Source: Candidatus Hydrogenedentales bacterium
GTDB taxonomy: Bacteria; Hydrogenedentota; Hydrogenedentia; Hydrogenedentales; JAEUWI01
NCBI GenBank assembly: GCA_942492815.1
Contig: OW818658.1
Location: 5,996,284-6,060,283 of the forward strand
DNA: 64,000 nt
Direction of reading: 5' to 3'
Shown here one piece after another: positions 1-64,000 of this stretch. The position numbers and the translations under genes are program-made. Each line of letters starts with the position of its first letter. Within the stretch, counting starts at the first letter, position 1. The notes under the pieces were generated by a model, which saw only the letters and a program-made list of their open reading frames with translations, was not told where the DNA came from and ran no database searches.

Positions 1-501
1 GCCTATCTCGGCGAGGGCCTCCGCACGGCCTCCGTGCGCAGCGTCATGGCCACCTTTACGCTCAAACTCAAACCGGCCCATCTGGACATCATCATGGACA
101 GCTTCCCCGGTTTCACGCGCATCCTCTGCCGCCAGTTTGCCCTGCGCCTGCGCGAGGCCAATGTCTTCATAAAGCGCTACCAGACCAACAACACCATGGC
201 TGTGGAGCAGCGATTCCTGAGCCCTGGCGAAGTGCTCGTGGACGCGGGTGCCCCGGCCGACAAACTATTCCAGCTCGTGGACGGCGTGTTGCTCGAAAAG
301 GGCGACCCCGATACGTCCATCCGAGCTTCGGACGACGGTCCCGTATTCGTCGGGACGCGTCCCTTCTTCAAAGGTGGTACCCATGAAAAGCGCGTAGTGG
401 CGAAGACGCAGGCCATAATCGTCGCCCTGGGCAAATCCCGCGAGGCGGCCATCATTCGCAACTTCCCCGAGCTCGCTCTGGAGTTGATCAGAGAGCCATA
501 G
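1..501 (+). CDS. cyclic nucleotide-binding domain protein, 5' partial (open at window start); phosphate-binding-cassette-like RTASVRSV and a second cNMP-like domain (GEVLVDAGAPADKLFQLVDGVLLE)
   Basis: Frame 1 is open from nt 1 with no upstream stop. The motifs fit the cNMP-binding (CAP-family effector) fold. The stop codon lies immediately before the start of repeat array A. Confidence 0.55.
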   Translation, partial: AYLGEGLRTASVRSVMATFTLKLKPAHLDIIMDSFPGFTRILCRQFALRLREANVFIKRYQTNNTMAVEQRFLSPGEVLVDAGAPADKLFQLVDGVLLEKGDPDTSIRASDDGPVFVGTRPFFKGGTHEKRVVAKTQAIIVALGKSREAAIIRNFPELALELIREP

Positions 502-1500
502 GGACGTACCGCCGCAAGCGCACTGCGAGCAGGAAAAGTGAAACCACGGGCACTCTCGCCGCGTCTTCGAGCGCAGCGCACCACAGCGCGGAGGCATGTC
601 CCTGGGGATGTAACGTCGCGACGTGAACGTCGAAGTTGCCAAACGGGAAGTTACTTTTCTTCCCCGTCATCCCACCCATCCACCGGGACAGGCCCACGCA
701 TCAAACACACGCCGTCAATGGTAAACGGCTTTTGCTGCATCGAGTTTTTCGCGCTATCGGACGACTATTGAGCGCGGGTCCGTCCCTTGGGGACGTACCG
801 CCGCAAGCGCACTGCGAGCAGGAAAAGCGAAACCACAGGCATTCTCGCCGCGTCTTCGAGCGCAGCGCACCACAGCGCGGAGGCATGTCCCTGGGGATGT
901 AACGCAGCGACGTGAACGTCGAAGGTGTCGAGCAGGAAGTCTCTTTTCTTCCCCGTCATCTCACCCATCTACTGGGACAGGCCCACGCATCAAACACACG
1001 CCGTCAATGGTAAGCGGCTTTTGTCGTATCGAGTTCTTCGCGTTATCGGACAACTCTTGAGCGCGGGTCCGTCCCCAGGGGACGTACCGCCGCAAGCGCA
1101 CTGCGAGCAGGAAAAGTGAAACCTCAGACACTCTCGCCGCTTCTACGAACGCAGCGCACCACAGCGCGGGGGCATGTCCCTGGGGATGTAACGCCGCGAC
1201 GTGAACGTCGAAGGTGTCGAGCGGAAGGTGACCTCTCATTCCCGTCATCGCACCCATCCACTGGGGACGTACCGCCGCAAGCGCACTGCGAGCAGGAAAA
1301 GTGAAACCTCAGACACTCTCGCCGCTTCTACGAACGCAGCGCACCACAGCGCGGGGGCATGTCCCTGGGGATGTAACGCCGCGACGTGAACGTCGAAGGT
1401 GTCGAGCGGAAGGTGACCTCTCATTCCCGTCATCGCACCCATCCACTGGGGACGTACCGCCGCAAGCGCAATGCGCGGAGGCAAAGCAAGGCCACAACGA
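501..1500. repeat. composite direct tandem repeat array A. Units are 184-296 bp and mosaic (a short unit with or without a ~100 bp insert), about 5 units. The last two 184-bp units are identical. Contains the palindrome CGCGACGTGAACGTCGAAG.
   Basis: Seen directly: the unit start GGGACGTACCGCCGCAAGCGCACTGCGAGCAGGAAAAG recurs at ~501, 797, 1078, 1263 and 1447. The array sits between the cNMP gene stop and the RAYT stop. Confidence 0.9.
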
Positions 1501-1503
1501 CAA

Positions 1504-2130
1504 TTACTTGTCGGGCAGCCATCGCTTGAAGTAGGTCCGATCACCGAGAGGTTTTCCATTTCGCGTATGTTGCCGGATCTTCTCCAGAAAGCCCTTGTTT
1601 TCCATCTCTACCGTCAGGCCGTCTCGCCATTCGGAATCCGCGAAATGGCTGAACCATCGATTCAAATCGAGCAGAGTATCGTGATCGCGACTGCCACAGT
1701 GCGCAGGAGCACTGGACCACGTGTAGTCCCACGGCAATGCAACCATTCCGGCTCTCACCGGATTCAATTCGACATAGCTCAACGCGCTAACTATGTGGTC
1801 CAAATCCATCGGGCAGGAGTAAAATCGCCCATGCCAGAGATGGCCAAAACGCCCGTACTTCTGATTGATGTAGCTGGCGTGCTCAAGCTGCGAAGACTTC
1901 ATGGCCCGGCTTAAGCTCTCCTTCTCAGCCGGTACTGCAACGATATGTATGTGGTTGGTCATGAGGCAGTAGCCGAGAATACGTACGCCGTATTCCTGGC
2001 TGTACTTCTCCAGGAGATTGATGTAGCGCATTCGGTCTTCGTCTTCGAAAAAGACCGGCTCTCGATTGTTTCCTCGATGGGTAATATGGTGCGCAACCCC
2101 GGGAAGCACTATGCGTTGTTCGCGTGGCAT
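1504..2130 (-). CDS. REP-associated tyrosine transposase (RAYT, TnpA_REP; IS200/IS605-like Y1 HUH transposase)
   Basis: 208 aa. Carries the HUH motif (MTNHIHIVAV) and a catalytic Tyr region (WHGRFYSCPMD), typical of the Y1 transposase / RAYT family. Flanked on both sides by repeat arrays. Confidence 0.85.
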   Translation of the reverse strand: MPREQRIVLPGVAHHITHRGNNREPVFFEDEDRMRYINLLEKYSQEYGVRILGYCLMTNHIHIVAVPAEKESLSRAMKSSQLEHASYINQKYGRFGHLWHGRFYSCPMDLDHIVSALSYVELNPVRAGMVALPWDYTWSSAPAHCGSRDHDTLLDLNRWFSHFADSEWRDGLTVEMENKGFLEKIRQHTRNGKPLGDRTYFKRWLPDK

Positions 2131-2159
2131 AGCAGCAGGGTATCGAGCATGCTCGGGTT

Positions 2160-3215
2160 TGTCAAGACTTGACGTGAACGTCGAAATCGCCGAGCGGGAA
2201 GTCTCTTTTCTTCCCCGTCATCCCACCCATCCACCGGGACAGGCCCACGCATCAAACACACGCCGTCAATGGTAAACGGCTTTTGCCGTATCGAGTTTTT
2301 CGCGCTATCGGACGACACTTGGGCGCGGGTCCGTCCCCCAGGGGACGTACCGCCGCAGAGGCCCCATACCAAATCAGAAAGCACCCGAATCTGATGCCTG
2401 TTCCAACAGGGCGCAGCGCACTACAGCGCGGGGGCATGTCCCTGGGGATGTAACGCCGCGACGTGAACGACGAAGGTGTCGAGCAGGAAGTCTCTTTTCT
2501 TCCCCGTCATCTCACCCATCCACCGGGACAGGCCCACGCATCAAACACACGCCGTCAACGGTAAACGGCTTTTGCTGCATCGAGTTTTTCGCGCTATCGG
2601 ACGACACTTGAGCGCGTGTCCGTCCCCCAGGGGACGTACCGCCGCAGAGGCCCCATACCAAATCAGAAAGCACCCGAATCTGATGCCTGTTCCAACAGGG
2701 CGCAGCGCACCACAGCGCGGAGGCATGTCCCTGGGGATGTAACGTCGCGACGTGAACGTCGAAGTTGCCAAACGGGAAGTTACTTTTCTTCCCCGTCATC
2801 CCACCCATCCACCGGGACAGGCCCACGCATCAAACACACGCCGTCAATGGTAAGCGGCTTTTGTCGTATCGAGTTCTTCGCGTTATCGGACAACTCTTGA
2901 GCGCGGGTCCGTCCCCAGGGGACGTACCGCCGCAAGCGCACTGCGAGCAGGAAAAGTGAAACCTCAGACACTCTCGCCGCTTCTACGAACGCAGCGCACC
3001 ACAGCGCGGGGGCATGTCCCTGGGGATGTAACGCCGCGACGTGAACGTCGAAGGTGTCGAGCAGGAAGTCTCTTTTCTTCCCCGTCATCTCACCCATCTA
3101 CTGGGACAGGCCCACGCATCAAACACACGCCAGCAAAGGCAATCGGCTCCTGCCGTATTGAGTTATCGCGCTATCGGACGACACCGGGGCGCGGGTCCGT
3201 CCCTTCGGCCATCCT
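2160..3215. repeat. composite direct tandem repeat array B. Same family and orientation as array A, about 4 units. The last unit overlaps the 3' end of the GH5-like gene.
   Basis: The same modules recur: GACGTGAACGTCGAAG, CATCCACCGGGACAGGCCCACGCATCAAACACACGCCGTCAATGG and GGGGACGTACCGCCGC. The array ends ~3215, inside the GH5 gene's last ~11 codons. Confidence 0.9.
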
Positions 3216-4387
3216 CTTGTTCGCTTCCTGTAGCACCTTCAGATAGCCGCTGCGTGCGTTGGTCGCGGTCACGTTCATCGAGGACTCCTGCCAGGAAAAA
3301 TCAAATACCCAGTAGGCCGCGAGCTGAACCGGACTTGCTTCGATCGCCTCGAAGAGCTTCAGTCCCTCGGCCATGGCGGTCTCGGGGGTCCAGGGTACTT
3401 CGTTGTCCGGCGGTGCACCGAACTCACCCACGAAGAGGCCCTTGCCCGCACCGCGCGACACCTGGTAGGCCGCATCGAGGATCTTGCCGTAGGGCACACC
3501 GACCTCCCCGAAGCGCTTGCCTGTGGGCTCCGGATAGATGTGAATGGAGATGAGGTCGTTCGGGTCGGGCGTCATGAAGGCGAGGTTCCCCTGAAGCTCT
3601 TCCACGCTGTCCTGGCCCCAGCTCAACTCGGTGTGTTGGTGGTGGGCCGTGGGACGGGGAAGGCTGTGGCCCGTGGTAATGGGGCGGGCCGTGTCAATCT
3701 TTCGGATCTCCACCGCGAAGGCCGTCGTGGCCGCGCGAATGATCTCGGAAGTCAGATCATCGGCCGCGCTCCGCGATTCGGGCGAGCCGAGTGAAGGAAC
3801 GATGGGCGGGCGGTTGTCGGCCGCGTTGGGCAGATCCGCCGCAAGGGAGTACTCATTGCCGAATTCCCAGGCCCAGATGGCGGGCGAATTCACATAGCGC
3901 GAAACCACCTGCTGCACGTAGGTGCGCATGAAGGCCTGGGTCTTACTCTCGGGATCGCCCCACTTGCTCAGAGGCTCGCCGACAAGGTCCGGCACGCCCG
4001 CCGTCCACCAGAACAGCGAGGGAATGAGCCCCACGCCGGTCTCTTCGGCGGCCTTGACCACGCCGTCCATCAGCGCGAAATACTTGTCCGGGTCGGATTG
4101 ATACAGGGCCCAATTGATGGCATAGAAGCCGCCAAACTGCAAGCGCACGAAGGGAATGTCGTGGGCGGCCAGCGTCTCGAAGCCCGCCCGGTACGACGTG
4201 TCCTCCGGATTCTCCAGACAGCGCGAGAAGGCGTCCATATAGTTCACACCCAGGGCGCGGATGGGCTGGCCGTCTTTCAGAATCACGCCACCCTCACCAA
4301 TGCGCAAGCCGGGAATCTGCGACTCCTGGGCAACAACAGCGATGGAAACGGCGGCGGCGAGGAACGCCGCGAGGTATTTTAGCTGCA
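3171..4387 (-). CDS. secreted glycoside hydrolase, clan GH-A (GH5-like; cellulase/mannanase type)
   Basis: Signal peptide MQLKYLAAFLAAAVSIAVVAQ at the chosen start. WEFGNE catalytic-acid motif typical of clan GH-A. The ORF-track start at 4562 would run through the hairpin repeat, so the Met at 4387 was chosen. Confidence 0.7.
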
Positions 4388-4408
4388 TGGCTGATTGGGT
4401 GCTTTCTG

Positions 4409-4507
4409 GTACTACAGGGACATCAGAGACGACAGGGACTACAGATTGAGCTTGCGGCGGGCAACATCTATTTCCTGCCGTCTCTGTAGTCTCTGCCGTC
4501 CCTGCAA
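4409..4507. repeat. REPIN-like hairpin element, copy 1: two inverted arrays of 3-4 copies of the 9-mer NNCAGRGAC, separated by a ~25 nt spacer
   Basis: Left arm TACAGGGAC ATCAGAGAC GACAGGGAC TACAG. Right arm is the reverse complement of TGCAGGGAC GGCAGAGAC TACAGAGAC GGCAGG. Intergenic. Confidence 0.85.
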
Positions 4508-4533
4508 ACTCGAGGAACCAGCCTCGGTGTATT

Positions 4534-7500
4534 TTAGCTCCGCCGATAAAGCGGATCGGCACCCAGCGTACCTTTCAGGCTCTCGAGATAGTTTGGGTGC
4601 TCCAAGCGGTATAGCTCTGCCTTGGCCTCTGCGAGGCGTCCGACGATGTCGAGGCGTTCGGCCTCTTCGACGTAGTTGGGCTTCTCCAGGAACGCCGAGA
4701 GGTTCTTGATGTGCCGTTTCCACAGGGCGCAGTCGCGCTCCTGCTTGATTCGGAGGCGCTCATGATACCAGTCACTTTCCATCAGGTACTCGCGGGTGAA
4801 AAGCTTGCGAATTTCCGGGTCCTGCACCGACTTGCCCTCATAGTGACCATGCACCATGATGTGGAGGAGGGCCGCCAGGGGCGGGCAGGCCGCCGTGATG
4901 CTGCCGTCGTCGAAGAAGGCCTGGGCGCAGCGCTGCTGGGCCTCCGTGATATTTTTGATACCGTCCACGTAGGCGTCCATGTCCTGGAGCTCGGGCCGGA
5001 GCATTTCGTCGTTGAACACCGTCGAGGGACTGTCAAACACGCGGCCGAAGTAGTGGCTCAGGAAGGTGCGGGTCATGCGGTAACCCAGGCGGCTCGCCAG
5101 GATCGTCTCGCCCTGGTATTCGAAGTCATCCACTTTCTCGAAGCACCCTTCGCGGAGCAGGTGTGCGGGATCCCGCTCCACTTCGGAAAGGCGGCACCAC
5201 ACTTCGGGAATCAACAGGCTCACGTCGTGGTCCACGCGATACTTCGGGCCGATGTAGCCCGCCGCCGTGGTGAAGCTCTTGTATTCCGTCAGGATGTACG
5301 ACACCAGTGCGTTGTTCAGATCGCTGGTGGGCGTGAGGCAGTTGAAAGGCCCCTTGGTCAGGGCGCCTTCCGATCCCGCACCCGTGGTCGAGGGTGACTT
5401 GCCGGTCAAGCTGGCGATGAAGTCCATGAAGAGCTCCGGGAGCTCCTGGTGGTGAATCGGGTTGTAGACCGCCAGCGGGCGGATCCCGGCCTTCACGTCG
5501 GGCGGGTTATTCCGCCGGCCGGGCAGCACGGCATTCACCGGGTGTAGCACGGGCTTGTCCATGGGCACGCGGCGGTGAAGGCGCGTGGCCACTTCGCCGA
5601 TGTATTTGTCCCGCGGGTTGGTCAGATCGGGGCGCAACTGCAGATAGCGCGGGTTCTTCGACGGCGCGCCATCCACGATGCGCGGGTGTGCCGACGACAC
5701 GAAGTATTCTATATCGTCGCTGTCCGCCACGCGGTTGATCAAATCCTGCATCGGCTGGCTGTAGGCCTGGAAAGTGATCGTGTGCTGCTGTAGCTTCCGG
5801 GCGTCTTCGCGGGTCAGGGGCTCGAAGTTGGAGATGAAGTTCTCGTCTTCCGAGAGGTCCCGCTCCGTCTGTTTGTCGTGGCCCCGGTGGATCGCGTCGT
5901 CGGGACGCTGGAACAGGCGCATCTCGCAATTGTCCACGATCTTGACGCTCGGGTTCTTGTACTCCGGGCAGAGGTGCGAGAGGCTACTGGCCGGTACCAC
6001 CACCGACGCGGAGATATCGTCTTCTTTCTGAATCTTCGCCGCAGGCAGGAAATCCTGGCGCAGCTTGTAGGTGCGCCACGACCCGTCGCTCACCAGGCCC
6101 ACGCGCAGATAGCTCGCCACCAGCTTGCGGCCGTTGAACTTCAGCTCATGGCCCGGCTTGCCGTTGATCACGTCGGCGCTGAAATGGCTGCGCCAGTCCT
6201 CGCCCCACTCGGGGCGGTAGAAGCGCTTGATGATGAAGATCATCGCCTTCACATAGTCCGGGATCGTGTTGAGCCAGGCGTTGTACTCGGGCGTGTAGTC
6301 CTCTTCCGAGGGTGTCAGCAGCCGGATCACCGAACCCAGCGAACGGTTGGCCGCCAGCAGGGGACGGCCCTTGGATACGATGCGCTTGTCCTGGAAGCGA
6401 TCGCTGAAATGATGGGCCATGACCGCCTGAATGCGATTGAGATCTTCCTTGTAATCGGCCACGAAGAAGGGGCCGTAGTGCACGGCATCCAGCAGGGATT
6501 TCGAGATCTCGGACTTGCCGCCGCCCGACACGGTGCAGGGCTTGTGACAGAAGGTGCCTTCCACGCCCGTGCCCACCAGACGCCAGCTCGGGGCGCCGGG
6601 GTGCTTTTCCATGTGGACGTTGTAGCCGTCCGGGTTGAGGTACACGTAGCCCGGCCGCAGGGGGATTTCCTGCTCCACGCCGTCCCGCTCCCAATACACC
6701 CGCTGGGTATTGAGATCGATATGGACGTTCTCCGGCACGTAGATGACGTCCGGGTAAGCCCGGTCGACGGCATAGCCCTCGGGCTGTACCTCCATCAGCT
6801 CGCCATACTTGGCGACCATCTCGTCAAAGCCGTGGCCTTCCTTGGTATAGCGGAAGTCCATGAAGAATTTATCGCCCAGGTTGAAACGGGCGTAGGCCAG
6901 CGCACCGCCCGCGTGCTCTTCTTCGCAGTTGCCGTAGAGGTTCGCCGCATAACTGAGCTGGGTTTTCACTTCCTTCTTGCAGTAACCAAAATAGTTGTCC
7001 GCAATCAGCGTCACCATCACGCCCCGGTCGTCGCGGCAGGCAATCTTGAAGGCGTTGCCGTCGTTGTACAACTCGCCCTCGTCCTTCCAGCACATACCCT
7101 CCTTGCGCTGGCGCTCCGTGGCGTCGTCGAAGTAAGGAAGCCCCAGTTCCTTCTTGCGCAGGTGGGTCAGGTGTGGGGCCAGCACCACGCAGCCCGTGTG
7201 GCCCGTCCAGTGCTCCGCATCGAGGGCGGCATCATTTTCCGCCAGTGTCGGATCGCCCGCGTTGCCGAAAATGGTTTCCACGAAGTCGAGGTTGCTCACC
7301 AGGCTGCCCGGCACGAAGAACCGGGTCTCCATCGTCTTCGCGGGGAGCAGGCCCGGGATCTCGGCCGAGACCAGCGGCCGCATCATGAGCGACACCATCG
7401 TGTGGGCCTGATCGTCCTCTTCAGCGAGGAAGGGCAATTGGAGCAGGTCGCGCGGCGGGTTCAGCGCCGCCACCATCAGATTCCCGAAGACCCGCTTCGG

Positions 7501-8001
7501 CACTTCCTTCTTGTCCAGCGGTACGGGCAGGCCCCCGTCCGCCACGTGGAAGACGCCTTTCGTCGTGCGCCGGTCGCTGCTCGGGTTGTGCAGCACACCT
7601 TGGGCAATCCGGTAGGAGGACACACACCCGTTCTTGAAGCAGTGCCCGTCCACCGGAAGAGAGAGTTCCCGTGCGAGGCCCGGCCGGTCCAGTACGAACG
7701 TGGTGCTCGGCAGGCGCAGCGGCGCGTGGAGCGTCTCTCCGGCCAGGTACTCCTCCAGAAACGCCTGGATGCGCTGGTCGATGGGGCACAGGTGGCCGCG
7801 CAGGAGACGGCTCTTTTCCTTGTAGCTCTGGATGAGCCCGTCGGTGAGGCCGAGGAACTCGGTGCTGGCCTTGGTATAGGTCGGCAGATCCAGGGCGGCC
7901 AGTTTCAGGCTGATATAACGGACCAAATGCCGGCGTTCGTAGGGCTGGGTATGCCCTTCCTGTAGAAAGGGTAATCGGGCGGTCTGGTTACCTTGCGTCA
8001 C
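4534..8001 (-). CDS. large conserved cytoplasmic protein (1155 aa); possibly a PPi-dependent phosphoenolpyruvate carboxykinase family member (tentative)
   Basis: Single uninterrupted 1155-aa ORF with globular, non-repetitive composition. The size matches the ~1150-aa PPi-PEPCK family, but I cannot verify motifs from memory. The antisense 695-aa ORF is rejected. Confidence 0.75.
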   Translation of the reverse strand: MTQGNQTARLPFLQEGHTQPYERRHLVRYISLKLAALDLPTYTKASTEFLGLTDGLIQSYKEKSRLLRGHLCPIDQRIQAFLEEYLAGETLHAPLRLPSTTFVLDRPGLARELSLPVDGHCFKNGCVSSYRIAQGVLHNPSSDRRTTKGVFHVADGGLPVPLDKKEVPKRVFGNLMVAALNPPRDLLQLPFLAEEDDQAHTMVSLMMRPLVSAEIPGLLPAKTMETRFFVPGSLVSNLDFVETIFGNAGDPTLAENDAALDAEHWTGHTGCVVLAPHLTHLRKKELGLPYFDDATERQRKEGMCWKDEGELYNDGNAFKIACRDDRGVMVTLIADNYFGYCKKEVKTQLSYAANLYGNCEEEHAGGALAYARFNLGDKFFMDFRYTKEGHGFDEMVAKYGELMEVQPEGYAVDRAYPDVIYVPENVHIDLNTQRVYWERDGVEQEIPLRPGYVYLNPDGYNVHMEKHPGAPSWRLVGTGVEGTFCHKPCTVSGGGKSEISKSLLDAVHYGPFFVADYKEDLNRIQAVMAHHFSDRFQDKRIVSKGRPLLAANRSLGSVIRLLTPSEEDYTPEYNAWLNTIPDYVKAMIFIIKRFYRPEWGEDWRSHFSADVINGKPGHELKFNGRKLVASYLRVGLVSDGSWRTYKLRQDFLPAAKIQKEDDISASVVVPASSLSHLCPEYKNPSVKIVDNCEMRLFQRPDDAIHRGHDKQTERDLSEDENFISNFEPLTREDARKLQQHTITFQAYSQPMQDLINRVADSDDIEYFVSSAHPRIVDGAPSKNPRYLQLRPDLTNPRDKYIGEVATRLHRRVPMDKPVLHPVNAVLPGRRNNPPDVKAGIRPLAVYNPIHHQELPELFMDFIASLTGKSPSTTGAGSEGALTKGPFNCLTPTSDLNNALVSYILTEYKSFTTAAGYIGPKYRVDHDVSLLIPEVWCRLSEVERDPAHLLREGCFEKVDDFEYQGETILASRLGYRMTRTFLSHYFGRVFDSPSTVFNDEMLRPELQDMDAYVDGIKNITEAQQRCAQAFFDDGSITAACPPLAALLHIMVHGHYEGKSVQDPEIRKLFTREYLMESDWYHERLRIKQERDCALWKRHIKNLSAFLEKPNYVEEAERLDIVGRLAEAKAELYRLEHPNYLESLKGTLGADPLYRRS

Positions 8002-8246
8002 GGTGAGTGTACTCCCCTGTCGTGTTAAGGGTTGTGCGGTGGTATGCGCGTTGGCGCTCGGGCCCCGGTTGCCGGCTATTGGGTGACCGACCGGGGTTAA
8101 AACAGCGGAAAAAGCCCGTCTGCCTGTGCCCGACCACAGGGATGGAGATGTCCCGGCAATCCTGTATCCTGAGGATCAGGAAGCTTCCCTATTCTAAAGG
8201 ATCGCGGGGGTCATAATCGACCCCGCGATCCCCGATTCAATGAAAA

Positions 8247-8284
8247 CGCGGACGCACCCGGCTGGGTGCGCCCGCGCAAAAAAA
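8247..8284 (-). terminator. Rho-independent terminator for the 8299-8889 gene
   Basis: On the minus strand: GC-rich hairpin CGCGGGCGCACCC-AGCC-GGGTGCGTCCGCG followed by a T-run. Confidence 0.6.
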
Positions 8285-8298
8285 CTTAACTTCGGCGA

Positions 8299-8889
8299 TC
8301 AGCGGCCCGGAGGCAGCAGGTGGCCGTAGCTCATCGTGGTCGGAAAGCGCGCGTCGCCGCTGGCCGGGATGAAGGTCTGGTAGTACACGAAGGTGCCCTG
8401 CACGTCCGTCGGGTCGCCCGTCCACGAGATGGTGAGAGAGCCGTTAAATTTGCCGTCATTCAACTGTCCCCCGAGGGCGCGGACGCTGTTTACGCCCGTG
8501 CGCGGACGATCCGGAACGAGCGTCGCGGTGGCGCTTTCCTGGCCGCCAGGCGTGGCATCGGGATCGCGGCGCGCCGGACGGAATGCGACCGACGAGTAGG
8601 GAGGAATCACGAAGGAGTTGTTCTGATCCGCCAGGGTGCTGTTGTTGGCGGGTCCGAGGGGCACACCGGTCTGACTGAAGTACTCGATCGAGCAGTTCAG
8701 GTTATAGCCTACGTTACTCTTGAGGTAAACAATACCCGTCACCCCGCTGATAACACCGGGAATGTCATTGGCCACGGGCGCATTGTCGACAAACCAGGGG
8801 ACACTCAGGGAACTTGCGAAAGCTACCGTGGTGCCGGCCAGGGCGGCAACCAGAACACCTATCTTTCTCATCTTCTGCCTTCTCCTCAT
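8299..8889 (-). CDS. secreted hypothetical protein (signal peptide MRKIGVLVAALAGTTVAFASS)
   Basis: ORF with an N-terminal signal peptide. No recognizable domain. Start chosen at MRRRQKMRK. Confidence 0.55.
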   Translation of the reverse strand: MRRRQKMRKIGVLVAALAGTTVAFASSLSVPWFVDNAPVANDIPGVISGVTGIVYLKSNVGYNLNCSIEYFSQTGVPLGPANNSTLADQNNSFVIPPYSSVAFRPARRDPDATPGGQESATATLVPDRPRTGVNSVRALGGQLNDGKFNGSLTISWTGDPTDVQGTFVYYQTFIPASGDARFPTTMSYGHLLPPGR

Positions 8890-9185
8890 TGGGCTGAATC
8901 CCTGTGTACCATGACCGCAGAATTCACCCGCGCTGGTTGTTGGATTGCGATGCGCCATGCATCACCGACTACGCTGTCTCCCGAAAGCCGCAGCCAGCAC
9001 TCGTTCTGAGTTCTTGCCCGACTCCCTCCAATTTCACTGTGCCCCAGTATATCGGATATCTCCCAAACTTCCAAGGGCTTTTTCTGGTACGGCCTGTCGA
9101 TATTCTCATTTTTCATAGTCACCCCGAAGGGAGGCCTGATTCTACCCGGTTGTAACGGCCGGGCGACCTTTCGCATAATGCCCCC

Positions 9186-10820
9186 ATGCAGCCCATCCAA
9201 CGACGCGAATGGTGTTTCCCTCTGGCCTTGGCCGTCGCTTTCGCGGTATTCGGCTCCCTGCCCTACCTCTATGCAATGCGCGCGGAAGGCCCCACCGAAA
9301 CCTTCATGGGCTTCGTTGGCCGGGGCACCCCCGGCGCCAACAGCTATTTCGCCTTTTCGCGCCAGGTGGCCGAAGGTAGTGCCTTCACGACCAATTTGTA
9401 TAGCCCCCACGCCCCTTCCCGGGCCTACTTCAATCCCGAATGGTGGGTCATCGGGGCGGCAGCCCGGGCCACGGGCCTCTCCCTGACCACCCTATTCCAT
9501 GTGGAGCGCGTGATCGCGGCGTTCGCGTTTCTCCTGGCCGCTTACTACCTCTGTGCCGTCGTGTTGGCCACGTCGCGACACCGCCAACTCGCGCTCGCCC
9601 TGATCGCCTTCGGCGGCGGCTTCGGCTGGCTGGTGGAGAGCCTGAACGCCGTCTTTCACGGGAACCTGGCCGTACCTGTGGATACCCAGGGGGTTACCGT
9701 CTTCGCCTATCTCGTGAACAAGCCACACTTCATTCGCGCAGCGGCCTGCGCGGCCCTGCAATATGCCTGGCTCATCCGTGGCGCACAATCGGGCCGTTGG
9801 GGCTTCTTCTGCGCCGCCGGCTTGGCCGCCTCGGCCCACAGCCTCATCCGGCCCTACCAGATTCCCGAGTCCTGCCTCGTGCTACTCCTTTATGTCGTCG
9901 CCCGTTCACTCGAGAATCCAGGCGTACTCCGTCAAGCGATTGGCCAAGCGGGATGGACCGTCCTCGGACATCTCCCGGTGATCGGCTGGCACACCTGGAT
10001 CCTGCTGGACAATCCGCTGGGCCTCGGCCCCATGCTGGCCTGGCAGCCCATGCTTCTCCTGCCCCAAATGCTCTGGCTGGGGCTGCCCTTCTGCGCCGTC
10101 CTTGTTTATGCGGGTCTTCGGTGCATTCGGGGGCACTGGAGCCCAGAACTATCCATCCCCGTGCTATGGCTGGCCGCCGCCATGCTCCTGTTGCAGGCCC
10201 ACCCCTACTATCCCTGGGGCGTCGAAAGCTATTTCCCCTGGGTACTCGCACCGCCCCTGCTCTTCGTGAAGCACATCGTTCCCACTGCGGCGGACTGGCT
10301 CAAATCACGCCGCGCCGCAACGACCCTGCGGCCCCTCGCCGTGGTGCTGATGGGCGTCCTGGTGTTGCCCGGCAATGCCCTCAACTACGCTCGCTTCTTC
10401 ACCACCCTTCACGAGCCCGTGGCCCCCTGGCGCTACTACCTGGCCGACGACCTGCTGCAGGGACTGGACTGGCTGAAGAAAAACGCCGCGCCGGAGTCGG
10501 TGGTTCTCGCGAGCCACGACACGAGCCAATTCATCCCGCGCCTGGCGAACCTTCGGGTCGTTTCTGGTCAGGACGTGCTCACGGATCGCTACCGCGAGGC
10601 GAATGCCTCCGTCCTCCGCTTCTTCGTTACGCCCGGCGATGACGCTTTCAAGCAGGGGTTCTGCCGGGAACAGTCGGTGGCGTGGATGGTCCTCGGGCCT
10701 TTCGAAAAAGCCTTCGCGCTCCTGGATCCCGCCGACCACCCGTGGATGCGCCCGGAGTTCACCGATGGCGACGTCTCGATTTACCGCGTGGACCTGCCCC
10801 CTCAGAACGGCGGTAAATAA
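9186..10820 (+). CDS. polytopic integral membrane protein (~12 TM) with a C-terminal soluble domain; GT-C-fold glycosyltransferase-like (uncertain)
   Basis: 544 aa with many hydrophobic helices and a C-terminal ~130 aa hydrophilic domain. No DD/DE motif confirmed. Confidence 0.5.
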   Translation: MQPIQRREWCFPLALAVAFAVFGSLPYLYAMRAEGPTETFMGFVGRGTPGANSYFAFSRQVAEGSAFTTNLYSPHAPSRAYFNPEWWVIGAAARATGLSLTTLFHVERVIAAFAFLLAAYYLCAVVLATSRHRQLALALIAFGGGFGWLVESLNAVFHGNLAVPVDTQGVTVFAYLVNKPHFIRAAACAALQYAWLIRGAQSGRWGFFCAAGLAASAHSLIRPYQIPESCLVLLLYVVARSLENPGVLRQAIGQAGWTVLGHLPVIGWHTWILLDNPLGLGPMLAWQPMLLLPQMLWLGLPFCAVLVYAGLRCIRGHWSPELSIPVLWLAAAMLLLQAHPYYPWGVESYFPWVLAPPLLFVKHIVPTAADWLKSRRAATTLRPLAVVLMGVLVLPGNALNYARFFTTLHEPVAPWRYYLADDLLQGLDWLKKNAAPESVVLASHDTSQFIPRLANLRVVSGQDVLTDRYREANASVLRFFVTPGDDAFKQGFCREQSVAWMVLGPFEKAFALLDPADHPWMRPEFTDGDVSIYRVDLPPQNGGK

Positions 10821-10878
10821 GAAAGGCGCTGTCGCCCGGAGCGGCAACAGCGCCTTGAAAAGCTTCGGGATGGGTTAC

Positions 10879-11859
10879 CTACCAGCGGATGATCGCCGAG
10901 GCCCAGGTCAGGCCGCCACCAAAGGCCGCCAGCAGCACGGTGTCGCCTTCTTTGATCCGGCCTTCCTTGCGGGCCTCGTCGATGGCGATCGGGATGGATG
11001 CCGCGCTCGTGTTGGCCACCTTCATGACGTTGAGATAGATCTTATCGTCCGTCAGGCCCACGCGCTTTGCTGCGGAATCTATGATCCGCTTGTTCGCCTG
11101 GTGGGGGATGAAGAGGTCGATATCGTCGACCGTGAGACCAGTCTGCTCGAGCGCCACCTCAATGGCGTCGCCGAAGGCACCGATGGCGCGCTTGTACAGC
11201 TCGCGGCCGTTCATGCTCACGCCGCGCTCCACCGTGTTCACATTCTCAGGGGTGATGGGGGTGCGCGTGCCGCCGGAGGGCACGGAAAGAATATCGGCCG
11301 CGCTGCCGTCGGACCGGGTGTAGGTGGAGAGAATGCCGTGCTCGCCTTCGCTGGCGCGCAGCACCGCGGCCCCGGCACCGTCGCCGAAGAGTACCGCCGT
11401 GTCCCGCTTCTCCCAGTAGAGGTGGTCCGAAAGCTTTTCCGCGCCAATCACCAGAATGGTCTTGTGAACCCCGGCTCGGATCAGGGCGTCGGCATGCTGC
11501 AGCGCGTAGACAAAGCCCGAGCAGGCCGCGTTGAGATCGCTCGCACCGGCGCGGTTGGCACCCAGGTTGCTCTGGATAATGCAGGCGGAGGAGGGCATAT
11601 TATGATCGGGCGTAAGGGTGGCGCAGATGATATAGTCCACGTCTTCCGGCGCAACACCGCCGTCTTCAAGGGCCCGGCGTGCGGCCTCGGTTCCCAGATC
11701 GGACACGGCCTGTTCCGCCGAAGCGAAATACCGCTGTTCGATGCCGCTGCGCTGGCGGATCCACTCATCGGAAGTGTCCACGAACTTGGACAGATCGTCA
11801 TTGGTTACCAGCTTTTCCGGCAGGTAGTGCCCCGTGCCTACGATACGGGCATGTATCAT
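10879..11859 (-). CDS. fabH: 3-oxoacyl-[acyl-carrier-protein] synthase III (KAS III)
   Basis: 326 aa. Contains the active-site Cys region (NAACSGFVYAL), HQAN and AAFGGGLTWAS motifs. Full-length, classical FabH. Confidence 0.92.
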   Translation of the reverse strand: MIHARIVGTGHYLPEKLVTNDDLSKFVDTSDEWIRQRSGIEQRYFASAEQAVSDLGTEAARRALEDGGVAPEDVDYIICATLTPDHNMPSSACIIQSNLGANRAGASDLNAACSGFVYALQHADALIRAGVHKTILVIGAEKLSDHLYWEKRDTAVLFGDGAGAAVLRASEGEHGILSTYTRSDGSAADILSVPSGGTRTPITPENVNTVERGVSMNGRELYKRAIGAFGDAIEVALEQTGLTVDDIDLFIPHQANKRIIDSAAKRVGLTDDKIYLNVMKVANTSAASIPIAIDEARKEGRIKEGDTVLLAAFGGGLTWASAIIRW

Positions 11860-12178
11860 TGTAAAGCGTCTCCACGAACCTGATTGTTACCCCCGCATGG
11901 TGATCCAGATGCAGGTAAAGCGCCATAGGCGAGGAAACCGCTGCGGAAGGATGGGTAGGTCGCCGCTATTGTGTCATACCCAAGGCCCAAAAAGAAACTT
12001 TACGGCATTTTCGGACATGAAAAACCGCTTAAAACTTACCGCCCGGTAGGTACAAGTGGGACGCTTTTCGGCGACCCCTCCCCCCCAATCTCGCGCCGCA
12101 TTGATACCACCGCCTCCCGTCCTTTATCGTAGACTACAGATCGCTTTCTCGTGCGTGGCTGGCAGGCCCCCCGAGAAG

Positions 12179-12763
12179 ATGCGACGCTTCGACGCGACTT
12201 ACGGCACTCGCTTCGCCGCAGGAAAGGGACTGTCCACCGTGGAACAACTGCAATACCCCATCGGGCGCTTCGAAGCGCCCGTGCCTATCAACCTTCCCCA
12301 GGTCGCCCATTGGATCGAAGAAATCCGGACCCTGCCCGCGCGGCTCGAAGCCGCGGGGATCGGTCTGCAGGATCAGGATCTCGACACACCCTATCGCCCC
12401 GGCGGCTGGACCATCCGTCAGGTGGTACACCATCTGGCCGACAGTCACATGAATTCCTATATCCGCTTCAAACTCGCGCTCACGGAAGACAACCCCACGA
12501 TCAAACCGTACTTTGAAGATCGCTGGGCCGAGCTGCCCGACAGCGGCGGACCGATTGTCCACTCCCTCTCGCTAATCCACGCCCTGCACCGCAAATGGGT
12601 GCGCCTGATGTGGAGCCTTTCGGAAGATCAGCTCGCCCGTACCTTCCACCACCCCGAAGCGAACAAGGATTACCGGCTCGACTATGCCATCGGGCTCTAT
12701 GCGTGGCACGGAAATCACCACCTCGCCCATATTCTCTCGTTGCGGGAGCGCATGGGCTGGTAA
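12179..12763 (+). CDS. DinB/YfiT-family metal-dependent hydrolase/transferase; close match to bacillithiol S-transferase YfiT (BstA-like)
   Basis: DTPYRPGGWTIRQVVHHLADSHMNSYIRFKLALTE and LYAWHGNHHLAHI match the YfiT signature. Confidence 0.75.
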   Translation: MRRFDATYGTRFAAGKGLSTVEQLQYPIGRFEAPVPINLPQVAHWIEEIRTLPARLEAAGIGLQDQDLDTPYRPGGWTIRQVVHHLADSHMNSYIRFKLALTEDNPTIKPYFEDRWAELPDSGGPIVHSLSLIHALHRKWVRLMWSLSEDQLARTFHHPEANKDYRLDYAIGLYAWHGNHHLAHILSLRERMGW

Positions 12764-12787
12764 GGGATTGCAGGGACGTATCCAGCG

Positions 12788-12841
12788 CGAATGCCGGGTG
12801 CCACCTCAATCGAGCGACGCTCGTTTGGGTGCGTTGAGGGG
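12788..12841 (+). terminator. conserved gene-end motif: CGAATGCCSGGGTGCCACCTCAATC, then a GC hairpin, then GTTTGGGTGC
   Basis: Directly downstream of the YfiT stop. The same motif recurs at 22620 with a different but still palindromic hairpin sequence (covariation). T-rich tail. Confidence 0.4.
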
Positions 12842-13039
12842 CTTGGATCCGCATTCAACAACGAAGCTTTCAATCCGGCTTGTGGACCTCGGAAGGGTAA
12901 GGCGACTTGGACCCAAATCCATCAACCCATCCACAGGGACGGGCACGCGCGTTGACGGTCTCGCTGCGCGGTATAGACACCTGAAAACTACCGCAGAGCA
13001 TGTACACGGAAAAGCGGCGGGCGCGAGTCCGTCCCTTCC

Positions 13040-14419
13040 CTACGCCATCGCCGACAGCAGTTCGTAGTGGCGCTTTCGATAGCGCGCCAGGGTTTCGGCG
13101 TGGTCTGAGGCACCCGCAAGATTGTTTCTTTCCCATGGGTCATGACCCAAGTCGTACAATTCTTCCGCGCCGGGCGCGCCGTCGATCCAGCGGATATACT
13201 TCCAATCGCGCGAGATGACGCCCTCACTCCTGGGAATCTGGGGGTGCTTGAAGTGGTGATGGTAGAGACAATCGTCCCGCCATTCCAGGGGCTGGTCCTC
13301 CATCAAAGGTCGCAGGCTCCTGCCCTGCACGCGCTCCGGAATCGCGATGCCCGCGAAGTCCAGAATCGTTGGCGAGACGTCCAGTTCATTCACCAGGCGA
13401 TCCACGGTAACGCCTCGGCGCGTGGCGTCGGCCTGGGGGTTGAAAATGATCATGGGCACGCGGATGGAAAGTTCGTAGGCGTACCACTTGCCCTCCAGGC
13501 CGCGTTCGCCAAGGAAGTAGCCGTTGTCGCCCAGATAGACGATGACGGTGTTGTCGGCGGCACCGCAGCGGGCCAGGGTCTCGCGCAGGCGACCGATATA
13601 AGCGTCGATGCCGGTGATCGTGCGGTAGTAATTTTTCACCGACTCCTGGAAGCGCTCCGCACCGCCGAAGTTGTGCTTGAAGCGCCGGACGCCCTCGCTG
13701 TCCTGCAGGAAGGGCGGAAGCACTTCGAAACCACCCGCCTCCGAAGCGGCGGGATCGGGCACGTTCTGATCGGCGTAGAGCGATTGAAACTCGGGCGCGG
13801 GCTGATAAGGTTTCTCCGCGTAGTCCAGGGCGTGAGGCGATTGAAAGCCAAGGGAGACGCAGAAAGGGCGGCCCGCCGCGACTTCGGCCTCGATAAATCG
13901 CTCCGCCGCTTCGGTGTGGAGGTCATCGGCATGACGCGCGCCCGAATTGTCCTTCGGAAAATACAGGCCACCATGGGCCGGCGCCTGAACGACGTCAAAC
14001 GCGCCTTCGGCCGCGCCGTAGCCGTTCACGCCATGCTTCCCGAAGCACCCCGTGCGCCAGCCCGCCGCACGAAACTGATCCGGATAGCTCGCCTTCTGAT
14101 CTTCATCGCGAATGGCCGTGGCGAAATCGATCACACGGTGTCGCGCCGGGTGCATGCCCGTGAAGATACTCGCCCGGCTCGTGCAGCAGATTGCCGTGGT
14201 GACGCAGGCGTTGGTAAAGCGCACCCCCTCCGCCGCGAGGCGATCCAGATTGGGCGTCTGGAGAAAGGGATGGCCCGCGCAACCCAGCGCATCCGCGCGA
14301 TGGTCGTCGCCCACGATCACAACCACGTTCATGGGCCTGGGCTGGGCCGTGGCGGGTAATGCGGCCAAGGCGGCAGCGCCGCCGCACGCGGTTAAGAAAT
14401 GCCTTCTGGAAAACTGCAC
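13040..14419 (-). CDS. sulfatase (arylsulfatase family), TAT/Sec-secreted
   Basis: RRHFLTACGGAAALAALPATA twin-arginine signal. C-T-S-R-A-S formylglycine motif (CCTSRASIFTG). Sulfatase N-domain motifs are present. Confidence 0.85.
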   Translation of the reverse strand: MQFSRRHFLTACGGAAALAALPATAQPRPMNVVVIVGDDHRADALGCAGHPFLQTPNLDRLAAEGVRFTNACVTTAICCTSRASIFTGMHPARHRVIDFATAIRDEDQKASYPDQFRAAGWRTGCFGKHGVNGYGAAEGAFDVVQAPAHGGLYFPKDNSGARHADDLHTEAAERFIEAEVAAGRPFCVSLGFQSPHALDYAEKPYQPAPEFQSLYADQNVPDPAASEAGGFEVLPPFLQDSEGVRRFKHNFGGAERFQESVKNYYRTITGIDAYIGRLRETLARCGAADNTVIVYLGDNGYFLGERGLEGKWYAYELSIRVPMIIFNPQADATRRGVTVDRLVNELDVSPTILDFAGIAIPERVQGRSLRPLMEDQPLEWRDDCLYHHHFKHPQIPRSEGVISRDWKYIRWIDGAPGAEELYDLGHDPWERNNLAGASDHAETLARYRKRHYELLSAMA

Positions 14420-14455
14420 GGTTTTCTCCGTGGCGGCGCGACGGCCGCCGATTCT

Positions 14456-14516
14456 ATCGGACTGATCAGACTGATCGGACCGATCAGATCAGTCCAATCC
14501 GTCTGACCGGTCGGAT
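14456..14516. repeat. GATC-rich palindromic element (GATCAGAC(T/G)GATCGGACCGATC family), copy A; overlaps the stop of the downstream minus-strand gene
   Basis: ATCGGACTGATCAGACTGATCGGACCGATCAGATCAGTCCAATCCGTCTGACCGGTCGGAT. It encodes the C-terminal SDRSDGLD plus the stop of the 14489 gene. Confidence 0.85.
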
Positions 14517-16303
14517 AGGCTATATTGTTCTGGCACCACACCATCGCGCAGGCCGGCAAAGTATCCCGCCGCCGCCGCCATGGCTCCGCGACCGCATTCG
14601 CGCCCGATAGGACGGCTTGCCACGGTGTCTACCCGGGGGTGAACGCCACACATCAACCGCCCGAGCCCGCCATCGTCCGCGATATCCTGATAGGTCGCCC
14701 ATTGGAGGGTGACGGGTTCCGAAGGGGCCTCATCGAAAGGCAACTCCGTCACGATCCACTCCATCAAGCCGCCGGGCACGTAGACGTCCTCCGTATACGC
14801 CTCCATCACTTCCTTGAAGCTCCAGCCGAAGGCCGCATGTCCGGAAGTGTAACCCGGGAAAGGTGGCGTTACAAACGTCGGATGCTGATAGGGCATCCAG
14901 TCCTCCGGAAGCATCCAGCCCACGCCCGAATAGGGGCCACGCCACGCCTTGATCTTTACCCTGCCCACCTGCTCGCCCTCGGGCCCCGCGAGCGGGTCGT
15001 CCTCGCCGATTAACTCCACCACACCTTCGCGCAGGGGCAGTTGGTTGTACTGGCCGAGCCAGCGGATCGCTGTGATGGGGCGCACCCAGTCGTATTGGCG
15101 TTTCACGTCCCACACCGCGATCGCCGTGTCGTGCATGGCGCCGCCCAGTGCGAAGTAGAGCTTCACATCGTATTCGAGATCGTGATGCGCGGGCTTGTTG
15201 GCTGGTTGTGCGTTGACGAGGCCCCCGCCCGCCAGCACGTCGGTCGCGATCTCGAACCACCAGGGCCCCGGCATGTTGAAACGGTTCCCGTCGAGAAAGG
15301 CCGCCTGCGCCCGGTAGTAGTCGCCGCGCCGGACAAAGTTGTCGGCGTAGGCCTCGCCCGTGGCAGGATTCACGGGGTGCCCCGTGCCGTCGTCGGTGGG
15401 AAAAGGATTGTTTCCGCGAACACCCGGCGAGATGTTGATCAACTCGCTGCCCAGACCCTCGGCGGGATCGAGGGACGCGCTGTAGACCAGCACCTCCATA
15501 AAGTTGTCGACAAATTCCCCCATGGTGGCGCCGCCGAATTGAGGCGGCGCACCGGGGTCGATGCGGAGACCGGACTCGTCGTAGGGCGCGAGGGCGAAAG
15601 GCGTCACGAAACACCATTGGGGCGTGAGGAATGGTTGCACCTCGCCGTCCGGCATTCGGATAGGCTGCCAGGCATTGATATCCATGATGGCGGGCGTCCG
15701 GTAGTCCAGTTCCAGCGGCGGATTCACCGACTCGTAGCCACTGGTGTCCCTGTAGTCACCCGGTTCATTGGCCCCGTCGTCCTCGCAGAAATCCAGCACG
15801 ATCCGGGCAATTTTCGCGCCCAGCGCCTGCGCGGGGGATGGCCTGGGATTGCCCAGTTCGTCGAGATAGCCCAGCGTCCGCATGTGTACCCGAAAGGCGG
15901 CATAGGCCTCATAGCCCGATGTCCCCGGCGGGTCGTCCGCCAGCACCTTGAAACCCTCGCGCAGTACCGGGTACACCGCGTGACTCAGGGTCTCCGCGAC
16001 ATTCTCCAGGGTCTTCGGCCCGGCCTCGCCCTTCAGCCGCTTGCCGGTGAAATAGCCCGACGCCGTATCGTCGTAGACGGCCCAAGCCTCGTACATCGCC
16101 GCGCTCGCGTGCCACAGTTTGCGCGCCTCCACCGTGGGTCCCTGCGCCTCCGCACGCGTCGCTTCGAGCGCGAGACGCATCCAAGCCTGAGAGAGGTCGT
16201 TCAGCCGCGCCGCGCGCTCGACCCTGGGGCAGCCACTGAGGCCCGCCAGAAGCCCCAGGCCGATGCAGAGGACTCCGAGTCTGCGGGTAAGCGGGTATTG
16301 CAT
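14489..16303 (-). CDS. vanadium-dependent haloperoxidase / PAP2-superfamily-like lipoprotein
   Basis: PGYTSGHAAFGWSF and CGVHPRVD motifs are characteristic of vanadium haloperoxidase/acid phosphatase. Lipobox LAGLSGC. Start taken at MQYPL. Confidence 0.6.
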   Translation of the reverse strand: MQYPLTRRLGVLCIGLGLLAGLSGCPRVERAARLNDLSQAWMRLALEATRAEAQGPTVEARKLWHASAAMYEAWAVYDDTASGYFTGKRLKGEAGPKTLENVAETLSHAVYPVLREGFKVLADDPPGTSGYEAYAAFRVHMRTLGYLDELGNPRPSPAQALGAKIARIVLDFCEDDGANEPGDYRDTSGYESVNPPLELDYRTPAIMDINAWQPIRMPDGEVQPFLTPQWCFVTPFALAPYDESGLRIDPGAPPQFGGATMGEFVDNFMEVLVYSASLDPAEGLGSELINISPGVRGNNPFPTDDGTGHPVNPATGEAYADNFVRRGDYYRAQAAFLDGNRFNMPGPWWFEIATDVLAGGGLVNAQPANKPAHHDLEYDVKLYFALGGAMHDTAIAVWDVKRQYDWVRPITAIRWLGQYNQLPLREGVVELIGEDDPLAGPEGEQVGRVKIKAWRGPYSGVGWMLPEDWMPYQHPTFVTPPFPGYTSGHAAFGWSFKEVMEAYTEDVYVPGGLMEWIVTELPFDEAPSEPVTLQWATYQDIADDGGLGRLMCGVHPRVDTVASRPIGRECGRGAMAAAAGYFAGLRDGVVPEQYSLSDRSDGLD

Positions 16304-16400
16304 GTGTGGTCTCCTCGCCTTCGAAGCACCCGGCTTCAATCGAGGATACAATGTCGCGAGGGGGCCCATGGAGTCAAGAAGGAGACCGAATACGTCACGC

Positions 16401-17747
16401 TCAGGCCAGGCTGCACACCTGATTGCGACCGTGTCGTTTCGCGTCGTACATGGCCTTGTCCGTGAGGTTGATCAGGGCGGCGCTGTCCTGTTCGCCCGGC
16501 TTGTACTGGGAAAGACCGATGCTGCACGTCACCACGAGCGAGCGGGCGTTGGGAAAACGAAATTCCTGTTCGCCGATCTTTTCGCGCAGGCGGTTGCTGA
16601 AGAGTTCCGCCTTGTGCAGGTCGGTATTGATCAGCAGAATCATAAACTCCTCCCCGCCGTAGCGCCCGGCAATGTCGGGGCTGCGCACAGTCTGCTGGAG
16701 CGTGCGGGCTACGGAACGCAGCACGGTATCGCCCGCCTCGTGCCCATGGCAGTCGTTCAACTGCTTGAAGTGATCCAGGTCGAACATACACAGCGTCAGG
16801 GGCTGCTCATAGCGCCGCGCGCGGTTCAACTCGGTCTCCAGGGACTGCATGAGGTAGCGGCGGTTGAAGAGGCCGGTGAGCTCGTCCCGCGTGGCCATCT
16901 CTGCGAGGTGGCGGTGGGCGGACTGCAATTCCTGGCGCAACCGAACGCGCTCCAGCGCCGCGAGAATGCTCTGGATCAGGCGGTCCTGATTGAGCCCCAA
17001 CTTGGGCAGATAGTCGCAGGCGCCGCGGCGCACCGCCTGGGCAACGAGGTCTTCGCTGCCCTGGCCGGAAATGAGGATGAACGGGGGCAGCTCGATCTGG
17101 AGCGCCAGCCGGGTGAAGAGATCAAGTGAGGTGCCGTCGGGCAATTGATAGTCCGAAAGGATCAGGTCGAAGCGCGTCGCCAGCAAGGCCTTTTCGGCGC
17201 TGGCGCAATCCGTCGCGCGACCCAGATCCAACGTGGCGGACCAGGGCTCGAGCAGATCGCACACACTCGAAGCAAAGACGTCCTCGCCCTCCACGATCAA
17301 CACGCGGTAGCGGCCTTCCGGCACATCCATCGAGGTGGCTGAATTCACGGGAAGCAGGAGGTCCGCCTGCACGTGCTGGATCCGGTCAATGATCTGCTGC
17401 ACCTGTTTCGCGTGCATTTTCAACGCGGAGATTTTCGCACTGAGGGAGGGCGTGCATGAGGAGTCCGTTTCGAGATCGGCGCTGACGCGCAGCAACTCCA
17501 CCAGGGGCTGATCGAGCTCGGCGGTTGTGGCCCCCGCCATCTGCAGCACGACTTTCAGCCGCTCTTCTTCAATGCGCCGCTCCGTGGCCTCGGACATCTG
17601 TCCGCGAATCAGGGCAAGTTGGTTGGAGCGCAGGCCCAATTCGTGGGTCACGGCGGCAAGTCGCTGCTCCGTGCTCCGGAGCTTGCGCTCGTACACTTCC
17701 GTGCTTTCCCAAGTGTCCCGGGCATCTATACCACGGTGTTCTCGCAT
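16401..17747 (-). CDS. response-regulator receiver + GGDEF diguanylate cyclase with an N-terminal coiled coil
   Basis: REC domain (RVLIVEGEDV...DLILSDYQLPDGTSLDL). GGEEF active site; RYGGEEF. Confidence 0.88.
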   Translation of the reverse strand: MREHRGIDARDTWESTEVYERKLRSTEQRLAAVTHELGLRSNQLALIRGQMSEATERRIEEERLKVVLQMAGATTAELDQPLVELLRVSADLETDSSCTPSLSAKISALKMHAKQVQQIIDRIQHVQADLLLPVNSATSMDVPEGRYRVLIVEGEDVFASSVCDLLEPWSATLDLGRATDCASAEKALLATRFDLILSDYQLPDGTSLDLFTRLALQIELPPFILISGQGSEDLVAQAVRRGACDYLPKLGLNQDRLIQSILAALERVRLRQELQSAHRHLAEMATRDELTGLFNRRYLMQSLETELNRARRYEQPLTLCMFDLDHFKQLNDCHGHEAGDTVLRSVARTLQQTVRSPDIAGRYGGEEFMILLINTDLHKAELFSNRLREKIGEQEFRFPNARSLVVTCSIGLSQYKPGEQDSAALINLTDKAMYDAKRHGRNQVCSLA

Positions 17748-17982
17748 GTGCCGCCTAGCCGCACCCCGGATTCGGGTGCGCGTGCCCGCCGGACCCCTGC
17801 CAGGCCGACGAGTTTTTACCGTTCACTGAAAGCATTATACACGTATTCCTGAAAATAGGGGGGATACATTTGAATACCTTCCGACTTCAGCGTAAGAATA
17901 TATACCGTTTGACTTCTAACTGTTTTGTGGTACACTTGACCCATACCAGCGTGGTACCCTGTGGATTGAGGAGGCCCTTACC

Positions 17983-20900
17983 ATGAACAATCGCGATGAG
18001 ATCAGCCAGATTCGGGCGGAGCTGGAGCGCGTGCAGCGAAACGTCACGCGCCTGGCCCAACGCCTCGATGACGTGGAGGCACGGGAGAGTGCAGGCGCGG
18101 AACCGCCGGTGGCAACGGTCAAAGCGGTGACGCCGGAAATACCGCCGCAGCTGCCCGCTTCTGCCTTTGCACCCGCGCCCGCCGCAGTGAAGAGCGACGC
18201 AGCGCCTTCCTTCCCGCCCGAGGCGAAGGTTGTCCCGACGACCCCAATACCTCCGGTGCTTCCCCGACGTCCCCTCGTGCCGCCGCCAGCTCCCAAAGCG
18301 CCCCGCCGTTTCGGCCCGCCGGAAGGCATGGGCTGGGAAATGGCCCTCACCACCTGGTGGCTCCCGCGCATCGGCGTGCTCATGCTCGCGCTTGGCACCG
18401 TCTGGGGACTCACCTTCATTTCGAATGAATACACCGATTCGCCTTGGATGCCCTTTGCGCGCGTGGCCCTGGGCTATGCGCTCGCGTTGGGTCTTGGCGG
18501 CATCGGCTGGAAACTGGAAAAGAAATACGCGGGTTACGCCCGGGTACTCATGGGCGGCGGCTTCGGGCTCCTCTACTTTGTCACCTTTGCCACGTGGTAC
18601 ATCCCGCCAACGCGCATCGCACCGAGCCAGGAGTTCACCCTCCTGTTGCTCGCGCTGTTGGTCACCGCGTGGGGTGCCGTGGCCCAATGGCGCAAATCCC
18701 AGCTCATCGCTTTGTCCATGACGCTCCTCGGTCACTTCACCGTGGCCCTGTCCACCCTTTCCCTCGAAAGTCCGAGCCGCGCGGCCGTGGGTGGCTTGTT
18801 GATCCTCGGTATCGGCAGCGCTTTCTTCCTAATCCGCAATGGCTGGTACAGCGTGGCCATGAGCGCCATGATCGGCAGCTATCTCAACCAGTTTTTCTGG
18901 CTGGCCCAGGCGCCCCCGAGTGGCGCGCCCATGGATTTTGCGCTGGGCATGTTGGTGCTGGCGACCTATCTCGTGCTCTATGCCCTGGCCGATCGCTTCA
19001 CGCCCCACGAACACGCCGCCACGCGAACGCGGACCCGCAATATCTACTGCGGTCTGAACACGGGCGGTTTCCTGCTCCTCGGCCTCGCGCTGATGCAGGG
19101 CTTTGAATTCGCTCAGGGGAAAGAGTACCTCCTCTACTTCGCCACAGCCCTCTTTGCCGCGGGCATGGGCTGGAGCTACACACTGCGCCCGGCGCCCGAA
19201 AGCAGGCACACACCCGATTCCCTCGCGAACATCTACTACACCAAGGCCTCCATGCTGGCCACGGCCGGCCTGGCCGCGTGGCTCGATGGTCCTTCCGTGA
19301 CCCTCGCCATCGCCCTGCAATCGCTCGCGCTCCTCGCGGCGGCGCGGCGTTCTCAACGCCCCGTGGGACGGCTCCTGTCCCTGGGCACGGCGCTGGTGGC
19401 CTTCGTCCACGGCTGGTACACCCTCGATCAGGGCGGGTTTCCCGCCTTCGGTGATCCTGGCCACACGGGGCAGGTGCTCGTGGGGCTGCTCACGATGTCG
19501 GTGTTCTGGGCCATCGCGGAGTTGTATCGCGTGACGCCGTGGCACACCTTTTCCCAAGGTCCCTGGGGGGGCCCGGATCTTTTCCGCGACTTCTGCGCCA
19601 GTCTTGAGATGGTGGCGCAGAAGGAAGGCGCCCCCATCCTTCCGAGCCGCATGATCTTCTCCCATGTGCTCGTGGCCTTTGGCGCCCTGCTCATCGCGGG
19701 CCAGGCCCGCGCCCTCTTTCCCCTGTACTACAGCGCGCCCGCCTTCTGCGTGCTCGGCCTGGCGGCAGCGGCACTGGGTCTGGCCCTCCGTTCCGCGCCC
19801 GTGCTCGCGGGCTGCGCATTCTACCTGACCTTCGGCCTCGCATGCTGGCTGATTCAGATCCTCGGCGGCCATGCCCCGGAACCCAATGGGCTCCTCGTGG
19901 CCGTGGCGTGCGTGGCCGCCTTTGTCGCGACCTCGGAACTCTTCCGCCGCTTCCTGCCCGCGCGCTTTGAGACGCATGCGCTGGACAGCGGCATTCAGGG
20001 CGCCTGGAAACGCAACCACCTGCTGCTGGCCCACCTCACGGCCGCTGGCGCGGCAGTGATTATCGCCACGGGCCTTCAGGAACGCACCGGTCCCCCCATG
20101 GCGCTCCTCGGCGCCGGGGCCGTCGCTCTCCTCGCCACAGGCTACGCCGCCGCCACGGGCGCGGCCAACCTGGGACTCCTCGCGGTGCTGTTGACGGCTT
20201 TCACCATCGTCGTATCGCCTCAGGTCGCATTCGAGACAATAGACGGCTTCCGGGCCCTTCGGGGCGTAATCCTCGCCGCCGCAGCCGCCACAGCGGTGGA
20301 GCATCGCGGATGGGGCGTCCGGCGGCCTGGCCTCGCCTTTCACCGCCTGTTGCCCATGCCCTATCTGCTCTATGGCTGCGCGGCGTGGAACACCATCTGG
20401 ATGGTCGATGCGTACTGTCCCGACCATCTTCATGCCGTTGTCCTCGCTGGTGCCGCAGCCGCCTTCGCCGTCGCGCTGCTGGTACTTCACGCACGCGCCA
20501 TGGCCAGTCTGGGCGCGGTCCTCATGGCGGTGGCGCTGGTGGCGTGGCTGTCGAATCAAAGTCTCGCGGAAACCCGCTGGTGGCACATCGGAGCCCTCGC
20601 CATTGTGGCGCTGTCCATCGCCGGCGATCGCTTCCTCACCCTGCGCAATCCCTTCAACAGACCCTGGCCCGCGCGGGTGATGCTCTGCTGCGCCTGGGTG
20701 GTCTGCCTGGCCTGGAACGGGAGGATGGGCGATCACGGCTGGCACTACAGTGGCATGGCCCTCATCGCCGGGGCCTTCCTGGCCTATGCCGCCCTCTTCC
20801 GAAGCCGCACCGCCGGCGCTTTGTCCCTCCTGGCCGGAGCCCTCGCCACCTTTCCGCTTATCGTCGCCACGGAGCACGGCATGACCCTCGGGGCGTTGTG

Positions 20901-21366
20901 GGCCGGCTATAGCGCCCTCATCGTGTACTGGCTCGCCGCTGAACGTGGCGTTACGATGGTACTGAACCGGATTCGCGTTGCCATCGAACCAGCACAGGTC
21001 ACCACAATCACGGTGCTGCTCGCGGGCACGCCCACGCTGCTCGGCGTGCTCTGTCTCTCCCGTGTGGACACCATTCAAAATTTCTACCTCACCATGGCCT
21101 GGACGGCCTGGGGTCTGGCAATCTTCTGCTGGGCCCTCTTCACACGCCAGCCCTGGTTCCGCTACATGGGCCTCGGCGTTTTCGCCCTCGCCCTGGCCCG
21201 CGCCTTCCTTATCGACGTGTGGCGTCTCCAGGGCCTCTACCGCGTCGGTGCCATGCTCTTCCTGGGCGCGGCTCTGCTCGCCGTGGCCTATGGCTACACC
21301 CGCTGGCGCGCCAGCCAGGCCGACAAGACCGAAGAAGATGCCGCACCGGAAGAGGATCGGCCATGA
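17983..21366 (+). CDS. giant polytopic membrane protein (1127 aa) with an N-terminal coiled coil and Pro-rich linker; DUF2339-like
   Basis: N-terminal MNNRDEISQIRAELERVQRNV coiled coil, a Pro/Ala-rich segment, then >20 hydrophobic helices. Divergent from the GGDEF gene. Antisense 853-aa ORF rejected. Confidence 0.7.
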   Translation: MNNRDEISQIRAELERVQRNVTRLAQRLDDVEARESAGAEPPVATVKAVTPEIPPQLPASAFAPAPAAVKSDAAPSFPPEAKVVPTTPIPPVLPRRPLVPPPAPKAPRRFGPPEGMGWEMALTTWWLPRIGVLMLALGTVWGLTFISNEYTDSPWMPFARVALGYALALGLGGIGWKLEKKYAGYARVLMGGGFGLLYFVTFATWYIPPTRIAPSQEFTLLLLALLVTAWGAVAQWRKSQLIALSMTLLGHFTVALSTLSLESPSRAAVGGLLILGIGSAFFLIRNGWYSVAMSAMIGSYLNQFFWLAQAPPSGAPMDFALGMLVLATYLVLYALADRFTPHEHAATRTRTRNIYCGLNTGGFLLLGLALMQGFEFAQGKEYLLYFATALFAAGMGWSYTLRPAPESRHTPDSLANIYYTKASMLATAGLAAWLDGPSVTLAIALQSLALLAAARRSQRPVGRLLSLGTALVAFVHGWYTLDQGGFPAFGDPGHTGQVLVGLLTMSVFWAIAELYRVTPWHTFSQGPWGGPDLFRDFCASLEMVAQKEGAPILPSRMIFSHVLVAFGALLIAGQARALFPLYYSAPAFCVLGLAAAALGLALRSAPVLAGCAFYLTFGLACWLIQILGGHAPEPNGLLVAVACVAAFVATSELFRRFLPARFETHALDSGIQGAWKRNHLLLAHLTAAGAAVIIATGLQERTGPPMALLGAGAVALLATGYAAATGAANLGLLAVLLTAFTIVVSPQVAFETIDGFRALRGVILAAAAATAVEHRGWGVRRPGLAFHRLLPMPYLLYGCAAWNTIWMVDAYCPDHLHAVVLAGAAAAFAVALLVLHARAMASLGAVLMAVALVAWLSNQSLAETRWWHIGALAIVALSIAGDRFLTLRNPFNRPWPARVMLCCAWVVCLAWNGRMGDHGWHYSGMALIAGAFLAYAALFRSRTAGALSLLAGALATFPLIVATEHGMTLGALWAGYSALIVYWLAAERGVTMVLNRIRVAIEPAQVTTITVLLAGTPTLLGVLCLSRVDTIQNFYLTMAWTAWGLAIFCWALFTRQPWFRYMGLGVFALALARAFLIDVWRLQGLYRVGAMLFLGAALLAVAYGYTRWRASQADKTEEDAAPEEDRP

Positions 21367-21395
21367 CGGAAAGGTGAGAGAATTCAGCATTCCCT

Positions 21396-21469
21396 CTTCC
21401 GTGCTTTTCCGTGAAATTCCGTGGTCAAAAATTTATTGACCACGGAAGGGCACGGAATTTCACGGAACG
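21396..21469. promoter_or_regulatory. long imperfect stem-loop with three direct TTCCGTG repeats and an inverted partner (CCGTGAAATTCCGTGGTCAA / TTGACCACGGAA...GGAATTTCACGG)
   Basis: Seen directly, 30 nt after the stop of the 17983-21366 gene and upstream of the small membrane-protein gene. Candidate terminator/attenuator or regulator-binding site. Confidence 0.45.
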
Positions 21470-21568
21470 TAGTGGCGAAAAATTCGAGGTCGGATCGGCA
21501 GATGTGGTGGTACACTGATGCCGAGGGTATGGGAATGCCTGCCCACTTCAATCAGGAGGGTGCCCATT

Positions 21569-21862
21569 ATGTCCATTTTGATGCTCACCATTTTGCTAAC
21601 ACTGCTCGCGCTCATCGCCGGGGCCGGGCTCTGGCTTCTTGGACGCAACGCGCCCCTCTTCACCCTCGGCGGCCCGATTCAACCGGATGGGAAGGACGAA
21701 TTGGACGTTGATACGCTCCGGGCCTATGCCGCGAATGTTCAAGCCGCAACGGGTGGCCAAGACCTCGGGACACTGGTCCGGCGGCGGCTGTTCCTTTCGC
21801 TCGCTGGTCTCGTGCTGGTGTTGGGTGCCATCGCGGGAACACTTTGGGTTGTCCAAGGATAA
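21569..21862 (+). CDS. small two-TM membrane protein, hypothetical
   Basis: MSILMLTILLTLLALIAGAGLWLL and a C-terminal hydrophobic helix. An alternative upstream start exists at 21518. Confidence 0.4.
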   Translation: MSILMLTILLTLLALIAGAGLWLLGRNAPLFTLGGPIQPDGKDELDVDTLRAYAANVQAATGGQDLGTLVRRRLFLSLAGLVLVLGAIAGTLWVVQG

Positions 21863-21870
21863 CAAGAGAT

Positions 21871-22602
21871 ATGAAGAACATGACCCGATACGCAAGCATT
21901 CTCGTCCTGGTCGTCGCCGCGCAGTTCACTTTCGCGGAAGACACGGTCCAGATCCTCCGAACCGGCCTGTGGCATGGCGACAACGTCACCGCCGAGTCGG
22001 GTCCCGACTGGTGGGGCATCTTCCCGGAGGGCGACGGCTTCACGCTGCAGCAGGCGCCGGTGACGATCACGGCCGAGTTCGATGCCATGATGGACCAGGA
22101 AGGCCAAGCCACGGGCAAGCTGGTAAAGGTCCCGCAGGAAGCGGAACCCGTGCTGTTGGTGTACGGGATCAAGGGGCTCAAGGAAGGTCGACTTAGTACG
22201 ACGAAACGTAGAATTTCTGAAAACATGGTCGAGCCAGGCCAGAGCATCGATTTGGAATTGACTGGTGATGAATCCCACATCTCGACGAAGCTTGAGATTT
22301 CAGGCAGCATGATCGCACCGGAGGGTCAAAGTGACCGATTGCCGGAAGACTTCGAGTTTACGTTGGTGCGAATATCTGGCTCGAGAACCGTGAGACAGTC
22401 TCTTGCCAAGCTTCCTGGTATAACCGATGGCAAACCACGGCTCGTCTGGGCGGGCGATCTCGACCGGGATGGAAGGGTGGACGTCTTGCTCAACACTACT
22501 GACAAGTACTTCGTAACTCATCTCGTGCTCTATCTCTCCAGTGCGGCGAAGAAAGGTCAACTCGTCGGCAAGGTGGCGGAATGGAGAAGGGCGGCCTGCT
22601 GA
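21871..22602 (+). CDS. secreted hypothetical protein (signal peptide MKNMTRYASILVLVVAAQFTFA)
   Basis: Signal peptide. No recognizable domain. Overlaps the upstream small ORF. Confidence 0.55.
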   Translation: MKNMTRYASILVLVVAAQFTFAEDTVQILRTGLWHGDNVTAESGPDWWGIFPEGDGFTLQQAPVTITAEFDAMMDQEGQATGKLVKVPQEAEPVLLVYGIKGLKEGRLSTTKRRISENMVEPGQSIDLELTGDESHISTKLEISGSMIAPEGQSDRLPEDFEFTLVRISGSRTVRQSLAKLPGITDGKPRLVWAGDLDRDGRVDVLLNTTDKYFVTHLVLYLSSAAKKGQLVGKVAEWRRAAC

Positions 22603-22619
22603 GAAACGACAGCGAGTAT

Positions 22620-22676
22620 CCCGAATGCCCCGGGTGCCACCTCAATCCCGCCTCAGCGGGTTTGGGTGCCCTGAGC
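22620..22676 (+). terminator. second copy of the conserved gene-end motif (CGAATGCCCCGGGTGCCACCTCAATC + CCCGCCTCAGCGGG hairpin + TTTGGGTGC)
   Basis: 18 nt after the stop of the 21871-22602 gene. Hairpin CCCGC-CTCA-GCGGG followed by TTTGGG. Confidence 0.45.
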
Positions 22677-22842
22677 CGGGAGCCCCTGCTTACACGGATG
22701 ATCAGACCGGGCTTTTTGTGCCTTCTGTGCGATGCCTGAAGGATTCACACCCGCAACGACTCTCCACTTTGTTGATCGCGTCCCCACTTGCTACACTGGG
22801 TTTCTGGACAGCAGCACCCCAATCCCAACCAAGGACGCGCCC

Positions 22843-24270
22843 ATGAAACGCCATTCCGCCGCCCCCCTCAGCCGCCGCTCTTTTATCCGCCGCACCCTCG
22901 GGGCCGGGGCCGCCCTGGGCGCCTTCACGGGCCCGCAGATTCTTTCTTTTGCCCAGGGCGACATGACGCTGCGCGCGGGCGAAGCGACGGTGGACTCTAC
23001 GCCGCCGAAGGGCATCGAGCTGGCCGGCTTTCACTATCCCATCGGTGGGAATCCGCGCTTTATCACCGATATTCGCCAGCCCACCGCCGTCCGCGCCCTG
23101 GTGCTGCAGCAGAACCTGACCCAGGTCGCCATTTTGTCCATCGACATCCTCGCGGTGACCACGCCCATGGCCGAGCGGGTACAGAAGGCCGTGGAGGCGA
23201 AGACGGGCATCCCCGCGGCCAATGTGCGCCTATGCGCGACCCACACCCACTCCATGCCGACCTTTGCCTACCTGCGCCAGTGGGGCACGGTGCCGGAGGA
23301 GTACATGAAGATGGTGGAGGAGAAATGCCTGGAGGCCGTGACCCTGGCGCAGGCGGACTGCGGGTCGGCGGTGATGTTCACCGGCGGAAGCCAGGCCGAG
23401 GGTGGCAACTTCAACCGCACGGTGAAGGGCTCGAAATCGGACAAGGACTTCACGGCGGAATCGACGGACGACGAGCGATGGCTGGACACGCTGCTGCAGG
23501 TGCTCTACTTCGAGCGGGCCGAGGGCAAGCCGGGCATTCTGTGGTATCACTTTTCCTCCCATCCCGTATGCTATGGCGACGGCCTGGCGGGACCAGACTG
23601 GCCCGGCCTCGTGGCGAGTCGGGTGCGGGAAACCCACAAGCTGACGCCCTCTTTTCTCCAAGGCCACGCGGGCGATGTGAACCCCGGCGACGGCGTCAAG
23701 TGGATCGGCGAGGCGGAACCTTCGGCCAATGCGGTCATCGCCGCGATCGATCGCGCCATGGCCAAGCTGGAGAAGGTGGACGTGGACGTGTTGCGCTCCA
23801 TGACCCGGCCCTTCGACATGCCCCTCGACATCGCACTGTACGACCAGTGGCTGAAGGAGTATGAAGCCGCACCGGAAAAGTGCAACAACGGCAACTGGGT
23901 GGACGCGGGCTTCGCGAAAGACTGGTTTGAGGCCAGCCGGGCCAAGGCCTGGACGAGCCCCACGCTCGCGGCGCCCATCAGTTGCATCCAGCTCGGCAAC
24001 ACGGCCCTGGCCTTCCACGCCTCCGAACTGTACAGTTTCTACGGCCTCGACATCCGCCACAAGTCGCCCTTTGAAAATACCCTCGTCGTGGGGTACGCTG
24101 ATGGCGCCCTTGGCTATGTGACGGATCCCAAATCCTACGATCCGGCCGACGGCGGAAACTACGGCGCGGTGGTGGTGCCGAAGATTCTCGACATTCCCCC
24201 TTTCACCCGGGAAACCGGGCGCGCCCTGGCGGCGGGCATCGGCTCGCTCCTGCGCGACACCGCCGTGTAA
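22843..24270 (+). CDS. neutral/alkaline ceramidase-like hydrolase, TAT-secreted
   Basis: SRRSFIRRTLGAGAALGA twin-arginine signal. ATHTHSMP and GDVNPGDG motifs resemble the neutral-ceramidase THTHSGP and GDVSPN motifs. Confidence 0.6.
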   Translation: MKRHSAAPLSRRSFIRRTLGAGAALGAFTGPQILSFAQGDMTLRAGEATVDSTPPKGIELAGFHYPIGGNPRFITDIRQPTAVRALVLQQNLTQVAILSIDILAVTTPMAERVQKAVEAKTGIPAANVRLCATHTHSMPTFAYLRQWGTVPEEYMKMVEEKCLEAVTLAQADCGSAVMFTGGSQAEGGNFNRTVKGSKSDKDFTAESTDDERWLDTLLQVLYFERAEGKPGILWYHFSSHPVCYGDGLAGPDWPGLVASRVRETHKLTPSFLQGHAGDVNPGDGVKWIGEAEPSANAVIAAIDRAMAKLEKVDVDVLRSMTRPFDMPLDIALYDQWLKEYEAAPEKCNNGNWVDAGFAKDWFEASRAKAWTSPTLAAPISCIQLGNTALAFHASELYSFYGLDIRHKSPFENTLVVGYADGALGYVTDPKSYDPADGGNYGAVVVPKILDIPPFTRETGRALAAGIGSLLRDTAV

Positions 24271-24306
24271 TCACTCGGCATAAGAACGGTACTACGAGGA
24301 ATCCCC

Positions 24307-25305
24307 ATGATTTTCCTGGCCTTTATCCTGCTCATCACCTGCGGCGCCCTGGGCTTCATCTACTGGCAGATCCAGAAAACCACGGCCCTCACCACGCCCT
24401 CCGAAGTGCTCGCGTACCATGCCCAAGAGCACAAGTACTTCGTGGACAATCACTCGCCCACCGTTTCAGAGCTGGCGGAGTCGCTCCGTGCCAACGGTTT
24501 TGAAGAAGTGGCCGCCGCCGCTGAGCGCGCCTCGAAGCCCTGCTTCCGGCTGGTGCCCGCCGCGGAGGAGGATATCAGCCCACGCAGCCACTTGGGCGGC
24601 GCGCCCGACCTCCCGGATTTCGCCCTCTGGCCCCAGTGGGAGGGCGTTCCTCTCGCCTTCCTCGCCCAGATCGATCTGGGCGAACTGGCCGAACTGAACC
24701 CCGACACGCCCTTGCCAAAGGAGGGCCTCCTGTCCTTTTTCTACGACGCCGACCAGCGCACCTGGGGCTTCAAGCCCGAAGATCGCGGCAGTTGGCGCGT
24801 GCTCTATTTTCCCAACCCCTTCGAACCCGTGGCCATCAACGAATGGCCCACGGGCCTGCCCGAACACGGCTGCTACCCATTGGCTTCCATGTTCGTCGAG
24901 CACGGAGAGTCCCTGCCCGATGATCTGATTGACGATTTCCTCGCCGCGAGAAGTCCGCGGGAAGCCGCCATGCTCGAAGACATCATGGATCAATACCAGC
25001 AATGCTACGAAGGCGCGGCCCACCAGGTCCTCGGCTACCCCTACGCCATCCAGGGCGATATGCGCCTCGAATGCCAGCTCGCCAGCAATGGCCTCTTCTG
25101 CGGCGACGAATCGGGCTACAAGGATCCCCGAGCAAAAGATCTGGAGCCCGGCGCCGCCGACTGGCACCTGCTCTTCCAGCTCGACTCCGATGATCGCGCC
25201 AGCATGATGTGGGGCGATATGGGCACGCTCTATTTCTGGATCAAAGACCAGGATCTCGCGGCGAAGCGCTTCGATCAGGTGTGGATGGTGCTGCAGTGCG
25301 CGTGA
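24307..25305 (+). CDS. DUF1963 (YwqG-like) domain protein with an N-terminal membrane anchor
   Basis: C-terminal WGDMGTLYFWI motif typical of DUF1963. N-terminal TM MIFLAFILLITCGALGFIYW. Confidence 0.6.
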   Translation: MIFLAFILLITCGALGFIYWQIQKTTALTTPSEVLAYHAQEHKYFVDNHSPTVSELAESLRANGFEEVAAAAERASKPCFRLVPAAEEDISPRSHLGGAPDLPDFALWPQWEGVPLAFLAQIDLGELAELNPDTPLPKEGLLSFFYDADQRTWGFKPEDRGSWRVLYFPNPFEPVAINEWPTGLPEHGCYPLASMFVEHGESLPDDLIDDFLAARSPREAAMLEDIMDQYQQCYEGAAHQVLGYPYAIQGDMRLECQLASNGLFCGDESGYKDPRAKDLEPGAADWHLLFQLDSDDRASMMWGDMGTLYFWIKDQDLAAKRFDQVWMVLQCA

Positions 25306-25311
25306 GGCGGA

Positions 25312-27774
25312 CTAAACCATCCGCGCTACACCCGAATCCCCATCCACCTCAATCATAGCCCCCGTCGTAATTCGCTCCGTCGCCTCCGGCACGCCGATGA
25401 CTAACGGAATCCCATATTCCCGTGCAATGATTGCCGCGTGGGACAGCAGCCCGCCACGCTCGATTACGAGGCCCGCCACGTGACGCAGTACCGGGGTCCA
25501 GGCGGGATCCAGGCAGGGCAGCACGAGCACGCACCCTTCGGGCAGACACTCGGTCAGGGCATTCAATTGCTGAAAAACCTGGGCCGGGCCTCGCGCCACG
25601 CCTGGTGAAGCGCCCACACCCCGGAGCACCGTGGCGGTCGGGTCGTCGCCCTCCGGTTTCCACGGCCCGAGGTGGGTCGGTCGCCGCACGGGCACGTTGA
25701 TGCGGTGCTCACGTCTACGCTGAGCGATGCGGGCCGGGTCGGCTGCGTGCCCCTCGGTCAGGGCCTGTCGCAATTCGTCCCACGTGATCCACCAGAGGTC
25801 ATCGGCCTTTTCCAGCAGGCCTTTCGCCTCCAGGGAGCGGCCCGCGCTCAACAACAGCGCGCGCTGTCGCGCGAGAATACGCTCCCAATGAAATCGCTGT
25901 TCCTCGCGCATTTCCAGCAGGCGTGCGAGGACGTTGCGGGACTGTGGCGATGTCATGGCGAGCGTTGGATGTGTCGAATCAAGCTCCGTACTCACAGAAG
26001 TGTCGTCATTCCCGCGCATGCGGGAATCCAGTGCGTTTGCGCAGTCTGCGATGTCCGGTCGCTGGATTCCCGCTTTCGCGGGAATGACTGAAGCGTCGAA
26101 ATCTTTTTCACCAGTCGAGTCTGGGCTTGAATCGAGAGACCCGAAAGGCGGGATCTCCGCCCAGGTCGGCGCGGCATAGTCCAGCGATGAGGATCGATGG
26201 CCGCAGTTGCGCAGGAACGCCGCCACGGTGGTCTGATCGCCGACGTAGGCTACCTCACGGGCGGCATTGGCTTCGGCCGTAACCAGGCGCACCTGCCCGT
26301 GCAGCCGCCGGCGCAGACTCTCCCGGAGCGCGCGGGGCAGCGGACGCGTCAGCATCAGAAAGGCGTTGTAGGCGTAGTCCGCCAGCATGATGCTCCAGCG
26401 GTGCAGGCACAGAAACTCTTCTGTCAATGCGTCCAGTTGCGCCCAGGCCTCGTACCAGACCTCCGCATCGTCGCCGTCCTTCGCCTCGGGAATCGCGGCC
26501 AGCCGCGTGCCGAGGCCATCGCGGAATCGATCCCAGGCGCGGAGGTTGCCGAGCACGCGTTTGCGCTCGCGCCAGAGCACGGGAAGTCCGGTCCAGAGCA
26601 AACCGGGACCGGGCAGGCGACCCGGCGCCTTGCCTGCGGGATAGAGCTGGCGCAGGTCGGGCGTGAGCAGCCACGCGGGCAGATTGCGAAGGAGCCGGTG
26701 GTACGCCTCCAGGGACACGTAGACTTGTCCGCTAAAATCGAAGGTCAGGGGCGCTGGCACGGCGATACCGCGCAACTGAAGCGCGTCTTCAACGCCGGTG
26801 CGCACGATGAGGGGCAGCAGCGTGGTCCGCGTGATGGGGTGAATCGGTTCATGGAATCGCTGATCTAGAAACCACGACGTGGCCGGCACGGGCGGGCGAA
26901 GCGAAGCCTCCAGCGCGAGGCGCGTGATGGGCCGGGCCTGAAGGAGCCAGAGCCCCGAAGCGTCCGCGGCCCATTCGATGTCCAGGGCGGCGTCGAAAAC
27001 TTCTTCCAGCTTGAGCAGCCAGCCGAGCAACGCCGCGACGAGTTTTTCATCAAGTTGATCCGGTCCCTGCGCACCCGTTTCGACCTGCGCGATCGCACTG
27101 CTCTCGATATCCACTTCAAAGCGGCTGGGCGTTGCGGTCCCATCCACCAGAGCGCCGCACTCCCCGAGGACGGCCTCTATCAGCACCCGATCATAACGCG
27201 CGCGACTTGGATGGGCGGAGAATGCAACACCGGAGAGGACAGGCGTGATACGGCGCTGGAGGATGACGGCCATGGCGCCCGGACCATGGGCGTTGCGGTA
27301 GGCCGAGGCACGCTCCGCGCGTGCGCTACTGAGCACGGCATCGATCGCCTCGGGAAGTTCAGCCGCGCTCGCGCAGAACAAGGTTTCGTAAATTCCCGCA
27401 GCGGAGGCGCCGGACTGATCTTCCGACAGTCCGGAGGAGCGCACGGCCAAGCCTTCGCCATTGGGACTTAGCTCCGCAAAGAGGGCGTCGAGCGCCAGGC
27501 GAGATTCAGCGGTGTCTGGATGGAAATGGACCGCCGCGTCCGCCGGCAGAACCACCCAGGGGGGCACGGGTGCCCCGGCCGCGTGGAGCCGCAGCAGGCC
27601 AGCGGCCTTCCCGCCGATGGACAGCGGAGACTCGCCATCAAGATCTTCGGGTTTTTTGAAGAGCGCGTGATCCAAGGTGCCCTGGAATTCTGGCGGATGC
27701 ACCGCCACGGGATGGGTCGAATGGGTCGAATGGGTCGAAAAGGCCCGCAAAGTTTCGAGCCCCCTCGCTGTCAA
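25312..27774 (-). CDS. PEP-utilizing phosphotransferase family protein (PpsA/PPDK-like ATP-grasp N-domain + C-terminal swivelling phosphohistidine domain; rifampicin-phosphotransferase-like architecture)
   Basis: C-terminal GGLLSHAAIIAREYGIPLVIG is the PEP-utilizing mobile-domain His motif. N-terminal GGKAAGLLRL is ATP-grasp-like. A low-complexity insert encoded by a palindromic repeat separates the two. The true start is uncertain (possibly a non-ATG start downstream of the STHSTHSTH repeat). Confidence 0.75.
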   Translation of the reverse strand: MTARGLETLRAFSTHSTHSTHPVAVHPPEFQGTLDHALFKKPEDLDGESPLSIGGKAAGLLRLHAAGAPVPPWVVLPADAAVHFHPDTAESRLALDALFAELSPNGEGLAVRSSGLSEDQSGASAAGIYETLFCASAAELPEAIDAVLSSARAERASAYRNAHGPGAMAVILQRRITPVLSGVAFSAHPSRARYDRVLIEAVLGECGALVDGTATPSRFEVDIESSAIAQVETGAQGPDQLDEKLVAALLGWLLKLEEVFDAALDIEWAADASGLWLLQARPITRLALEASLRPPVPATSWFLDQRFHEPIHPITRTTLLPLIVRTGVEDALQLRGIAVPAPLTFDFSGQVYVSLEAYHRLLRNLPAWLLTPDLRQLYPAGKAPGRLPGPGLLWTGLPVLWRERKRVLGNLRAWDRFRDGLGTRLAAIPEAKDGDDAEVWYEAWAQLDALTEEFLCLHRWSIMLADYAYNAFLMLTRPLPRALRESLRRRLHGQVRLVTAEANAAREVAYVGDQTTVAAFLRNCGHRSSSLDYAAPTWAEIPPFGSLDSSPDSTGEKDFDASVIPAKAGIQRPDIADCANALDSRMRGNDDTSVSTELDSTHPTLAMTSPQSRNVLARLLEMREEQRFHWERILARQRALLLSAGRSLEAKGLLEKADDLWWITWDELRQALTEGHAADPARIAQRRREHRINVPVRRPTHLGPWKPEGDDPTATVLRGVGASPGVARGPAQVFQQLNALTECLPEGCVLVLPCLDPAWTPVLRHVAGLVIERGGLLSHAAIIAREYGIPLVIGVPEATERITTGAMIEVDGDSGVARMV
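26005..26089. repeat. intragenic REP doublet: two self-palindromic 25-mers in inverted orientation (GTCATTCCCGCGCATGCGGGAATCC ... GGATTCCCGCTTTCGCGGGAATGAC), inserted in frame within the PEP-utilizing enzyme gene
   Basis: Seen directly. It encodes the low-complexity peptide ...SVIPAKAGIQRPDIADCANALDSRMRGNDDTS... between two folded domains. Confidence 0.85.
27713..27740. repeat. tandem 9-mer (GGGTCGAAT x3) at the 5' end/N-terminus of the PEP-utilizing gene (encodes STHSTHSTH)
   Basis: Seen directly. Confidence 0.85.
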
Positions 27775-27798
27775 CTATCAACTGTCAACTATCAACTG
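27770..27798. repeat. tandem heptamers CAACTAT/CAACTGT x4, overlapping the stop codon of the SpoU-family gene
   Basis: GTCAACTATCAACTGTCAACTATCAACTG. The minus-strand TGA stop of the 27785-28315 gene lies in the first heptamer. Confidence 0.85.
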
Positions 27799-28315
27799 CT
27801 TTCCTCTTCCCCAAGATATCATAGAGCACGATCCCGAAAGCATTGGCCACGTTGATGCTGTTCTTGTAGCCGTGCATGGGGATCTTCACCACGTGGTCAC
27901 AGCGGGCGATGTTGCGCTCGTGAATGCCGTTGACCTCGTTGCCGAAGACGATGGCCACGGGGCCGGGCCACTGAAAGTCGTGCATGTCTTCCGCGCCTTC
28001 GGCCACTTCGATGGCGACGATGGGAATGCCCTGTTCCTTCAGGGCGGCGAGGCAGTCCTTGGTGCGCTCGTAGTAGGTCCAGGGGACATAGGCGAAGGCG
28101 CCGAGGGCCGTCTTTTCCAGTTTTTTGTGGGGCGGGTGGGCCGACATGCCGCACAGGTGGATATGCGCCACGGCGCCCGCGTCGCAGGTACGAAAGATGG
28201 AGCCCACGTTGAAGGCGCTCCGAAGATTGTCGAGCACCACGTGGACCGGGTTGCGTGGGATGGGCGCGAGGTTGGCAATGTCGATATCGGCGTAATGGGG
28301 TTCCAGTTCGGCCAT
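27785..28315 (-). CDS. SpoU/TrmH-family RNA 2'-O-methyltransferase (SPOUT)
   Basis: 176 aa. Motifs VVLDNLRSAFNVGSIFRTCDAGAV, VAIVFGNEVNGI and NSINVANAFGIVLY are typical SPOUT motifs. Confidence 0.8.
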   Translation of the reverse strand: MAELEPHYADIDIANLAPIPRNPVHVVLDNLRSAFNVGSIFRTCDAGAVAHIHLCGMSAHPPHKKLEKTALGAFAYVPWTYYERTKDCLAALKEQGIPIVAIEVAEGAEDMHDFQWPGPVAIVFGNEVNGIHERNIARCDHVVKIPMHGYKNSINVANAFGIVLYDILGKRKAVDS

Positions 28316-28349
28316 GATGGGAGGATCCTGAAAGAGGGTTAAGGAATGG

Positions 28350-28433
28350 TGTTACAGGGACAGCAGGGACGACAGGAATAAAACAGCCTGGGTCCCTGCC
28401 TGCCGTCTCTGCTGTCCCTGCTGTCCCTGCGGC
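28350..28433. repeat. REPIN-like NNCAGRGAC inverted-array hairpin, copy 2
   Basis: TTACAGGGACAGCAGGGACGACAGG ... CCTGCCGTCTCTGCTGTCCCTGCTGTCCCTGCGG. Confidence 0.85.
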
Positions 28434-28516
28434 TTCGCGCCAGTCACTCGCCACCTCCAAATAAAAACCGGCCTTCCCGCAGTGGAGAAGGCCGGTCGTA
28501 CATTCAAGAAATGGGC

Positions 28517-30559
28517 TCAGGGATTGGCCGGGGCCGTCTCCGCCGCAGGTGCTTCGGCGGCGGGGGCTTCGGCAGCCGGAGCGGCTTCCGCGGGAGCGCC
28601 GGTGGCCGGGGTCACGCCCGAGTCCGCAGCGGGGTTCGCGGGCGTTTCGGTGGCCGTGGTGTCTTCGCGACCGATGATCGCGTCGTAGACCTTCTGATCG
28701 ATGCTCCAGTCCACGCGCTCCAGTTCACGCTCGCGCAGGTCCTTCAAGTAGTCCTGCAGGAGCTGCATGCCGGCCATCTGGCGACGCTGGTCGCGCAGGG
28801 CCTTGCCCTCTTCGCCCCACTTGGCTTTCGCCTCTTCCGTGGGCTCTTCACGCTTGGTGAGTGCGATGAGGTAAGAAGCGCCGAGGAAGTCCGTAAGGGG
28901 ACCGGCCAGTTCGTTCTCCGCCTTGCCTTCCAGCGCCGTGTAGATGTCCTGGGTCTGGAGGTAGATCTGCTGCTGGAACAGGAACTCGCTCTTGGCGAAG
29001 GGAGCCGTCTCCTTGATTTCGAGGTTCAGGTCGGGGAACTTCTCCTTGACCTCGTCCAGCGTCTTCGCCTGGGCTTTGATCTCGTTGGCCAGCGCGGTAA
29101 TCTCCGCCTTGTAGGCCTCGCCCTGCTTGCGCTCGGCAACCACGTCGTCCGTCACCTGGGTGCGGACTTCGTCCAGCGCCGGAATCGCGCCTTCGGTCGT
29201 CAGCACGGCTTCGGCCACATAGAGGTTTTCGCTCGCGGCGATGACGGGGAATTCAAAGGGCTGCTTGTTGAACTTCTTCATGCCTTCTTCGTCCACCACG
29301 CGGCGGAACTGGAACGCATCGACCCGGGGAATCCCGTTGATCTCGGCGGATTCCACGTTGAAGCCTTCGGCCAGGCTGGTCTTGTAGCCCAACTCCGCAG
29401 CGGCGGTGGAAAGGTTGCCCTTTTCTTTCGCTTTGGCGGAGAGTTCCTGGGCCTTCAACTCCAGCGCGGCCTTGGCTTCCGCAGGGATCTCAACTTTGAT
29501 GTAGATGTGGCGCGCAAGAATCTCGCGCACCTGAGGCGTCGCAGCGGGGGCCGCTTCGGCCGGGGCTTCCGCAGGGGCGGCGGGATCGGCCGGGGCAGGC
29601 GTCGCCGCCGGGGCTGCTTCGCCACCGGTCATGCGCTCATCTTCCACTTTGTATATGTAGAAGCCACCGGGACCGCGCACGGGTTCGCTCACACCGCCCT
29701 TGGTCAGTGCGAAGAGGGGCTTGCGGTAGTCCAACTCGGTCGGGCGCTCGGAGATCCAGCCCAGTTCACCGCCGTTCTTCGTTTCCAGCTCGGAATACTG
29801 ATCGGCCAGGGCCGCGAAATCCTCGCCAGCCTGGGCCTTCGCCAGCACTTCCTTCACCTTGTCGTTCGGCTCGGCCAGCAGCGACAGGGCCACATATTCG
29901 GCCGAATGATTTGCGGGCTTCTGATAACGCGCCTTGTTCGCTTCATAATACGCGGCAATCTCTTCTTCCGTGGGGACCACGGGCTTCTCGATCTTGGCAT
30001 ATTTCATCTGGATCTTGGTGGCGTTGTCCTTCAACTCCTGCTCGATGTCCTTGTCGAGCACGCGGTTGGCGGCCGCCAGCACCGTTTCCATGTAGACCTG
30101 GCGGGAAACCTGCTCTTCAACGCCCGCGAAGACCTCGTCCCAGTCGATGTTCGCATCGTTGTTATTGGTAACCCAGGCGTTGTAGCGCGCCGGAATAAAG
30201 GTGCCCGCGTCATCCTTGAAACTCGGATCGTCGCGCAGCCGCTCTTCGAGCAGGGGCTGGTCCACTTTGAACTTGCGCTTCTGCTCGTCGCGCTTGATAA
30301 GGGCGGAGGCGAGCATTTCCTGCATCACTTCGCCCGCGATGCCCTGCTCTTCAAGCTGAAGATAGGAGGGCTGCTCGCCGCCCCGGGCGGAGCGCCGCGC
30401 GGCCATTTCCAGGTTGCGACGGAACTCGGACGCCATGATGGGGACACCGGCTACCTTGGCCAGTTCCACGTCCACGCCCTGATCCATGCCCGGATTGGAC
30501 GTGGGGACGCCGAAGAACAACATGGGCAGGCCAATAGCGACAAACATGAAAATGAGCAT
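28517..30559 (-). CDS. ppiD: periplasmic chaperone / peptidyl-prolyl cis-trans isomerase PpiD-like (SurA-N domain + parvulin), with Ala/Pro-rich repeat tails
   Basis: N-terminal TM MLIFMFVAIGLPMLFFGV. Parvulin motifs GGELGWISE and GGFYIYKVED. C-terminal PAAEAPAAEAPAAE pentapeptide tandem. The ORF-track start at 30853 is rejected, so an internal Met was used. Confidence 0.75.
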   Translation of the reverse strand: MLIFMFVAIGLPMLFFGVPTSNPGMDQGVDVELAKVAGVPIMASEFRRNLEMAARRSARGGEQPSYLQLEEQGIAGEVMQEMLASALIKRDEQKRKFKVDQPLLEERLRDDPSFKDDAGTFIPARYNAWVTNNNDANIDWDEVFAGVEEQVSRQVYMETVLAAANRVLDKDIEQELKDNATKIQMKYAKIEKPVVPTEEEIAAYYEANKARYQKPANHSAEYVALSLLAEPNDKVKEVLAKAQAGEDFAALADQYSELETKNGGELGWISERPTELDYRKPLFALTKGGVSEPVRGPGGFYIYKVEDERMTGGEAAPAATPAPADPAAPAEAPAEAAPAATPQVREILARHIYIKVEIPAEAKAALELKAQELSAKAKEKGNLSTAAAELGYKTSLAEGFNVESAEINGIPRVDAFQFRRVVDEEGMKKFNKQPFEFPVIAASENLYVAEAVLTTEGAIPALDEVRTQVTDDVVAERKQGEAYKAEITALANEIKAQAKTLDEVKEKFPDLNLEIKETAPFAKSEFLFQQQIYLQTQDIYTALEGKAENELAGPLTDFLGASYLIALTKREEPTEEAKAKWGEEGKALRDQRRQMAGMQLLQDYLKDLRERELERVDWSIDQKVYDAIIGREDTTATETPANPAADSGVTPATGAPAEAAPAAEAPAAEAPAAETAPANP

Positions 30560-30844
30560 GGCCCGCTTGTGATCTCGAAAGATATGCACCGAAAAAAACC
30601 TCCACAGTAAGTAAACAGGCCGCGATGGGACCCGACCGGCATGAAACGGCCCTTGGCCGCTAGTTTCACAATTTGGTAAACCTGACGAATTTAGCACATG
30701 CCGGTCAATGGGTGCAAATAACCCCTGTAAAATGCAAGGGTTAGATGCCAAGTGCCCTCCGAAATGTGCTACACTCAGGCTTCTGCCGATTTCGTCGCCG
30801 GCCCGGCCCTCTCCCCCCGCCGCAAGCCGGCTGGAGGTACCCCT

Positions 30845-31867
30845 GTGAAACATGTCGGGAGCGAAGAAGTGTTTGACCTGCTCGCCGTCGGCGCCGGGCC
30901 CGCCGCGCTGGTGGCCCTACGCGAAGCCCAGATCAAGGGCCTGCGGGCCGTCGCCATAGACAAGGGGCCCGTCTGTGGCGCCCTGCTCAAGCACCCGACC
31001 TACATGCGCTGGTTCTCCACCTTCGACAAGCTCGAACTCTGCGGCTTTCCCCTGCTGATCGATGAAAAGAACCCCACGCGCCGGGAGTACCTCCGCTACT
31101 GCCGCGCCTTTGTAACGTATTTCGGACTTGAGGTTGTCACCTATCGAGAAGTGACGCGAATCGAAGAGGTGGACGGCCTGTTTCACGTCATCACCCGCGA
31201 TCTCTTTGGCCGGGAGCAGCGCTGGGCCGCCCGCAATGTGGTCTTTGCCACGGGATTCTACGACAGTCCCCGCCCGCTGGGCATTCCCGGCGGCGATTTG
31301 CCGAAAGTGAGCCACCGCTACTCCGAATCCCACTACTATGCCGACCACAAGGTGCTGATCATCGGCGCGGGGTCCTCTGCGGCCGAAGTGGCGCTTGAAC
31401 TCTACCGCGAGGGTGCCGACGTGACGGTGGCTATGCGGGGGGACCGCTTCCACACCAAGTACTGGGTCGAGCCCGATATCGAGAACCGCATCAAGGAAGG
31501 GTCCATCCAGGCCTACCGGAACTGCGAAGTCCTCGAGATCGGCATGGATGACGCCACCCTCCGCACCGAGTCGGGGGATATTGTCCACGTTCCGAATGAA
31601 TTCGTGCTGGCCATGACGGGCTACGAGCCGGACACGACGCTTCTGGAGAGCACCGGCGCTATCGTGGACAGGGCCACCGGAAAACCTATTCTGGATACGG
31701 CCCACGAGACGACGGTACCGGGAATCTTTGTGGCCGGGACCCTCTGTGCGGGGTGTGAGGCAAATGTAGTTTTTGTGGAAAATAGTCGCGAGCATGGCCC
31801 CGCCATCGTTCGCCGGATACTGAGCCGCCGGGAGGTCCACGCCCTTCCCGCTGGACGACCGGAGTAG
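30845..31867 (+). CDS. FAD/NAD(P)-dependent pyridine nucleotide-disulfide oxidoreductase, YpdA-like (putative bacillithiol-disulfide-reductase family)
   Basis: Two Rossmann motifs (LAVGAGPAAL, VLIIGAGSSAAEVALEL). Segments DLPKVSHRY, FVLAMTGYEPD and VVFVENSREHG align with Bacillus YpdA as I recall it. GTG start at 30845 assumed (the ORF track allows an ATG at 30752). Confidence 0.65.
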   Translation: MKHVGSEEVFDLLAVGAGPAALVALREAQIKGLRAVAIDKGPVCGALLKHPTYMRWFSTFDKLELCGFPLLIDEKNPTRREYLRYCRAFVTYFGLEVVTYREVTRIEEVDGLFHVITRDLFGREQRWAARNVVFATGFYDSPRPLGIPGGDLPKVSHRYSESHYYADHKVLIIGAGSSAAEVALELYREGADVTVAMRGDRFHTKYWVEPDIENRIKEGSIQAYRNCEVLEIGMDDATLRTESGDIVHVPNEFVLAMTGYEPDTTLLESTGAIVDRATGKPILDTAHETTVPGIFVAGTLCAGCEANVVFVENSREHGPAIVRRILSRREVHALPAGRPE

Positions 31868-31871
31868 TCCC

Positions 31872-32594
31872 ATGCATTGGCACATTATCGAAGGGGAAGC
31901 GGGCTGTGAGTTTGCGGTGGCACACAAGTGCACCGCCATTATCGTGGACGCACTGCGAGCCAGCGCCACCGCCGCCATGCTCTGCGATCAGGGTGCCAAG
32001 TCCATCCTGGTGGTACGCGAAGTGGAGGAGGCCCTGCGCGCGAAGGCGGTGCATTCCGGTGCGCTTCTCTTTGGCGAGCGCGGGGGCGTGCCCCCCGAGG
32101 GCTTCGACTATGGCAACAGCCCCCAGGACGCGGGACATGCCCGGGGCCGGAGCGTCATTTTCACCACCACCACCGGCGCGGGACGTCTGATCTCCGCCTG
32201 GGGCGCCCACGCGGTGCTCATGGGCACGACCATCAACGCCTCGGCGGTTGCGAGGGCGGCAGCCGGTTTGGAGCATGACGTGGTCATCATCCCCGCCGGA
32301 TTCGCAGGCGATCCCGAGTTCGACGCCCAGGAAGACTGGTGCGCCTCCACCGCCATCGCCATGAAGGCCGGCGTGAACATTGGCGAGGGCCGGGAAACCT
32401 TCGAGGCCTGGCGTGATCGCATCGACGCCGAAGGCATTGAGGCCATCTTCAGCGGCGCGCCCCACGCCGCCAAACTGCGGAAAATCGGAATGGAGTCCGA
32501 CATCGCCTGGTGCGCCCAGGTCGACGTGACCCATGCCGTTCCCCAGGGCGTCGCCCGGACTGAGCTGGGCGTGGTGCTGGAGGCGATGGAATAG
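31872..32594 (+). CDS. 2-phosphosulfolactate phosphatase (ComB) family protein
   Basis: AIIVDALRASATAAML matches the ComB (D-x-L-R-A-S/T) signature. ~240 aa. Starts 4 nt after the ypdA-like stop (operon). Confidence 0.65.
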   Translation: MHWHIIEGEAGCEFAVAHKCTAIIVDALRASATAAMLCDQGAKSILVVREVEEALRAKAVHSGALLFGERGGVPPEGFDYGNSPQDAGHARGRSVIFTTTTGAGRLISAWGAHAVLMGTTINASAVARAAAGLEHDVVIIPAGFAGDPEFDAQEDWCASTAIAMKAGVNIGEGRETFEAWRDRIDAEGIEAIFSGAPHAAKLRKIGMESDIAWCAQVDVTHAVPQGVARTELGVVLEAME

Positions 32595-32600
32595 TCGCGG

Positions 32601-32676
32601 ATTAGTCCGCGGGCCAATCAGACTGATCAGACTGATCGGACCGTTCCGATCAGTCTGATCCGTCCGATCGGTCTGA
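32601..32676. repeat. GATC-rich palindromic element, copy B
   Basis: CCAATCAGACTGATCAGACTGATCGGACCGTTCCGATCAGTCTGATCCGTCCGATCGGTCTGAT. Confidence 0.85.
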
Positions 32677-32778
32677 TGGGCATCGCTGCCACTGTCGGCT
32701 TCTCGCGATATCCTTCCCTTTTTCGCTATACTGTCGGGCCATTGCACACCCCAACCACCCGCCCGAGGAGTTTTCCCC

Positions 32779-34476
32779 GTGAATCCCTTTTCCAGCCTTA
32801 TCCCGCCGATCCTGGCCGCTTTTCCCGACTTGAGCGCGGAGGATATCTCTTTCGGCCCGCCGCCGAAGCTCGAACTGGGCGATGTGGCCATTCCCATGTT
32901 CCTGGCGGCGAAGAAGCTGAAATCCGCGCCGCCGAAGCTGGCCGCCGAGATCGCGGAGAAGGTAGCTTTCGGCCCGGAAGTACTTGAAGCGAAGCCCATG
33001 GGGCCTTACCTGAACCTGAAACTCGATCGCGGGGCCTTCGCCCGGAAGATCGTGGGCGGCGTACTCGAAGCGGGCGACGCCTTCGGTGCGAACGGGATCG
33101 GCCAAGGCAAGAAGGTCGTGCTGGAGCACACCAGCATCAACCCCAACGCCAGCCCCCACGTGGGCCGGGCGCGCAACGCCATGATCGGCGACAGCCTCGC
33201 GCGCCTCTTCCGCTTCGAGGGCCACGACGTGGAAGTGCACTACTACGTGAACGACATGGGCCGGCAGATCGGCCTGCTCGTGCTCATCGCGGAAGAGCTG
33301 CAGAATCTCAAGTTCGAGCAGATCCTCGACGCCTACGTGGAAGCCAACGAGCGCGCCAAGGTGGACGAGGCCTTCGCCCAGGCGGGTTATGAGCTGCTTT
33401 CGAAAATGGAGCAGGGCGACCCTGAAACCCAGAAGAAATTCACCGCCGTCACCGACCTGTGCCTCAAGGGCCAGTTGGAAGTCTTGCACCGCCTCGGCGG
33501 CACCTATGACGTATTCGATCATGAATCGAAGTACGTGAAGGATGCGCGCCTCGACGAGATCGTGGCGAAGCTGAAGGAAAAGGACGCGGTCTTCATCGAC
33601 GAAGACCAGCGGCTCGTCGTGGACCTGTCCAAGCTGGGCTACACCCAGGAAGAGGGCCGCTATTTCGTGCTCCTTCGCGGCAATGGCAGCTCCATGTATG
33701 GCTTCCGCGATCTGGCCTACACGCTGGACAAGGAAGCCCTCGGCGCGGACATCAACCTCATGGTCCTCGGCGAAGATCACAAGCTCTACGCCCAGCAGCT
33801 CGCGCTGATCCTCGAAGCGGCGGGCCACCCGGCACCGGAGCCCATTTACTACTCCTACATCCTGCTGAAGAGCGGCAAGATGTCCACCCGTCAGGGCAAG
33901 GTCGTGCTGTTGTCCGACTTCCTCGACGAAGCCTCCGGCCTGGCCCGCGAGCGCGTGGCCGAGCAGTGCAAGGATCTCTCCGCCGAAGAGCAACACGCCA
34001 TCGCCGAGCAGGTCGCCGTCGCGGCCATCCGCTTCAGCGTGCTGCGGGTCACGCCCAACAAAAACGTGATCTTCGACATGGAAGAAAACATGAAGTTTGT
34101 CGGCGACACGGGCCCCTACGTACAATATTCCTGCGCGCGCATCAACTCCATCATGCGCAAGAACGACGGCGAAGTGTCCAACGCGCCTGCGGAGCTGTTC
34201 CCCGTCACCGCCGACGCCGAGTGGGCGCTCCTCACCAAGATCGCCGACTTCTCCAGCGTCGTCGCCAGCGGCCTCAGCCAGCGCACCTGCGCACCCATTG
34301 CAAACTACACCCTCGAACTCGCACGCTTGTTTTCCAGCTTCTACAACGACTGCCCCGTGCTCAAGGCAGAAAACGAAGCCCTGGTCACCGCACGCCTCCA
34401 GATCTGCAAGGCGACCTTGCAGACCCTGAAAAACGCCTTGGGCATTTTGGGGATTGCCGCGCCCGAGAGGATGTAG
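32779..34476 (+). CDS. argS: arginine--tRNA ligase
   Basis: 565 aa. HIGH-region HVGRARNAMIGD. Class-I aaRS architecture. C-terminal ...LGIAAPERM. Initiates with GTG in the sequence. Confidence 0.93.
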   Translation: MNPFSSLIPPILAAFPDLSAEDISFGPPPKLELGDVAIPMFLAAKKLKSAPPKLAAEIAEKVAFGPEVLEAKPMGPYLNLKLDRGAFARKIVGGVLEAGDAFGANGIGQGKKVVLEHTSINPNASPHVGRARNAMIGDSLARLFRFEGHDVEVHYYVNDMGRQIGLLVLIAEELQNLKFEQILDAYVEANERAKVDEAFAQAGYELLSKMEQGDPETQKKFTAVTDLCLKGQLEVLHRLGGTYDVFDHESKYVKDARLDEIVAKLKEKDAVFIDEDQRLVVDLSKLGYTQEEGRYFVLLRGNGSSMYGFRDLAYTLDKEALGADINLMVLGEDHKLYAQQLALILEAAGHPAPEPIYYSYILLKSGKMSTRQGKVVLLSDFLDEASGLARERVAEQCKDLSAEEQHAIAEQVAVAAIRFSVLRVTPNKNVIFDMEENMKFVGDTGPYVQYSCARINSIMRKNDGEVSNAPAELFPVTADAEWALLTKIADFSSVVASGLSQRTCAPIANYTLELARLFSSFYNDCPVLKAENEALVTARLQICKATLQTLKNALGILGIAAPERM

Positions 34477-34683
34477 GGGACGGACCCGCTCAAAGGCCCT
34501 TTGGTCTGGCGGCACGATCAGTCACGCCCATCAAAGTCACGCCAGAACGAAACACGCTACAGCGCGCGGGCCTGTCCTCAACGGGATCAGTGGAAGGGAC
34601 CGAGTGCAAGTCCGGCCTTTTTCGACAGACTGCAACTTTCAAATTCGGACGTAGAGCAGGCTCAATTTTGACTTTCAACTCAC

Positions 34684-35193
34684 TTGCGTGGAGATCGCGT
34701 TATGTTGCCGGAATCACTCGATGACATGGTTGCAATTGCGGCTGCCAAACTCACCCTGGGCCAACTTTCAGGCGAAGAAGTACACGCCGTCGCGATGAAT
34801 GCACTTCTGACTGGCATCGATTGCGAAGAAGTTCTTGTGTTGGTTGATATGAGAAAACCTTTCGCATTTGACTTGGAAGAACTTTTCATTCGATTGATCG
34901 ACAAGCTTGGAGTCAAGCTTCCAAACGTTCAAGAGGCTACTCTTCGCGTTGCCAGAGAAGTCGCCACCCGGATAATATCGGGGAGTGTAACTCCCTATGA
35001 TGGGGCGCGCCATATTTGGTGGAAGTTGGCCAACTTAGAAGGATGCGATCAACGCTTGAACGTATTCGTCGGCTTGGCAAGTGAGATTGAAGACTGTATA
35101 TCGGAAGAAACTCGCGCAGAATATGTGCTCGATATAGTGCGGGAGGCGAGGGCGCTCTTGGTAGAGGATTCCCGCTCGCTTGGAGCATCATAA
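34684..35193 (+). CDS. hypothetical protein in a low-GC (~47%) islet
   Basis: 169-aa ORF. GC is markedly below the ~65% flanks. No recognizable domain. The start may be the Met at 34702. Confidence 0.5.
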   Translation: MRGDRVMLPESLDDMVAIAAAKLTLGQLSGEEVHAVAMNALLTGIDCEEVLVLVDMRKPFAFDLEELFIRLIDKLGVKLPNVQEATLRVAREVATRIISGSVTPYDGARHIWWKLANLEGCDQRLNVFVGLASEIEDCISEETRAEYVLDIVREARALLVEDSRSLGAS

Positions 35194-35299
35194 ACCTCTT
35201 TGCCTGCGAAGACGCATTGGGAGATCGCCCCGACGGCCTGATACTAATCATGGGCGCGACGGCGGACCGGCAACAGACTGTACTTGCGCCGCAATAATT

Positions 35300-35599
35300 T
35301 CAGTTTGGCCGTAAGACCTCGGTAATTGGATGAACAATGATGGAGTCCGCCCGCTTTCGCACAAGGCTCAGGTCGTAGTTCATCTGAAGACGCAACCAAC
35401 CATCGGCAGTGCCCCAGCCCATCTTTTCGAGCCGCACAGACATCTCGGGAGATATCCCTGACTTCTCGTTGAGCAGGTTGTTTAATGTTTGTCTTGCCAC
35501 CCCCAGGGCTTTGGCACCATCGGACACGGTAATCCCCAAGGGTTCGAGACAATTGACTCGCACGTGCCGTCCCGGATGCGGTGGGTTCTTCATTGGCAT
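35300..35599 (-). CDS. higA: HigA-family antitoxin (XRE-type HTH)
   Basis: MPMKNPPHPGRHVRVNCLEPLGITVSDGAKALGVARQTLNNLLNEKSGISPEMSVRL matches the HigA consensus (HNPPHPGE...LGV.RQ.L..LLNG...IS.EMA.RL). Confidence 0.85.
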   Translation of the reverse strand: MPMKNPPHPGRHVRVNCLEPLGITVSDGAKALGVARQTLNNLLNEKSGISPEMSVRLEKMGWGTADGWLRLQMNYDLSLVRKRADSIIVHPITEVLRPN

Positions 35600-35613
35600 A
35601 TTCTGCGACTCCC

Positions 35614-35892
35614 TTAGTGATAATCCACAAGATCGATTTCCAAGGCAAGGCCGACCTCGAATCGAAAAACGATGCGCCAGTTTCCAGAAACAATAACGGC
35701 GTACTGACCACGACGGCTACCGCGCAACTCGTGCAGTCGATAGCCAGGTTGTCGCATGTGCTCGATCGTATCTGCGGCGTCTAAATCGGCAAGAATCAAC
35801 TCAATCCTGGCCAGCAGGTTAGGGTTGACCTTACTGACATCACCGTGTTCGTAGAGGCGCTTCAGCCCCTTGTGTTTGAAGCTACCGACCAT
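35614..35892 (-). CDS. higB: HigB toxin (RelE/ParE superfamily mRNA interferase)
   Basis: FKHKGLKRLYEHGDVSKVNPNLLARIE...HELRGSRRGQYAVIVSGNWRIVFRF...VDYH matches HigB. Immediately upstream of higA. Confidence 0.85.
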   Translation of the reverse strand: MVGSFKHKGLKRLYEHGDVSKVNPNLLARIELILADLDAADTIEHMRQPGYRLHELRGSRRGQYAVIVSGNWRIVFRFEVGLALEIDLVDYH

Positions 35893-35935
35893 GTTTTAGT
35901 TTACCATAGACAATTGTCACTTGTCAGATCGACTC

Positions 35936-36000
35936 ATAAAAAATCCGGCGCGGCCGGTCACAGAGGTCCCGTAAGACCTTTTCGACCCGCCGCGCCGGTC
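35936..36000 (-). terminator. Rho-independent terminator of hcp (CCGGCGCGGC / GCCGCGCCGG stem followed by a T-run on the minus strand)
   Basis: Hairpin 20 nt after the hcp stop, followed by ATTTTTT on the minus strand. Confidence 0.6.
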
Positions 36001-36020
36001 AGGGCGCAATTAGAGTTTTA

Positions 36021-37328
36021 TTACAGCGAAGCCAGCAGCGCTTCCACGTCGGCTTTCGCATCCGTGCCCACAGGCTTGAGGTTGTAGTTCTTCTGCAGCA
36101 GCGCCAGCACGTTGGGCGTGACGAAGGCGGGCAGGTTCGGGCCGAGGTGAATGCCCTGGACGTTCAGATAAAGGAGGGTCAACAGCACGGCCACGGCCTT
36201 CTGCTCGAACCAGCTTATCATCAGCGTGAGGGGCAGGTCATTTACGCCGCAATCGAAGGCTTTCGCCAGCGCCAGGGCCACCTGGATCGCGCCGTAGGCG
36301 TCGTTGCACTGGCCCATGTCGAGGAAGCGGGGCAGGCCCGCCACCGTGCCGTAGTCATAGTCGCGGATGCGGAACTTGCCGCAGCCCAGCGTGAGCACCA
36401 GGGAGTCCATGGGCGTGGCGTGGGCAAAATCGGCGTAGTAGTTACGTCCTGGCTCCGCGCCGTCGCAACCGCCGATGAGAAAGACGTGGCGGATATCGCC
36501 ATCCTTGAAAGCCTTCACCAAGGTGTCCGCCAGATTGAGAATCTGGGTGTAGTGGAAGCCGATCGTGGACTTCTTCAGCTCGGTAGGCTTCAGCGGGCCG
36601 ATTTCCAGCGCGCGCTTGATGATGGGCGTGTAGTCGTTGTCCGTAATCCGCATCGCGCCGGGCACCGCCGTGGTGCGGGTGGTGTAGAAACGGTCGAGGT
36701 AGGTGTTGGAGTCCCAGGGGATCAGCACGCAGTTGGTGGTGCCGAGGATCGGCCCGCCGAAGCGCTCAAATTCCACGCGCTGCTTTTGCCAGGCCGAGCC
36801 GAAGTGGCCCTTGAGGTGGGGGTATTTCTTCAGACCGGGATAGCTGTGGCCAGGGAGCATTTCGCCGTGGGTGTAGACGTTCACGCCCGCGTTGTTGGCC
36901 TGTTCCAGCAGGTCCTTCAGGTCCATCAGGTCGTGGCCCGTGATGAGGATGCCGGGGCCTTCCTGGATGCCTTCGGTCACTTCCGTAGGTTCGGGAAGCC
37001 CGAAATTTTCCACGTGTCCGTCGTTCAGGAGCTGCATGGTTTTCAGGTTCATGCGCCCGCATTCCAGCGCCATCTCCACCAAAGTCATCAGGTCGAAGTT
37101 CACGTTCGTCATGGTGGCGAAGAGAGCCTCTTCGATGAAGGCCTCCACTTCCGGGTCGGTCTTGCCCAGGCGCCGCGCGTGGTGCTTATAGGCCGCCATG
37201 CCCTTCAGGCCATAAAGCAAAATCTTCTGTACGGACTCCACGTCCGCGTCCTTTCCGCAGATGCCGCGATCGACGCAGCCCGTGCCGCGAAAGGTTTGTT
37301 CACACTGGTCGCAATGCATGGTGGCCAT
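36021..37328 (-). CDS. hcp: hybrid cluster protein (hydroxylamine reductase), short class
   Basis: N-terminal MHCDQCEQTFRGTGCVDRGICGK cysteine cluster. 435 aa. Hcp-family motifs throughout. Confidence 0.85.
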   Translation of the reverse strand: MATMHCDQCEQTFRGTGCVDRGICGKDADVESVQKILLYGLKGMAAYKHHARRLGKTDPEVEAFIEEALFATMTNVNFDLMTLVEMALECGRMNLKTMQLLNDGHVENFGLPEPTEVTEGIQEGPGILITGHDLMDLKDLLEQANNAGVNVYTHGEMLPGHSYPGLKKYPHLKGHFGSAWQKQRVEFERFGGPILGTTNCVLIPWDSNTYLDRFYTTRTTAVPGAMRITDNDYTPIIKRALEIGPLKPTELKKSTIGFHYTQILNLADTLVKAFKDGDIRHVFLIGGCDGAEPGRNYYADFAHATPMDSLVLTLGCGKFRIRDYDYGTVAGLPRFLDMGQCNDAYGAIQVALALAKAFDCGVNDLPLTLMISWFEQKAVAVLLTLLYLNVQGIHLGPNLPAFVTPNVLALLQKNYNLKPVGTDAKADVEALLASL

Positions 37329-37537
37329 AAATCCGGTCCTTTTTCCTGTCGCCCCGAGGGGTCGTTAAAGATGTATTTGTGATCTATGTTACACCTCTTT
37401 TCAGGATTTTGCAAGCGGTATGCTTAACAAACGCACGCGGCGTGGGCAGGTGGCGGGCACTACGATGGGACTGCTCTGGAAATAAGCGGTCACGACGCGA
37501 AGAGGTATGTGATGACTACCGTCAACGCTGGAACTTA

Positions 37538-37577
37538 CCCCCCCTCCCCCCCCGCAAGCGGGGGGGGTAGGGGGGGT
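37538..37577. repeat. G/C homopolymer palindrome C6TC9-GCAAGC-G8TAG7 (hairpin / G-quadruplex-prone) in the hcp upstream region
   Basis: Seen directly: CCCCCCTCCCCCCCCCGCAAGCGGGGGGGGTAGGGGGGG. Confidence 0.9.
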
Positions 37578-37738
37578 AAAGCTCGGATATGACTTCCACC
37601 CTCTATGGGTGACGCGAAGCGTCATGAATGACTGTCCAGAAAAGGCGGCGGTGAAGAGCGGGATTGGCGCTGAAAGGTAGTCAACCGCAAGGAGGTGGAC
37701 GTAGGCGGGTGGGCGGGACTGTCCCACGCTGTTAAAGT

Positions 37739-38240
37739 CGCGGGACAGTCCCGAATGGCACTAACTTAAGGGCAATGCCTGGATGCTTCAACGGGTAACC
37801 TGGGGTGCCACCCTCAAACGCAATCGCGTAGCGATGAAGTTTGTGGGTGTTGGGATTTCACCGTGTGACACGATTTTCTTTGAAAATTGGAGCCTCTTCA
37901 CCCACAAGTCGCGACCGCCGGTGGCGGGGGTTCGAGAAAGAAAACGCCGGGCTGTAGTCTTCAGGCTGTAGGAAGTTGTGTTCGGCTATTGAGTGAACTG
38001 TGTTTGGTTAAAGTCACCTCACCCACAAAGTTCCCCCGCTTCGCTCCTCCCTTTGAGGGTGGCACCCGCAGGGCCCTAAGGGGATCTGGGTGGGGCTTGG
38101 GTCGGTTGAAGTCCGGTGTTTTCTTAGCAGCAGCTCCCCCGCTGCGCTCCTCTGCTTGAGGGTGGCACCCGCCATTAACTTCGAAAAGCTTAGAGCGCCT
38201 TTCTCTTATGTTAGTGCCATTCGGGACAGTCCCGAACGCG
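37739..38240. mobile_element. MITE-like non-autonomous element, ~500 bp, with ~28-bp terminal inverted repeats (CGCGGGACAGTCCCGAATGGCACTAAC / GTTAGTGCCATTCGGGACAGTCCCGAACGCG) and an inner inverted repeat (GGGGTGCCACCCTCAA / TTGAGGGTGGCACCC); no ORF
   Basis: Terminal inverted repeats seen directly. The GGGACNGTCCC palindromic core is shared with the tandem array at 57.1-57.8 kb. Additional GGGAC(A/T)GTCCC copies flank it at 37711 and 38309. Confidence 0.6.
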
Positions 38241-38325
38241 CAGGAGGCCGCGGCGCTCCAGAAAGTTCATGCGGCACGCATTCGCAATGCGTACTCCAGG
38301 TGCCTTGGCGTTCAGGACAGTCCCG

Positions 38326-39960
38326 TCACTTCTCGATGTAGAAATCCTGAAAGCGGTGGTAGCCCAGCAGATTGGGAACATAACCCTTCACTTCCGGGGC
38401 TTGGAGGTACTTCCGGGTGTAAAAGTAAATCGGGACGATGGGTAGATCCTCCAGCACGATGTCTTCGGCCTGCTTCAGCAAAGCAAAGCGCTTGGCGGTG
38501 TCGGGCTCGGCGTAGGCCTGCTGGATGAGGGCGTCGTAGGCCGGGTTGGCGTAGCCGGTGCGGTTATTGCCGCCATCGGTGAGCCACATCTCCAGGAAGT
38601 TCATGGGGTCCATCACATCGCCGATCCAGGCGGCGCGGGCGAGGTCGTAGTCCAAGCTGTTGGTGCTGTCGAGGTAGACCTTCCAATCCTGATTCAACAG
38701 TCGCACTTCCAGGCCGAGATTCTTCCGCCACATCTGCTGCATGACTTCGGCAATCTTCTTGTGCTGCTCGGAGGTGTTGTAGAGAATCTCCACGGGTGGC
38801 AGACCTTTGCCGTCGGGGAAGCCGGCCTCGGCCAGGAGCGCCTTGGCTTTTTCCGGATTGAACTCCAGGCGGGGCGTCCCCTCATAGCCCGGAATGCCCG
38901 GGGGCACATAGCTCGCTGCCGGCGTCTGCCCGCCCTTGGTCACGTTGCGGGCAAGTTCCTCTCGATCCGTCGCCAGCGACAAAGCCTGGCGCACGCGCTT
39001 GTCGTTGAAGGGTGGGCGCGTGGTGTTGAGGCGATAGAAATAGACGCCCAGGTAGGGATCGATATGGATGAGTCCCGGATCTTTCTCCCGATACTCCGCG
39101 ATTTTGTGCTCGGGGACGTCGCCGGTCAACTGGATCTTGCCGGAACGGAAACTACGTTCTTCGGTGCTCAGATCGTCGATGGGATAGAACTCGATACCAT
39201 CGAGCCGGACCTTGTCGCGCTCCCAATAGTGATCGTTGCGCGCGACCCGGATGATTTCATTCGGACTCCACTCCGTAAGGCGGAAGGGGCCGTTGCTCAC
39301 GTGATTCCCGCCCCGTGTCCACGGCGTACCCCGTTCATCCATTCGTCCGTAGGCCTCGATGGTGGCCTGATGCACGGGAAACCACGCCTGGTGAATCTGC
39401 ATGGCGAGCAGGTACGGCGTGGGGTATTCCAGCGTAAGTTCCAGCGTGTGATCGTCGATAGCCTTCGCGCCCACCTCGTCAATATTCGTTATCGTGCCCT
39501 GATTGAAGCCTTTCGCATTCTTGAGGCAGAAGAGCAGGTAGGCGTAGTCCGCCGCCAGTGCCGGGCTCAGCATGCGCTTGTAGCTGTAGATAAAATCCTT
39601 CGCCGTCACCGGATCGCCGTTAGACCACTTGCCATCAGCCCGCAATTTGAAGGTGTAGACCCGTTTGTCCTCCGAAATGGTCCACGACTCCGCCGCTGCC
39701 GGTAAGGGATCAAAGGTTGCCGGATCGACCCCGGTGAGTCCGTCAAACAACGAGGCCAGCACGCGATGTTCCGGCACGCCCGTCACCAGATGGGGGTCGA
39801 GATCTTTCACTTCGGCGTTGATGTTAATCCTGAGCACCTTCGCCGATTCCGTCGCCGAACCGGACTCCCCGCCCTGTACATCTTCTTTCGGAGAGCCGCC
39901 GCACCCCGCCAGAAGCAGTGTTGCGACGCCGATTACGGTATAAACGGAAAACTTGCGCAC
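38326..39960 (-). CDS. ABC transporter substrate-binding lipoprotein, family 5 (oligopeptide/dipeptide-binding, OppA/DppA-like)
   Basis: Lipobox LLLAGCGG. SBP_bac_5 architecture. GTG start preceded by AGGAA chosen. The repeat motif GGACAGTCCCGTCA abuts the stop codon. Confidence 0.8.
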   Translation of the reverse strand: MRKFSVYTVIGVATLLLAGCGGSPKEDVQGGESGSATESAKVLRININAEVKDLDPHLVTGVPEHRVLASLFDGLTGVDPATFDPLPAAAESWTISEDKRVYTFKLRADGKWSNGDPVTAKDFIYSYKRMLSPALAADYAYLLFCLKNAKGFNQGTITNIDEVGAKAIDDHTLELTLEYPTPYLLAMQIHQAWFPVHQATIEAYGRMDERGTPWTRGGNHVSNGPFRLTEWSPNEIIRVARNDHYWERDKVRLDGIEFYPIDDLSTEERSFRSGKIQLTGDVPEHKIAEYREKDPGLIHIDPYLGVYFYRLNTTRPPFNDKRVRQALSLATDREELARNVTKGGQTPAASYVPPGIPGYEGTPRLEFNPEKAKALLAEAGFPDGKGLPPVEILYNTSEQHKKIAEVMQQMWRKNLGLEVRLLNQDWKVYLDSTNSLDYDLARAAWIGDVMDPMNFLEMWLTDGGNNRTGYANPAYDALIQQAYAEPDTAKRFALLKQAEDIVLEDLPIVPIYFYTRKYLQAPEVKGYVPNLLGYHRFQDFYIEK

Positions 39961-40076
39961 AGGGAAATTCCTTCCTGGTTTATGCAAAAACTCACGGTTG
40001 CTTCTGGGCACGGGGGCCATGTGCCGCGCCAAGTATTATAAATGTATTCGCGGCTGGGGTTAAAACCGTATCGGCC

Positions 40077-41042
40077 TCACTTCACTGCGGTCTTCCGAAG
40101 GTCCTCGAGCACCGCGCGGGGCGCGACAAATACGGTGCCGTGCCGGATACCCTCCGGCATCACGATCTGCTCCGAAACATCTTCCCAGGAATTCCGATCG
40201 ACCGAGCGCACCGCGCCATAGCGGTGGTCCATATACTTGTCGAAATAGACCAGCCACTGGCCCTTCCAGTTCACTGCGGAGGGACCTTCGGCCCAGTAGT
40301 CGCCCGTAATTTTCGGCGAGGCGGCGCTCCAGGGACCTTCCGCTTTCTCCGCCGTGGCCACGCGGATATTCTTCTCCTCGGGCTTGAGGGTCTCGTTCTT
40401 AAGAAACATGACGTACTCGTTCCCCGCCTTCACCACCGTGGAATCGATCACATTGAAGCCGAGATCGTAGAAGAGCTTCGTCTCGCTGAACGTTTTAAAG
40501 TCCTTCGTGGCCGTGTAATAGATCCGGTGATTGTTTTCGCCGTCCCCCTGGCCTTCCGTCGCGGGGAAGCGCCCGGGTATCGTGGTGGCCCAGAAAATGA
40601 GGTACTGGCCGGTGGCGTCATCGTAGAAGGCCTCCGGCGCCCAGGCATTCTGCGCGGTGGGCTCGTGCATCATGACCGGAACATACTGCTGCTCCGACCA
40701 GTGGATCAGGTCTTTCGAGCTCGCATGGCCGATGCCCCGCTCCTGCCACCCCGGTGTCCACACCATGTGAAACAGGCCGTCCGCGCCGGTGATGATGCAG
40801 GGATCCCGCATGAGCACCGACTCGCCTACCTTCGGCGCAAGCCAGACGTGGTCCCTGCGAACCTCCTCCCAACGGAGGCCGTCTTCGCTTGTGGCGAGAT
40901 ACAGCCCCGCCTCGCCGTTGTTGCGAAAGAAGGAAAAGAGGAGGACATTGTCCGGCTCTGCGGCGTGCATCGGAACGGTGGACAGCAACGCCATCGCTAT
41001 GAAAACAAAGCACGAGTACCGAAGTGCGCTGAAAGAAATCAT
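40077..41042 (-). CDS. glycoside hydrolase family 43-like five-bladed beta-propeller hydrolase, secreted
   Basis: Signal peptide MISFSALRYSCFVFIAMALLSTVPMHA. Motifs RDPCII (DP base), WAPE and WAEGP match the GH43 catalytic triad. Confidence 0.65.
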   Translation of the reverse strand: MISFSALRYSCFVFIAMALLSTVPMHAAEPDNVLLFSFFRNNGEAGLYLATSEDGLRWEEVRRDHVWLAPKVGESVLMRDPCIITGADGLFHMVWTPGWQERGIGHASSKDLIHWSEQQYVPVMMHEPTAQNAWAPEAFYDDATGQYLIFWATTIPGRFPATEGQGDGENNHRIYYTATKDFKTFSETKLFYDLGFNVIDSTVVKAGNEYVMFLKNETLKPEEKNIRVATAEKAEGPWSAASPKITGDYWAEGPSAVNWKGQWLVYFDKYMDHRYGAVRSVDRNSWEDVSEQIVMPEGIRHGTVFVAPRAVLEDLRKTAVK

Positions 41043-41511
41043 GGCTGTTTCCCTTTCTGTTCGCTTAGCGAAGCGACGCCACCATAGTACCCCACACGCC
41101 ACGGAATGGAAAATGACCTGGCGACCAAACCACGCCGTTGCTCCTTGCATCCTGATTCACAAAAAAAAGACCTGTCACCACGAAGGCACGAAGTTCACGA
41201 AGAAAAACGGGAAGTCGGACGTTTACCCACGCTTGGCATGCCGTCTTTCGAATGATCTCTGCACGCAAAGGCGCAAAGATATTGGGGACGTCGGTTCAAT
41301 ACGTTTTGCCTGACTTACCGGGTAGAATCGCGGCTGCGAAATGTTTCCTTCTCCCTTTTTTCTTCGTGCTCTTCGCGCGTTTCGTGGTGAAAGTTCTGGT
41401 TGCGGCCCGAGGCCGCTTCAATTACCTCGTGGTGGGGTTTCCCGGCCCCGCGTTGCCCCGTCGCGCCGCGCTCCATTACAATAGCGGTCTTCGCAGTCCC
41501 GAAAGGCCCCC

Positions 41512-42168
41512 ATGAACACCATCGAACGCACCTGGATGACGTTGAAACACACGTGGAAGTTCGCCCGCAAGGGCAAACGCTGCCAGTTTCCCATTCCCAG
41601 CCTCCATGTGGACGGCCATGTGGAATTGGGCGACCTGTGCCGCTTCCGCAACAACGTGACCCTGCGCACTCGAGGCGAGGGCAAGATCATCTTCGGCAAC
41701 CGCTCCGGCTTTAGCTGGGGCTGTACGGCGGAAGCGCATCAGCTCATCCAGATCGGCAACTACACGGCCATCGCGGAGTACTCCTGGATCTGCGACACCA
41801 TGCCCGTGCTCAAAGGCTCCACGAAGGGTTGCCGCGAGGTGGAGTACGTTTCGAAGCCCATCTACATCGGCAACGACGTATTCGTCGGCAGCGGCTGCAT
41901 CATCGGCCCCGGCGTCACCATTGGCGACGGCGCCGTGGTGGGCCCCTTCAGCGTGGTGACGCGCGATATTGGCCCGCTGGAGATCTGGGCGGGCACGCCG
42001 GCGCGCAAGCTCGGCCACCGCACCGAGGGAGTGACCGAGACTCAGCTCCAGTCGCTGCGAGATCTGGTTGCCGAGCAGGGCATCCAGGGAAATCGCTACG
42101 AGAGCCCTTCAATCGCGCAAAAGATTGTAAAAAAGATCTTCCGGAAACTGAAGAAACTGGTTCGCTAG
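41512..42168 (+). CDS. hexapeptide-repeat (left-handed beta-helix) acetyltransferase
   Basis: Repeated [LIV]GxxxxIGxxxx[IV] hexapeptides (IYIGNDVFVGSGCIIGPGVTIGDGAVVG). Confidence 0.75.
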   Translation: MNTIERTWMTLKHTWKFARKGKRCQFPIPSLHVDGHVELGDLCRFRNNVTLRTRGEGKIIFGNRSGFSWGCTAEAHQLIQIGNYTAIAEYSWICDTMPVLKGSTKGCREVEYVSKPIYIGNDVFVGSGCIIGPGVTIGDGAVVGPFSVVTRDIGPLEIWAGTPARKLGHRTEGVTETQLQSLRDLVAEQGIQGNRYESPSIAQKIVKKIFRKLKKLVR

Positions 42169-42179
42169 AAGGTCTGCCC

Positions 42180-42887
42180 ATGCCCATTCGCGCCATTACA
42201 TTCGACTACTGGATGACCCTCTTTCGCGAGCAGGATCGCGCGCTGCGCCACGAGCACCGTTCGGAAGCCTTCGCCAGGGCCACCGGCGCACCCCAAGCCG
42301 ACGTAAGCCGGGCGCTGCAGGCCGCCCACGAATACTTTTTTACGATCCACGTTGCCGAGCAGCGCACGCTGGAACCCATCGACGCGGTGCGCATGGTGTG
42401 CCGCGATCTGGATCTCACCATTTCGGATTCGCTCGCCGACGAACTTGCCCGCGCCTTTGGCACGTCCATTCTGGTCTACCCGCCCGGGCTGATCGAGGGC
42501 GCCCTTGAGGCCGTGAAAGCCGCCGCCGCACGGGGGCCCGTCGGCATCATCTCCGACAGCGGCATGAGCCCCGGATCCTCATTGAAGAAACTATTGGATC
42601 TGCATGGATTCACACCCTATTTCACCCACATGACCTTCTCCGACGAACTGGGCGTGGCCAAGCCCCAAGCGGCCATGTTTGAACAAACCGCCGCTGCCCT
42701 CGGCGTGGCGACACACGAACTCCTGCACATCGGCGATCTGGAGCCCACGGATATTGCCGGAGTTCACGCAGTGGGCGGAGTGGGCGCTCTCTTCGCCGGA
42801 GCGAATGATCGCTTCGCGGAGAATACGACCGCGGAGTACGTGTTCCGCCACTGGGATGAATTCCTCGACGCGCTGCCTGACATTTGA
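42180..42887 (+). CDS. HAD-superfamily hydrolase
   Basis: N-terminal ITFDYWMTL (DxD-type motif I), and GIISDS... / HIGDL motifs. The ORF-track entry 41829-42887 reads through from upstream; the ATG at 42180 was chosen. Confidence 0.65.
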   Translation: MPIRAITFDYWMTLFREQDRALRHEHRSEAFARATGAPQADVSRALQAAHEYFFTIHVAEQRTLEPIDAVRMVCRDLDLTISDSLADELARAFGTSILVYPPGLIEGALEAVKAAAARGPVGIISDSGMSPGSSLKKLLDLHGFTPYFTHMTFSDELGVAKPQAAMFEQTAAALGVATHELLHIGDLEPTDIAGVHAVGGVGALFAGANDRFAENTTAEYVFRHWDEFLDALPDI

Positions 42888-42906
42888 AAAGCGAGCGCGT
42901 TCCCTC

Positions 42907-43533
42907 TTACCCCAGCTTTACCCGCTCCAGCGTTGCGTTCCACGGCGTGTCTTCCGTGCTGATCAGCGCGTAGCGCGCGAATCCCTCTTCCGCCATGAGC
43001 GATCCCGGCGCGACGAAAAGTGCACCGTCCACGTGGCGCGTGAAGAAATCTTCCGTGCCTCCGCTGACGATGATATCCGCGCGCGTTATCTCGCGCTGGC
43101 GTTTCAACTTTGCGACGGGCGTATCAGCGGTGATGACTTCCCGCGGATTACCGGGCGAACCGTGGCACACGATTCCCGAGAGCCCTTCCACGATAAAAGT
43201 GCGCGTCTTCCGCCAGTCGCGGAGCCGCTCGAGATTCTGGCTGCTCAGGTATTCATGGGCCGCGCGCAGCGCGGGAAGGAGCGCTTCATCGACCTTTCGA
43301 TCCAGCGTTTCCTGCTTGCGCGAATAGCGAACAACCATGCGATCCTTGTTGCCCTGCACGCAGATCACACCGTATTTTTCCAGCAACGCAATGACTTCAT
43401 TGCCCCCATCGCCGCCCATAATGGCGTCGCCCGTGTGCAGAATCGTCTGAATTCCGGTGTCCGCGATTGCGTTCAGCGCGCATTCGAGCGCGTTTTTGTT
43501 GCCATTGATGCTGCCAATTGCGGCGAAGATCAT
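42907..43533 (-). CDS. metallophosphoesterase (calcineurin-like, YfcE-type)
   Basis: ILHTGDAI, GNKD and IVCHGSPG phosphoesterase motifs. Confidence 0.7.
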   Translation of the reverse strand: MIFAAIGSINGNKNALECALNAIADTGIQTILHTGDAIMGGDGGNEVIALLEKYGVICVQGNKDRMVVRYSRKQETLDRKVDEALLPALRAAHEYLSSQNLERLRDWRKTRTFIVEGLSGIVCHGSPGNPREVITADTPVAKLKRQREITRADIIVSGGTEDFFTRHVDGALFVAPGSLMAEEGFARYALISTEDTPWNATLERVKLG

Positions 43534-43599
43534 GAATTTGTTCCTTCCCGGAAAAAAAATTTCTGGCCGCCTCGGGCGGCGTTGCGAACTATACGCGCT

Positions 43600-43903
43600 T
43601 CAACAGCGGCCTTCAATGAAATTGTAAGATGTTGCAATTAAAGGTGTTGCAAAAACTAAATCAATTTTTTTACTTTTGAGACCGCCGATGAGCCTGTAAA
43701 ATAAGGGCGATTTCGCACCCAAAAAAATTTTAGCATTGAAAATAGGGCTTGACAAATCATTATTTAGACGTTAATCAATACACCATTGCTGAAGGCGCTT
43801 CCGGTAGTTGCGCGCAGCACCGGAGAGAGCATACGTCTGTCGCGTATCTTGGGCCGGCGCCGACAGCTTCCAAGACCAATTCGATTTCAAAGGAGAAACG
43901 ACC
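43600..43903 (+). promoter_or_regulatory. AT-rich promoter/leader region of the HU-like gene, with a TTGACA -35-like hexamer at ~43749 and two TTGCAA direct repeats at ~43633-43655
   Basis: Local GC drops sharply. AGGAG ribosome-binding site 8 nt upstream of the ATG. The -10 element is not convincing. Confidence 0.35.
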
Positions 43904-44224
43904 ATGACCATTAAGAAAGCCAAGCCGACCGACAAGGCCCTCACGAAGTCCAAAGTGATCGAAGCCCTGGCCGAAGAAACCCAGCTTTCGAAGAAAGACG
44001 TCGGTACTGTCCTCGCGGCGCTGACCGAGCTGTCCTACGCGCAGGCCGCCGTGGGTTTCACCATCCCCGGCCTCGGCAAGCTGGTCGTCCAGCAGCGCAA
44101 GGCGCGCAAGGGCCGCAACCCGAAGACGGGCGAGACCATCAAGATCGCTGCCAAGAAGGTGCTCAAGTTCCGCATCGCCAAGGCCGCGAAAGACGCGATC
44201 ACGCCCGCCAAGGAAAAGAAATAA
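43904..44224 (+). CDS. HU/IHF-family DNA-binding protein with a Lys-rich N-terminal extension
   Basis: VIEALAEETQLSKKDVGTVLAALTE...GFTIPGLGKLVVQQRKARKGRNPKTGETIKIAAKKVLKF is a classical HU fold sequence. Confidence 0.85.
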   Translation: MTIKKAKPTDKALTKSKVIEALAEETQLSKKDVGTVLAALTELSYAQAAVGFTIPGLGKLVVQQRKARKGRNPKTGETIKIAAKKVLKFRIAKAAKDAITPAKEKK

Positions 44225-44248
44225 CCAATACCGCACAATTGCGGCGCT

Positions 44249-44290
44249 GACCCGGCCCGGTCTTCACTTCGGTGAGGCCGGGCTTTTTAA
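44249..44290 (+). terminator. Rho-independent terminator of the HU-like gene
   Basis: CCCGGCC...GGCCGGG stem followed by CTTTTT. Confidence 0.6.
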
Positions 44291-44413
44291 TTGACAATGT
44301 ACAATTGACAATGAAAAGACTGAGCAACCTGCCAGCCAGAGATTTTCCGCCCGATTCTCATTGTCAATTGTCAATTGTCAATTGTCAATTGTCAATTGTC
44401 AATTGTCCATTGT
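44289..44413. repeat. heptamer repeat element: AATTGACAATGTACAATTGACAATG, then a 45-nt spacer, then (CAATTGT)x7 in inverted orientation. The tandem part overlaps the 3' end of the TolC-family gene.
   Basis: Seen directly. The tandem heptamers encode the C-terminal ...NNGQLTIDN of the 44385-45803 gene. Confidence 0.9.
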
Positions 44414-45803
44414 TGGTCGCGCGCTGCAACGACGCATAGGCCACGAAGTAATCGCGAATGGCCTGCACCAGCGCGGTCTTCGCCTGGGTGCGCGCCAGCT
44501 CGGTATCGATGATTTCGGTCTGCGTGCCCGCGCCTTCCTTGTAGCGCAGCTCCGCCAGACGCACGCTTTCCTCCGCCAGCGCCACCGTCTCTTTGCCCGC
44601 GCGCATGGACGCCGTCGCTTCATCGAGCCGCACGCAGGCCTGCTCCACATCCGCCGCCACAAGCCGCTCCAGATCGTCCAACTGAATCCGAAGGCTATCC
44701 GCGCGCGCGCGCACCTCGCCCAGTTCATGCTTGCGCTGGCCGCCGAGATAGAGATCCCACTGAGCGCCCACGTTCACCTGCCAGCCATCCGTCAATACAC
44801 GCCCGCCATTGTCCACACTCTGCCATTTCACCGTGGCCGCGGCCTGAGGCAGATACTTCCCCTTCACCCCTTTTTCCTGCTGGCCCGTGGCCGCCACCGC
44901 TTCCTGCAATGCGAGCACCTCCGGGCGCTTCTCGCGGGCCTGCGCGATCAGTTCCGAGGCCTTCAGCGCCACGGGCGACCAGGGCAGAGACGCATCGTAG
45001 CTCAGGGGCTGTTGTTCCGGCAGCGCGAGGATGCGGCGCATGTTGATATCCGCAAGTTTCGCCCCGGCGCGGGCCGCTTCAAGATCGGAGCGCCGCGAGC
45101 CCGCTTCGGTCTTTGCGCGCATCACCTCGAAGTTGGTAATGGCGCCCTCCCGCAGCAGGGCCTCGGTGTCCTTCACATGGCGCTCGAAGGCCTCCAGGGC
45201 CTCCGTGGCCACCGCTACCAGCGAAGAGGCCAGCAGGGCATTGTGGTAGGCTTCCCGGGCCTGGTAGGCAATCTCCGCGCGGACGGCGTCGCGGCGCCAG
45301 ACCTCCGATGCCGCGAGATACTCGGACGCCTTCACCGCCGCCTGCACTTGGCCACCCGCATAGATCAGTTGCGTGATGCTCAGACCCGTGGTGGTGGTTC
45401 CCTTCTCGGGCGCATAGCCTTCGGCGCCGATCAGCTTTTGAATGCCCGGGCGGCCGATCCCCTGGTCGAGCTCCTCGATGTAGTTGTAGGCCACCTGCCC
45501 CTTCACCTGGGGCAGACGCCGCGCTTTCGCCTGGCCCGTCTGGGCCTCGCGCAGCGCGATGTCCGTGTCGGCTTCGAGCACCTGGGCATTGTTTTCGAGT
45601 GCCAGCGCCACGCACTGATCCAGCGTCAGGGCCAGCGTTTCCAGGGCCTCGCCCCCCTCGCCACCCGTGTGATATGCTTCGGGCTCCGCAAGGATCGGCC
45701 CAGCCTGCTCAAGAAGTTGCTCAAGTTTTGGATCGGCCTGAGCCCCTGCGGAAAGCAGCGCGGATGAGCAAAAGACAAGGCGAAAAAGCGTGGAAGATTT
45801 CAT
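44385..45803 (-). CDS. TolC-family outer membrane efflux protein
   Basis: 472 aa. Signal peptide. Two OEP repeats with coiled-coil-rich alpha-barrel segments. Confidence 0.8.
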   Translation of the reverse strand: MKSSTLFRLVFCSSALLSAGAQADPKLEQLLEQAGPILAEPEAYHTGGEGGEALETLALTLDQCVALALENNAQVLEADTDIALREAQTGQAKARRLPQVKGQVAYNYIEELDQGIGRPGIQKLIGAEGYAPEKGTTTTGLSITQLIYAGGQVQAAVKASEYLAASEVWRRDAVRAEIAYQAREAYHNALLASSLVAVATEALEAFERHVKDTEALLREGAITNFEVMRAKTEAGSRRSDLEAARAGAKLADINMRRILALPEQQPLSYDASLPWSPVALKASELIAQAREKRPEVLALQEAVAATGQQEKGVKGKYLPQAAATVKWQSVDNGGRVLTDGWQVNVGAQWDLYLGGQRKHELGEVRARADSLRIQLDDLERLVAADVEQACVRLDEATASMRAGKETVALAEESVRLAELRYKEGAGTQTEIIDTELARTQAKTALVQAIRDYFVAYASLQRATNNGQLTIDN

Positions 45804-45927
45804 GGGGGCAGACTCCCGAAAGGGTTATGGCAGCGCCTGATTTTAATGCCCCCGGCTTGGGGCAGTCAAAGGCCCGCCCTTGCACGCCCATCCGGCAAAG
45901 AGAAATCAGCAGTATCGGAGCATATCC

Positions 45928-46647
45928 ATGAGTGAGCTCATCATCGTGCGCCACGGCCAGGCGTCCTTCCTTTCGGGCAACTACGACCAGCTTTCCGAGC
46001 TCGGCGCAGAGCAGACCCGACTCCTGGGCGAATTCTGGGCCGCGCGGGGCCTCCGCGCCGCGCGCTTCGTCGTGGGTCCGCGTAAACGACACCAACAATC
46101 GGCCGATGCCATCCTGGCCGCACTGGCCGACGCGGATTTGGCCCCGATGGAAGTGGTCGACGATGATCGGCTCGATGAGTTCGACTGGGACGGCCTCTAC
46201 CGCTATGCCAGCAGCACCCTCGCGGAGCGCGACCCCGCCATCGGCGCGCTGAAGCACGCCTTCGAATCGGCGTCCGACATCACGGCGAAGCGGCGCACCA
46301 TTCAGCACTATATGGAAGCCGTCACCGCGCAGTGGGCGGCGGGGGCCTTTCACGAAGACGGTCTTGAAACCTGGGACGAGTTCCGCAGCCGCGTGGAGGT
46401 CGCCATGAGACAACATATACAGGATCTGCCGAGCGGGAGCCGCGTGGTCCTGGTGACCTCGGGCGGCGTGGCGGCGGCCTCGGCGGGTCATGTGCTCGGT
46501 CTGGACGCCGCGCGAACCCTGGGACTCATCTGGACTTTGCGCAATGGCGCCCTCGTGGAGTACCTCTTCGGGAAGGGCCGCATATCTCTCAGCAGCTTCA
46601 ACAACGCGCCCCACCTGCCCGAAGCGCGGCACTGGACCTATCGGTAG
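45928..46647 (+). CDS. histidine phosphatase family protein (phosphoglycerate-mutase-like)
   Basis: N-terminal LIIVRHGQASF (RHG catalytic motif). Confidence 0.75.
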   Translation: MSELIIVRHGQASFLSGNYDQLSELGAEQTRLLGEFWAARGLRAARFVVGPRKRHQQSADAILAALADADLAPMEVVDDDRLDEFDWDGLYRYASSTLAERDPAIGALKHAFESASDITAKRRTIQHYMEAVTAQWAAGAFHEDGLETWDEFRSRVEVAMRQHIQDLPSGSRVVLVTSGGVAAASAGHVLGLDAARTLGLIWTLRNGALVEYLFGKGRISLSSFNNAPHLPEARHWTYR

Positions 46648-46655
46648 CGAAGTTT

Positions 46656-46683
46656 AATCAGACGGATCAGATCAGTCCGATGA
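46656..46683. repeat. GATC-rich element, short copy C (AATCAGACGGATCAGATCAGTCCGATG)
   Basis: Seen directly. Follows the stop of the 45928-46647 gene. Confidence 0.7.
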
Positions 46684-46746
46684 ACTCCCAGAAAATGAAA
46701 ACGGCCTTCCGCCACATTGGCAGAGGGCCTCTAAATTTTCGGGCGC

Positions 46747-47817
46747 CTATTTTGTGTGCCCCAGGATCGCCTCTTCCTTGAAACTCGTCAGCATCACCGT
46801 GGCGCGCGAATCCGTCGTATAGACCACGTGGATTGTGCCGTCCTTCGCCTGGATCGCCATGGGATAGGCAAAGGTATTGCCCGGGGCGACGATATCGCGG
46901 CGATGGGGCCACGTCTTGTCGTTGTCCTCGGAAATCGCGATGGTCAGGGGAATCCGCTCGTTCATGTTGTCGTTGTAGGCCAGCAGCAGATGCCCGTTCT
47001 GCAGCTTGATGAAACCTACGGCCGCATTGGGGTTCGGAAACTGGGAATCTTTACCGCGTTTCCACGTCTGGCCGCCGTCATGCGATTCCGAGCGCACCAG
47101 ATAGCGGTTCGTGCTTGGTTCGTAGCCGCCACCCACGCGGCAATAAGCGATCAGGCAATCGTCCGTGATCTGCACCGCCTCGGGCTGGAGATTGCCCTTC
47201 TTCGACTTGATCCGCTTCGTCGGCGTCCACGTGCGCGTCTTCGGATCGTGCCGGAGGAAGTAGGACGTCGTGTCCCGACCGATCACCTCCCGGTCGCTGC
47301 CCGTCTCGTGGTAGACCGGCAACAGGTACTCGCCGTTGTTCAACACAATCGGACGGCCCCGCACCATCGTGCCCATTTCAAAACCCAGATTCATCGAATC
47401 GGACCACGTATGGCCACCGTCCTCGGAGATCTTGGCCTTGATGAGCGTCTCCGACCAGGTGGCGCCGAAACGCTGCACGTAAAACAGCCACACCAGACCA
47501 TCCGGCGCCTGCCACACGATGCCGTTACCCTCGCCCTGGAAAGGCGTGTCCGCCAGCAACTGCGGCTCCGACCAGGCCGTCTGCCCCGGCGAACGGCGGA
47601 TGCCATAGACCTTTGATTCGTCCTCATACTCGCCGCCGCCACCATAAAAAGTGATGTACAGATCGCCGTTGTCCAACTCCGTGATCGCGGCGGGGTGCTT
47701 ATAGGCCCCCGGCTTCTCGGTGCCGATCACCTTCTCCACGATGATGTCATCCGCCGCGAGGACGGGGACCGAAAAAAAGGCCAGCGCCAGCGCGCAGGAC
47801 AGGGAATTACGCCACAT
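46747..47817 (-). CDS. BNR-repeat sialidase/neuraminidase-like glycosyl hydrolase, secreted (paralog 1)
   Basis: BNR Asp-box motifs SEDGGHTW and SHDGGQTW. Signal peptide. ~65% identical to the adjacent paralog. Confidence 0.75.
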   Translation of the reverse strand: MWRNSLSCALALAFFSVPVLAADDIIVEKVIGTEKPGAYKHPAAITELDNGDLYITFYGGGGEYEDESKVYGIRRSPGQTAWSEPQLLADTPFQGEGNGIVWQAPDGLVWLFYVQRFGATWSETLIKAKISEDGGHTWSDSMNLGFEMGTMVRGRPIVLNNGEYLLPVYHETGSDREVIGRDTTSYFLRHDPKTRTWTPTKRIKSKKGNLQPEAVQITDDCLIAYCRVGGGYEPSTNRYLVRSESHDGGQTWKRGKDSQFPNPNAAVGFIKLQNGHLLLAYNDNMNERIPLTIAISEDNDKTWPHRRDIVAPGNTFAYPMAIQAKDGTIHVVYTTDSRATVMLTSFKEEAILGHTK

Positions 47818-47930
47818 GAAAGATACTCCTTGTTGGGGTCGATTGGACGTCATAGACACCGGGGTAGGATAAAGGGTGGCCGGGGCGAAACTCAATTAAA
47901 ACTCGAATTCACCACGTCTTCCCGCCGCGC

Positions 47931-49004
47931 CTACTTCGTGTGCCCGAGTATCGCCTCTTCCTTGAAGCTCACCAGGATCACCGTGTCCCGAATACCCGTC
48001 GTGCAAATCACGTGGATGGTTCCATCCTTCGCCTGGATCGCCATGGGATAGCCGAAGGTGTTGTCCGTTCCGCTCGTGGCGAGATCGCGGCGGTGGGGCC
48101 AGGTCTGGTCGTTGTCCTCGGAGATGGCCGCAGTCAGGGGTGTGCGATAGTTCATGCTGTCATTGAAGACCAGCAGCAGCTTGCCGCTCTGCAGCTTGAT
48201 GAAGCTCACCGCCGAGTTCGGGTTGGGAAACGGGGAGTTCTTGCCCCGGCTCCACGTCTCGCCGCCGTCGCGCGATTCGGACCGGAGGATGTAGCGCGAC
48301 GTGCTCGGCTCGAAATCGCCGCCGGGGCGGACATAGGCGATCAGGTGCTCGTCCGAAATCTGCACCGGCTCGGGCTGGAGATTGCCGTGTCGCGAACGGA
48401 TACGACCGGTCGGGGTCCACGTGCGCGTCTTCGGGTTGTGGCGCAGGAAGTAGGATCGTGTGTCGGGAAAGGTCCGGTCGATGTCGCTGCCCGTTTCATG
48501 ATAGACCGGAAGGAGGTAGTCGCCGTTGTTCAGCACGATGGGCAGGCCGCGGCACATGGTGCCCAGTTCGAAGTTCAGCACCATCGAGTCGGACCACGTC
48601 TCGCCGCTGTCCTCCGAGATCTTCGCGAGGGTCCGCGATTCCGACCACGTGTCGCCGTAGCGCTGCACGTAGAAGAGCCACAGCAGGCCGTCCGGCGCTT
48701 GCCAGGCGATGCCATTCCCCTCGCCGAGGAAGGGCGTGTCCGCCAGGAGTTTCGGCTCGGACCACGCGGTCTCCCCCGCTTTCCGGCGAATGCCCCAAAC
48801 CTTTGAATCCTCCTCATACTCGCCACCGCCACCGTAATAGGTCGCAAAGAGATCGCCATTGGTCAATTGCGTAATCGCAGCGGGGTGCTTGTACTTCCCG
48901 GGATGCTCCTTGCCAATGACGTGCTCGATAAGGATGTCCTCCGCGGCGAAGGCGGTGAACGAAAAAAGGAAGGCCATTGCGCAAAGCGTGGATGTGTACC
49001 GCAT
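47931..49004 (-). CDS. BNR-repeat sialidase/neuraminidase-like glycosyl hydrolase, secreted (paralog 2)
   Basis: BNR motifs SEDSGETW and SRDGGETW. Tandem duplicate of the 46747-47817 gene. Confidence 0.75.
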   Translation of the reverse strand: MRYTSTLCAMAFLFSFTAFAAEDILIEHVIGKEHPGKYKHPAAITQLTNGDLFATYYGGGGEYEEDSKVWGIRRKAGETAWSEPKLLADTPFLGEGNGIAWQAPDGLLWLFYVQRYGDTWSESRTLAKISEDSGETWSDSMVLNFELGTMCRGLPIVLNNGDYLLPVYHETGSDIDRTFPDTRSYFLRHNPKTRTWTPTGRIRSRHGNLQPEPVQISDEHLIAYVRPGGDFEPSTSRYILRSESRDGGETWSRGKNSPFPNPNSAVSFIKLQSGKLLLVFNDSMNYRTPLTAAISEDNDQTWPHRRDLATSGTDNTFGYPMAIQAKDGTIHVICTTGIRDTVILVSFKEEAILGHTK

Positions 49005-49200
49005 AGGTAGAGCTCCGTTGAAGTGCGGGTTCGACGTCATCTTGCTGGAAGAATATCGGCTGGCCGCGACGGATCGCAACAGGCGGCACGACTGCTGGGG
49101 AGCGACTGACTTCGTGGTGCCGAGGTACGACTTCCGGATGCGCGAATCGAATCTGGAAAATGCCCGGCAATCAACCGCCGGCCGCTGATGGTATGTTCTC

Positions 49201-50109
49201 TTAGCCCGTGAAGTCGGGCAAATAAATCAGCAACCCACAGGCCACGGCCCACAGCACCACCGTGGCACCCAGGGGACGATCTTTAATCAGCGTGCTGCTG
49301 GGATCGCCGCCGCCGGTCTCATGGTGGATCAGGTGGAGATAACGGAAGAGTCCGTAGACCACGAAGGGCAGGGTGATGTAGAGCTTGTCGGTGCCGAGGC
49401 GCTGAATCACTTCGGGGGAGCAGGTATAAATCGTGTAGGTGATCAGCGTGCCCCCGGCCATGATGAGGATAAGCTGATCGAGGTAGTTCACCGTGTAGTG
49501 TTGCAACACCTGCCGGTGAGACTGGGCACCTTCCTCCAGCAGGAGGATTTCCTGGCGGCGCTTGCTCAGGCCGAGGAAGGTGGCGAGGAAAAGGGTGCAC
49601 ACCACGAGCCAGTTGGAAAAGGGCACGTCCAGGGCAATGGCGCCGGCCACGGCGCGGATCACGAAGCCCAGCGCAATGGCGAGCACGTCCACGATCATGA
49701 CGTGTTTGAGCTTGAGCGTATAGGCGAGGGTCAGCACGACATAGGCCAGCAGGGCCACCAGAAACTCCTGCCGGATGGCCCAGGCGATGACCAGGCTCGC
49801 GCCGAAAAGGAGCACCAGCAGCACGCGCGCGGCGGCGGGGCTCATGGCGCCGCTGGCGAGGGGGCGGTGGCATTTCTTGGGGTGTTCGCGGTCGCTCTCG
49901 ATATCGAGGAGGTCGTTGAAGACATAGGTGGCGCTGGCGGCCAGACAGAAGGCGGCAAAGGCCGCCAGGCTCACGAGGGCCTGGCTCGGGTGGCTCAATT
50001 CGCCGGCGAAGACGAGGGCCGCAAAGAGCAGCAAGTTCTTCGTCCACTGGTAGGGACGCATCGCTGCGATGCAGGTCACGATGAAGGGCGGGTGCTTGGT
50101 CTCGGCCAT
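49201..50109 (-). CDS. UbiA-family prenyltransferase; decaprenyl-phosphate 5-phosphoribosyltransferase (DPPR synthase, Rv3806c-like)
   Basis: 302 aa (same length as Rv3806c). YVFNDLLDIESDREHPKKCHRPLASG prenyltransferase motif. Start codon overlaps the dprE2 stop. Confidence 0.75.
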   Translation of the reverse strand: MAETKHPPFIVTCIAAMRPYQWTKNLLLFAALVFAGELSHPSQALVSLAAFAAFCLAASATYVFNDLLDIESDREHPKKCHRPLASGAMSPAAARVLLVLLFGASLVIAWAIRQEFLVALLAYVVLTLAYTLKLKHVMIVDVLAIALGFVIRAVAGAIALDVPFSNWLVVCTLFLATFLGLSKRRQEILLLEEGAQSHRQVLQHYTVNYLDQLILIMAGGTLITYTIYTCSPEVIQRLGTDKLYITLPFVVYGLFRYLHLIHHETGGGDPSSTLIKDRPLGATVVLWAVACGLLIYLPDFTG

Positions 50110-50867
50110 TACATGCTCATCTTCTTGAAGACGCGACGGGGGATATTGCGGATGATCAGCATGATGTAGCGCCAGAAGAAGGGCACATAGGCCTCGTCCT
50201 TACCGGTGCTTACCGCTTTGAAAATGGCCTTGCCCGCCTGGGCCGGCGTGGCAACGAGGGGGCCGGGGAGCGGCAGGCCGAAGGTCATTTTGGTGTCCAC
50301 AAAGCCGGGCTGGATCGTGGTCACGGTCACGTTGGACTTGGCCAGCCGCACGCGGAGCCCTTCGAGGTAGCAGGTCAGCCCCGCCTTCGTCGCACCGTAA
50401 ATGTAGTTCGTCTGTTTGCCGCGATCGCCCGCGACGGACGAAAGGACGCCCAGGAAACCGGAACCGCGATGCTCAAAGACCGCCGCAAAGGCTTCCAGAA
50501 TGGAGATGGCGCTGGTGAGGTTGACCGAGATCATCTTCTCCACTTCGGCCATGTGTTTCTGAGCTTTTTCCTGCTCGGCCATATAGCCATAGCCCAGCAC
50601 GATGCCCGTGGGCTTGGTACCGATGGCGGCCTCGCAGGCTTCCACGAATTTGCCATGGGAGGGGAGGTCTTCGGCGTCGAAATGCAGGGCATGGCAGGGC
50701 ACGCCGTGGCGCACGGCGATATCCGCCGCGAGAATGGCGTTCTCTTCGTCATCCCGCGCGGCGAGCACGAGGGTGTAGCCCGCCGCGGCAAAAGCCTGGG
50801 CCGTGGCCCGGGTGATGCCCGAGGTGGATCCGAGAATGACGGCGCTGGGCCGGAAGTCGGTGCTCAT
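50109..50867 (-). CDS. dprE2: decaprenylphosphoryl-2-keto-beta-D-erythro-pentose reductase DprE2 ortholog (SDR)
   Basis: 252 aa. LGSTSGI Rossmann motif and YGATKAG. The C-terminal ...FWRYIMLIIRNIPRRVFKKM closely parallels Mtb Rv3791 ...FRYVMMVLRHIPRSIFRKL. Confidence 0.8.
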   Translation of the reverse strand: MSTDFRPSAVILGSTSGITRATAQAFAAAGYTLVLAARDDEENAILAADIAVRHGVPCHALHFDAEDLPSHGKFVEACEAAIGTKPTGIVLGYGYMAEQEKAQKHMAEVEKMISVNLTSAISILEAFAAVFEHRGSGFLGVLSSVAGDRGKQTNYIYGATKAGLTCYLEGLRVRLAKSNVTVTTIQPGFVDTKMTFGLPLPGPLVATPAQAGKAIFKAVSTGKDEAYVPFFWRYIMLIIRNIPRRVFKKMSM

Positions 50868-50926
50868 GAGGGATACGCTCTACGTTGGCATTCATTGTGA
50901 TTCGCGGAGTATTGCGCGCAATCGTG

Positions 50927-51000
50927 CAGAGACAACAGGGACGTCAGCGACAGCAGGGTACGCAATTCCTGCTGTCGCTGCTGTCTCTGACGTCCCTGAA
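50927..51000. repeat. REPIN-like NNCAGRGAC inverted-array hairpin, copy 3 (between dprE2 and dprE1)
   Basis: CAGAGACAACAGGGACGTCAGCGACAGCAGGG ... CCTGCTGTCGCTGCTGTCTCTGACGTCCCTGAA. Confidence 0.85.
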
Positions 51001-51033
51001 AAACAGCGGGGTAAGTGTTGGGCATATTGAGCA

Positions 51034-52377
51034 TCACACCAGCCCCAATCGCCGTGCCATGTTGGAGGACAGCACGCCTTTGGGATCGAGGCGCTTCTGT
51101 ATGGCTTTGAACTCGTCCAGGCGCGGGTACATGGCCGCGATGGTCTCCGGACTCGCCACGGCGTCTTTCGCCAGGTAGAGACGTCCATCGTGATCGAGAA
51201 GGATCCGCTCCAGCTCGTGGAGGAAGGGCGTGAGGCCACGGTGGTTTGGCAGATCAAGCGTGAGGGTGTAACCCTTCATGGGATGGGACAACAGGCCGGG
51301 ATTCTGCTCGCCGAAGGTCTTCAAGACGGCGAGGAACGAAGCGCGGCGCGAATCGGCGAGTCGCTGGAGAATGCGGATGAGGCCCTGCTTGCTCTCGTAG
51401 GGCAGTGTGGCCTGAAACTGGGCAAAGCCCTTGCGCCCATAGAGCCGGTTCCAGTGGTGGATGGCGTCCAGGGGATAGAAATACTTGTCGTAGTGCACCA
51501 GCTTGCCGATGGTCGTGGGGTGCGCGGCGTAGAAGACCTTGTTGAAGGCCGTCACGCTCAGGGGATTCAGCACAAACTGGGGGCAGTTGAAGGGCACGTT
51601 CTTCGGGAATTCCCGCTTCAGAGCGAAGGGTGTATTCGCGCGGGCCGGATCGAGCTGGGAAAGCCTCGCGTGATTGCCCTGCATAAGTACGGAGCGGCCC
51701 AGACTCGCGCCCCGCGCCAGGCAATCGACCCAGGCCACGGAATATTTGTGGGCGCCGTCGGTCGCCGCCATGGCATCCAGCGCGTGATCCAAATCGCGGC
51801 ACTGGGTGTAATCCGTCACGATCCAGGAGCTTTCCACGGGCTGAAGCCGCACGCGGGCCGTGAGGATGAACCCCGTGAGTCCCACACCGCCCGCCGTGGC
51901 CCAGAAGACATCGGCGTTCTCGGTTTTCGAGCAATTCAGGATCTCGCCGGTAGGCAGGAGCAGCGTGAAGGATTCCACGAATTCGCAGAAGGTCCCGTCG
52001 CAGTGATGGTTCTTGCCGTGGACGTCATTGGCAATGGCGCCGCCGATGGTCACAAATTTGGTGCCGGGCGTGACCGGGACGAAATAGCCGCGCGGCACAA
52101 AGACGTCGAGAATGTCGGCCAGGCTGACGCCAGCCTCGCACTCGAGTACGCCGGTTTCCTCGTCGAAGCTGATCATGCGGTCGAGACGAGTGGTGTTGAC
52201 CACGCCACCGCCACCGTTGACGGCGGTATCGCCGTAGCTTCGGCCCAGTCCTCGGGCGATGATCGAAGAGGAAGCGTGACCCCCGATGAGGTCGTTCAGG
52301 GTGCGGCGTTTTTCCGGGCGAAAGACGTCACACTTCTCGGGATCCAGGCCGCCCCAGCCGCTGAGGGACTGGTGCAT
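51034..52377 (-). CDS. dprE1: decaprenylphosphoryl-beta-D-ribose 2'-oxidase DprE1 ortholog (FAD-dependent)
   Basis: Motifs IARGLGRSYGD, VTIGGAIANDVHGKNHH, FWATAGGVGLTG and C-terminal YPRLDEFKAIQKRLDPKGVLSSNMARRLGL all parallel Mtb Rv3790. Start chosen at MHQSLSGWGG to match the DprE1 N-terminus. Confidence 0.85.
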   Translation of the reverse strand: MHQSLSGWGGLDPEKCDVFRPEKRRTLNDLIGGHASSSIIARGLGRSYGDTAVNGGGGVVNTTRLDRMISFDEETGVLECEAGVSLADILDVFVPRGYFVPVTPGTKFVTIGGAIANDVHGKNHHCDGTFCEFVESFTLLLPTGEILNCSKTENADVFWATAGGVGLTGFILTARVRLQPVESSWIVTDYTQCRDLDHALDAMAATDGAHKYSVAWVDCLARGASLGRSVLMQGNHARLSQLDPARANTPFALKREFPKNVPFNCPQFVLNPLSVTAFNKVFYAAHPTTIGKLVHYDKYFYPLDAIHHWNRLYGRKGFAQFQATLPYESKQGLIRILQRLADSRRASFLAVLKTFGEQNPGLLSHPMKGYTLTLDLPNHRGLTPFLHELERILLDHDGRLYLAKDAVASPETIAAMYPRLDEFKAIQKRLDPKGVLSSNMARRLGLV

Positions 52378-52642
52378 GGAGGAATCGGCCACGGGTATTC
52401 TCCTGGGTTGGTGTGAAGGTCTCGGCTGTGAAGTGTACTCGGGTGTATATACCCGCCGCAGGCGAAAGTATAACGCCATCGGTCGGATACAAACAAGTCC
52501 GACTGGCGCTATCTGCTTTGTTGACAGGGAATTAGAGGGAAAAACGCATGAAAAAAATGGGGCCCATACGACCTATACGACCCATGTAAGCCATCGCCGG
52601 TGGCCTGCTTCCCGGTCCAGCGCCGCCCCCGGCGATCCACTT

Positions 52643-53449
52643 TCACTGCTCCGGTGTCTTCGGGGACTTGTTCTCCATCAGGATATCATCCAGAATCAGG
52701 ATTCGTTCGCACCAGATCATGAGCAGGGTGCACAGGTAGCGGCGGCCCATTTTGCGCAGGCGCAGGTTGCTGATGCCCCAGGTGCGGCCGGACCAGGTGA
52801 TGGGGACCTGGGCAATGCGGTAGCGCCGGATCAGGCTCGACAGCGACATTTCGATAGTGATGTTGAAGTGGGCCGCCTGCAGCGGAAGGATGCTCTGGAT
52901 CACATGGCGCCGGTAAACCTTGAAGGCGTTGGTGAGGTCGTTGTGGTGGGTCAGGAAGAGCACCTGCATGGCATGGTTCACGATTCGGTTGACCACCAGC
53001 TTCACGGGCGGATAGTGGGTGACACTGCCGCCCTTCATGAAGCGCGATCCGAAGACGCAGTCGTAGCCCTCTTCAATCTTGCGATAGCAGCGCACCACGT
53101 CCAAAGGGTTGTCCGAACTGTCCGCCATGACCACGGCGAGCACGTCGCCCCGGTAGTGGTGTAGTCCGCAGCGGATAGCGCGGCCGAGGCCGCCGGGGGG
53201 CCAGTTGTGGACCAGGTGGATCTCGGGGATTTCCTTCGCCTTCTCCTCGATCACCGCCGTGGTGTTGTCCGTGCTGTTGTCGTTGACCACGAGGAGCTCA
53301 AAGGGGATAGATTCCGCGCGCAGGGCGGCGGCGAGGCTTTCCAGCGTGGGTATGATGTTCTTCTCTTCGTTGTACGCGGGTATAAGAACGGAGTAGAGAA
53401 GGGTATTCTTCTCCACCGGCTGCAACTTAGATTCGGCCTTCGAAACCAT
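52643..53449 (-). CDS. GT2 polyprenyl-phosphate glycosyltransferase (DPM1/GtrB/ArnC-like)
   Basis: [24 protein letters not shown] and DSSD motifs of the GT-A GT2 family. C-terminal extension. The ORF-track 5' extension was rejected in favour of the internal Met. Confidence 0.75.
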
Positions 53450-54488
53450 GGTAGATCTCCCCCAGAAGAGCGTCAATATCGTAGGCGTAGCGCCAGTTCG
53501 GGTAGTGGGACTGAAATTTGCCCACGTCGCTGATCCACCAGATGTGATCGCCGATGCGGTTGTCGTCCTCGTAGCGGATATCCATTTTGTTCCCGGTGAT
53601 GACCTCGCACTTGGCGATGGCTTCCTGCATGGAGCAGTTGCTGTGGCGGCTCCCGCCGATGTTGTACACCTCCCCCGAGCGCGGCGCGCGAAGCACTTCA
53701 AAAAAGCAGTTGACCAGGTCGCTGGAGTGGATATTGTCCCGTACCTGCTTGCCCTTGTAGCCGAAGATGCGGTATTCCTTCTTCGTGATGGCGCATTTCA
53801 TGAGGTAGGACAGAAATCCGTGGAGCTCTGCGCCGGAGTGGCCCGGTCCGGTGAGGCAGCCGCCCCGGAAAACGGCGGTCTTCATGCCGAAATAGCGGCC
53901 ATATTCCTGCACCATGACATCGGCAGCCACCTTGGAAGCACCGAAGACCGAGTGCTTGCACTGGTCGATGGACATGGTCTCGTCGATGCCGTCCTTCGCG
54001 TAGGGGTGGCTCTCGGCCACTTCCCAACGGGTTTCCAACTCCACCAGGGGCAGGTTGTTGGGCGTATCGCCGTAGACCTTGTTGGTCGAGGTGAAAATGA
54101 AAGGCGCTTCTGGGCAATGTTGACGCGTGAGTTCCAGGAGGTTCAGCGTACCCACCGCATTCACGCCGAAATCGGTCAGGGGTTCTTTCGCCGCCCAGTC
54201 GTGGCTCGGCTGGGCCGCCGTGTGCACCACGAGTTCTATGGACGAGCTATAGGATTTGAAGATAGCCTCCAGGGCGCCAAAGTCGCGAATATCCGCCTCG
54301 TGGTGCGCGTAGTTCGCGTGGTCCGCGCGGAGCCGCTCCACCGCCCAATGGGTCGAGGCTTCCTCCCCGAAGAAGTACGCGCGCATGTTGTTGTCCACGC
54401 CCGCCACAGTGTACCCTGCTGCGATGAAGCGGCGGACCGTTTCCGCACCAATCAGACCGGCCGAACCGGTTACCAGAACCACACCCAT
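53427..54488 (-). CDS. NAD-dependent sugar epimerase/dehydratase family protein (extended SDR)
   Basis: [15 protein letters not shown] Rossmann motif. ~350 aa. CDP-paratose-2-epimerase-like. The catalytic YxxxK is not clearly canonical (FGASK). Confidence 0.65.
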
Positions 54489-54631
54489 AAACGCTCCCGA
54501 TGAACGGCACGATACGTAGAAGGAAGAAAACGGCGAAATGCGAGACGCCATTCTAGCGCACAATCGTGCGAGGCTGTCAACCGGCGCGGCGACCCCGAGG
54601 CGGTGTGTTTGGCGCGAGTCGACTTCCTTCA

Positions 54632-54735
54632 CTGCAGGGACGAGAGCGACATCAGGGACGGCAGGCTGCGATGGCCGGAATTTGCTGTCGTTTGCAGAGT
54701 TCCTGCTGTCTCTGCCGTCCCTGACGTCCCTGCAA
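54632..54735. repeat. REPIN-like NNCAGRGAC inverted-array hairpin, copy 4 (divergent promoter region between the two epimerase genes)
   Basis: CTGCAGGGACGAGAGCGACATCAGGGACGGCAGG ... CCTGCTGTCTCTGCCGTCCCTGACGTCCCTGCAA. Confidence 0.85.
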
Positions 54736-54800
54736 CCATCGGCCAGATGCTACGGCTGCTTTGCATTGCCGGTCTCTCGTACCGTTCCCGGAGCCCGCCC

Positions 54801-55865
54801 ATGAAAACCATCCTCGTCACCGGCGGCGCCGGCTTTGTGGGCTCCTGCCTGGCCATGGGCCTCAAAGCACGCGGCGAGAACACCCGCGTGGTCGCCTTCG
54901 ACAATCTCCGCCGGCGCGGCTCCGAGCTGAATCTGCCCCGACTCAAGGCGGCGGGCGTGGAGTTCCTCCATGGCGACATCCGCTGTCCCGGCGACCTGGA
55001 AGAAGTTGGTCCCTTTGACGTGCTCATCGAGTGCAGCGCGGAGCCTTCGGTGCTGGCCGGCTATGGCGGCTCACCCAAGTATGTGCTGGAGACCAACCTG
55101 ACCGGCACGTTGAATTGCCTGGAAGCCGCCCGGCAGCACGGGAGCGACATCCTGTTTCTTTCCACGAGCAGGGTCTATCCCATGGAGACCATTGCGAGCC
55201 TGCGCTACCGCGAGACGGAGACCCGCCTGGAGCTGGAAGCGGAGCAGCCCGTGTCGGGGGCCAGCGCCGAGGGCATCGCGGAGGACTTTCCCCTCGAAGG
55301 GGTACGCTCCCTCTATGGCGCAACCAAACTGGCCTCAGAACTGGTGATGGCGGAGTACCTGTCCATGTACGGCCTGCGGGGCGTCATCAACCGCTGCGGC
55401 GTGCTGACCGGACCCTGGCAGATGGGCAAGGCCGATCAGGGCGTGGTGGTCCTCTGGGCCGCGCGCCATGCCTATGGCGGCGCATTGAAATATATCGGCT
55501 ACGGCGGTCAGGGCAAGCAGGTTCGGGACATGCTCCATGTGGAAGATCTCCTCGATCTGGTGTGTATCCAGCTCGCTCGATTGGACGAGTTCAGCGGGCG
55601 GACCTTCAACGTGGGCGGGGGCCGCGCCGTGAGCACCTCGCTTCAGGAATTGACCGGACTGTGCCAGCGCTTTACAGGCAATACCATCCCCATCGCGGGT
55701 GAAGTTGCGAACCGTGCTGCCGATATACCCCTCTACCTAACAGACAACCGGCGCGTGACGGCGGCCACGGGCTGGACACCGGCGCGCACGGCAGATATGA
55801 TTGTGGAGGAGGTTTGCGCGTGGCTGAGGGACCACGAAGGGGCGCTGCGGCCGCTATTGAGTTGA
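54801..55865 (+). CDS. NAD-dependent sugar epimerase/dehydratase family protein (extended SDR)
   Basis: ILVTGGAGFVGSCLA Rossmann motif. YGATKLASE catalytic YxxxK. Confidence 0.75.
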   Translation: MKTILVTGGAGFVGSCLAMGLKARGENTRVVAFDNLRRRGSELNLPRLKAAGVEFLHGDIRCPGDLEEVGPFDVLIECSAEPSVLAGYGGSPKYVLETNLTGTLNCLEAARQHGSDILFLSTSRVYPMETIASLRYRETETRLELEAEQPVSGASAEGIAEDFPLEGVRSLYGATKLASELVMAEYLSMYGLRGVINRCGVLTGPWQMGKADQGVVVLWAARHAYGGALKYIGYGGQGKQVRDMLHVEDLLDLVCIQLARLDEFSGRTFNVGGGRAVSTSLQELTGLCQRFTGNTIPIAGEVANRAADIPLYLTDNRRVTAATGWTPARTADMIVEEVCAWLRDHEGALRPLLS

Positions 55866-56016
55866 CGGGGGGCGCAGTTTACACGGTCAGATTACACAGT
55901 TTACGCCCTATCCTCTTTTCGGCATGGGAGTTAGACCGAGAATAGGATTGACCGTTTGGGCGGTCGGTGGTATCATGAACATATCTGAAACCCTTGAAAT
56001 ATCGGGAGATGCAAGC

Positions 56017-57045
56017 ATGAAGAAGCCCAGTGGTGTGGAAATGAAGTCCAGCGCGGCCCGCGCCGGTTTCACGCTCATAGAACTCTTGACGGTAATCGCG
56101 ATTATTGCGATCCTCGCGGGGATGACGGCCGTGGCCGTGCCGCGCTATCTTGAAAAGGCCCAAGTTACCAAGGCCAAGACCAATATTGAAAACGTGGCCA
56201 AGGCCCTCGCCGCGAAGTCAGCCGAGTCAGGCAATACCACGGGCTACCCCGTGGCCTACGGCTTTGTGCTGCCCGAAGCCCGGGAAGTTGCGCCTGCCAC
56301 ACTGCTTCTCAACCCGGAGCTTTATTATCAGTTGCGCCCCTATACGGCTGAGATCGGGCTTCACCAGGATCTGAATGTGTACGAGCTACCCCGCTGGATG
56401 CTGTCGGCCTATGACAGCGACAACAACGGCCAGCTCGGGCTCCTGGAGTACTCGCCGATCGGCGAGAAGGATTCCGGCACCAATACCTATACGTTTTCTT
56501 TGGAGATGTACTCCGGTCCGAATGGCGAATTCCCGGGTGCGGGCGCGAGCAACAACCCGGCTATCGTGAGTCTGTCCGAAGTAACCCTGCAATCCAAGGA
56601 CGGCATTCAACGGCCCTTTGCCTATGTGCCCTTCAACAAGCGCCAGCTCTCCGCAATTCGTCGCTACTGGACGAATCAACTTGATGAGTTTGGTACGACG
56701 GTGGACGCGGCGGACCCCGACCTCCAGGGTCGGCTTTTCTTCCCACCGCCGAACTATGACGGATTCGTACTCGTCGGCAATGGCCCCGGTGGTACCAACG
56801 GTGGCGTGGTAGCCGATCCTCCCGCGAAGAGCGGTGCTGGCTACGATGATGCGTACGTTTACCACATGGCGGCGTTGCGCACGGCTTTCCTGGCCACGCG
56901 CGACTGGGATCGGGACGGAGTCGGTGGCGGACAGCCCGACGGCAAACGGGACTTCGACTTCGAGGCCCGCAAGGACGCGCAGGAACTGAACATGCTGCCC
57001 GACGGCACCAACGGGGCTGGTGCCTTCATCAAGGTGGTTGAGTAA
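56017..57045 (+). CDS. type IV pilin/pseudopilin-like protein with a prepilin-type N-terminal cleavage/methylation motif and a large C-terminal domain
   Basis: Motif ...ARAGFTLIELLTVIAIIAILAGM, followed by a GspG-like alpha1 helix (AVPRYLEKAQVTKAKTNIENVAKAL). 343 aa; Ser/Thr/Gly-rich C-terminal part. An alternative start lies at 56041. Confidence 0.75.
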   Translation: MKKPSGVEMKSSAARAGFTLIELLTVIAIIAILAGMTAVAVPRYLEKAQVTKAKTNIENVAKALAAKSAESGNTTGYPVAYGFVLPEAREVAPATLLLNPELYYQLRPYTAEIGLHQDLNVYELPRWMLSAYDSDNNGQLGLLEYSPIGEKDSGTNTYTFSLEMYSGPNGEFPGAGASNNPAIVSLSEVTLQSKDGIQRPFAYVPFNKRQLSAIRRYWTNQLDEFGTTVDAADPDLQGRLFFPPPNYDGFVLVGNGPGGTNGGVVADPPAKSGAGYDDAYVYHMAALRTAFLATRDWDRDGVGGGQPDGKRDFDFEARKDAQELNMLPDGTNGAGAFIKVVE

Positions 57046-57072
57046 CCCGTTATCCACATAGCACGTAAATCT

Positions 57073-57108
57073 CGCGGCAGGTCTTCGGACCTGCCGCGTT
57101 TCTTTTGG
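57073..57108 (+). terminator. Rho-independent terminator of the pilin-like gene
   Basis: CGCGGCAGGTC-TTCG-GACCTGCCGCG followed by TTTCTTTT. Confidence 0.7.
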
Positions 57109-57109
57109 G

Positions 57110-57812
57110 CCCGGGGGGGGACCGTCCTGCACGAACAAAATCGCCTTCCGCAAGTGCCGCGTTGCAACAGGAAGTACCCTCCAACCGAGGGAGATCAACC
57201 ACCCGTGCGGGACCGTCCCCCGCTTTAAAAGCGCGGGACGGTCCCGAACGCGCAGAGGTCTTGCGGCGCGCTGCCGTGATTCGCACGACCCACGGACCTC
57301 ACCCGTGACACCGTTGCCCGGACGTTCAGGACGGTCCCGTCGTAACGCGGGGACTGTCCTGCACGAACAAAATCGCCTTCCGCAAATGCCGCGTTGCAAC
57401 AAAAAGCACCCTCCAACCGAGGGAGATCAACCACGCGTGCGGGACCGTCCCCCGTTTTAAAAGCGCGGGACGGTCCCGAACGCACAGGGGGCTGCGGCAG
57501 GCTTCCGTGGTCCGTATGACCTGCGGACCTCACCCGTGACCCCGGTGCCCGGACGTTCAGGACGGTCCCGTCGTAACGCGGGGACTGTCCTGCACGAACA
57601 AAATCGCCTTCCGCAAATGCCGCGTTGCAACAAAAAGCACCCTCCAACCGAGGGAGATCAACCACGCGTGCGGGACCGTCCCCCGTTTTAAAAGCGCGGG
57701 ACGGTCCCGAACGCATAGTGTGCTTCGTCCAACCGGGTTTCACCGATCGAACCACACTACCTATCATAAATCAAGAGCCCCTGCGTTCAGGACGGTCCCG
57801 TCGTTGCGCTAT
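57110..57812. repeat. direct tandem repeat, ~240-bp unit x ~2.6 copies, each carrying several GGGAC(C/T)GTCCC palindromes (related to the MITE-like terminal inverted repeats at 37.7 kb)
   Basis: Unit boundaries at ~57113, 57353 and 57593. Motifs CGCGGGACGGTCCCGAACGC, CGTTCAGGACGGTCCCGTCG and GGGGACTGTCCTGCACGAAC recur. Confidence 0.9.
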
Positions 57813-57851
57813 ACTACGCCCCCGATGTCTCTCCACTAGAAAGCCTTTCCC

Positions 57852-58679
57852 ATGTTTCATGACTTCATCGAGCCCGGCGTTCCGGTCGTGCTCTTCTGGA
57901 TCTTCGTCTCCGTCGCCATCATCATCCAGGGCATCAGCAAATCCGGCTTTGCGGGCGGTGCGGGGATCCTGTCACTGCCGCTGATGATGCTGGTGATGCC
58001 CGTCGACAAAGTCGCGGCGACGCTGCTGCCCCTGCTGATCCTGTGCGACTTCAACGCGATCTACCACCACCGGCACAACAAGGACTGGACACAGGTGATG
58101 CGGATCTTTGTGCCGTCGTGCCTCGGCATCGTGCTGGGAGCGCTGGTGTGGTGGAAGATCGGGCGCGAGGGTGTGGAGTTTTACAGCCTCTTGATCAAGC
58201 GCATGGTGGGCGTGATCGCGATTATCTTCGGACTCTACATCGCCGCGAAGGACCAATCCATGGCGTGGGTGGCGCACCACAAGGCGGGGCGGAAGACGGC
58301 GGTGATCGTGGGTATCGTGGCCGGCTTCACGTCCACCATTGCCCACGCTGCCGGGCCCATCGTGAGCCTGTATATATACTCTCAGGGCTTCAACAAGACC
58401 CTCTTCGTGGGAACGGTGGCCTGGACCTTCACGCTGATCAACCTGACCAAGCTGCCCTTTTATGCCTGGGCCGGACTCGTGGATACGAGCGTACTCTGGT
58501 TCGACGCATGCCTCGTGGCGCTGATCCCGGTGGGCTCGTGGCTCGGCCACTGGATGCACCACCGGGTGTCGAAATGGTGGTTCAGCCGGATCATCATGGT
58601 GCTGACCCTGGTGGCGGGCGTGCAGTTGTTGTTTGACGTGCAGGTGATCCAGTGGGCGCTGGAACTGCTGGTGCGCTAA
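57852..58679 (+). CDS. TauE/SafE-family (DUF81) sulfite-exporter-like membrane protein
   Basis: 275 aa, ~8 TM. Duplicated four-TM halves with GxGGG-like motifs (FAGGAGILSLPLM, AHAAGPIVSLYI). Confidence 0.7.
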   Translation: MFHDFIEPGVPVVLFWIFVSVAIIIQGISKSGFAGGAGILSLPLMMLVMPVDKVAATLLPLLILCDFNAIYHHRHNKDWTQVMRIFVPSCLGIVLGALVWWKIGREGVEFYSLLIKRMVGVIAIIFGLYIAAKDQSMAWVAHHKAGRKTAVIVGIVAGFTSTIAHAAGPIVSLYIYSQGFNKTLFVGTVAWTFTLINLTKLPFYAWAGLVDTSVLWFDACLVALIPVGSWLGHWMHHRVSKWWFSRIIMVLTLVAGVQLLFDVQVIQWALELLVR

Positions 58680-58722
58680 GCGGGACAGACCGCAACTCAT
58701 ACTCCGGTGATTTTTCGCTGAT

Positions 58723-58811
58723 TTCAGGGACAACAGGGACTTCAGAGACGGCAGTAAAAGAAGCTCTTAACGATCTCACTGCTGTCCCTGTTGTCCCTGC
58801 TGTCTCTGCAA
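58723..58811. repeat. REPIN-like NNCAGRGAC inverted-array hairpin, copy 5
   Basis: TTCAGGGACAACAGGGACTTCAGAGACGGCAG ... CACTGCTGTCCCTGTTGTCCCTGCTGTCTCTGCAA. Confidence 0.85.
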
Positions 58812-58897
58812 CCTCCTAACGACGCCAGCGGTATGCATCGTGCCCACTAAGGTATACGCGCGCCCCCAACCCGCGCCAACCTGGAAGGACCATACCC

Positions 58898-59425
58898 GTG
58901 GAAATTGAAACGCCCCGCCTGCGATTGCGCCCCTGGCGTTTGGAAGACAAACCCGCACTGCTGCGCCACGCGGACAACCCGAACGTTTCGCGCAACCTCT
59001 GCAACATGTTCCAATCGCCCTACACCGAGGCGGATGCGGAATCGTGGATTCAGAGCTGTCTGGCCACCGAGGGCCCGTGCAGAAAATTCGCCATCGAGAT
59101 CGAGGGCGAGGTGGTCGGGGGAATCGGAATCCACCCGCGAGAGGACGTCTTGGCGCAGACGGCGGAGATCGGTTACTGGCTCGGCGAATCCAACTGGGGC
59201 CGGGGCTACATGACCGAGGCGCTCCGCGCGATCGTGATTCATGCCTTCGAGACCTTTGAGTATCACCGGCTGGAGGCGGGCCATTTCGGGTGGAACCCGG
59301 CCTCGGGGCGCGTGCTCGAAAAAGCGGGCTTTCAACTGGAAGGCTGCCAGCGCGAGCGATTCTTCAAGAACGGCGAGTTTACCGACAACATGATCTATGG
59401 CCTGTTACGTGACGAGATCGTATAA
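58898..59425 (+). CDS. GNAT-family N-acetyltransferase (RimJ/RimL-like)
   Basis: TPRLRLRPWRLED... and the acetyl-CoA-binding core (IGYWLGESNWGRGYMTEALRAI). Confidence 0.75.
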   Translation: MEIETPRLRLRPWRLEDKPALLRHADNPNVSRNLCNMFQSPYTEADAESWIQSCLATEGPCRKFAIEIEGEVVGGIGIHPREDVLAQTAEIGYWLGESNWGRGYMTEALRAIVIHAFETFEYHRLEAGHFGWNPASGRVLEKAGFQLEGCQRERFFKNGEFTDNMIYGLLRDEIV

Positions 59426-59444
59426 CACGTGACTAGCCACTCAT

Positions 59445-59545
59445 GGGACGGATCAGACGGATCGGACCGATCTGCTTGATTAGATCGGTCTGATCCGTCC
59501 GATTGACTACGCGCCGTCAATTGTCCATTGTCCATTGTCAATTGA
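59445..59545. repeat. GATC-rich palindromic element copy D (59445-59505) immediately followed by (CAATTGT)-type heptamers (59516-59545), 10 nt upstream of the ABC exporter start
   Basis: GGGACGGATCAGACGGATCGGACCGATCTGCTTGATTAGATCGGTCTGATCCGTCCGATTG, then GTCAATTGTCCATTGTCCATTGTCAATTG. Confidence 0.85.
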
Positions 59546-59556
59546 TATAATCCGCC

Positions 59557-61329
59557 ATGACCTTCGGCTCCCCCACATTCTGGCGCTTTCTCCGCTACGC
59601 CCGCCCCTACCGCTTTTACATTCTCGGCTCGGTGGCGACGGGCGTGGTGAAGTTTACCCTCGCGCTCCTGCTTCCCTTTGCCATGGGCTATTCCCTGGAC
59701 CATATTATCCTGGCGAATATCCCCGGTGACGAGAAGATGAACCGGCTCCTCCAGATGTCGTGGATTCTCATCGCGGTGTTCATCGCCCGCATCCCCATCG
59801 CTTACTACCGCTCCTACTGGGCGGAACTGGCGGGCAATCGCACCATCTTCGACATCCGCAACGCCCTCTACGCCCACGTCCAATCCCTCGGGCTCGCCTA
59901 CCACGCGGGCCAGCGCACCGGCGCCACCACCTCGCGCCTGACGAACGACATCAACCAGGCCCAGGGCATCCTCGATCGGGGCGTCATGTCCGTGGCGGTC
60001 GATTTCATTTTTCTTGTGGGCGTGGTGATCTTTCTCTTCTTCAAAAACTGGCAACTGGCCACGGCGAGCCTTTTCACCCTGCCCATGTACGCCCTCGTCT
60101 TCGGTCTGCTCAACCCGCGCCTTCGCGTGGCGTCCCAGCGCTCCCTTGACGAGATGTCCCACCTTTCCGGCGAGATCAACGAAAAGCTCACGGGCCACAG
60201 CGTGGTCATGTCCTTCGTGCGCGAGCGCTCCGAGCGCCTCCGCTTCATGAAGTTGCACCGGAAGTACTATGACGAAGTGATGGTGCGCACCCGGATCCAC
60301 GTCTCCATGTTTCAAGTGGGCGAGTTCTTCACCATGGTCGGCCCGCTGGTGGTTACCCTGGTGGGCACCTGGCTTGCCGTGAATGGCTCCCTCACGCCCG
60401 GAGAACTGGCGGCCTTCAGCGGCTACCTCGCCCACCTCTATCTGCCCACGCGCCGCCTGGCCGACGCCTCCGCCGCCGTTCAGATGCAGCTCGCAGGCAT
60501 GGACCGCGTCTTCGCCATTCTCGATGTACGGCCCGACATCGCCGACACGCCCGACGCCAAGCCCCTTCGACTCACCGAGGGCCGCATCACTTTCGACAAC
60601 GTGTACTTTTCCTACCTCGACGACCAGCCCGTGATCGAGGGCATTTCCCTCGAAGTAGAGCCCGGCCAGGCCGTGGCCATCGTGGGTCGCAGCGGTGGCG
60701 GCAAGAGCACCCTGGTGAAGCTCGTGCCCCGATTCTACGACGTAAAGAGCGGCGCAATACGCATCGACGGCCAGGACATCCGCGACGTCACGCTCCACTC
60801 TCTGCGCGAGAAGATCGGCATGGTGATGCAGGACGCGATCCTCTTCGGCGGCTCCGTGCGCGAGAACATCCTCTATGGTCGCCGCGGCGCCACGGAAGAA
60901 GAGATGCTCGAAGCGGCCCGCATGGCCCACGTGGACGAGTTCGTGGACGAATTGCCCAAGGGCTACGACACCCTCATCGGCGAGCGCGGCGTGACCCTCA
61001 GCGGCGGCCAGAAGCAACGCCTCAGCATCGCCCGGGCTTTCCTGCGCGACCCGGAAATCCTCATCCTCGACGAAGCCACCTCCAGCCTCGACTCCCACGC
61101 GGAAAACGTGATCCAGGAAGCCCTGGAGCGCCTCATGAAAGGCCGGACCACGCTGGTCATCGCCCACCGCCTCGCCACCGTCGTGGACTGCGACCGCGTT
61201 GTCGTGATCGAAGACGGCCGCATCGTCCAGGACGGCGCCCACGACGCCCTCATCAACGAAGAAGGCCCCTACCGCGCGCTGTGCGAAGAGCAATTCGGCG
61301 CAGTGCAGTTGGAAGATCTGGCGGGTTAA
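59557..61329 (+). CDS. ABC exporter, fused permease/ATPase (MsbA-like half-transporter)
   Basis: Six-TM N-terminal domain. Walker A GRSGGGKST. Signature LSGGQKQRLSIARA. Walker B ILILDEAT. Confidence 0.9.
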   Translation: MTFGSPTFWRFLRYARPYRFYILGSVATGVVKFTLALLLPFAMGYSLDHIILANIPGDEKMNRLLQMSWILIAVFIARIPIAYYRSYWAELAGNRTIFDIRNALYAHVQSLGLAYHAGQRTGATTSRLTNDINQAQGILDRGVMSVAVDFIFLVGVVIFLFFKNWQLATASLFTLPMYALVFGLLNPRLRVASQRSLDEMSHLSGEINEKLTGHSVVMSFVRERSERLRFMKLHRKYYDEVMVRTRIHVSMFQVGEFFTMVGPLVVTLVGTWLAVNGSLTPGELAAFSGYLAHLYLPTRRLADASAAVQMQLAGMDRVFAILDVRPDIADTPDAKPLRLTEGRITFDNVYFSYLDDQPVIEGISLEVEPGQAVAIVGRSGGGKSTLVKLVPRFYDVKSGAIRIDGQDIRDVTLHSLREKIGMVMQDAILFGGSVRENILYGRRGATEEEMLEAARMAHVDEFVDELPKGYDTLIGERGVTLSGGQKQRLSIARAFLRDPEILILDEATSSLDSHAENVIQEALERLMKGRTTLVIAHRLATVVDCDRVVVIEDGRIVQDGAHDALINEEGPYRALCEEQFGAVQLEDLAG

Positions 61330-61419
61330 AGTCTGTCGCACATACGCCACGATTGTTGATGCATGTCATAGTGACCAATGGTACAATGGCGAAGAGGTAG
61401 AATCCCGAGGAGGCCGCGC

Positions 61420-61635
61420 GTGTCAAACATCAAGAAGCAAATTGTGACCGACGAAAGCGGCCGCCCGATAGCCGTTCAGATTTCCTACGACGACTGGGTT
61501 CGGCTGGAGGCACGATTGGCCGAGAAAGGCGAGCCGCCCGCAAAGACCGGCGATCTGAGCAAGCACTTCGGAGTCATGCCGCTCCGCTTCGACCCCATGG
61601 AGTTTCAGCAACGGGCACGTAGCGAATGGCCGTAG
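61420..61635 (+). CDS. type II antitoxin (VapB/Phd-like) paired with the downstream PIN toxin
   Basis: Small ORF with GTG start after a GAGGAGG ribosome-binding site. Overlaps vapC by 10 nt. Motif QIVTDESGRPIAVQISYDDW. Confidence 0.6.
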   Translation: MSNIKKQIVTDESGRPIAVQISYDDWVRLEARLAEKGEPPAKTGDLSKHFGVMPLRFDPMEFQQRARSEWP

Positions 61636-62024
61636 GCCAGGTGCTCGATACCAACGTCGTGCTCTACCATCTTGGCGGACGATTGGCGGAGCCAATTAGC
61701 GGCACGCAGTGCTGCGTGTCTATTGTCACGCAATTGGAACTCCTGTCATATCCGGACATCACTCCAGCGGAAGAATCATTCATCCGCACCTTCCTGGCGG
61801 ACCTCACCATTGTCGACTTGAGTTCGGAAATTTGTCAGTCAACGGTCTATCTCCGCCGGGCCTATCGCTTGAAGCTTCCCGACGCTATCATTTGCGCCAC
61901 CGCTCTCGCGCTGAATGCAACGCTTTTGACAAACGACAAGCAACTTGCGGCAGTCTCCGAAATCCGCATGGAACGTGTAGCCCTCAGTTCCCAGGAAGGA
62001 CAGGGCACCCCAGACCCCAACTAG
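61626..62024 (+). CDS. vapC: PIN-domain ribonuclease toxin
   Basis: LDTNVVLYHL (first conserved Asp). ...TNDKQLAA (C-terminal acidic residue). 132 aa. Confidence 0.75.
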   Translation: MAVGQVLDTNVVLYHLGGRLAEPISGTQCCVSIVTQLELLSYPDITPAEESFIRTFLADLTIVDLSSEICQSTVYLRRAYRLKLPDAIICATALALNATLLTNDKQLAAVSEIRMERVALSSQEGQGTPDPN

Positions 62025-62069
62025 CAAGGGGCAAGAACGGGAATCACATTGAGAAAGGGAGGCCTTGTG

Positions 62070-63332
62070 ATGAAATCGATTAGAAACCCGCTTCTTGTAC
62101 TTGACCGGAAATCCTGGCCGGGGGGCTTTCGCCTATTCCCGATCGCATTGCTCGCGGTGCTGGCGGCGGGTTGTTCGTTGGAGCCCACTCACAAGATCTA
62201 TTACACCGAGACGGTGTCCGCCGTGGATTCCACAAATAAAGTGGGCGTCGACATTTACAAGATCCTGGCAAAAGACGAGGGAAATCTGTGCATCTCGCCG
62301 CTGAGCATCGCGATGAACCTTTCGACCGTCCTGGCCGGCGCGCGCGGGAAGACGGCGAATGAGATCAACGCCGTCCTGGGCATCCCGCCGGGCGGTGGCA
62401 TTCACGAAGGGTTCAGCGAACTTCGCGCGATGATCGAAGGGAGCAACTCCGAGGATTGCCAGACGATATTGGCCAATGTGCTGGCGTATCAGGAAGGCAT
62501 GGACCTGAACGCCCAGTTTTTGGGAATTCTGGACAAGAATTATTCTGCCGCACGACTTCCATTGAATTTCGCGAATCGCTCGGACGATGCGAGGGATCGG
62601 CTGAATACCTGGATCGCAGAAAACACGAAGGGCCGAATCCGGGGCTTTTTGACGGGGGACGATATAACTCCGTACACCAGGGTTATACTTGCGAACGCTC
62701 TTACCTTCGACGCCAAGTGGGATCGGGAATTTGATCCGAAGGTTACAAAGGAAGCACCGTTTTTCCCGGAAGACGAGCGCGAAGTATCCGTTCCCATGAT
62801 GAAGCGGAAAGGTGTCTTCCGCTTATCGGCTCCAGCGGACGGCGTTCAAGTTCTTCGCCTGCCCTATCGCGGAGGACAAGTGGAAATGGTACTGGTGCTG
62901 CCCGTAATGGGTGAAAAACTGAAAACGGTGGAACGGGCGCTTTCCGCCCGGCAGCTTCAACAATGGGTAGATCAGTGCCAGAGCGAGCCATCCGAGGTTT
63001 ACTTACCACGTTTCACAGGTCATACACGTAGCGATCTGCTGGGCGCGCGCTCCCAATTAGGCATGGCATGCGCGTTCAAGCCGACTTGCGCCGACTTTTC
63101 GGGCATCACAAGCGAGCCCTACCACGTTGGTCTGGTAAAGCATGGCTGTTACGTGGAGGTGGATGAGGAAGGCACCAAGGCGGCGGCAGTAACCGCAACT
63201 GGGTTGCTCGGTGGCGGGGCCGGAGATGAATTTCGCGCCGTCCGGCCCTTCCTGTATTTCATCCGCGAAACCACGTCCGGAGCAATCTTGCTGATGGGGC
63301 GTGTCACGAATCCGATGGCGCTGGAAACGTGA
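62070..63332 (+). CDS. serpin-family serine protease inhibitor, lipoprotein
   Basis: Lipobox LAAGCS. Serpin motifs NALTFDAKWDREF, hinge EEGTKAAAVTATG and C-terminal FLYFIRETTSGAILLMGRVTNP. Confidence 0.85.
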   Translation: MKSIRNPLLVLDRKSWPGGFRLFPIALLAVLAAGCSLEPTHKIYYTETVSAVDSTNKVGVDIYKILAKDEGNLCISPLSIAMNLSTVLAGARGKTANEINAVLGIPPGGGIHEGFSELRAMIEGSNSEDCQTILANVLAYQEGMDLNAQFLGILDKNYSAARLPLNFANRSDDARDRLNTWIAENTKGRIRGFLTGDDITPYTRVILANALTFDAKWDREFDPKVTKEAPFFPEDEREVSVPMMKRKGVFRLSAPADGVQVLRLPYRGGQVEMVLVLPVMGEKLKTVERALSARQLQQWVDQCQSEPSEVYLPRFTGHTRSDLLGARSQLGMACAFKPTCADFSGITSEPYHVGLVKHGCYVEVDEEGTKAAAVTATGLLGGGAGDEFRAVRPFLYFIRETTSGAILLMGRVTNPMALET

Positions 63333-63530
63333 GACCGAAGTAAGCCCGTAACATTCTACCCATCCACCGGGACGGGCACGCGCGTTGACGGCCACAATCA
63401 CGTATTTGGCCAATGCCGCGCGGCCGAAATCCGATAGTGGAACCGCGGACGCGCAAAGCTTACAATACAACCCCAATGTGGGAACCAAGGCAAAGCCAAT
63501 GGCCCGAAGCGATTTAAGGAGAGAGTTCGG

Positions 63531-64000
63531 ATGGGGAATATGACCGGCGTGCTCAGCGAGGTGGACGTCACCCGTGACGTGGGAGCAATCGTATTGGGGG
63601 GCGGTCGGGGGACGCGCCTTTATCCCCTGACCAAGGTGCGCGCCAAACCCGCGGTGCCCCTGTGCGGCCGTTACCGGCTCGTGGACATTCCCCTGAGCAA
63701 CTGCCTCAACTCCCAGATCAACAAGATCGCGGTATTGACCCAGTACAACAGCCACTCCCTCAACCGCCACATCAACAACACCTACCGCTTCGACATGTTC
63801 AGCGGCGGCATGGTGGAGGTGCTGGCCGCCGAGCAGACCGATTTGGCCAGCGGCAACGAATGGTTCCAGGGCACGGCGGACGCCGTGCGGAAGCAATTTG
63901 TCCACATCCGCGATCAGGGCGTGTCCCACTATGTCATTCTTTCGGGCGATCAGCTCTATCGCATGGATTACCGGGAACTCCTCGAAACCCACTTTAACAA
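63531..64000 (+). CDS. glgC: glucose-1-phosphate adenylyltransferase (ADP-glucose pyrophosphorylase), 3' partial
   Basis: Hand translation gives [61 protein letters not shown], a classical GlgC N-terminus. Open to the window end, so it is absent from the ORF track. Ribosome-binding site AAGGAGAG upstream. Confidence 0.85.

Follow-up and report, generated by a model that had tools for sequence, protein, structure and literature searches.

Probable lipid-linked D-arabinofuranose donor enzymes beside a pilin-like gene in an uncultured Hydrogenedentota bacterium: two separable modules side by side

An uncultured Hydrogenedentota bacterium encodes three enzymes of the mycobacterial type for a lipid-linked D-arabinofuranose donor, all full-length and located on the minus strand at positions 49201-52377 of the 64,000-nt stretch of contig OW818658.1 analyzed here (the window). 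About 3.6 kb separate the DprE1 gene from a pilin-like gene, and this closeness raises the question of whether the arabinose is made for this protein or the two are only neighbors. Judged by their sequences, the three enzymes are genuine counterparts of Rv3806c (DPPR synthase), DprE2 and DprE1, and their position beside the pilin-like gene appears to be a peculiarity of this lineage, in which two separable modules sit next to each other. Module A consists of DprE1, DprE2 and UbiA, joined in relatives by glgC and a GT-C glycosyltransferase gene. Module B consists of a GT2 gene and a TyvE-like epimerase gene on one strand, and a second TyvE-like epimerase gene with the pilin-like gene on the other (Table 1). 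Taken jointly, the proposed donor pathway and the division into two modules are in our view probable.

Table 1. Features of the window bearing on the arabinose trio and the pilin-like gene.
Feature	Position	Strand	Details
UbiA-family polyprenyl-phosphate 5-phosphoribosyltransferase, Rv3806c/DPPR-synthase type	49201..50109	-	302 aa, without fused HAD phosphatase
Inverted 14.2-kb segment relative to all relatives	49216..63423		Parts the trio from glgC and GT-C; brings two BNR_2 genes beside UbiA
DprE2-like short-chain reductase (SDR)	50109..50867	-	252 aa
DprE1-type FAD-dependent polyprenylphosphoryl-ribose 2'-oxidase	51034..52377	-	447 aa
GT2 polyprenyl-phosphate glycosyltransferase, DPM1/ArnC/GtrB type	52643..53449	-	268 aa; Pfam Glycos_transf_2; module B
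CDP-tyvelose-2-epimerase-like SDR no. 1	53427..54491	-	354 aa; stop overlaps GT2 start; PDB 9rl0 1e-31, 1orr 3e-30
CDP-tyvelose-2-epimerase-like SDR no. 2	54801..55865	+	354 aa; divergently transcribed; PDB 1orr 7e-40
Sigma-70-like promoter match upstream of pilin-like gene	55948..55976	+	TTGACC-17-TATCAT, extended TG, 10/12 positions; consensus match only
Prepilin-type (class III signal peptide) pilin-fold protein	56014..57045	+	About 334-343 aa; large divergent head, two EF-hand-like loops
Intrinsic-terminator-like hairpin	57073..57098	+	28 nt past pilin-like stop codon; 11-bp stem, 9 GC pairs, T-rich tail
5' part of glgC (glucose-1-phosphate adenylyltransferase)	63531..64000	+	Runs off window; tblastn 98% identity to L001 NTP_transferase

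The UbiA protein passes the NCBIfam decaprenyl-phosphate phosphoribosyltransferase model NF008977 (283.8 bits, cut-off 234), and among PDB sequences M. tuberculosis Rv3806c (8j8j) is by far its best match, aligned over its whole length at E 1.9e-38, whereas the next family comes in at E 1e-3. The NDxxDxxxD motif is kept and aligned with that of 8j8j, and the ortholog in the related locus L003 is 82% identical. The UbiA start and the SDR stop share 1 nt, an overlap that suggests translational coupling. The SDR is matched best in the PDB by DprE2 of mycobacteria (21gq_C; full length, E 1.5e-29; next SDR 4.5e-17), with the active-site motifs kept over the whole alignment; the protein passes NF005489/PRK07102 (281, cut-off 267), although it does not reach the curated NCBIfam DprE2 model (163, cut-off 250). 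The oxidase, for which more than 8000 homologous sequences were scored, exceeds the NF053785 cut-off of 500 by only 2 bits (502.3) and matches DprE1 in the PDB over residues 5-446 (E 1.4e-93), retaining the DxHGKNHH motif and the context of the catalytic lysine (AKD), with threonine at the position of Cys387. An alternative GTG start at 52392 would give a protein of 452 aa, the length of close homologs. The initial annotation had recognized this trio from motifs and proposed looking for best matches in other FAD-oxidase, SDR or UbiA subfamilies; the search returned none, and the identification of all three enzymes stands.

Most likely, the three genes lead to polyprenyl-phospho-beta-D-arabinofuranose, a membrane-bound sugar donor; both the product and its lipid carrier are what we infer from the enzyme families. 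The UbiA-type polyprenyl-phosphoribose synthase would be the entry point, and the 5-phosphate would be taken off by a phosphatase not among the window genes. The DprE1-type flavoenzyme would then oxidize the ribose 2'-OH, and the DprE2-like reductase would reduce the resulting keto sugar, giving the arabino configuration. The donor would be flipped and then used at the outer surface of the inner membrane by a GT-C glycosyltransferase, for which a GT39/PMT_2-like protein is the best candidate. As visible in the window, the pathway is incomplete, with no phosphatase, flippase or GT-C. A search of the whole window for PAP2-motif or HAD-fusion phosphatases and for small GtrA/SMR-like flippase ORFs found none, which extends the earlier report of a block without DPPR phosphatase and corrects the description of the trio as the complete route from PRPP to the donor, a point partly conceded there for the phosphatase.

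The candidate transferase gene is expected shortly past the right end of the window, as indicated by the glgC fragment at 63531 and the inverted segment. In the related loci L001, L002 and L003 the gene order is DprE1-SDR-UbiA-glgC-GT-C-lexA, and the L001 NTP_transferase protein scores 550 bits against NF002772 (cut-off 537). The GT-C of relatives, two genes downstream of UbiA, is GT39/PMT_2-like; it overlaps glgC in L003 and elsewhere abuts this glycogen gene. The UbiA-glgC junction is colinear in L005, L001 and L003, and the order ABC-BNR_2-BNR_2-HisPhos-TolC in L007 equals the flipped order of the window segment. No inverted repeat was detected at the breakpoints of this segment, and a true inversion and a misassembly both fit the data. 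An invariant W-Y-D-E follows the first transmembrane helix across the GT-C family. The homolog pairs DprE1/GT-C P0010/P0249 and P0012/P0252 have the same longest contigs listed (18,308 and 79,930 nt), which suggests that each pair resides on one contig. In the fold search, the GT-C was no closer to the mycobacterial arabinosyltransferases AftA, AftB, AftD and EmbA than to mannosyl- or Ara4N-transferases (ALG12, Pmt4 and ArnT). By gene order, the GT39/PMT_2-like protein encoded after UbiA and glgC appears to be the best transferase candidate; its putative link to the trio is based on synteny inside one order-level clade, broken here by the inversion and missing in the more distant Hydrogenedentes locus L173. 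The membrane protein at 9186-10820, suggested earlier as a distant GT-C candidate, has no similarity to the trio-linked GT-C of relatives and no Pfam or NCBIfam match, and was discarded.

The lipid-linked arabinose module is spread over many phyla. At least 597 species genomes encode a relative of DprE1, usually with SDR and UbiA genes alongside. Among 80 DprE1 loci sampled from other phyla, the SDR adjoins DprE1 in 71 and UbiA in 61, and 34 encode, within 6 kb, a large membrane protein of eight or more transmembrane segments. The 41 membrane proteins pooled, including two GT-Cs of relatives, gave eight PMT_2 matches, two GT87 and one DUF6541. Longer UbiA forms of roughly 480 aa (L011, L023, L060 and others) are putative HAD fusions, as their length and the NF006088 model suggest. 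Locus L173 is arranged as DprE1-SDR-LamininG-MBOAT-AlgX, with neither UbiA nor GT-C within 10 kb of DprE1. By default, judging from published systems, the acceptor would be expected to be an envelope glycan, either a polysaccharide or LPS-like; we put the chance of a glycan rather than a protein at about even, with the pilin-like protein as a less favored candidate.

The continuous block described in the initial annotation, running from the trio through the GT2 and epimerase genes to the pilin-like gene, proves to be two separable modules side by side, its enzyme families having been named correctly. The GT2 matches Pyrococcus Dol-P-Man synthase (3e-18), ArnC (3e-15) and GtrB (5e-10) in the PDB. 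Both epimerases, 29% identical to each other, have CDP-tyvelose 2-epimerase as best match. The four-gene arrangement of module B recurs in L089 and L172, and in L090 minus epimerase 1. The GT2 is 75-85% identical in these three loci, with no DprE1 nearby, and epimerase 1 is 77-86% identical in L089 and L172. In the related MAG ERZ24842257 the two modules are on separate contigs, the trio on NODE_58 and the pilin cassette on NODE_222. Locus L005 covers the stretch from epimerase 1 to glgC and the epimerase-pilin pair is present in L006, so the closest relatives probably share the arrangement of the window.

One alternative, which we regard as unlikely, ties the pilin-like protein to module B and makes the trio a mere neighbor. 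The TyvE-like epimerase(s) would supply an epimer of an NDP-hexose or deoxyhexose, to be loaded on polyprenyl phosphate by the GT2, as its polyprenyl-phosphate glycosyltransferase type would allow. A GT-C encoded elsewhere would then transfer the sugar to the pilin-like protein or to a glycan handled together with it. This agrees with the recurrence of the cassette, including that in L172, where the flanks differ and pilin identity falls to 36% while the GT2 and epimerases hold 70-86%. Epimerase 2 directly precedes the pilin-like gene also in L006 and L007, as it does in L089, L090 and L172, and homologs of the module B GT2 or epimerase genes were absent from all 80 generic prepilin loci. This synteny, however, rests on five independent contexts, all from one phylum-level group, so that it may simply be inherited, and L171 carries a member of the pilin family with neither GT2 nor epimerases nearby. 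The cassette also lacks a GT-C, the family alignment has no conserved surface Ser/Thr cluster, and the terminator-like hairpin suggests that the pilin-like gene is transcribed as a separate unit.

Still less probable is that the pilin-like protein receives O-linked arabinofuranose from the lipid-linked donor, in the manner of group IV pilins of P. aeruginosa. Its closeness to DprE1, the arrangement probably shared by the closest relatives (L005, L006) and the co-occurrence of trio and pilin family in the ERZ24842257 genome accord with this. So do its true pilin fold with class III signal peptide, promoter-like and terminator-like signals of its own, which are common in major pilin genes, and the fast evolution typical of surface proteins (36-52% identity where neighbors keep 70-86%). 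Clusters that combine pilA, tfpW and the Araf genes exist in P. indica and K. denitrificans (bioRxiv 10.1101/2020.04.19.049825). Against it, the trio and the cassette are on different contigs in ERZ24842257, L090 and L172 carry the cassette with no DprE1 within 10 kb, and a prepilin-motif ORF lies within 10 kb of DprE1 in only one of the 80 loci from other phyla. The pilin-like gene is flanked by an epimerase and TauE and by no GT-C, whereas tfpW directly downstream of pilA is the defining trait of the Pseudomonas system (bioRxiv 10.1101/2020.04.19.049825), and the nearest GT-C, the GT39-like protein of relatives, is without a TPR domain. The prepilin-type assignment is sound, but the large Ser/Thr/Gly-rich C-terminal domain once ascribed to the protein is not there: Ser and Thr make up 9.4% of the C-terminal 265 residues, and Gly about 10% of the mature protein.

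That the trio yields another lipid-linked pentose, halts at ribofuranose or makes a non-glycan product, so that the DprE names are too strong, is very improbable: the SDR score below the curated cut-off, the 2-bit margin of DprE1 and the delivery of Ribf or Xylf by related systems according to the auxiliary epimerase (Kelly et al., PMC11127046) would allow it, but the active-site motifs are kept in full-length alignments of both DprE1 and DprE2, DprE1/E2 pairs go with Araf glycans and Xylf uses a different single SDR (PMC11127046), and homologous non-actinobacterial pairs lead to D-Araf in P. aeruginosa and rhizobia.

The donor pathway preferred here is known from mycobacteria and corynebacteria, where decaprenyl-phospho-arabinofuranose (DPA) is made by Rv3806c, Rv3807c, DprE1 (Rv3790) and DprE2 (Rv3791) and used by Emb/Aft GT-C enzymes. 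The window shares with it three full-length core homologs (E 1e-93, 1.5e-29 and 1.9e-38) and the same predicted chemistry from PRPP to polyprenyl-P-Araf. It differs in having no Rv3807c-type phosphatase, Rv3789/GtrA-type protein or Emb/Aft-type transferase. The Hydrogenedentota DprE1 has Thr at Cys387, the nearest GT-C of relatives is GT39/PMT_2-like and not nearer to AftA/AftB/AftD/EmbA, and the host is of Gram-negative type with no arabinogalactan context.

Like P. aeruginosa (PsPA7_6245-6249 and pilA-tfpW), the Hydrogenedentota bacterium is Gram-negative and encodes the DPPR synthase/DprE1/DprE2 set with a pilin-fold protein nearby. In P. aeruginosa, by contrast, the transferase is TfpW, a GT-C of 646 aa that ends in a TPR domain; the Hydrogenedentota window has no GtrA-like or Rv3807c-like gene. 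The Hydrogenedentota pilin-like protein is about 330 aa, Ser/Thr-poor and only weakly type IVb-like, and in relatives it is separable from the trio.

Pilin arabinosylation was earlier taken for the only well-described use of this pathway outside Actinobacteria, a view now outdated (PMC5080398, PMC11127046): the pathway is already published for Nod factors and Gram-negative polysaccharide side chains. The rhizobial noeCHOP genes, which arabinosylate Nod factors (PMC5080398), likewise place DPA-enzyme homologs in a non-actinobacterial operon, with noeN; their acceptor is a lipo-chitooligosaccharide and their transferase NoeP is system-specific, whereas the window has no nod context. According to Kelly et al. 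(2024, PMC11127046), systems of polyprenyl-phosphoribose synthase, flippase and GT-C are widespread, and Araf side chains are always accompanied by DprE1/E2 homologs. Unlike those systems, the synthase here is not fused to a HAD phosphoribose phosphatase domain, the search of the window turned up no flippase gene and the locus lies outside any recognizable O-antigen or capsule cluster; the candidate GT-C is classed as PMT_2/GT39-like, theirs as GT136. What the locus has in common with them is a UbiA-type polyprenyl-phosphoribose synthase as entry point, DprE1/E2 homologs as the auxiliary epimerase pair for Araf, and a GT-C expected as the last enzyme.

The open reading frames of the block assigned in the initial annotation to decaprenyl-phospho-arabinofuranose (DPA) synthesis were recovered at the expected positions (see table). 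The UbiA-family protein (302 aa) is of the DPPR synthase type: it passes the NCBIfam equivalog for decaprenyl-phosphate phosphoribosyltransferase NF008977 (283.8 versus a cut-off of 234 bits), and its sole strong sequence match in the PDB is Rv3806c of Mycobacterium tuberculosis (8j8j, E 1.9e-38, full length; next family E 1e-3), with which the NDxxDxxxD motif aligns. The FAD protein (447 aa) is of the DprE1 type, narrowly passing the equivalog NF053785 (502.3 versus 500 bits) and aligning end to end with crystallised DprE1 (residues 5-446, E 1.4e-93). It retains the DxHGKNHH motif (DVHGKNHH) and the context of the catalytic lysine (LAKD), and carries threonine at the position of Cys387, the target of benzothiazinones. 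The short-chain dehydrogenase (SDR, 252 aa), encoded between the DprE1 and UbiA genes and overlapping the latter by one base, can be called DprE2 with less assurance. Its top PDB match is DprE2 (E 1.5e-29, full length; next SDR 4.5e-17), but against the curated DprE2 model it scores 163 bits where 250 are needed, and it passes the generic NF005489/PRK07102 instead. The nearest DprE1 homologs, 75-93% identical, are located on metagenome contigs, and the matches named by NCBI are assigned to 'Candidatus Hydrogenedentes bacterium'; the G+C content of the window is 58-66%. Judged by these similarities, the three enzymes most likely produce polyprenyl-phospho-D-arabinofuranose for periplasmic arabinofuranosylation by a GT-C glycosyltransferase. 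A glycan is the acceptor to be expected by default, with the pilin-like protein encoded nearby as a minority possibility.

Coordinates of the features in the window
Feature	Position	Strand	Remarks
Y1 region, whole span	501-3203		tandem arrays at 501-1486 and 2171-3203
IS200/Y1-type transposase gene	1504-2130	-	flanked by the tandem arrays
1155-aa protein	4534-8001		no Pfam match
544-aa multi-pass membrane protein	9186-10820		no Pfam or NCBIfam match
Metallophos_2 gene	42907-43533
7-nt unit ATTGTCA, x7.7	44360-44413		directly 3' of TolC-like gene
His_Phos_1 gene	45880-46647
Two paralogous BNR_2 sialidase-like beta-propeller proteins	46747-47895, 47931-49079		hydrophobic, signal-peptide-like N-termini
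UbiA-family gene	49201-50109	-
Inverted segment, 14.2 kb	49216-63423		opposite to every related contig; breaks UbiA-glgC and BNR_2-ABC junctions
DprE2-like SDR gene	50109-50867	-
Second intergenic palindrome family, type CAGGGACGTCAGCGACAGCAG	50925-51001, 54633-54734, 58722-58810, 28409-28429
DprE1 gene	51034-52377	-
GT2 gene	52643-53449	-
Epimerase 1 gene	53427-54491	-
Epimerase 2 gene	54801-55865	+
Pilin-like gene	56014-57045	+
231-nt unit, x2.6	57117-57715		between pilin-like gene and TauE
Serpin gene	62049-63332		Pfam Serpin E 1.5e-92; N-terminal hydrophobic segment
glgC, first 156 codons	63531-64000	+	98% identical to L001; trio itself on minus strand

Related contigs are colinear with the trio region (L005, 92.5% nucleotide identity; L001 and L002, 80% nucleotide identity; L003, 79% amino acid identity) and carry the gene order [epimerase 1-GT2]-DprE1-SDR-UbiA-NTP_transferase-GT-C-LexA, in which the NTP_transferase is GlgC (550 versus 537 bits). 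On the other side, the pilin-family locus L007 has the order epimerase 2-pilin-TauE-...-ABC-...-BNR_2-...-BNR_2-HisPhos-TolC. Since both junctions of the 14.2-kb segment differ from these arrangements, and flipping the segment restores both orders, it is considered to be inverted in the window. No inverted repeats were detected at the 49216 and 63423 breakpoints, so the inversion may be either a real rearrangement or an assembly artefact. As a consequence of the inversion, the GT-C gene is expected just past the right end of the window, and the BNR_2 pair adjoins UbiA by rearrangement only and was therefore rejected as part of the system. This pair is kept beside His_Phos_1 and TolC in L007, and in L003 one BNR_2 gene and DprE1 are about 8 kb apart.

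The absence of a DPPR phosphatase, noted earlier for the block, holds for the whole window, where a six-frame scan for the DPPR 5-phosphatase detected no PAP2 signature; the 302-aa UbiA protein has no extra domain such as a fused HAD. No small multi-TM ORF resembling GtrA/SMR-type flippases was found in the window by a heuristic search. Two other genes of the window, Metallophos_2 and His_Phos_1, are unlinked in relatives; His_Phos_1 was considered for the phosphatase role and rejected, as its nearness to UbiA arises from the inversion and in L007 it lies beside TolC and BNR_2. Phosphatase mutants of other systems still glycosylate, at a reduced level (bioRxiv 10.1101/2020.04.19.049825; PMC5080398). 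At eight DprE1 loci of other organisms (L011, L013, L023, L060, L065, L070, L080, and L083) the adjoining UbiA protein has about 480-500 residues rather than 300, and such long genes occur in many proteobacterial and other DprE1 loci. Their length matches the 482-position model NF006088, in which the UbiA region begins near position 192; the long proteins may thus represent a phosphatase-fused form that is absent from the window.

The GT-C of the relatives (517-525 aa, Pfam PMT_2; family members are named 'glycosyltransferase family 39' by NCBI) comprises about 10-12 transmembrane helices, an invariant W-Y-D-E directly after TM1 and a C-terminal alpha/beta domain of 140 residues, with no match to a TPR family. 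Its sequence has no match in the PDB, so that a fold search had to be used. Use of a polyprenyl-phosphate-sugar donor by this protein is credible; neither donor sugar nor acceptor can be read from the fold. Its link to the trio consists in synteny within one clade, where it abuts glgC. The multi-pass protein at 9186-10820, previously proposed as a distant GT-C candidate, was discarded as a partner, having neither similarity to the relatives' GT-C nor an acidic motif after TM1.

A pattern scan with one genome per species revealed a DprE1 relative in at least 597 genomes. Among the matches listed are Terriglobia, Bacillota, Myxococcota, Planctomycetota, Bacteroidota, Campylobacterales, Alpha- and Betaproteobacteria, Chlorobiaceae, and many Actinomycetota. 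In the best 80 of these at least 597, DprE1 is adjoined by an SDR at 71 loci and by UbiA at 61, and at 34 of the 80 a gene within 6 kb encodes a membrane protein that has 380 aa or more and eight or more TM segments. When 41 such membrane proteins, two relatives' GT-Cs included, were pooled, eight matched PMT_2, two GT87 and one DUF6541, and many had no Pfam match. An ORF with a prepilin motif was located within 10 kb of DprE1 at one of the 80 loci. On the basis of this census and these neighbour counts, the trio module is widespread, usually without pilin association. A more distant Hydrogenedentes genome (L173-L175, GCA_035388445.1 and JGI contigs, positions 10001-17516) carries DprE1-SDR followed by genes for Laminin_G_3, MBOAT and AlgX-domain proteins, which are of polysaccharide-modification (O-acetylation) types; neither UbiA nor GT-C is present within 10 kb there.

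The pilin-like protein is of the prepilin type, as first described, with a class III signal (G|FTLIELL); the G|F-x-x-x-E signal and the pilin fold (long N-terminal helix and beta-sheet head) place it in the type IV pilin/T2SS pseudopilin superfamily. Its C-terminal domain, however, is not Ser/Thr/Gly-rich as had been thought: serine and threonine make up just 9.4%, and an alignment of 98 sequences of the family contains no conserved Ser/Thr cluster. The family has about 156 full-length members (300-370 aa), nearly all on metagenome contigs and mostly from Hydrogenedentes where source names are given. The head domain may bind calcium, as suggested by two EF-hand-like loops conserved in the family, YDSDNNGQLGLLEY and TRDxDxDG...DFDF. 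Among the ORFs scanned in the window, none corresponds to PilB/C/D/Q or Gsp assembly genes. Upstream of the pilin-like gene lie a promoter-like site of its own and an epimerase gene, and downstream a strong terminator-like hairpin, an array of repeats and TauE.

The adjacent GT2 resembles Dol-P-Man synthase, ArnC and GtrB, in agreement with its original GtrB/DPM1-like designation, and both epimerases, also correctly recognised, are closest to CDP-tyvelose 2-epimerase (TyvE). Metagenome-assembled genome ERZ24842257 contains both the pilin cassette and the trio, on separate contigs: NODE_222 carries GT2-epimerase 1 / epimerase 2-pilin-TauE, and NODE_58 carries DprE1-SDR-UbiA-glgC-GT-C-lexA; in the window lineage the two are adjacent. 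Locus L090 has GT2 / epimerase 2-pilin-TauE and L172 has GT2-epimerase 1 / epimerase 2-pilin with other flanks, in both cases with no DprE1 within 10 kb of the cassette; L171 has the pilin-like gene alone. Across the pilin loci the GT2 and epimerases are 70-86% identical, and the pilin-like protein goes down to 36-52%. When metagenomes were scanned with the alignment of the pilin family, its generic N-terminal motif alone was used and generic prepilins were returned; these loci served as a negative control, in which GT2 or epimerase-type neighbours were found at 0 of 80. The cassette comparisons thus indicate that the pilin-like gene is stably associated with the GT2 and TyvE-like epimerases, not with the trio. 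Instead of the single arabinose-pilin block proposed initially, two modules are present, joined in the window lineage. A hypothesised link of the pilin-like protein with the GT2/TyvE-like sugar module has better synteny support than one with arabinose. An unlikely, more far-reaching scenario is a previously undescribed pilin glycosylation in Hydrogenedentota based on polyprenyl-monophosphate donors, in which the GT2/TyvE-like cassette would decorate a fast-evolving pilin-fold protein of about 330 residues with EF-hand-like loops, and in the window lineage a GT39-like GT-C would also add D-arabinofuranose supplied by the fused DPA operon.

The window also contains several repeat families. The arrays around the Y1 transposase gene consist of 185-289-nt units with palindromic cores, and together they resemble a REP-associated tyrosine transposase with its repeats. 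Each copy of the 231-nt unit contains the palindrome GCGGGACCGTCCCCCG...CGCGGGACGGTCCCGA, related to these cores (10 matches versus 0.2 expected); the spacer between the pilin-like gene and TauE is far shorter in relatives. Of the short palindromes of the CAGGGACGTCAGCGACAGCAG type (9 matches versus 0 expected), one separates the DprE2-like gene from DprE1 and one is situated in the promoter region of the divergent epimerases; the relatives' contigs often end near such elements. Scanning for Rfam families and tRNA genes gave no match in the window.

With these results, an arabinofuranose donor pathway of the mycobacterial type is assigned to an uncultured candidate phylum, and the evidence grows that the DPA pathway is a common bacterial means of envelope decoration; the presence of D-arabinofuranose in glycans from the environment may accordingly be underestimated. 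In practical terms the value is modest, the trio genes being already named by annotation pipelines and the concept having been generalised in 2024. More originality lies in the conserved pilin-like/GT2/TyvE-like cassette, a candidate for surface-filament glycosylation in Hydrogenedentota.

The parallel with Pseudomonas aeruginosa, on which the arabinosylation of the pilin was originally proposed, is limited. There, tfpW lies directly 3' of pilA and encodes a GT-C that carries a TPR domain; Rv3807c-like and GtrA-like genes also belong to the cluster (bioRxiv 10.1101/2020.04.19.049825). In contrast, no GT-C is located directly 3' of the pilin-like gene in the window or in five relatives' loci (L006, L007, L089, L090, and L172), so that a TfpW-like neighbour is missing. 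By description, TfpW, with about 11 TM helices, DDx in periplasmic loop 1 and a large C-terminal TPR domain, also differs from the relatives' GT-C. The view of pilin arabinosylation as the sole well-described use of the pathway outside Actinobacteria is outdated by the arabinosylation of Nod factors by noeCHOP and noeN (PMC5080398) and by the widespread system of polyprenyl-phosphoribose synthase (PPPRS), flippase and GT-C that adds pentofuranose side chains to Gram-negative glycans (Kelly et al., 2024; PMC11127046). Of the latter three-component system, the PPPRS is present in the window, no small multi-TM flippase ORF was found there, and the GT-C is known from relatives only; also present are DprE1/E2, whose homologs always accompanied arabinofuranose as the sugar in that study (PMC11127046).
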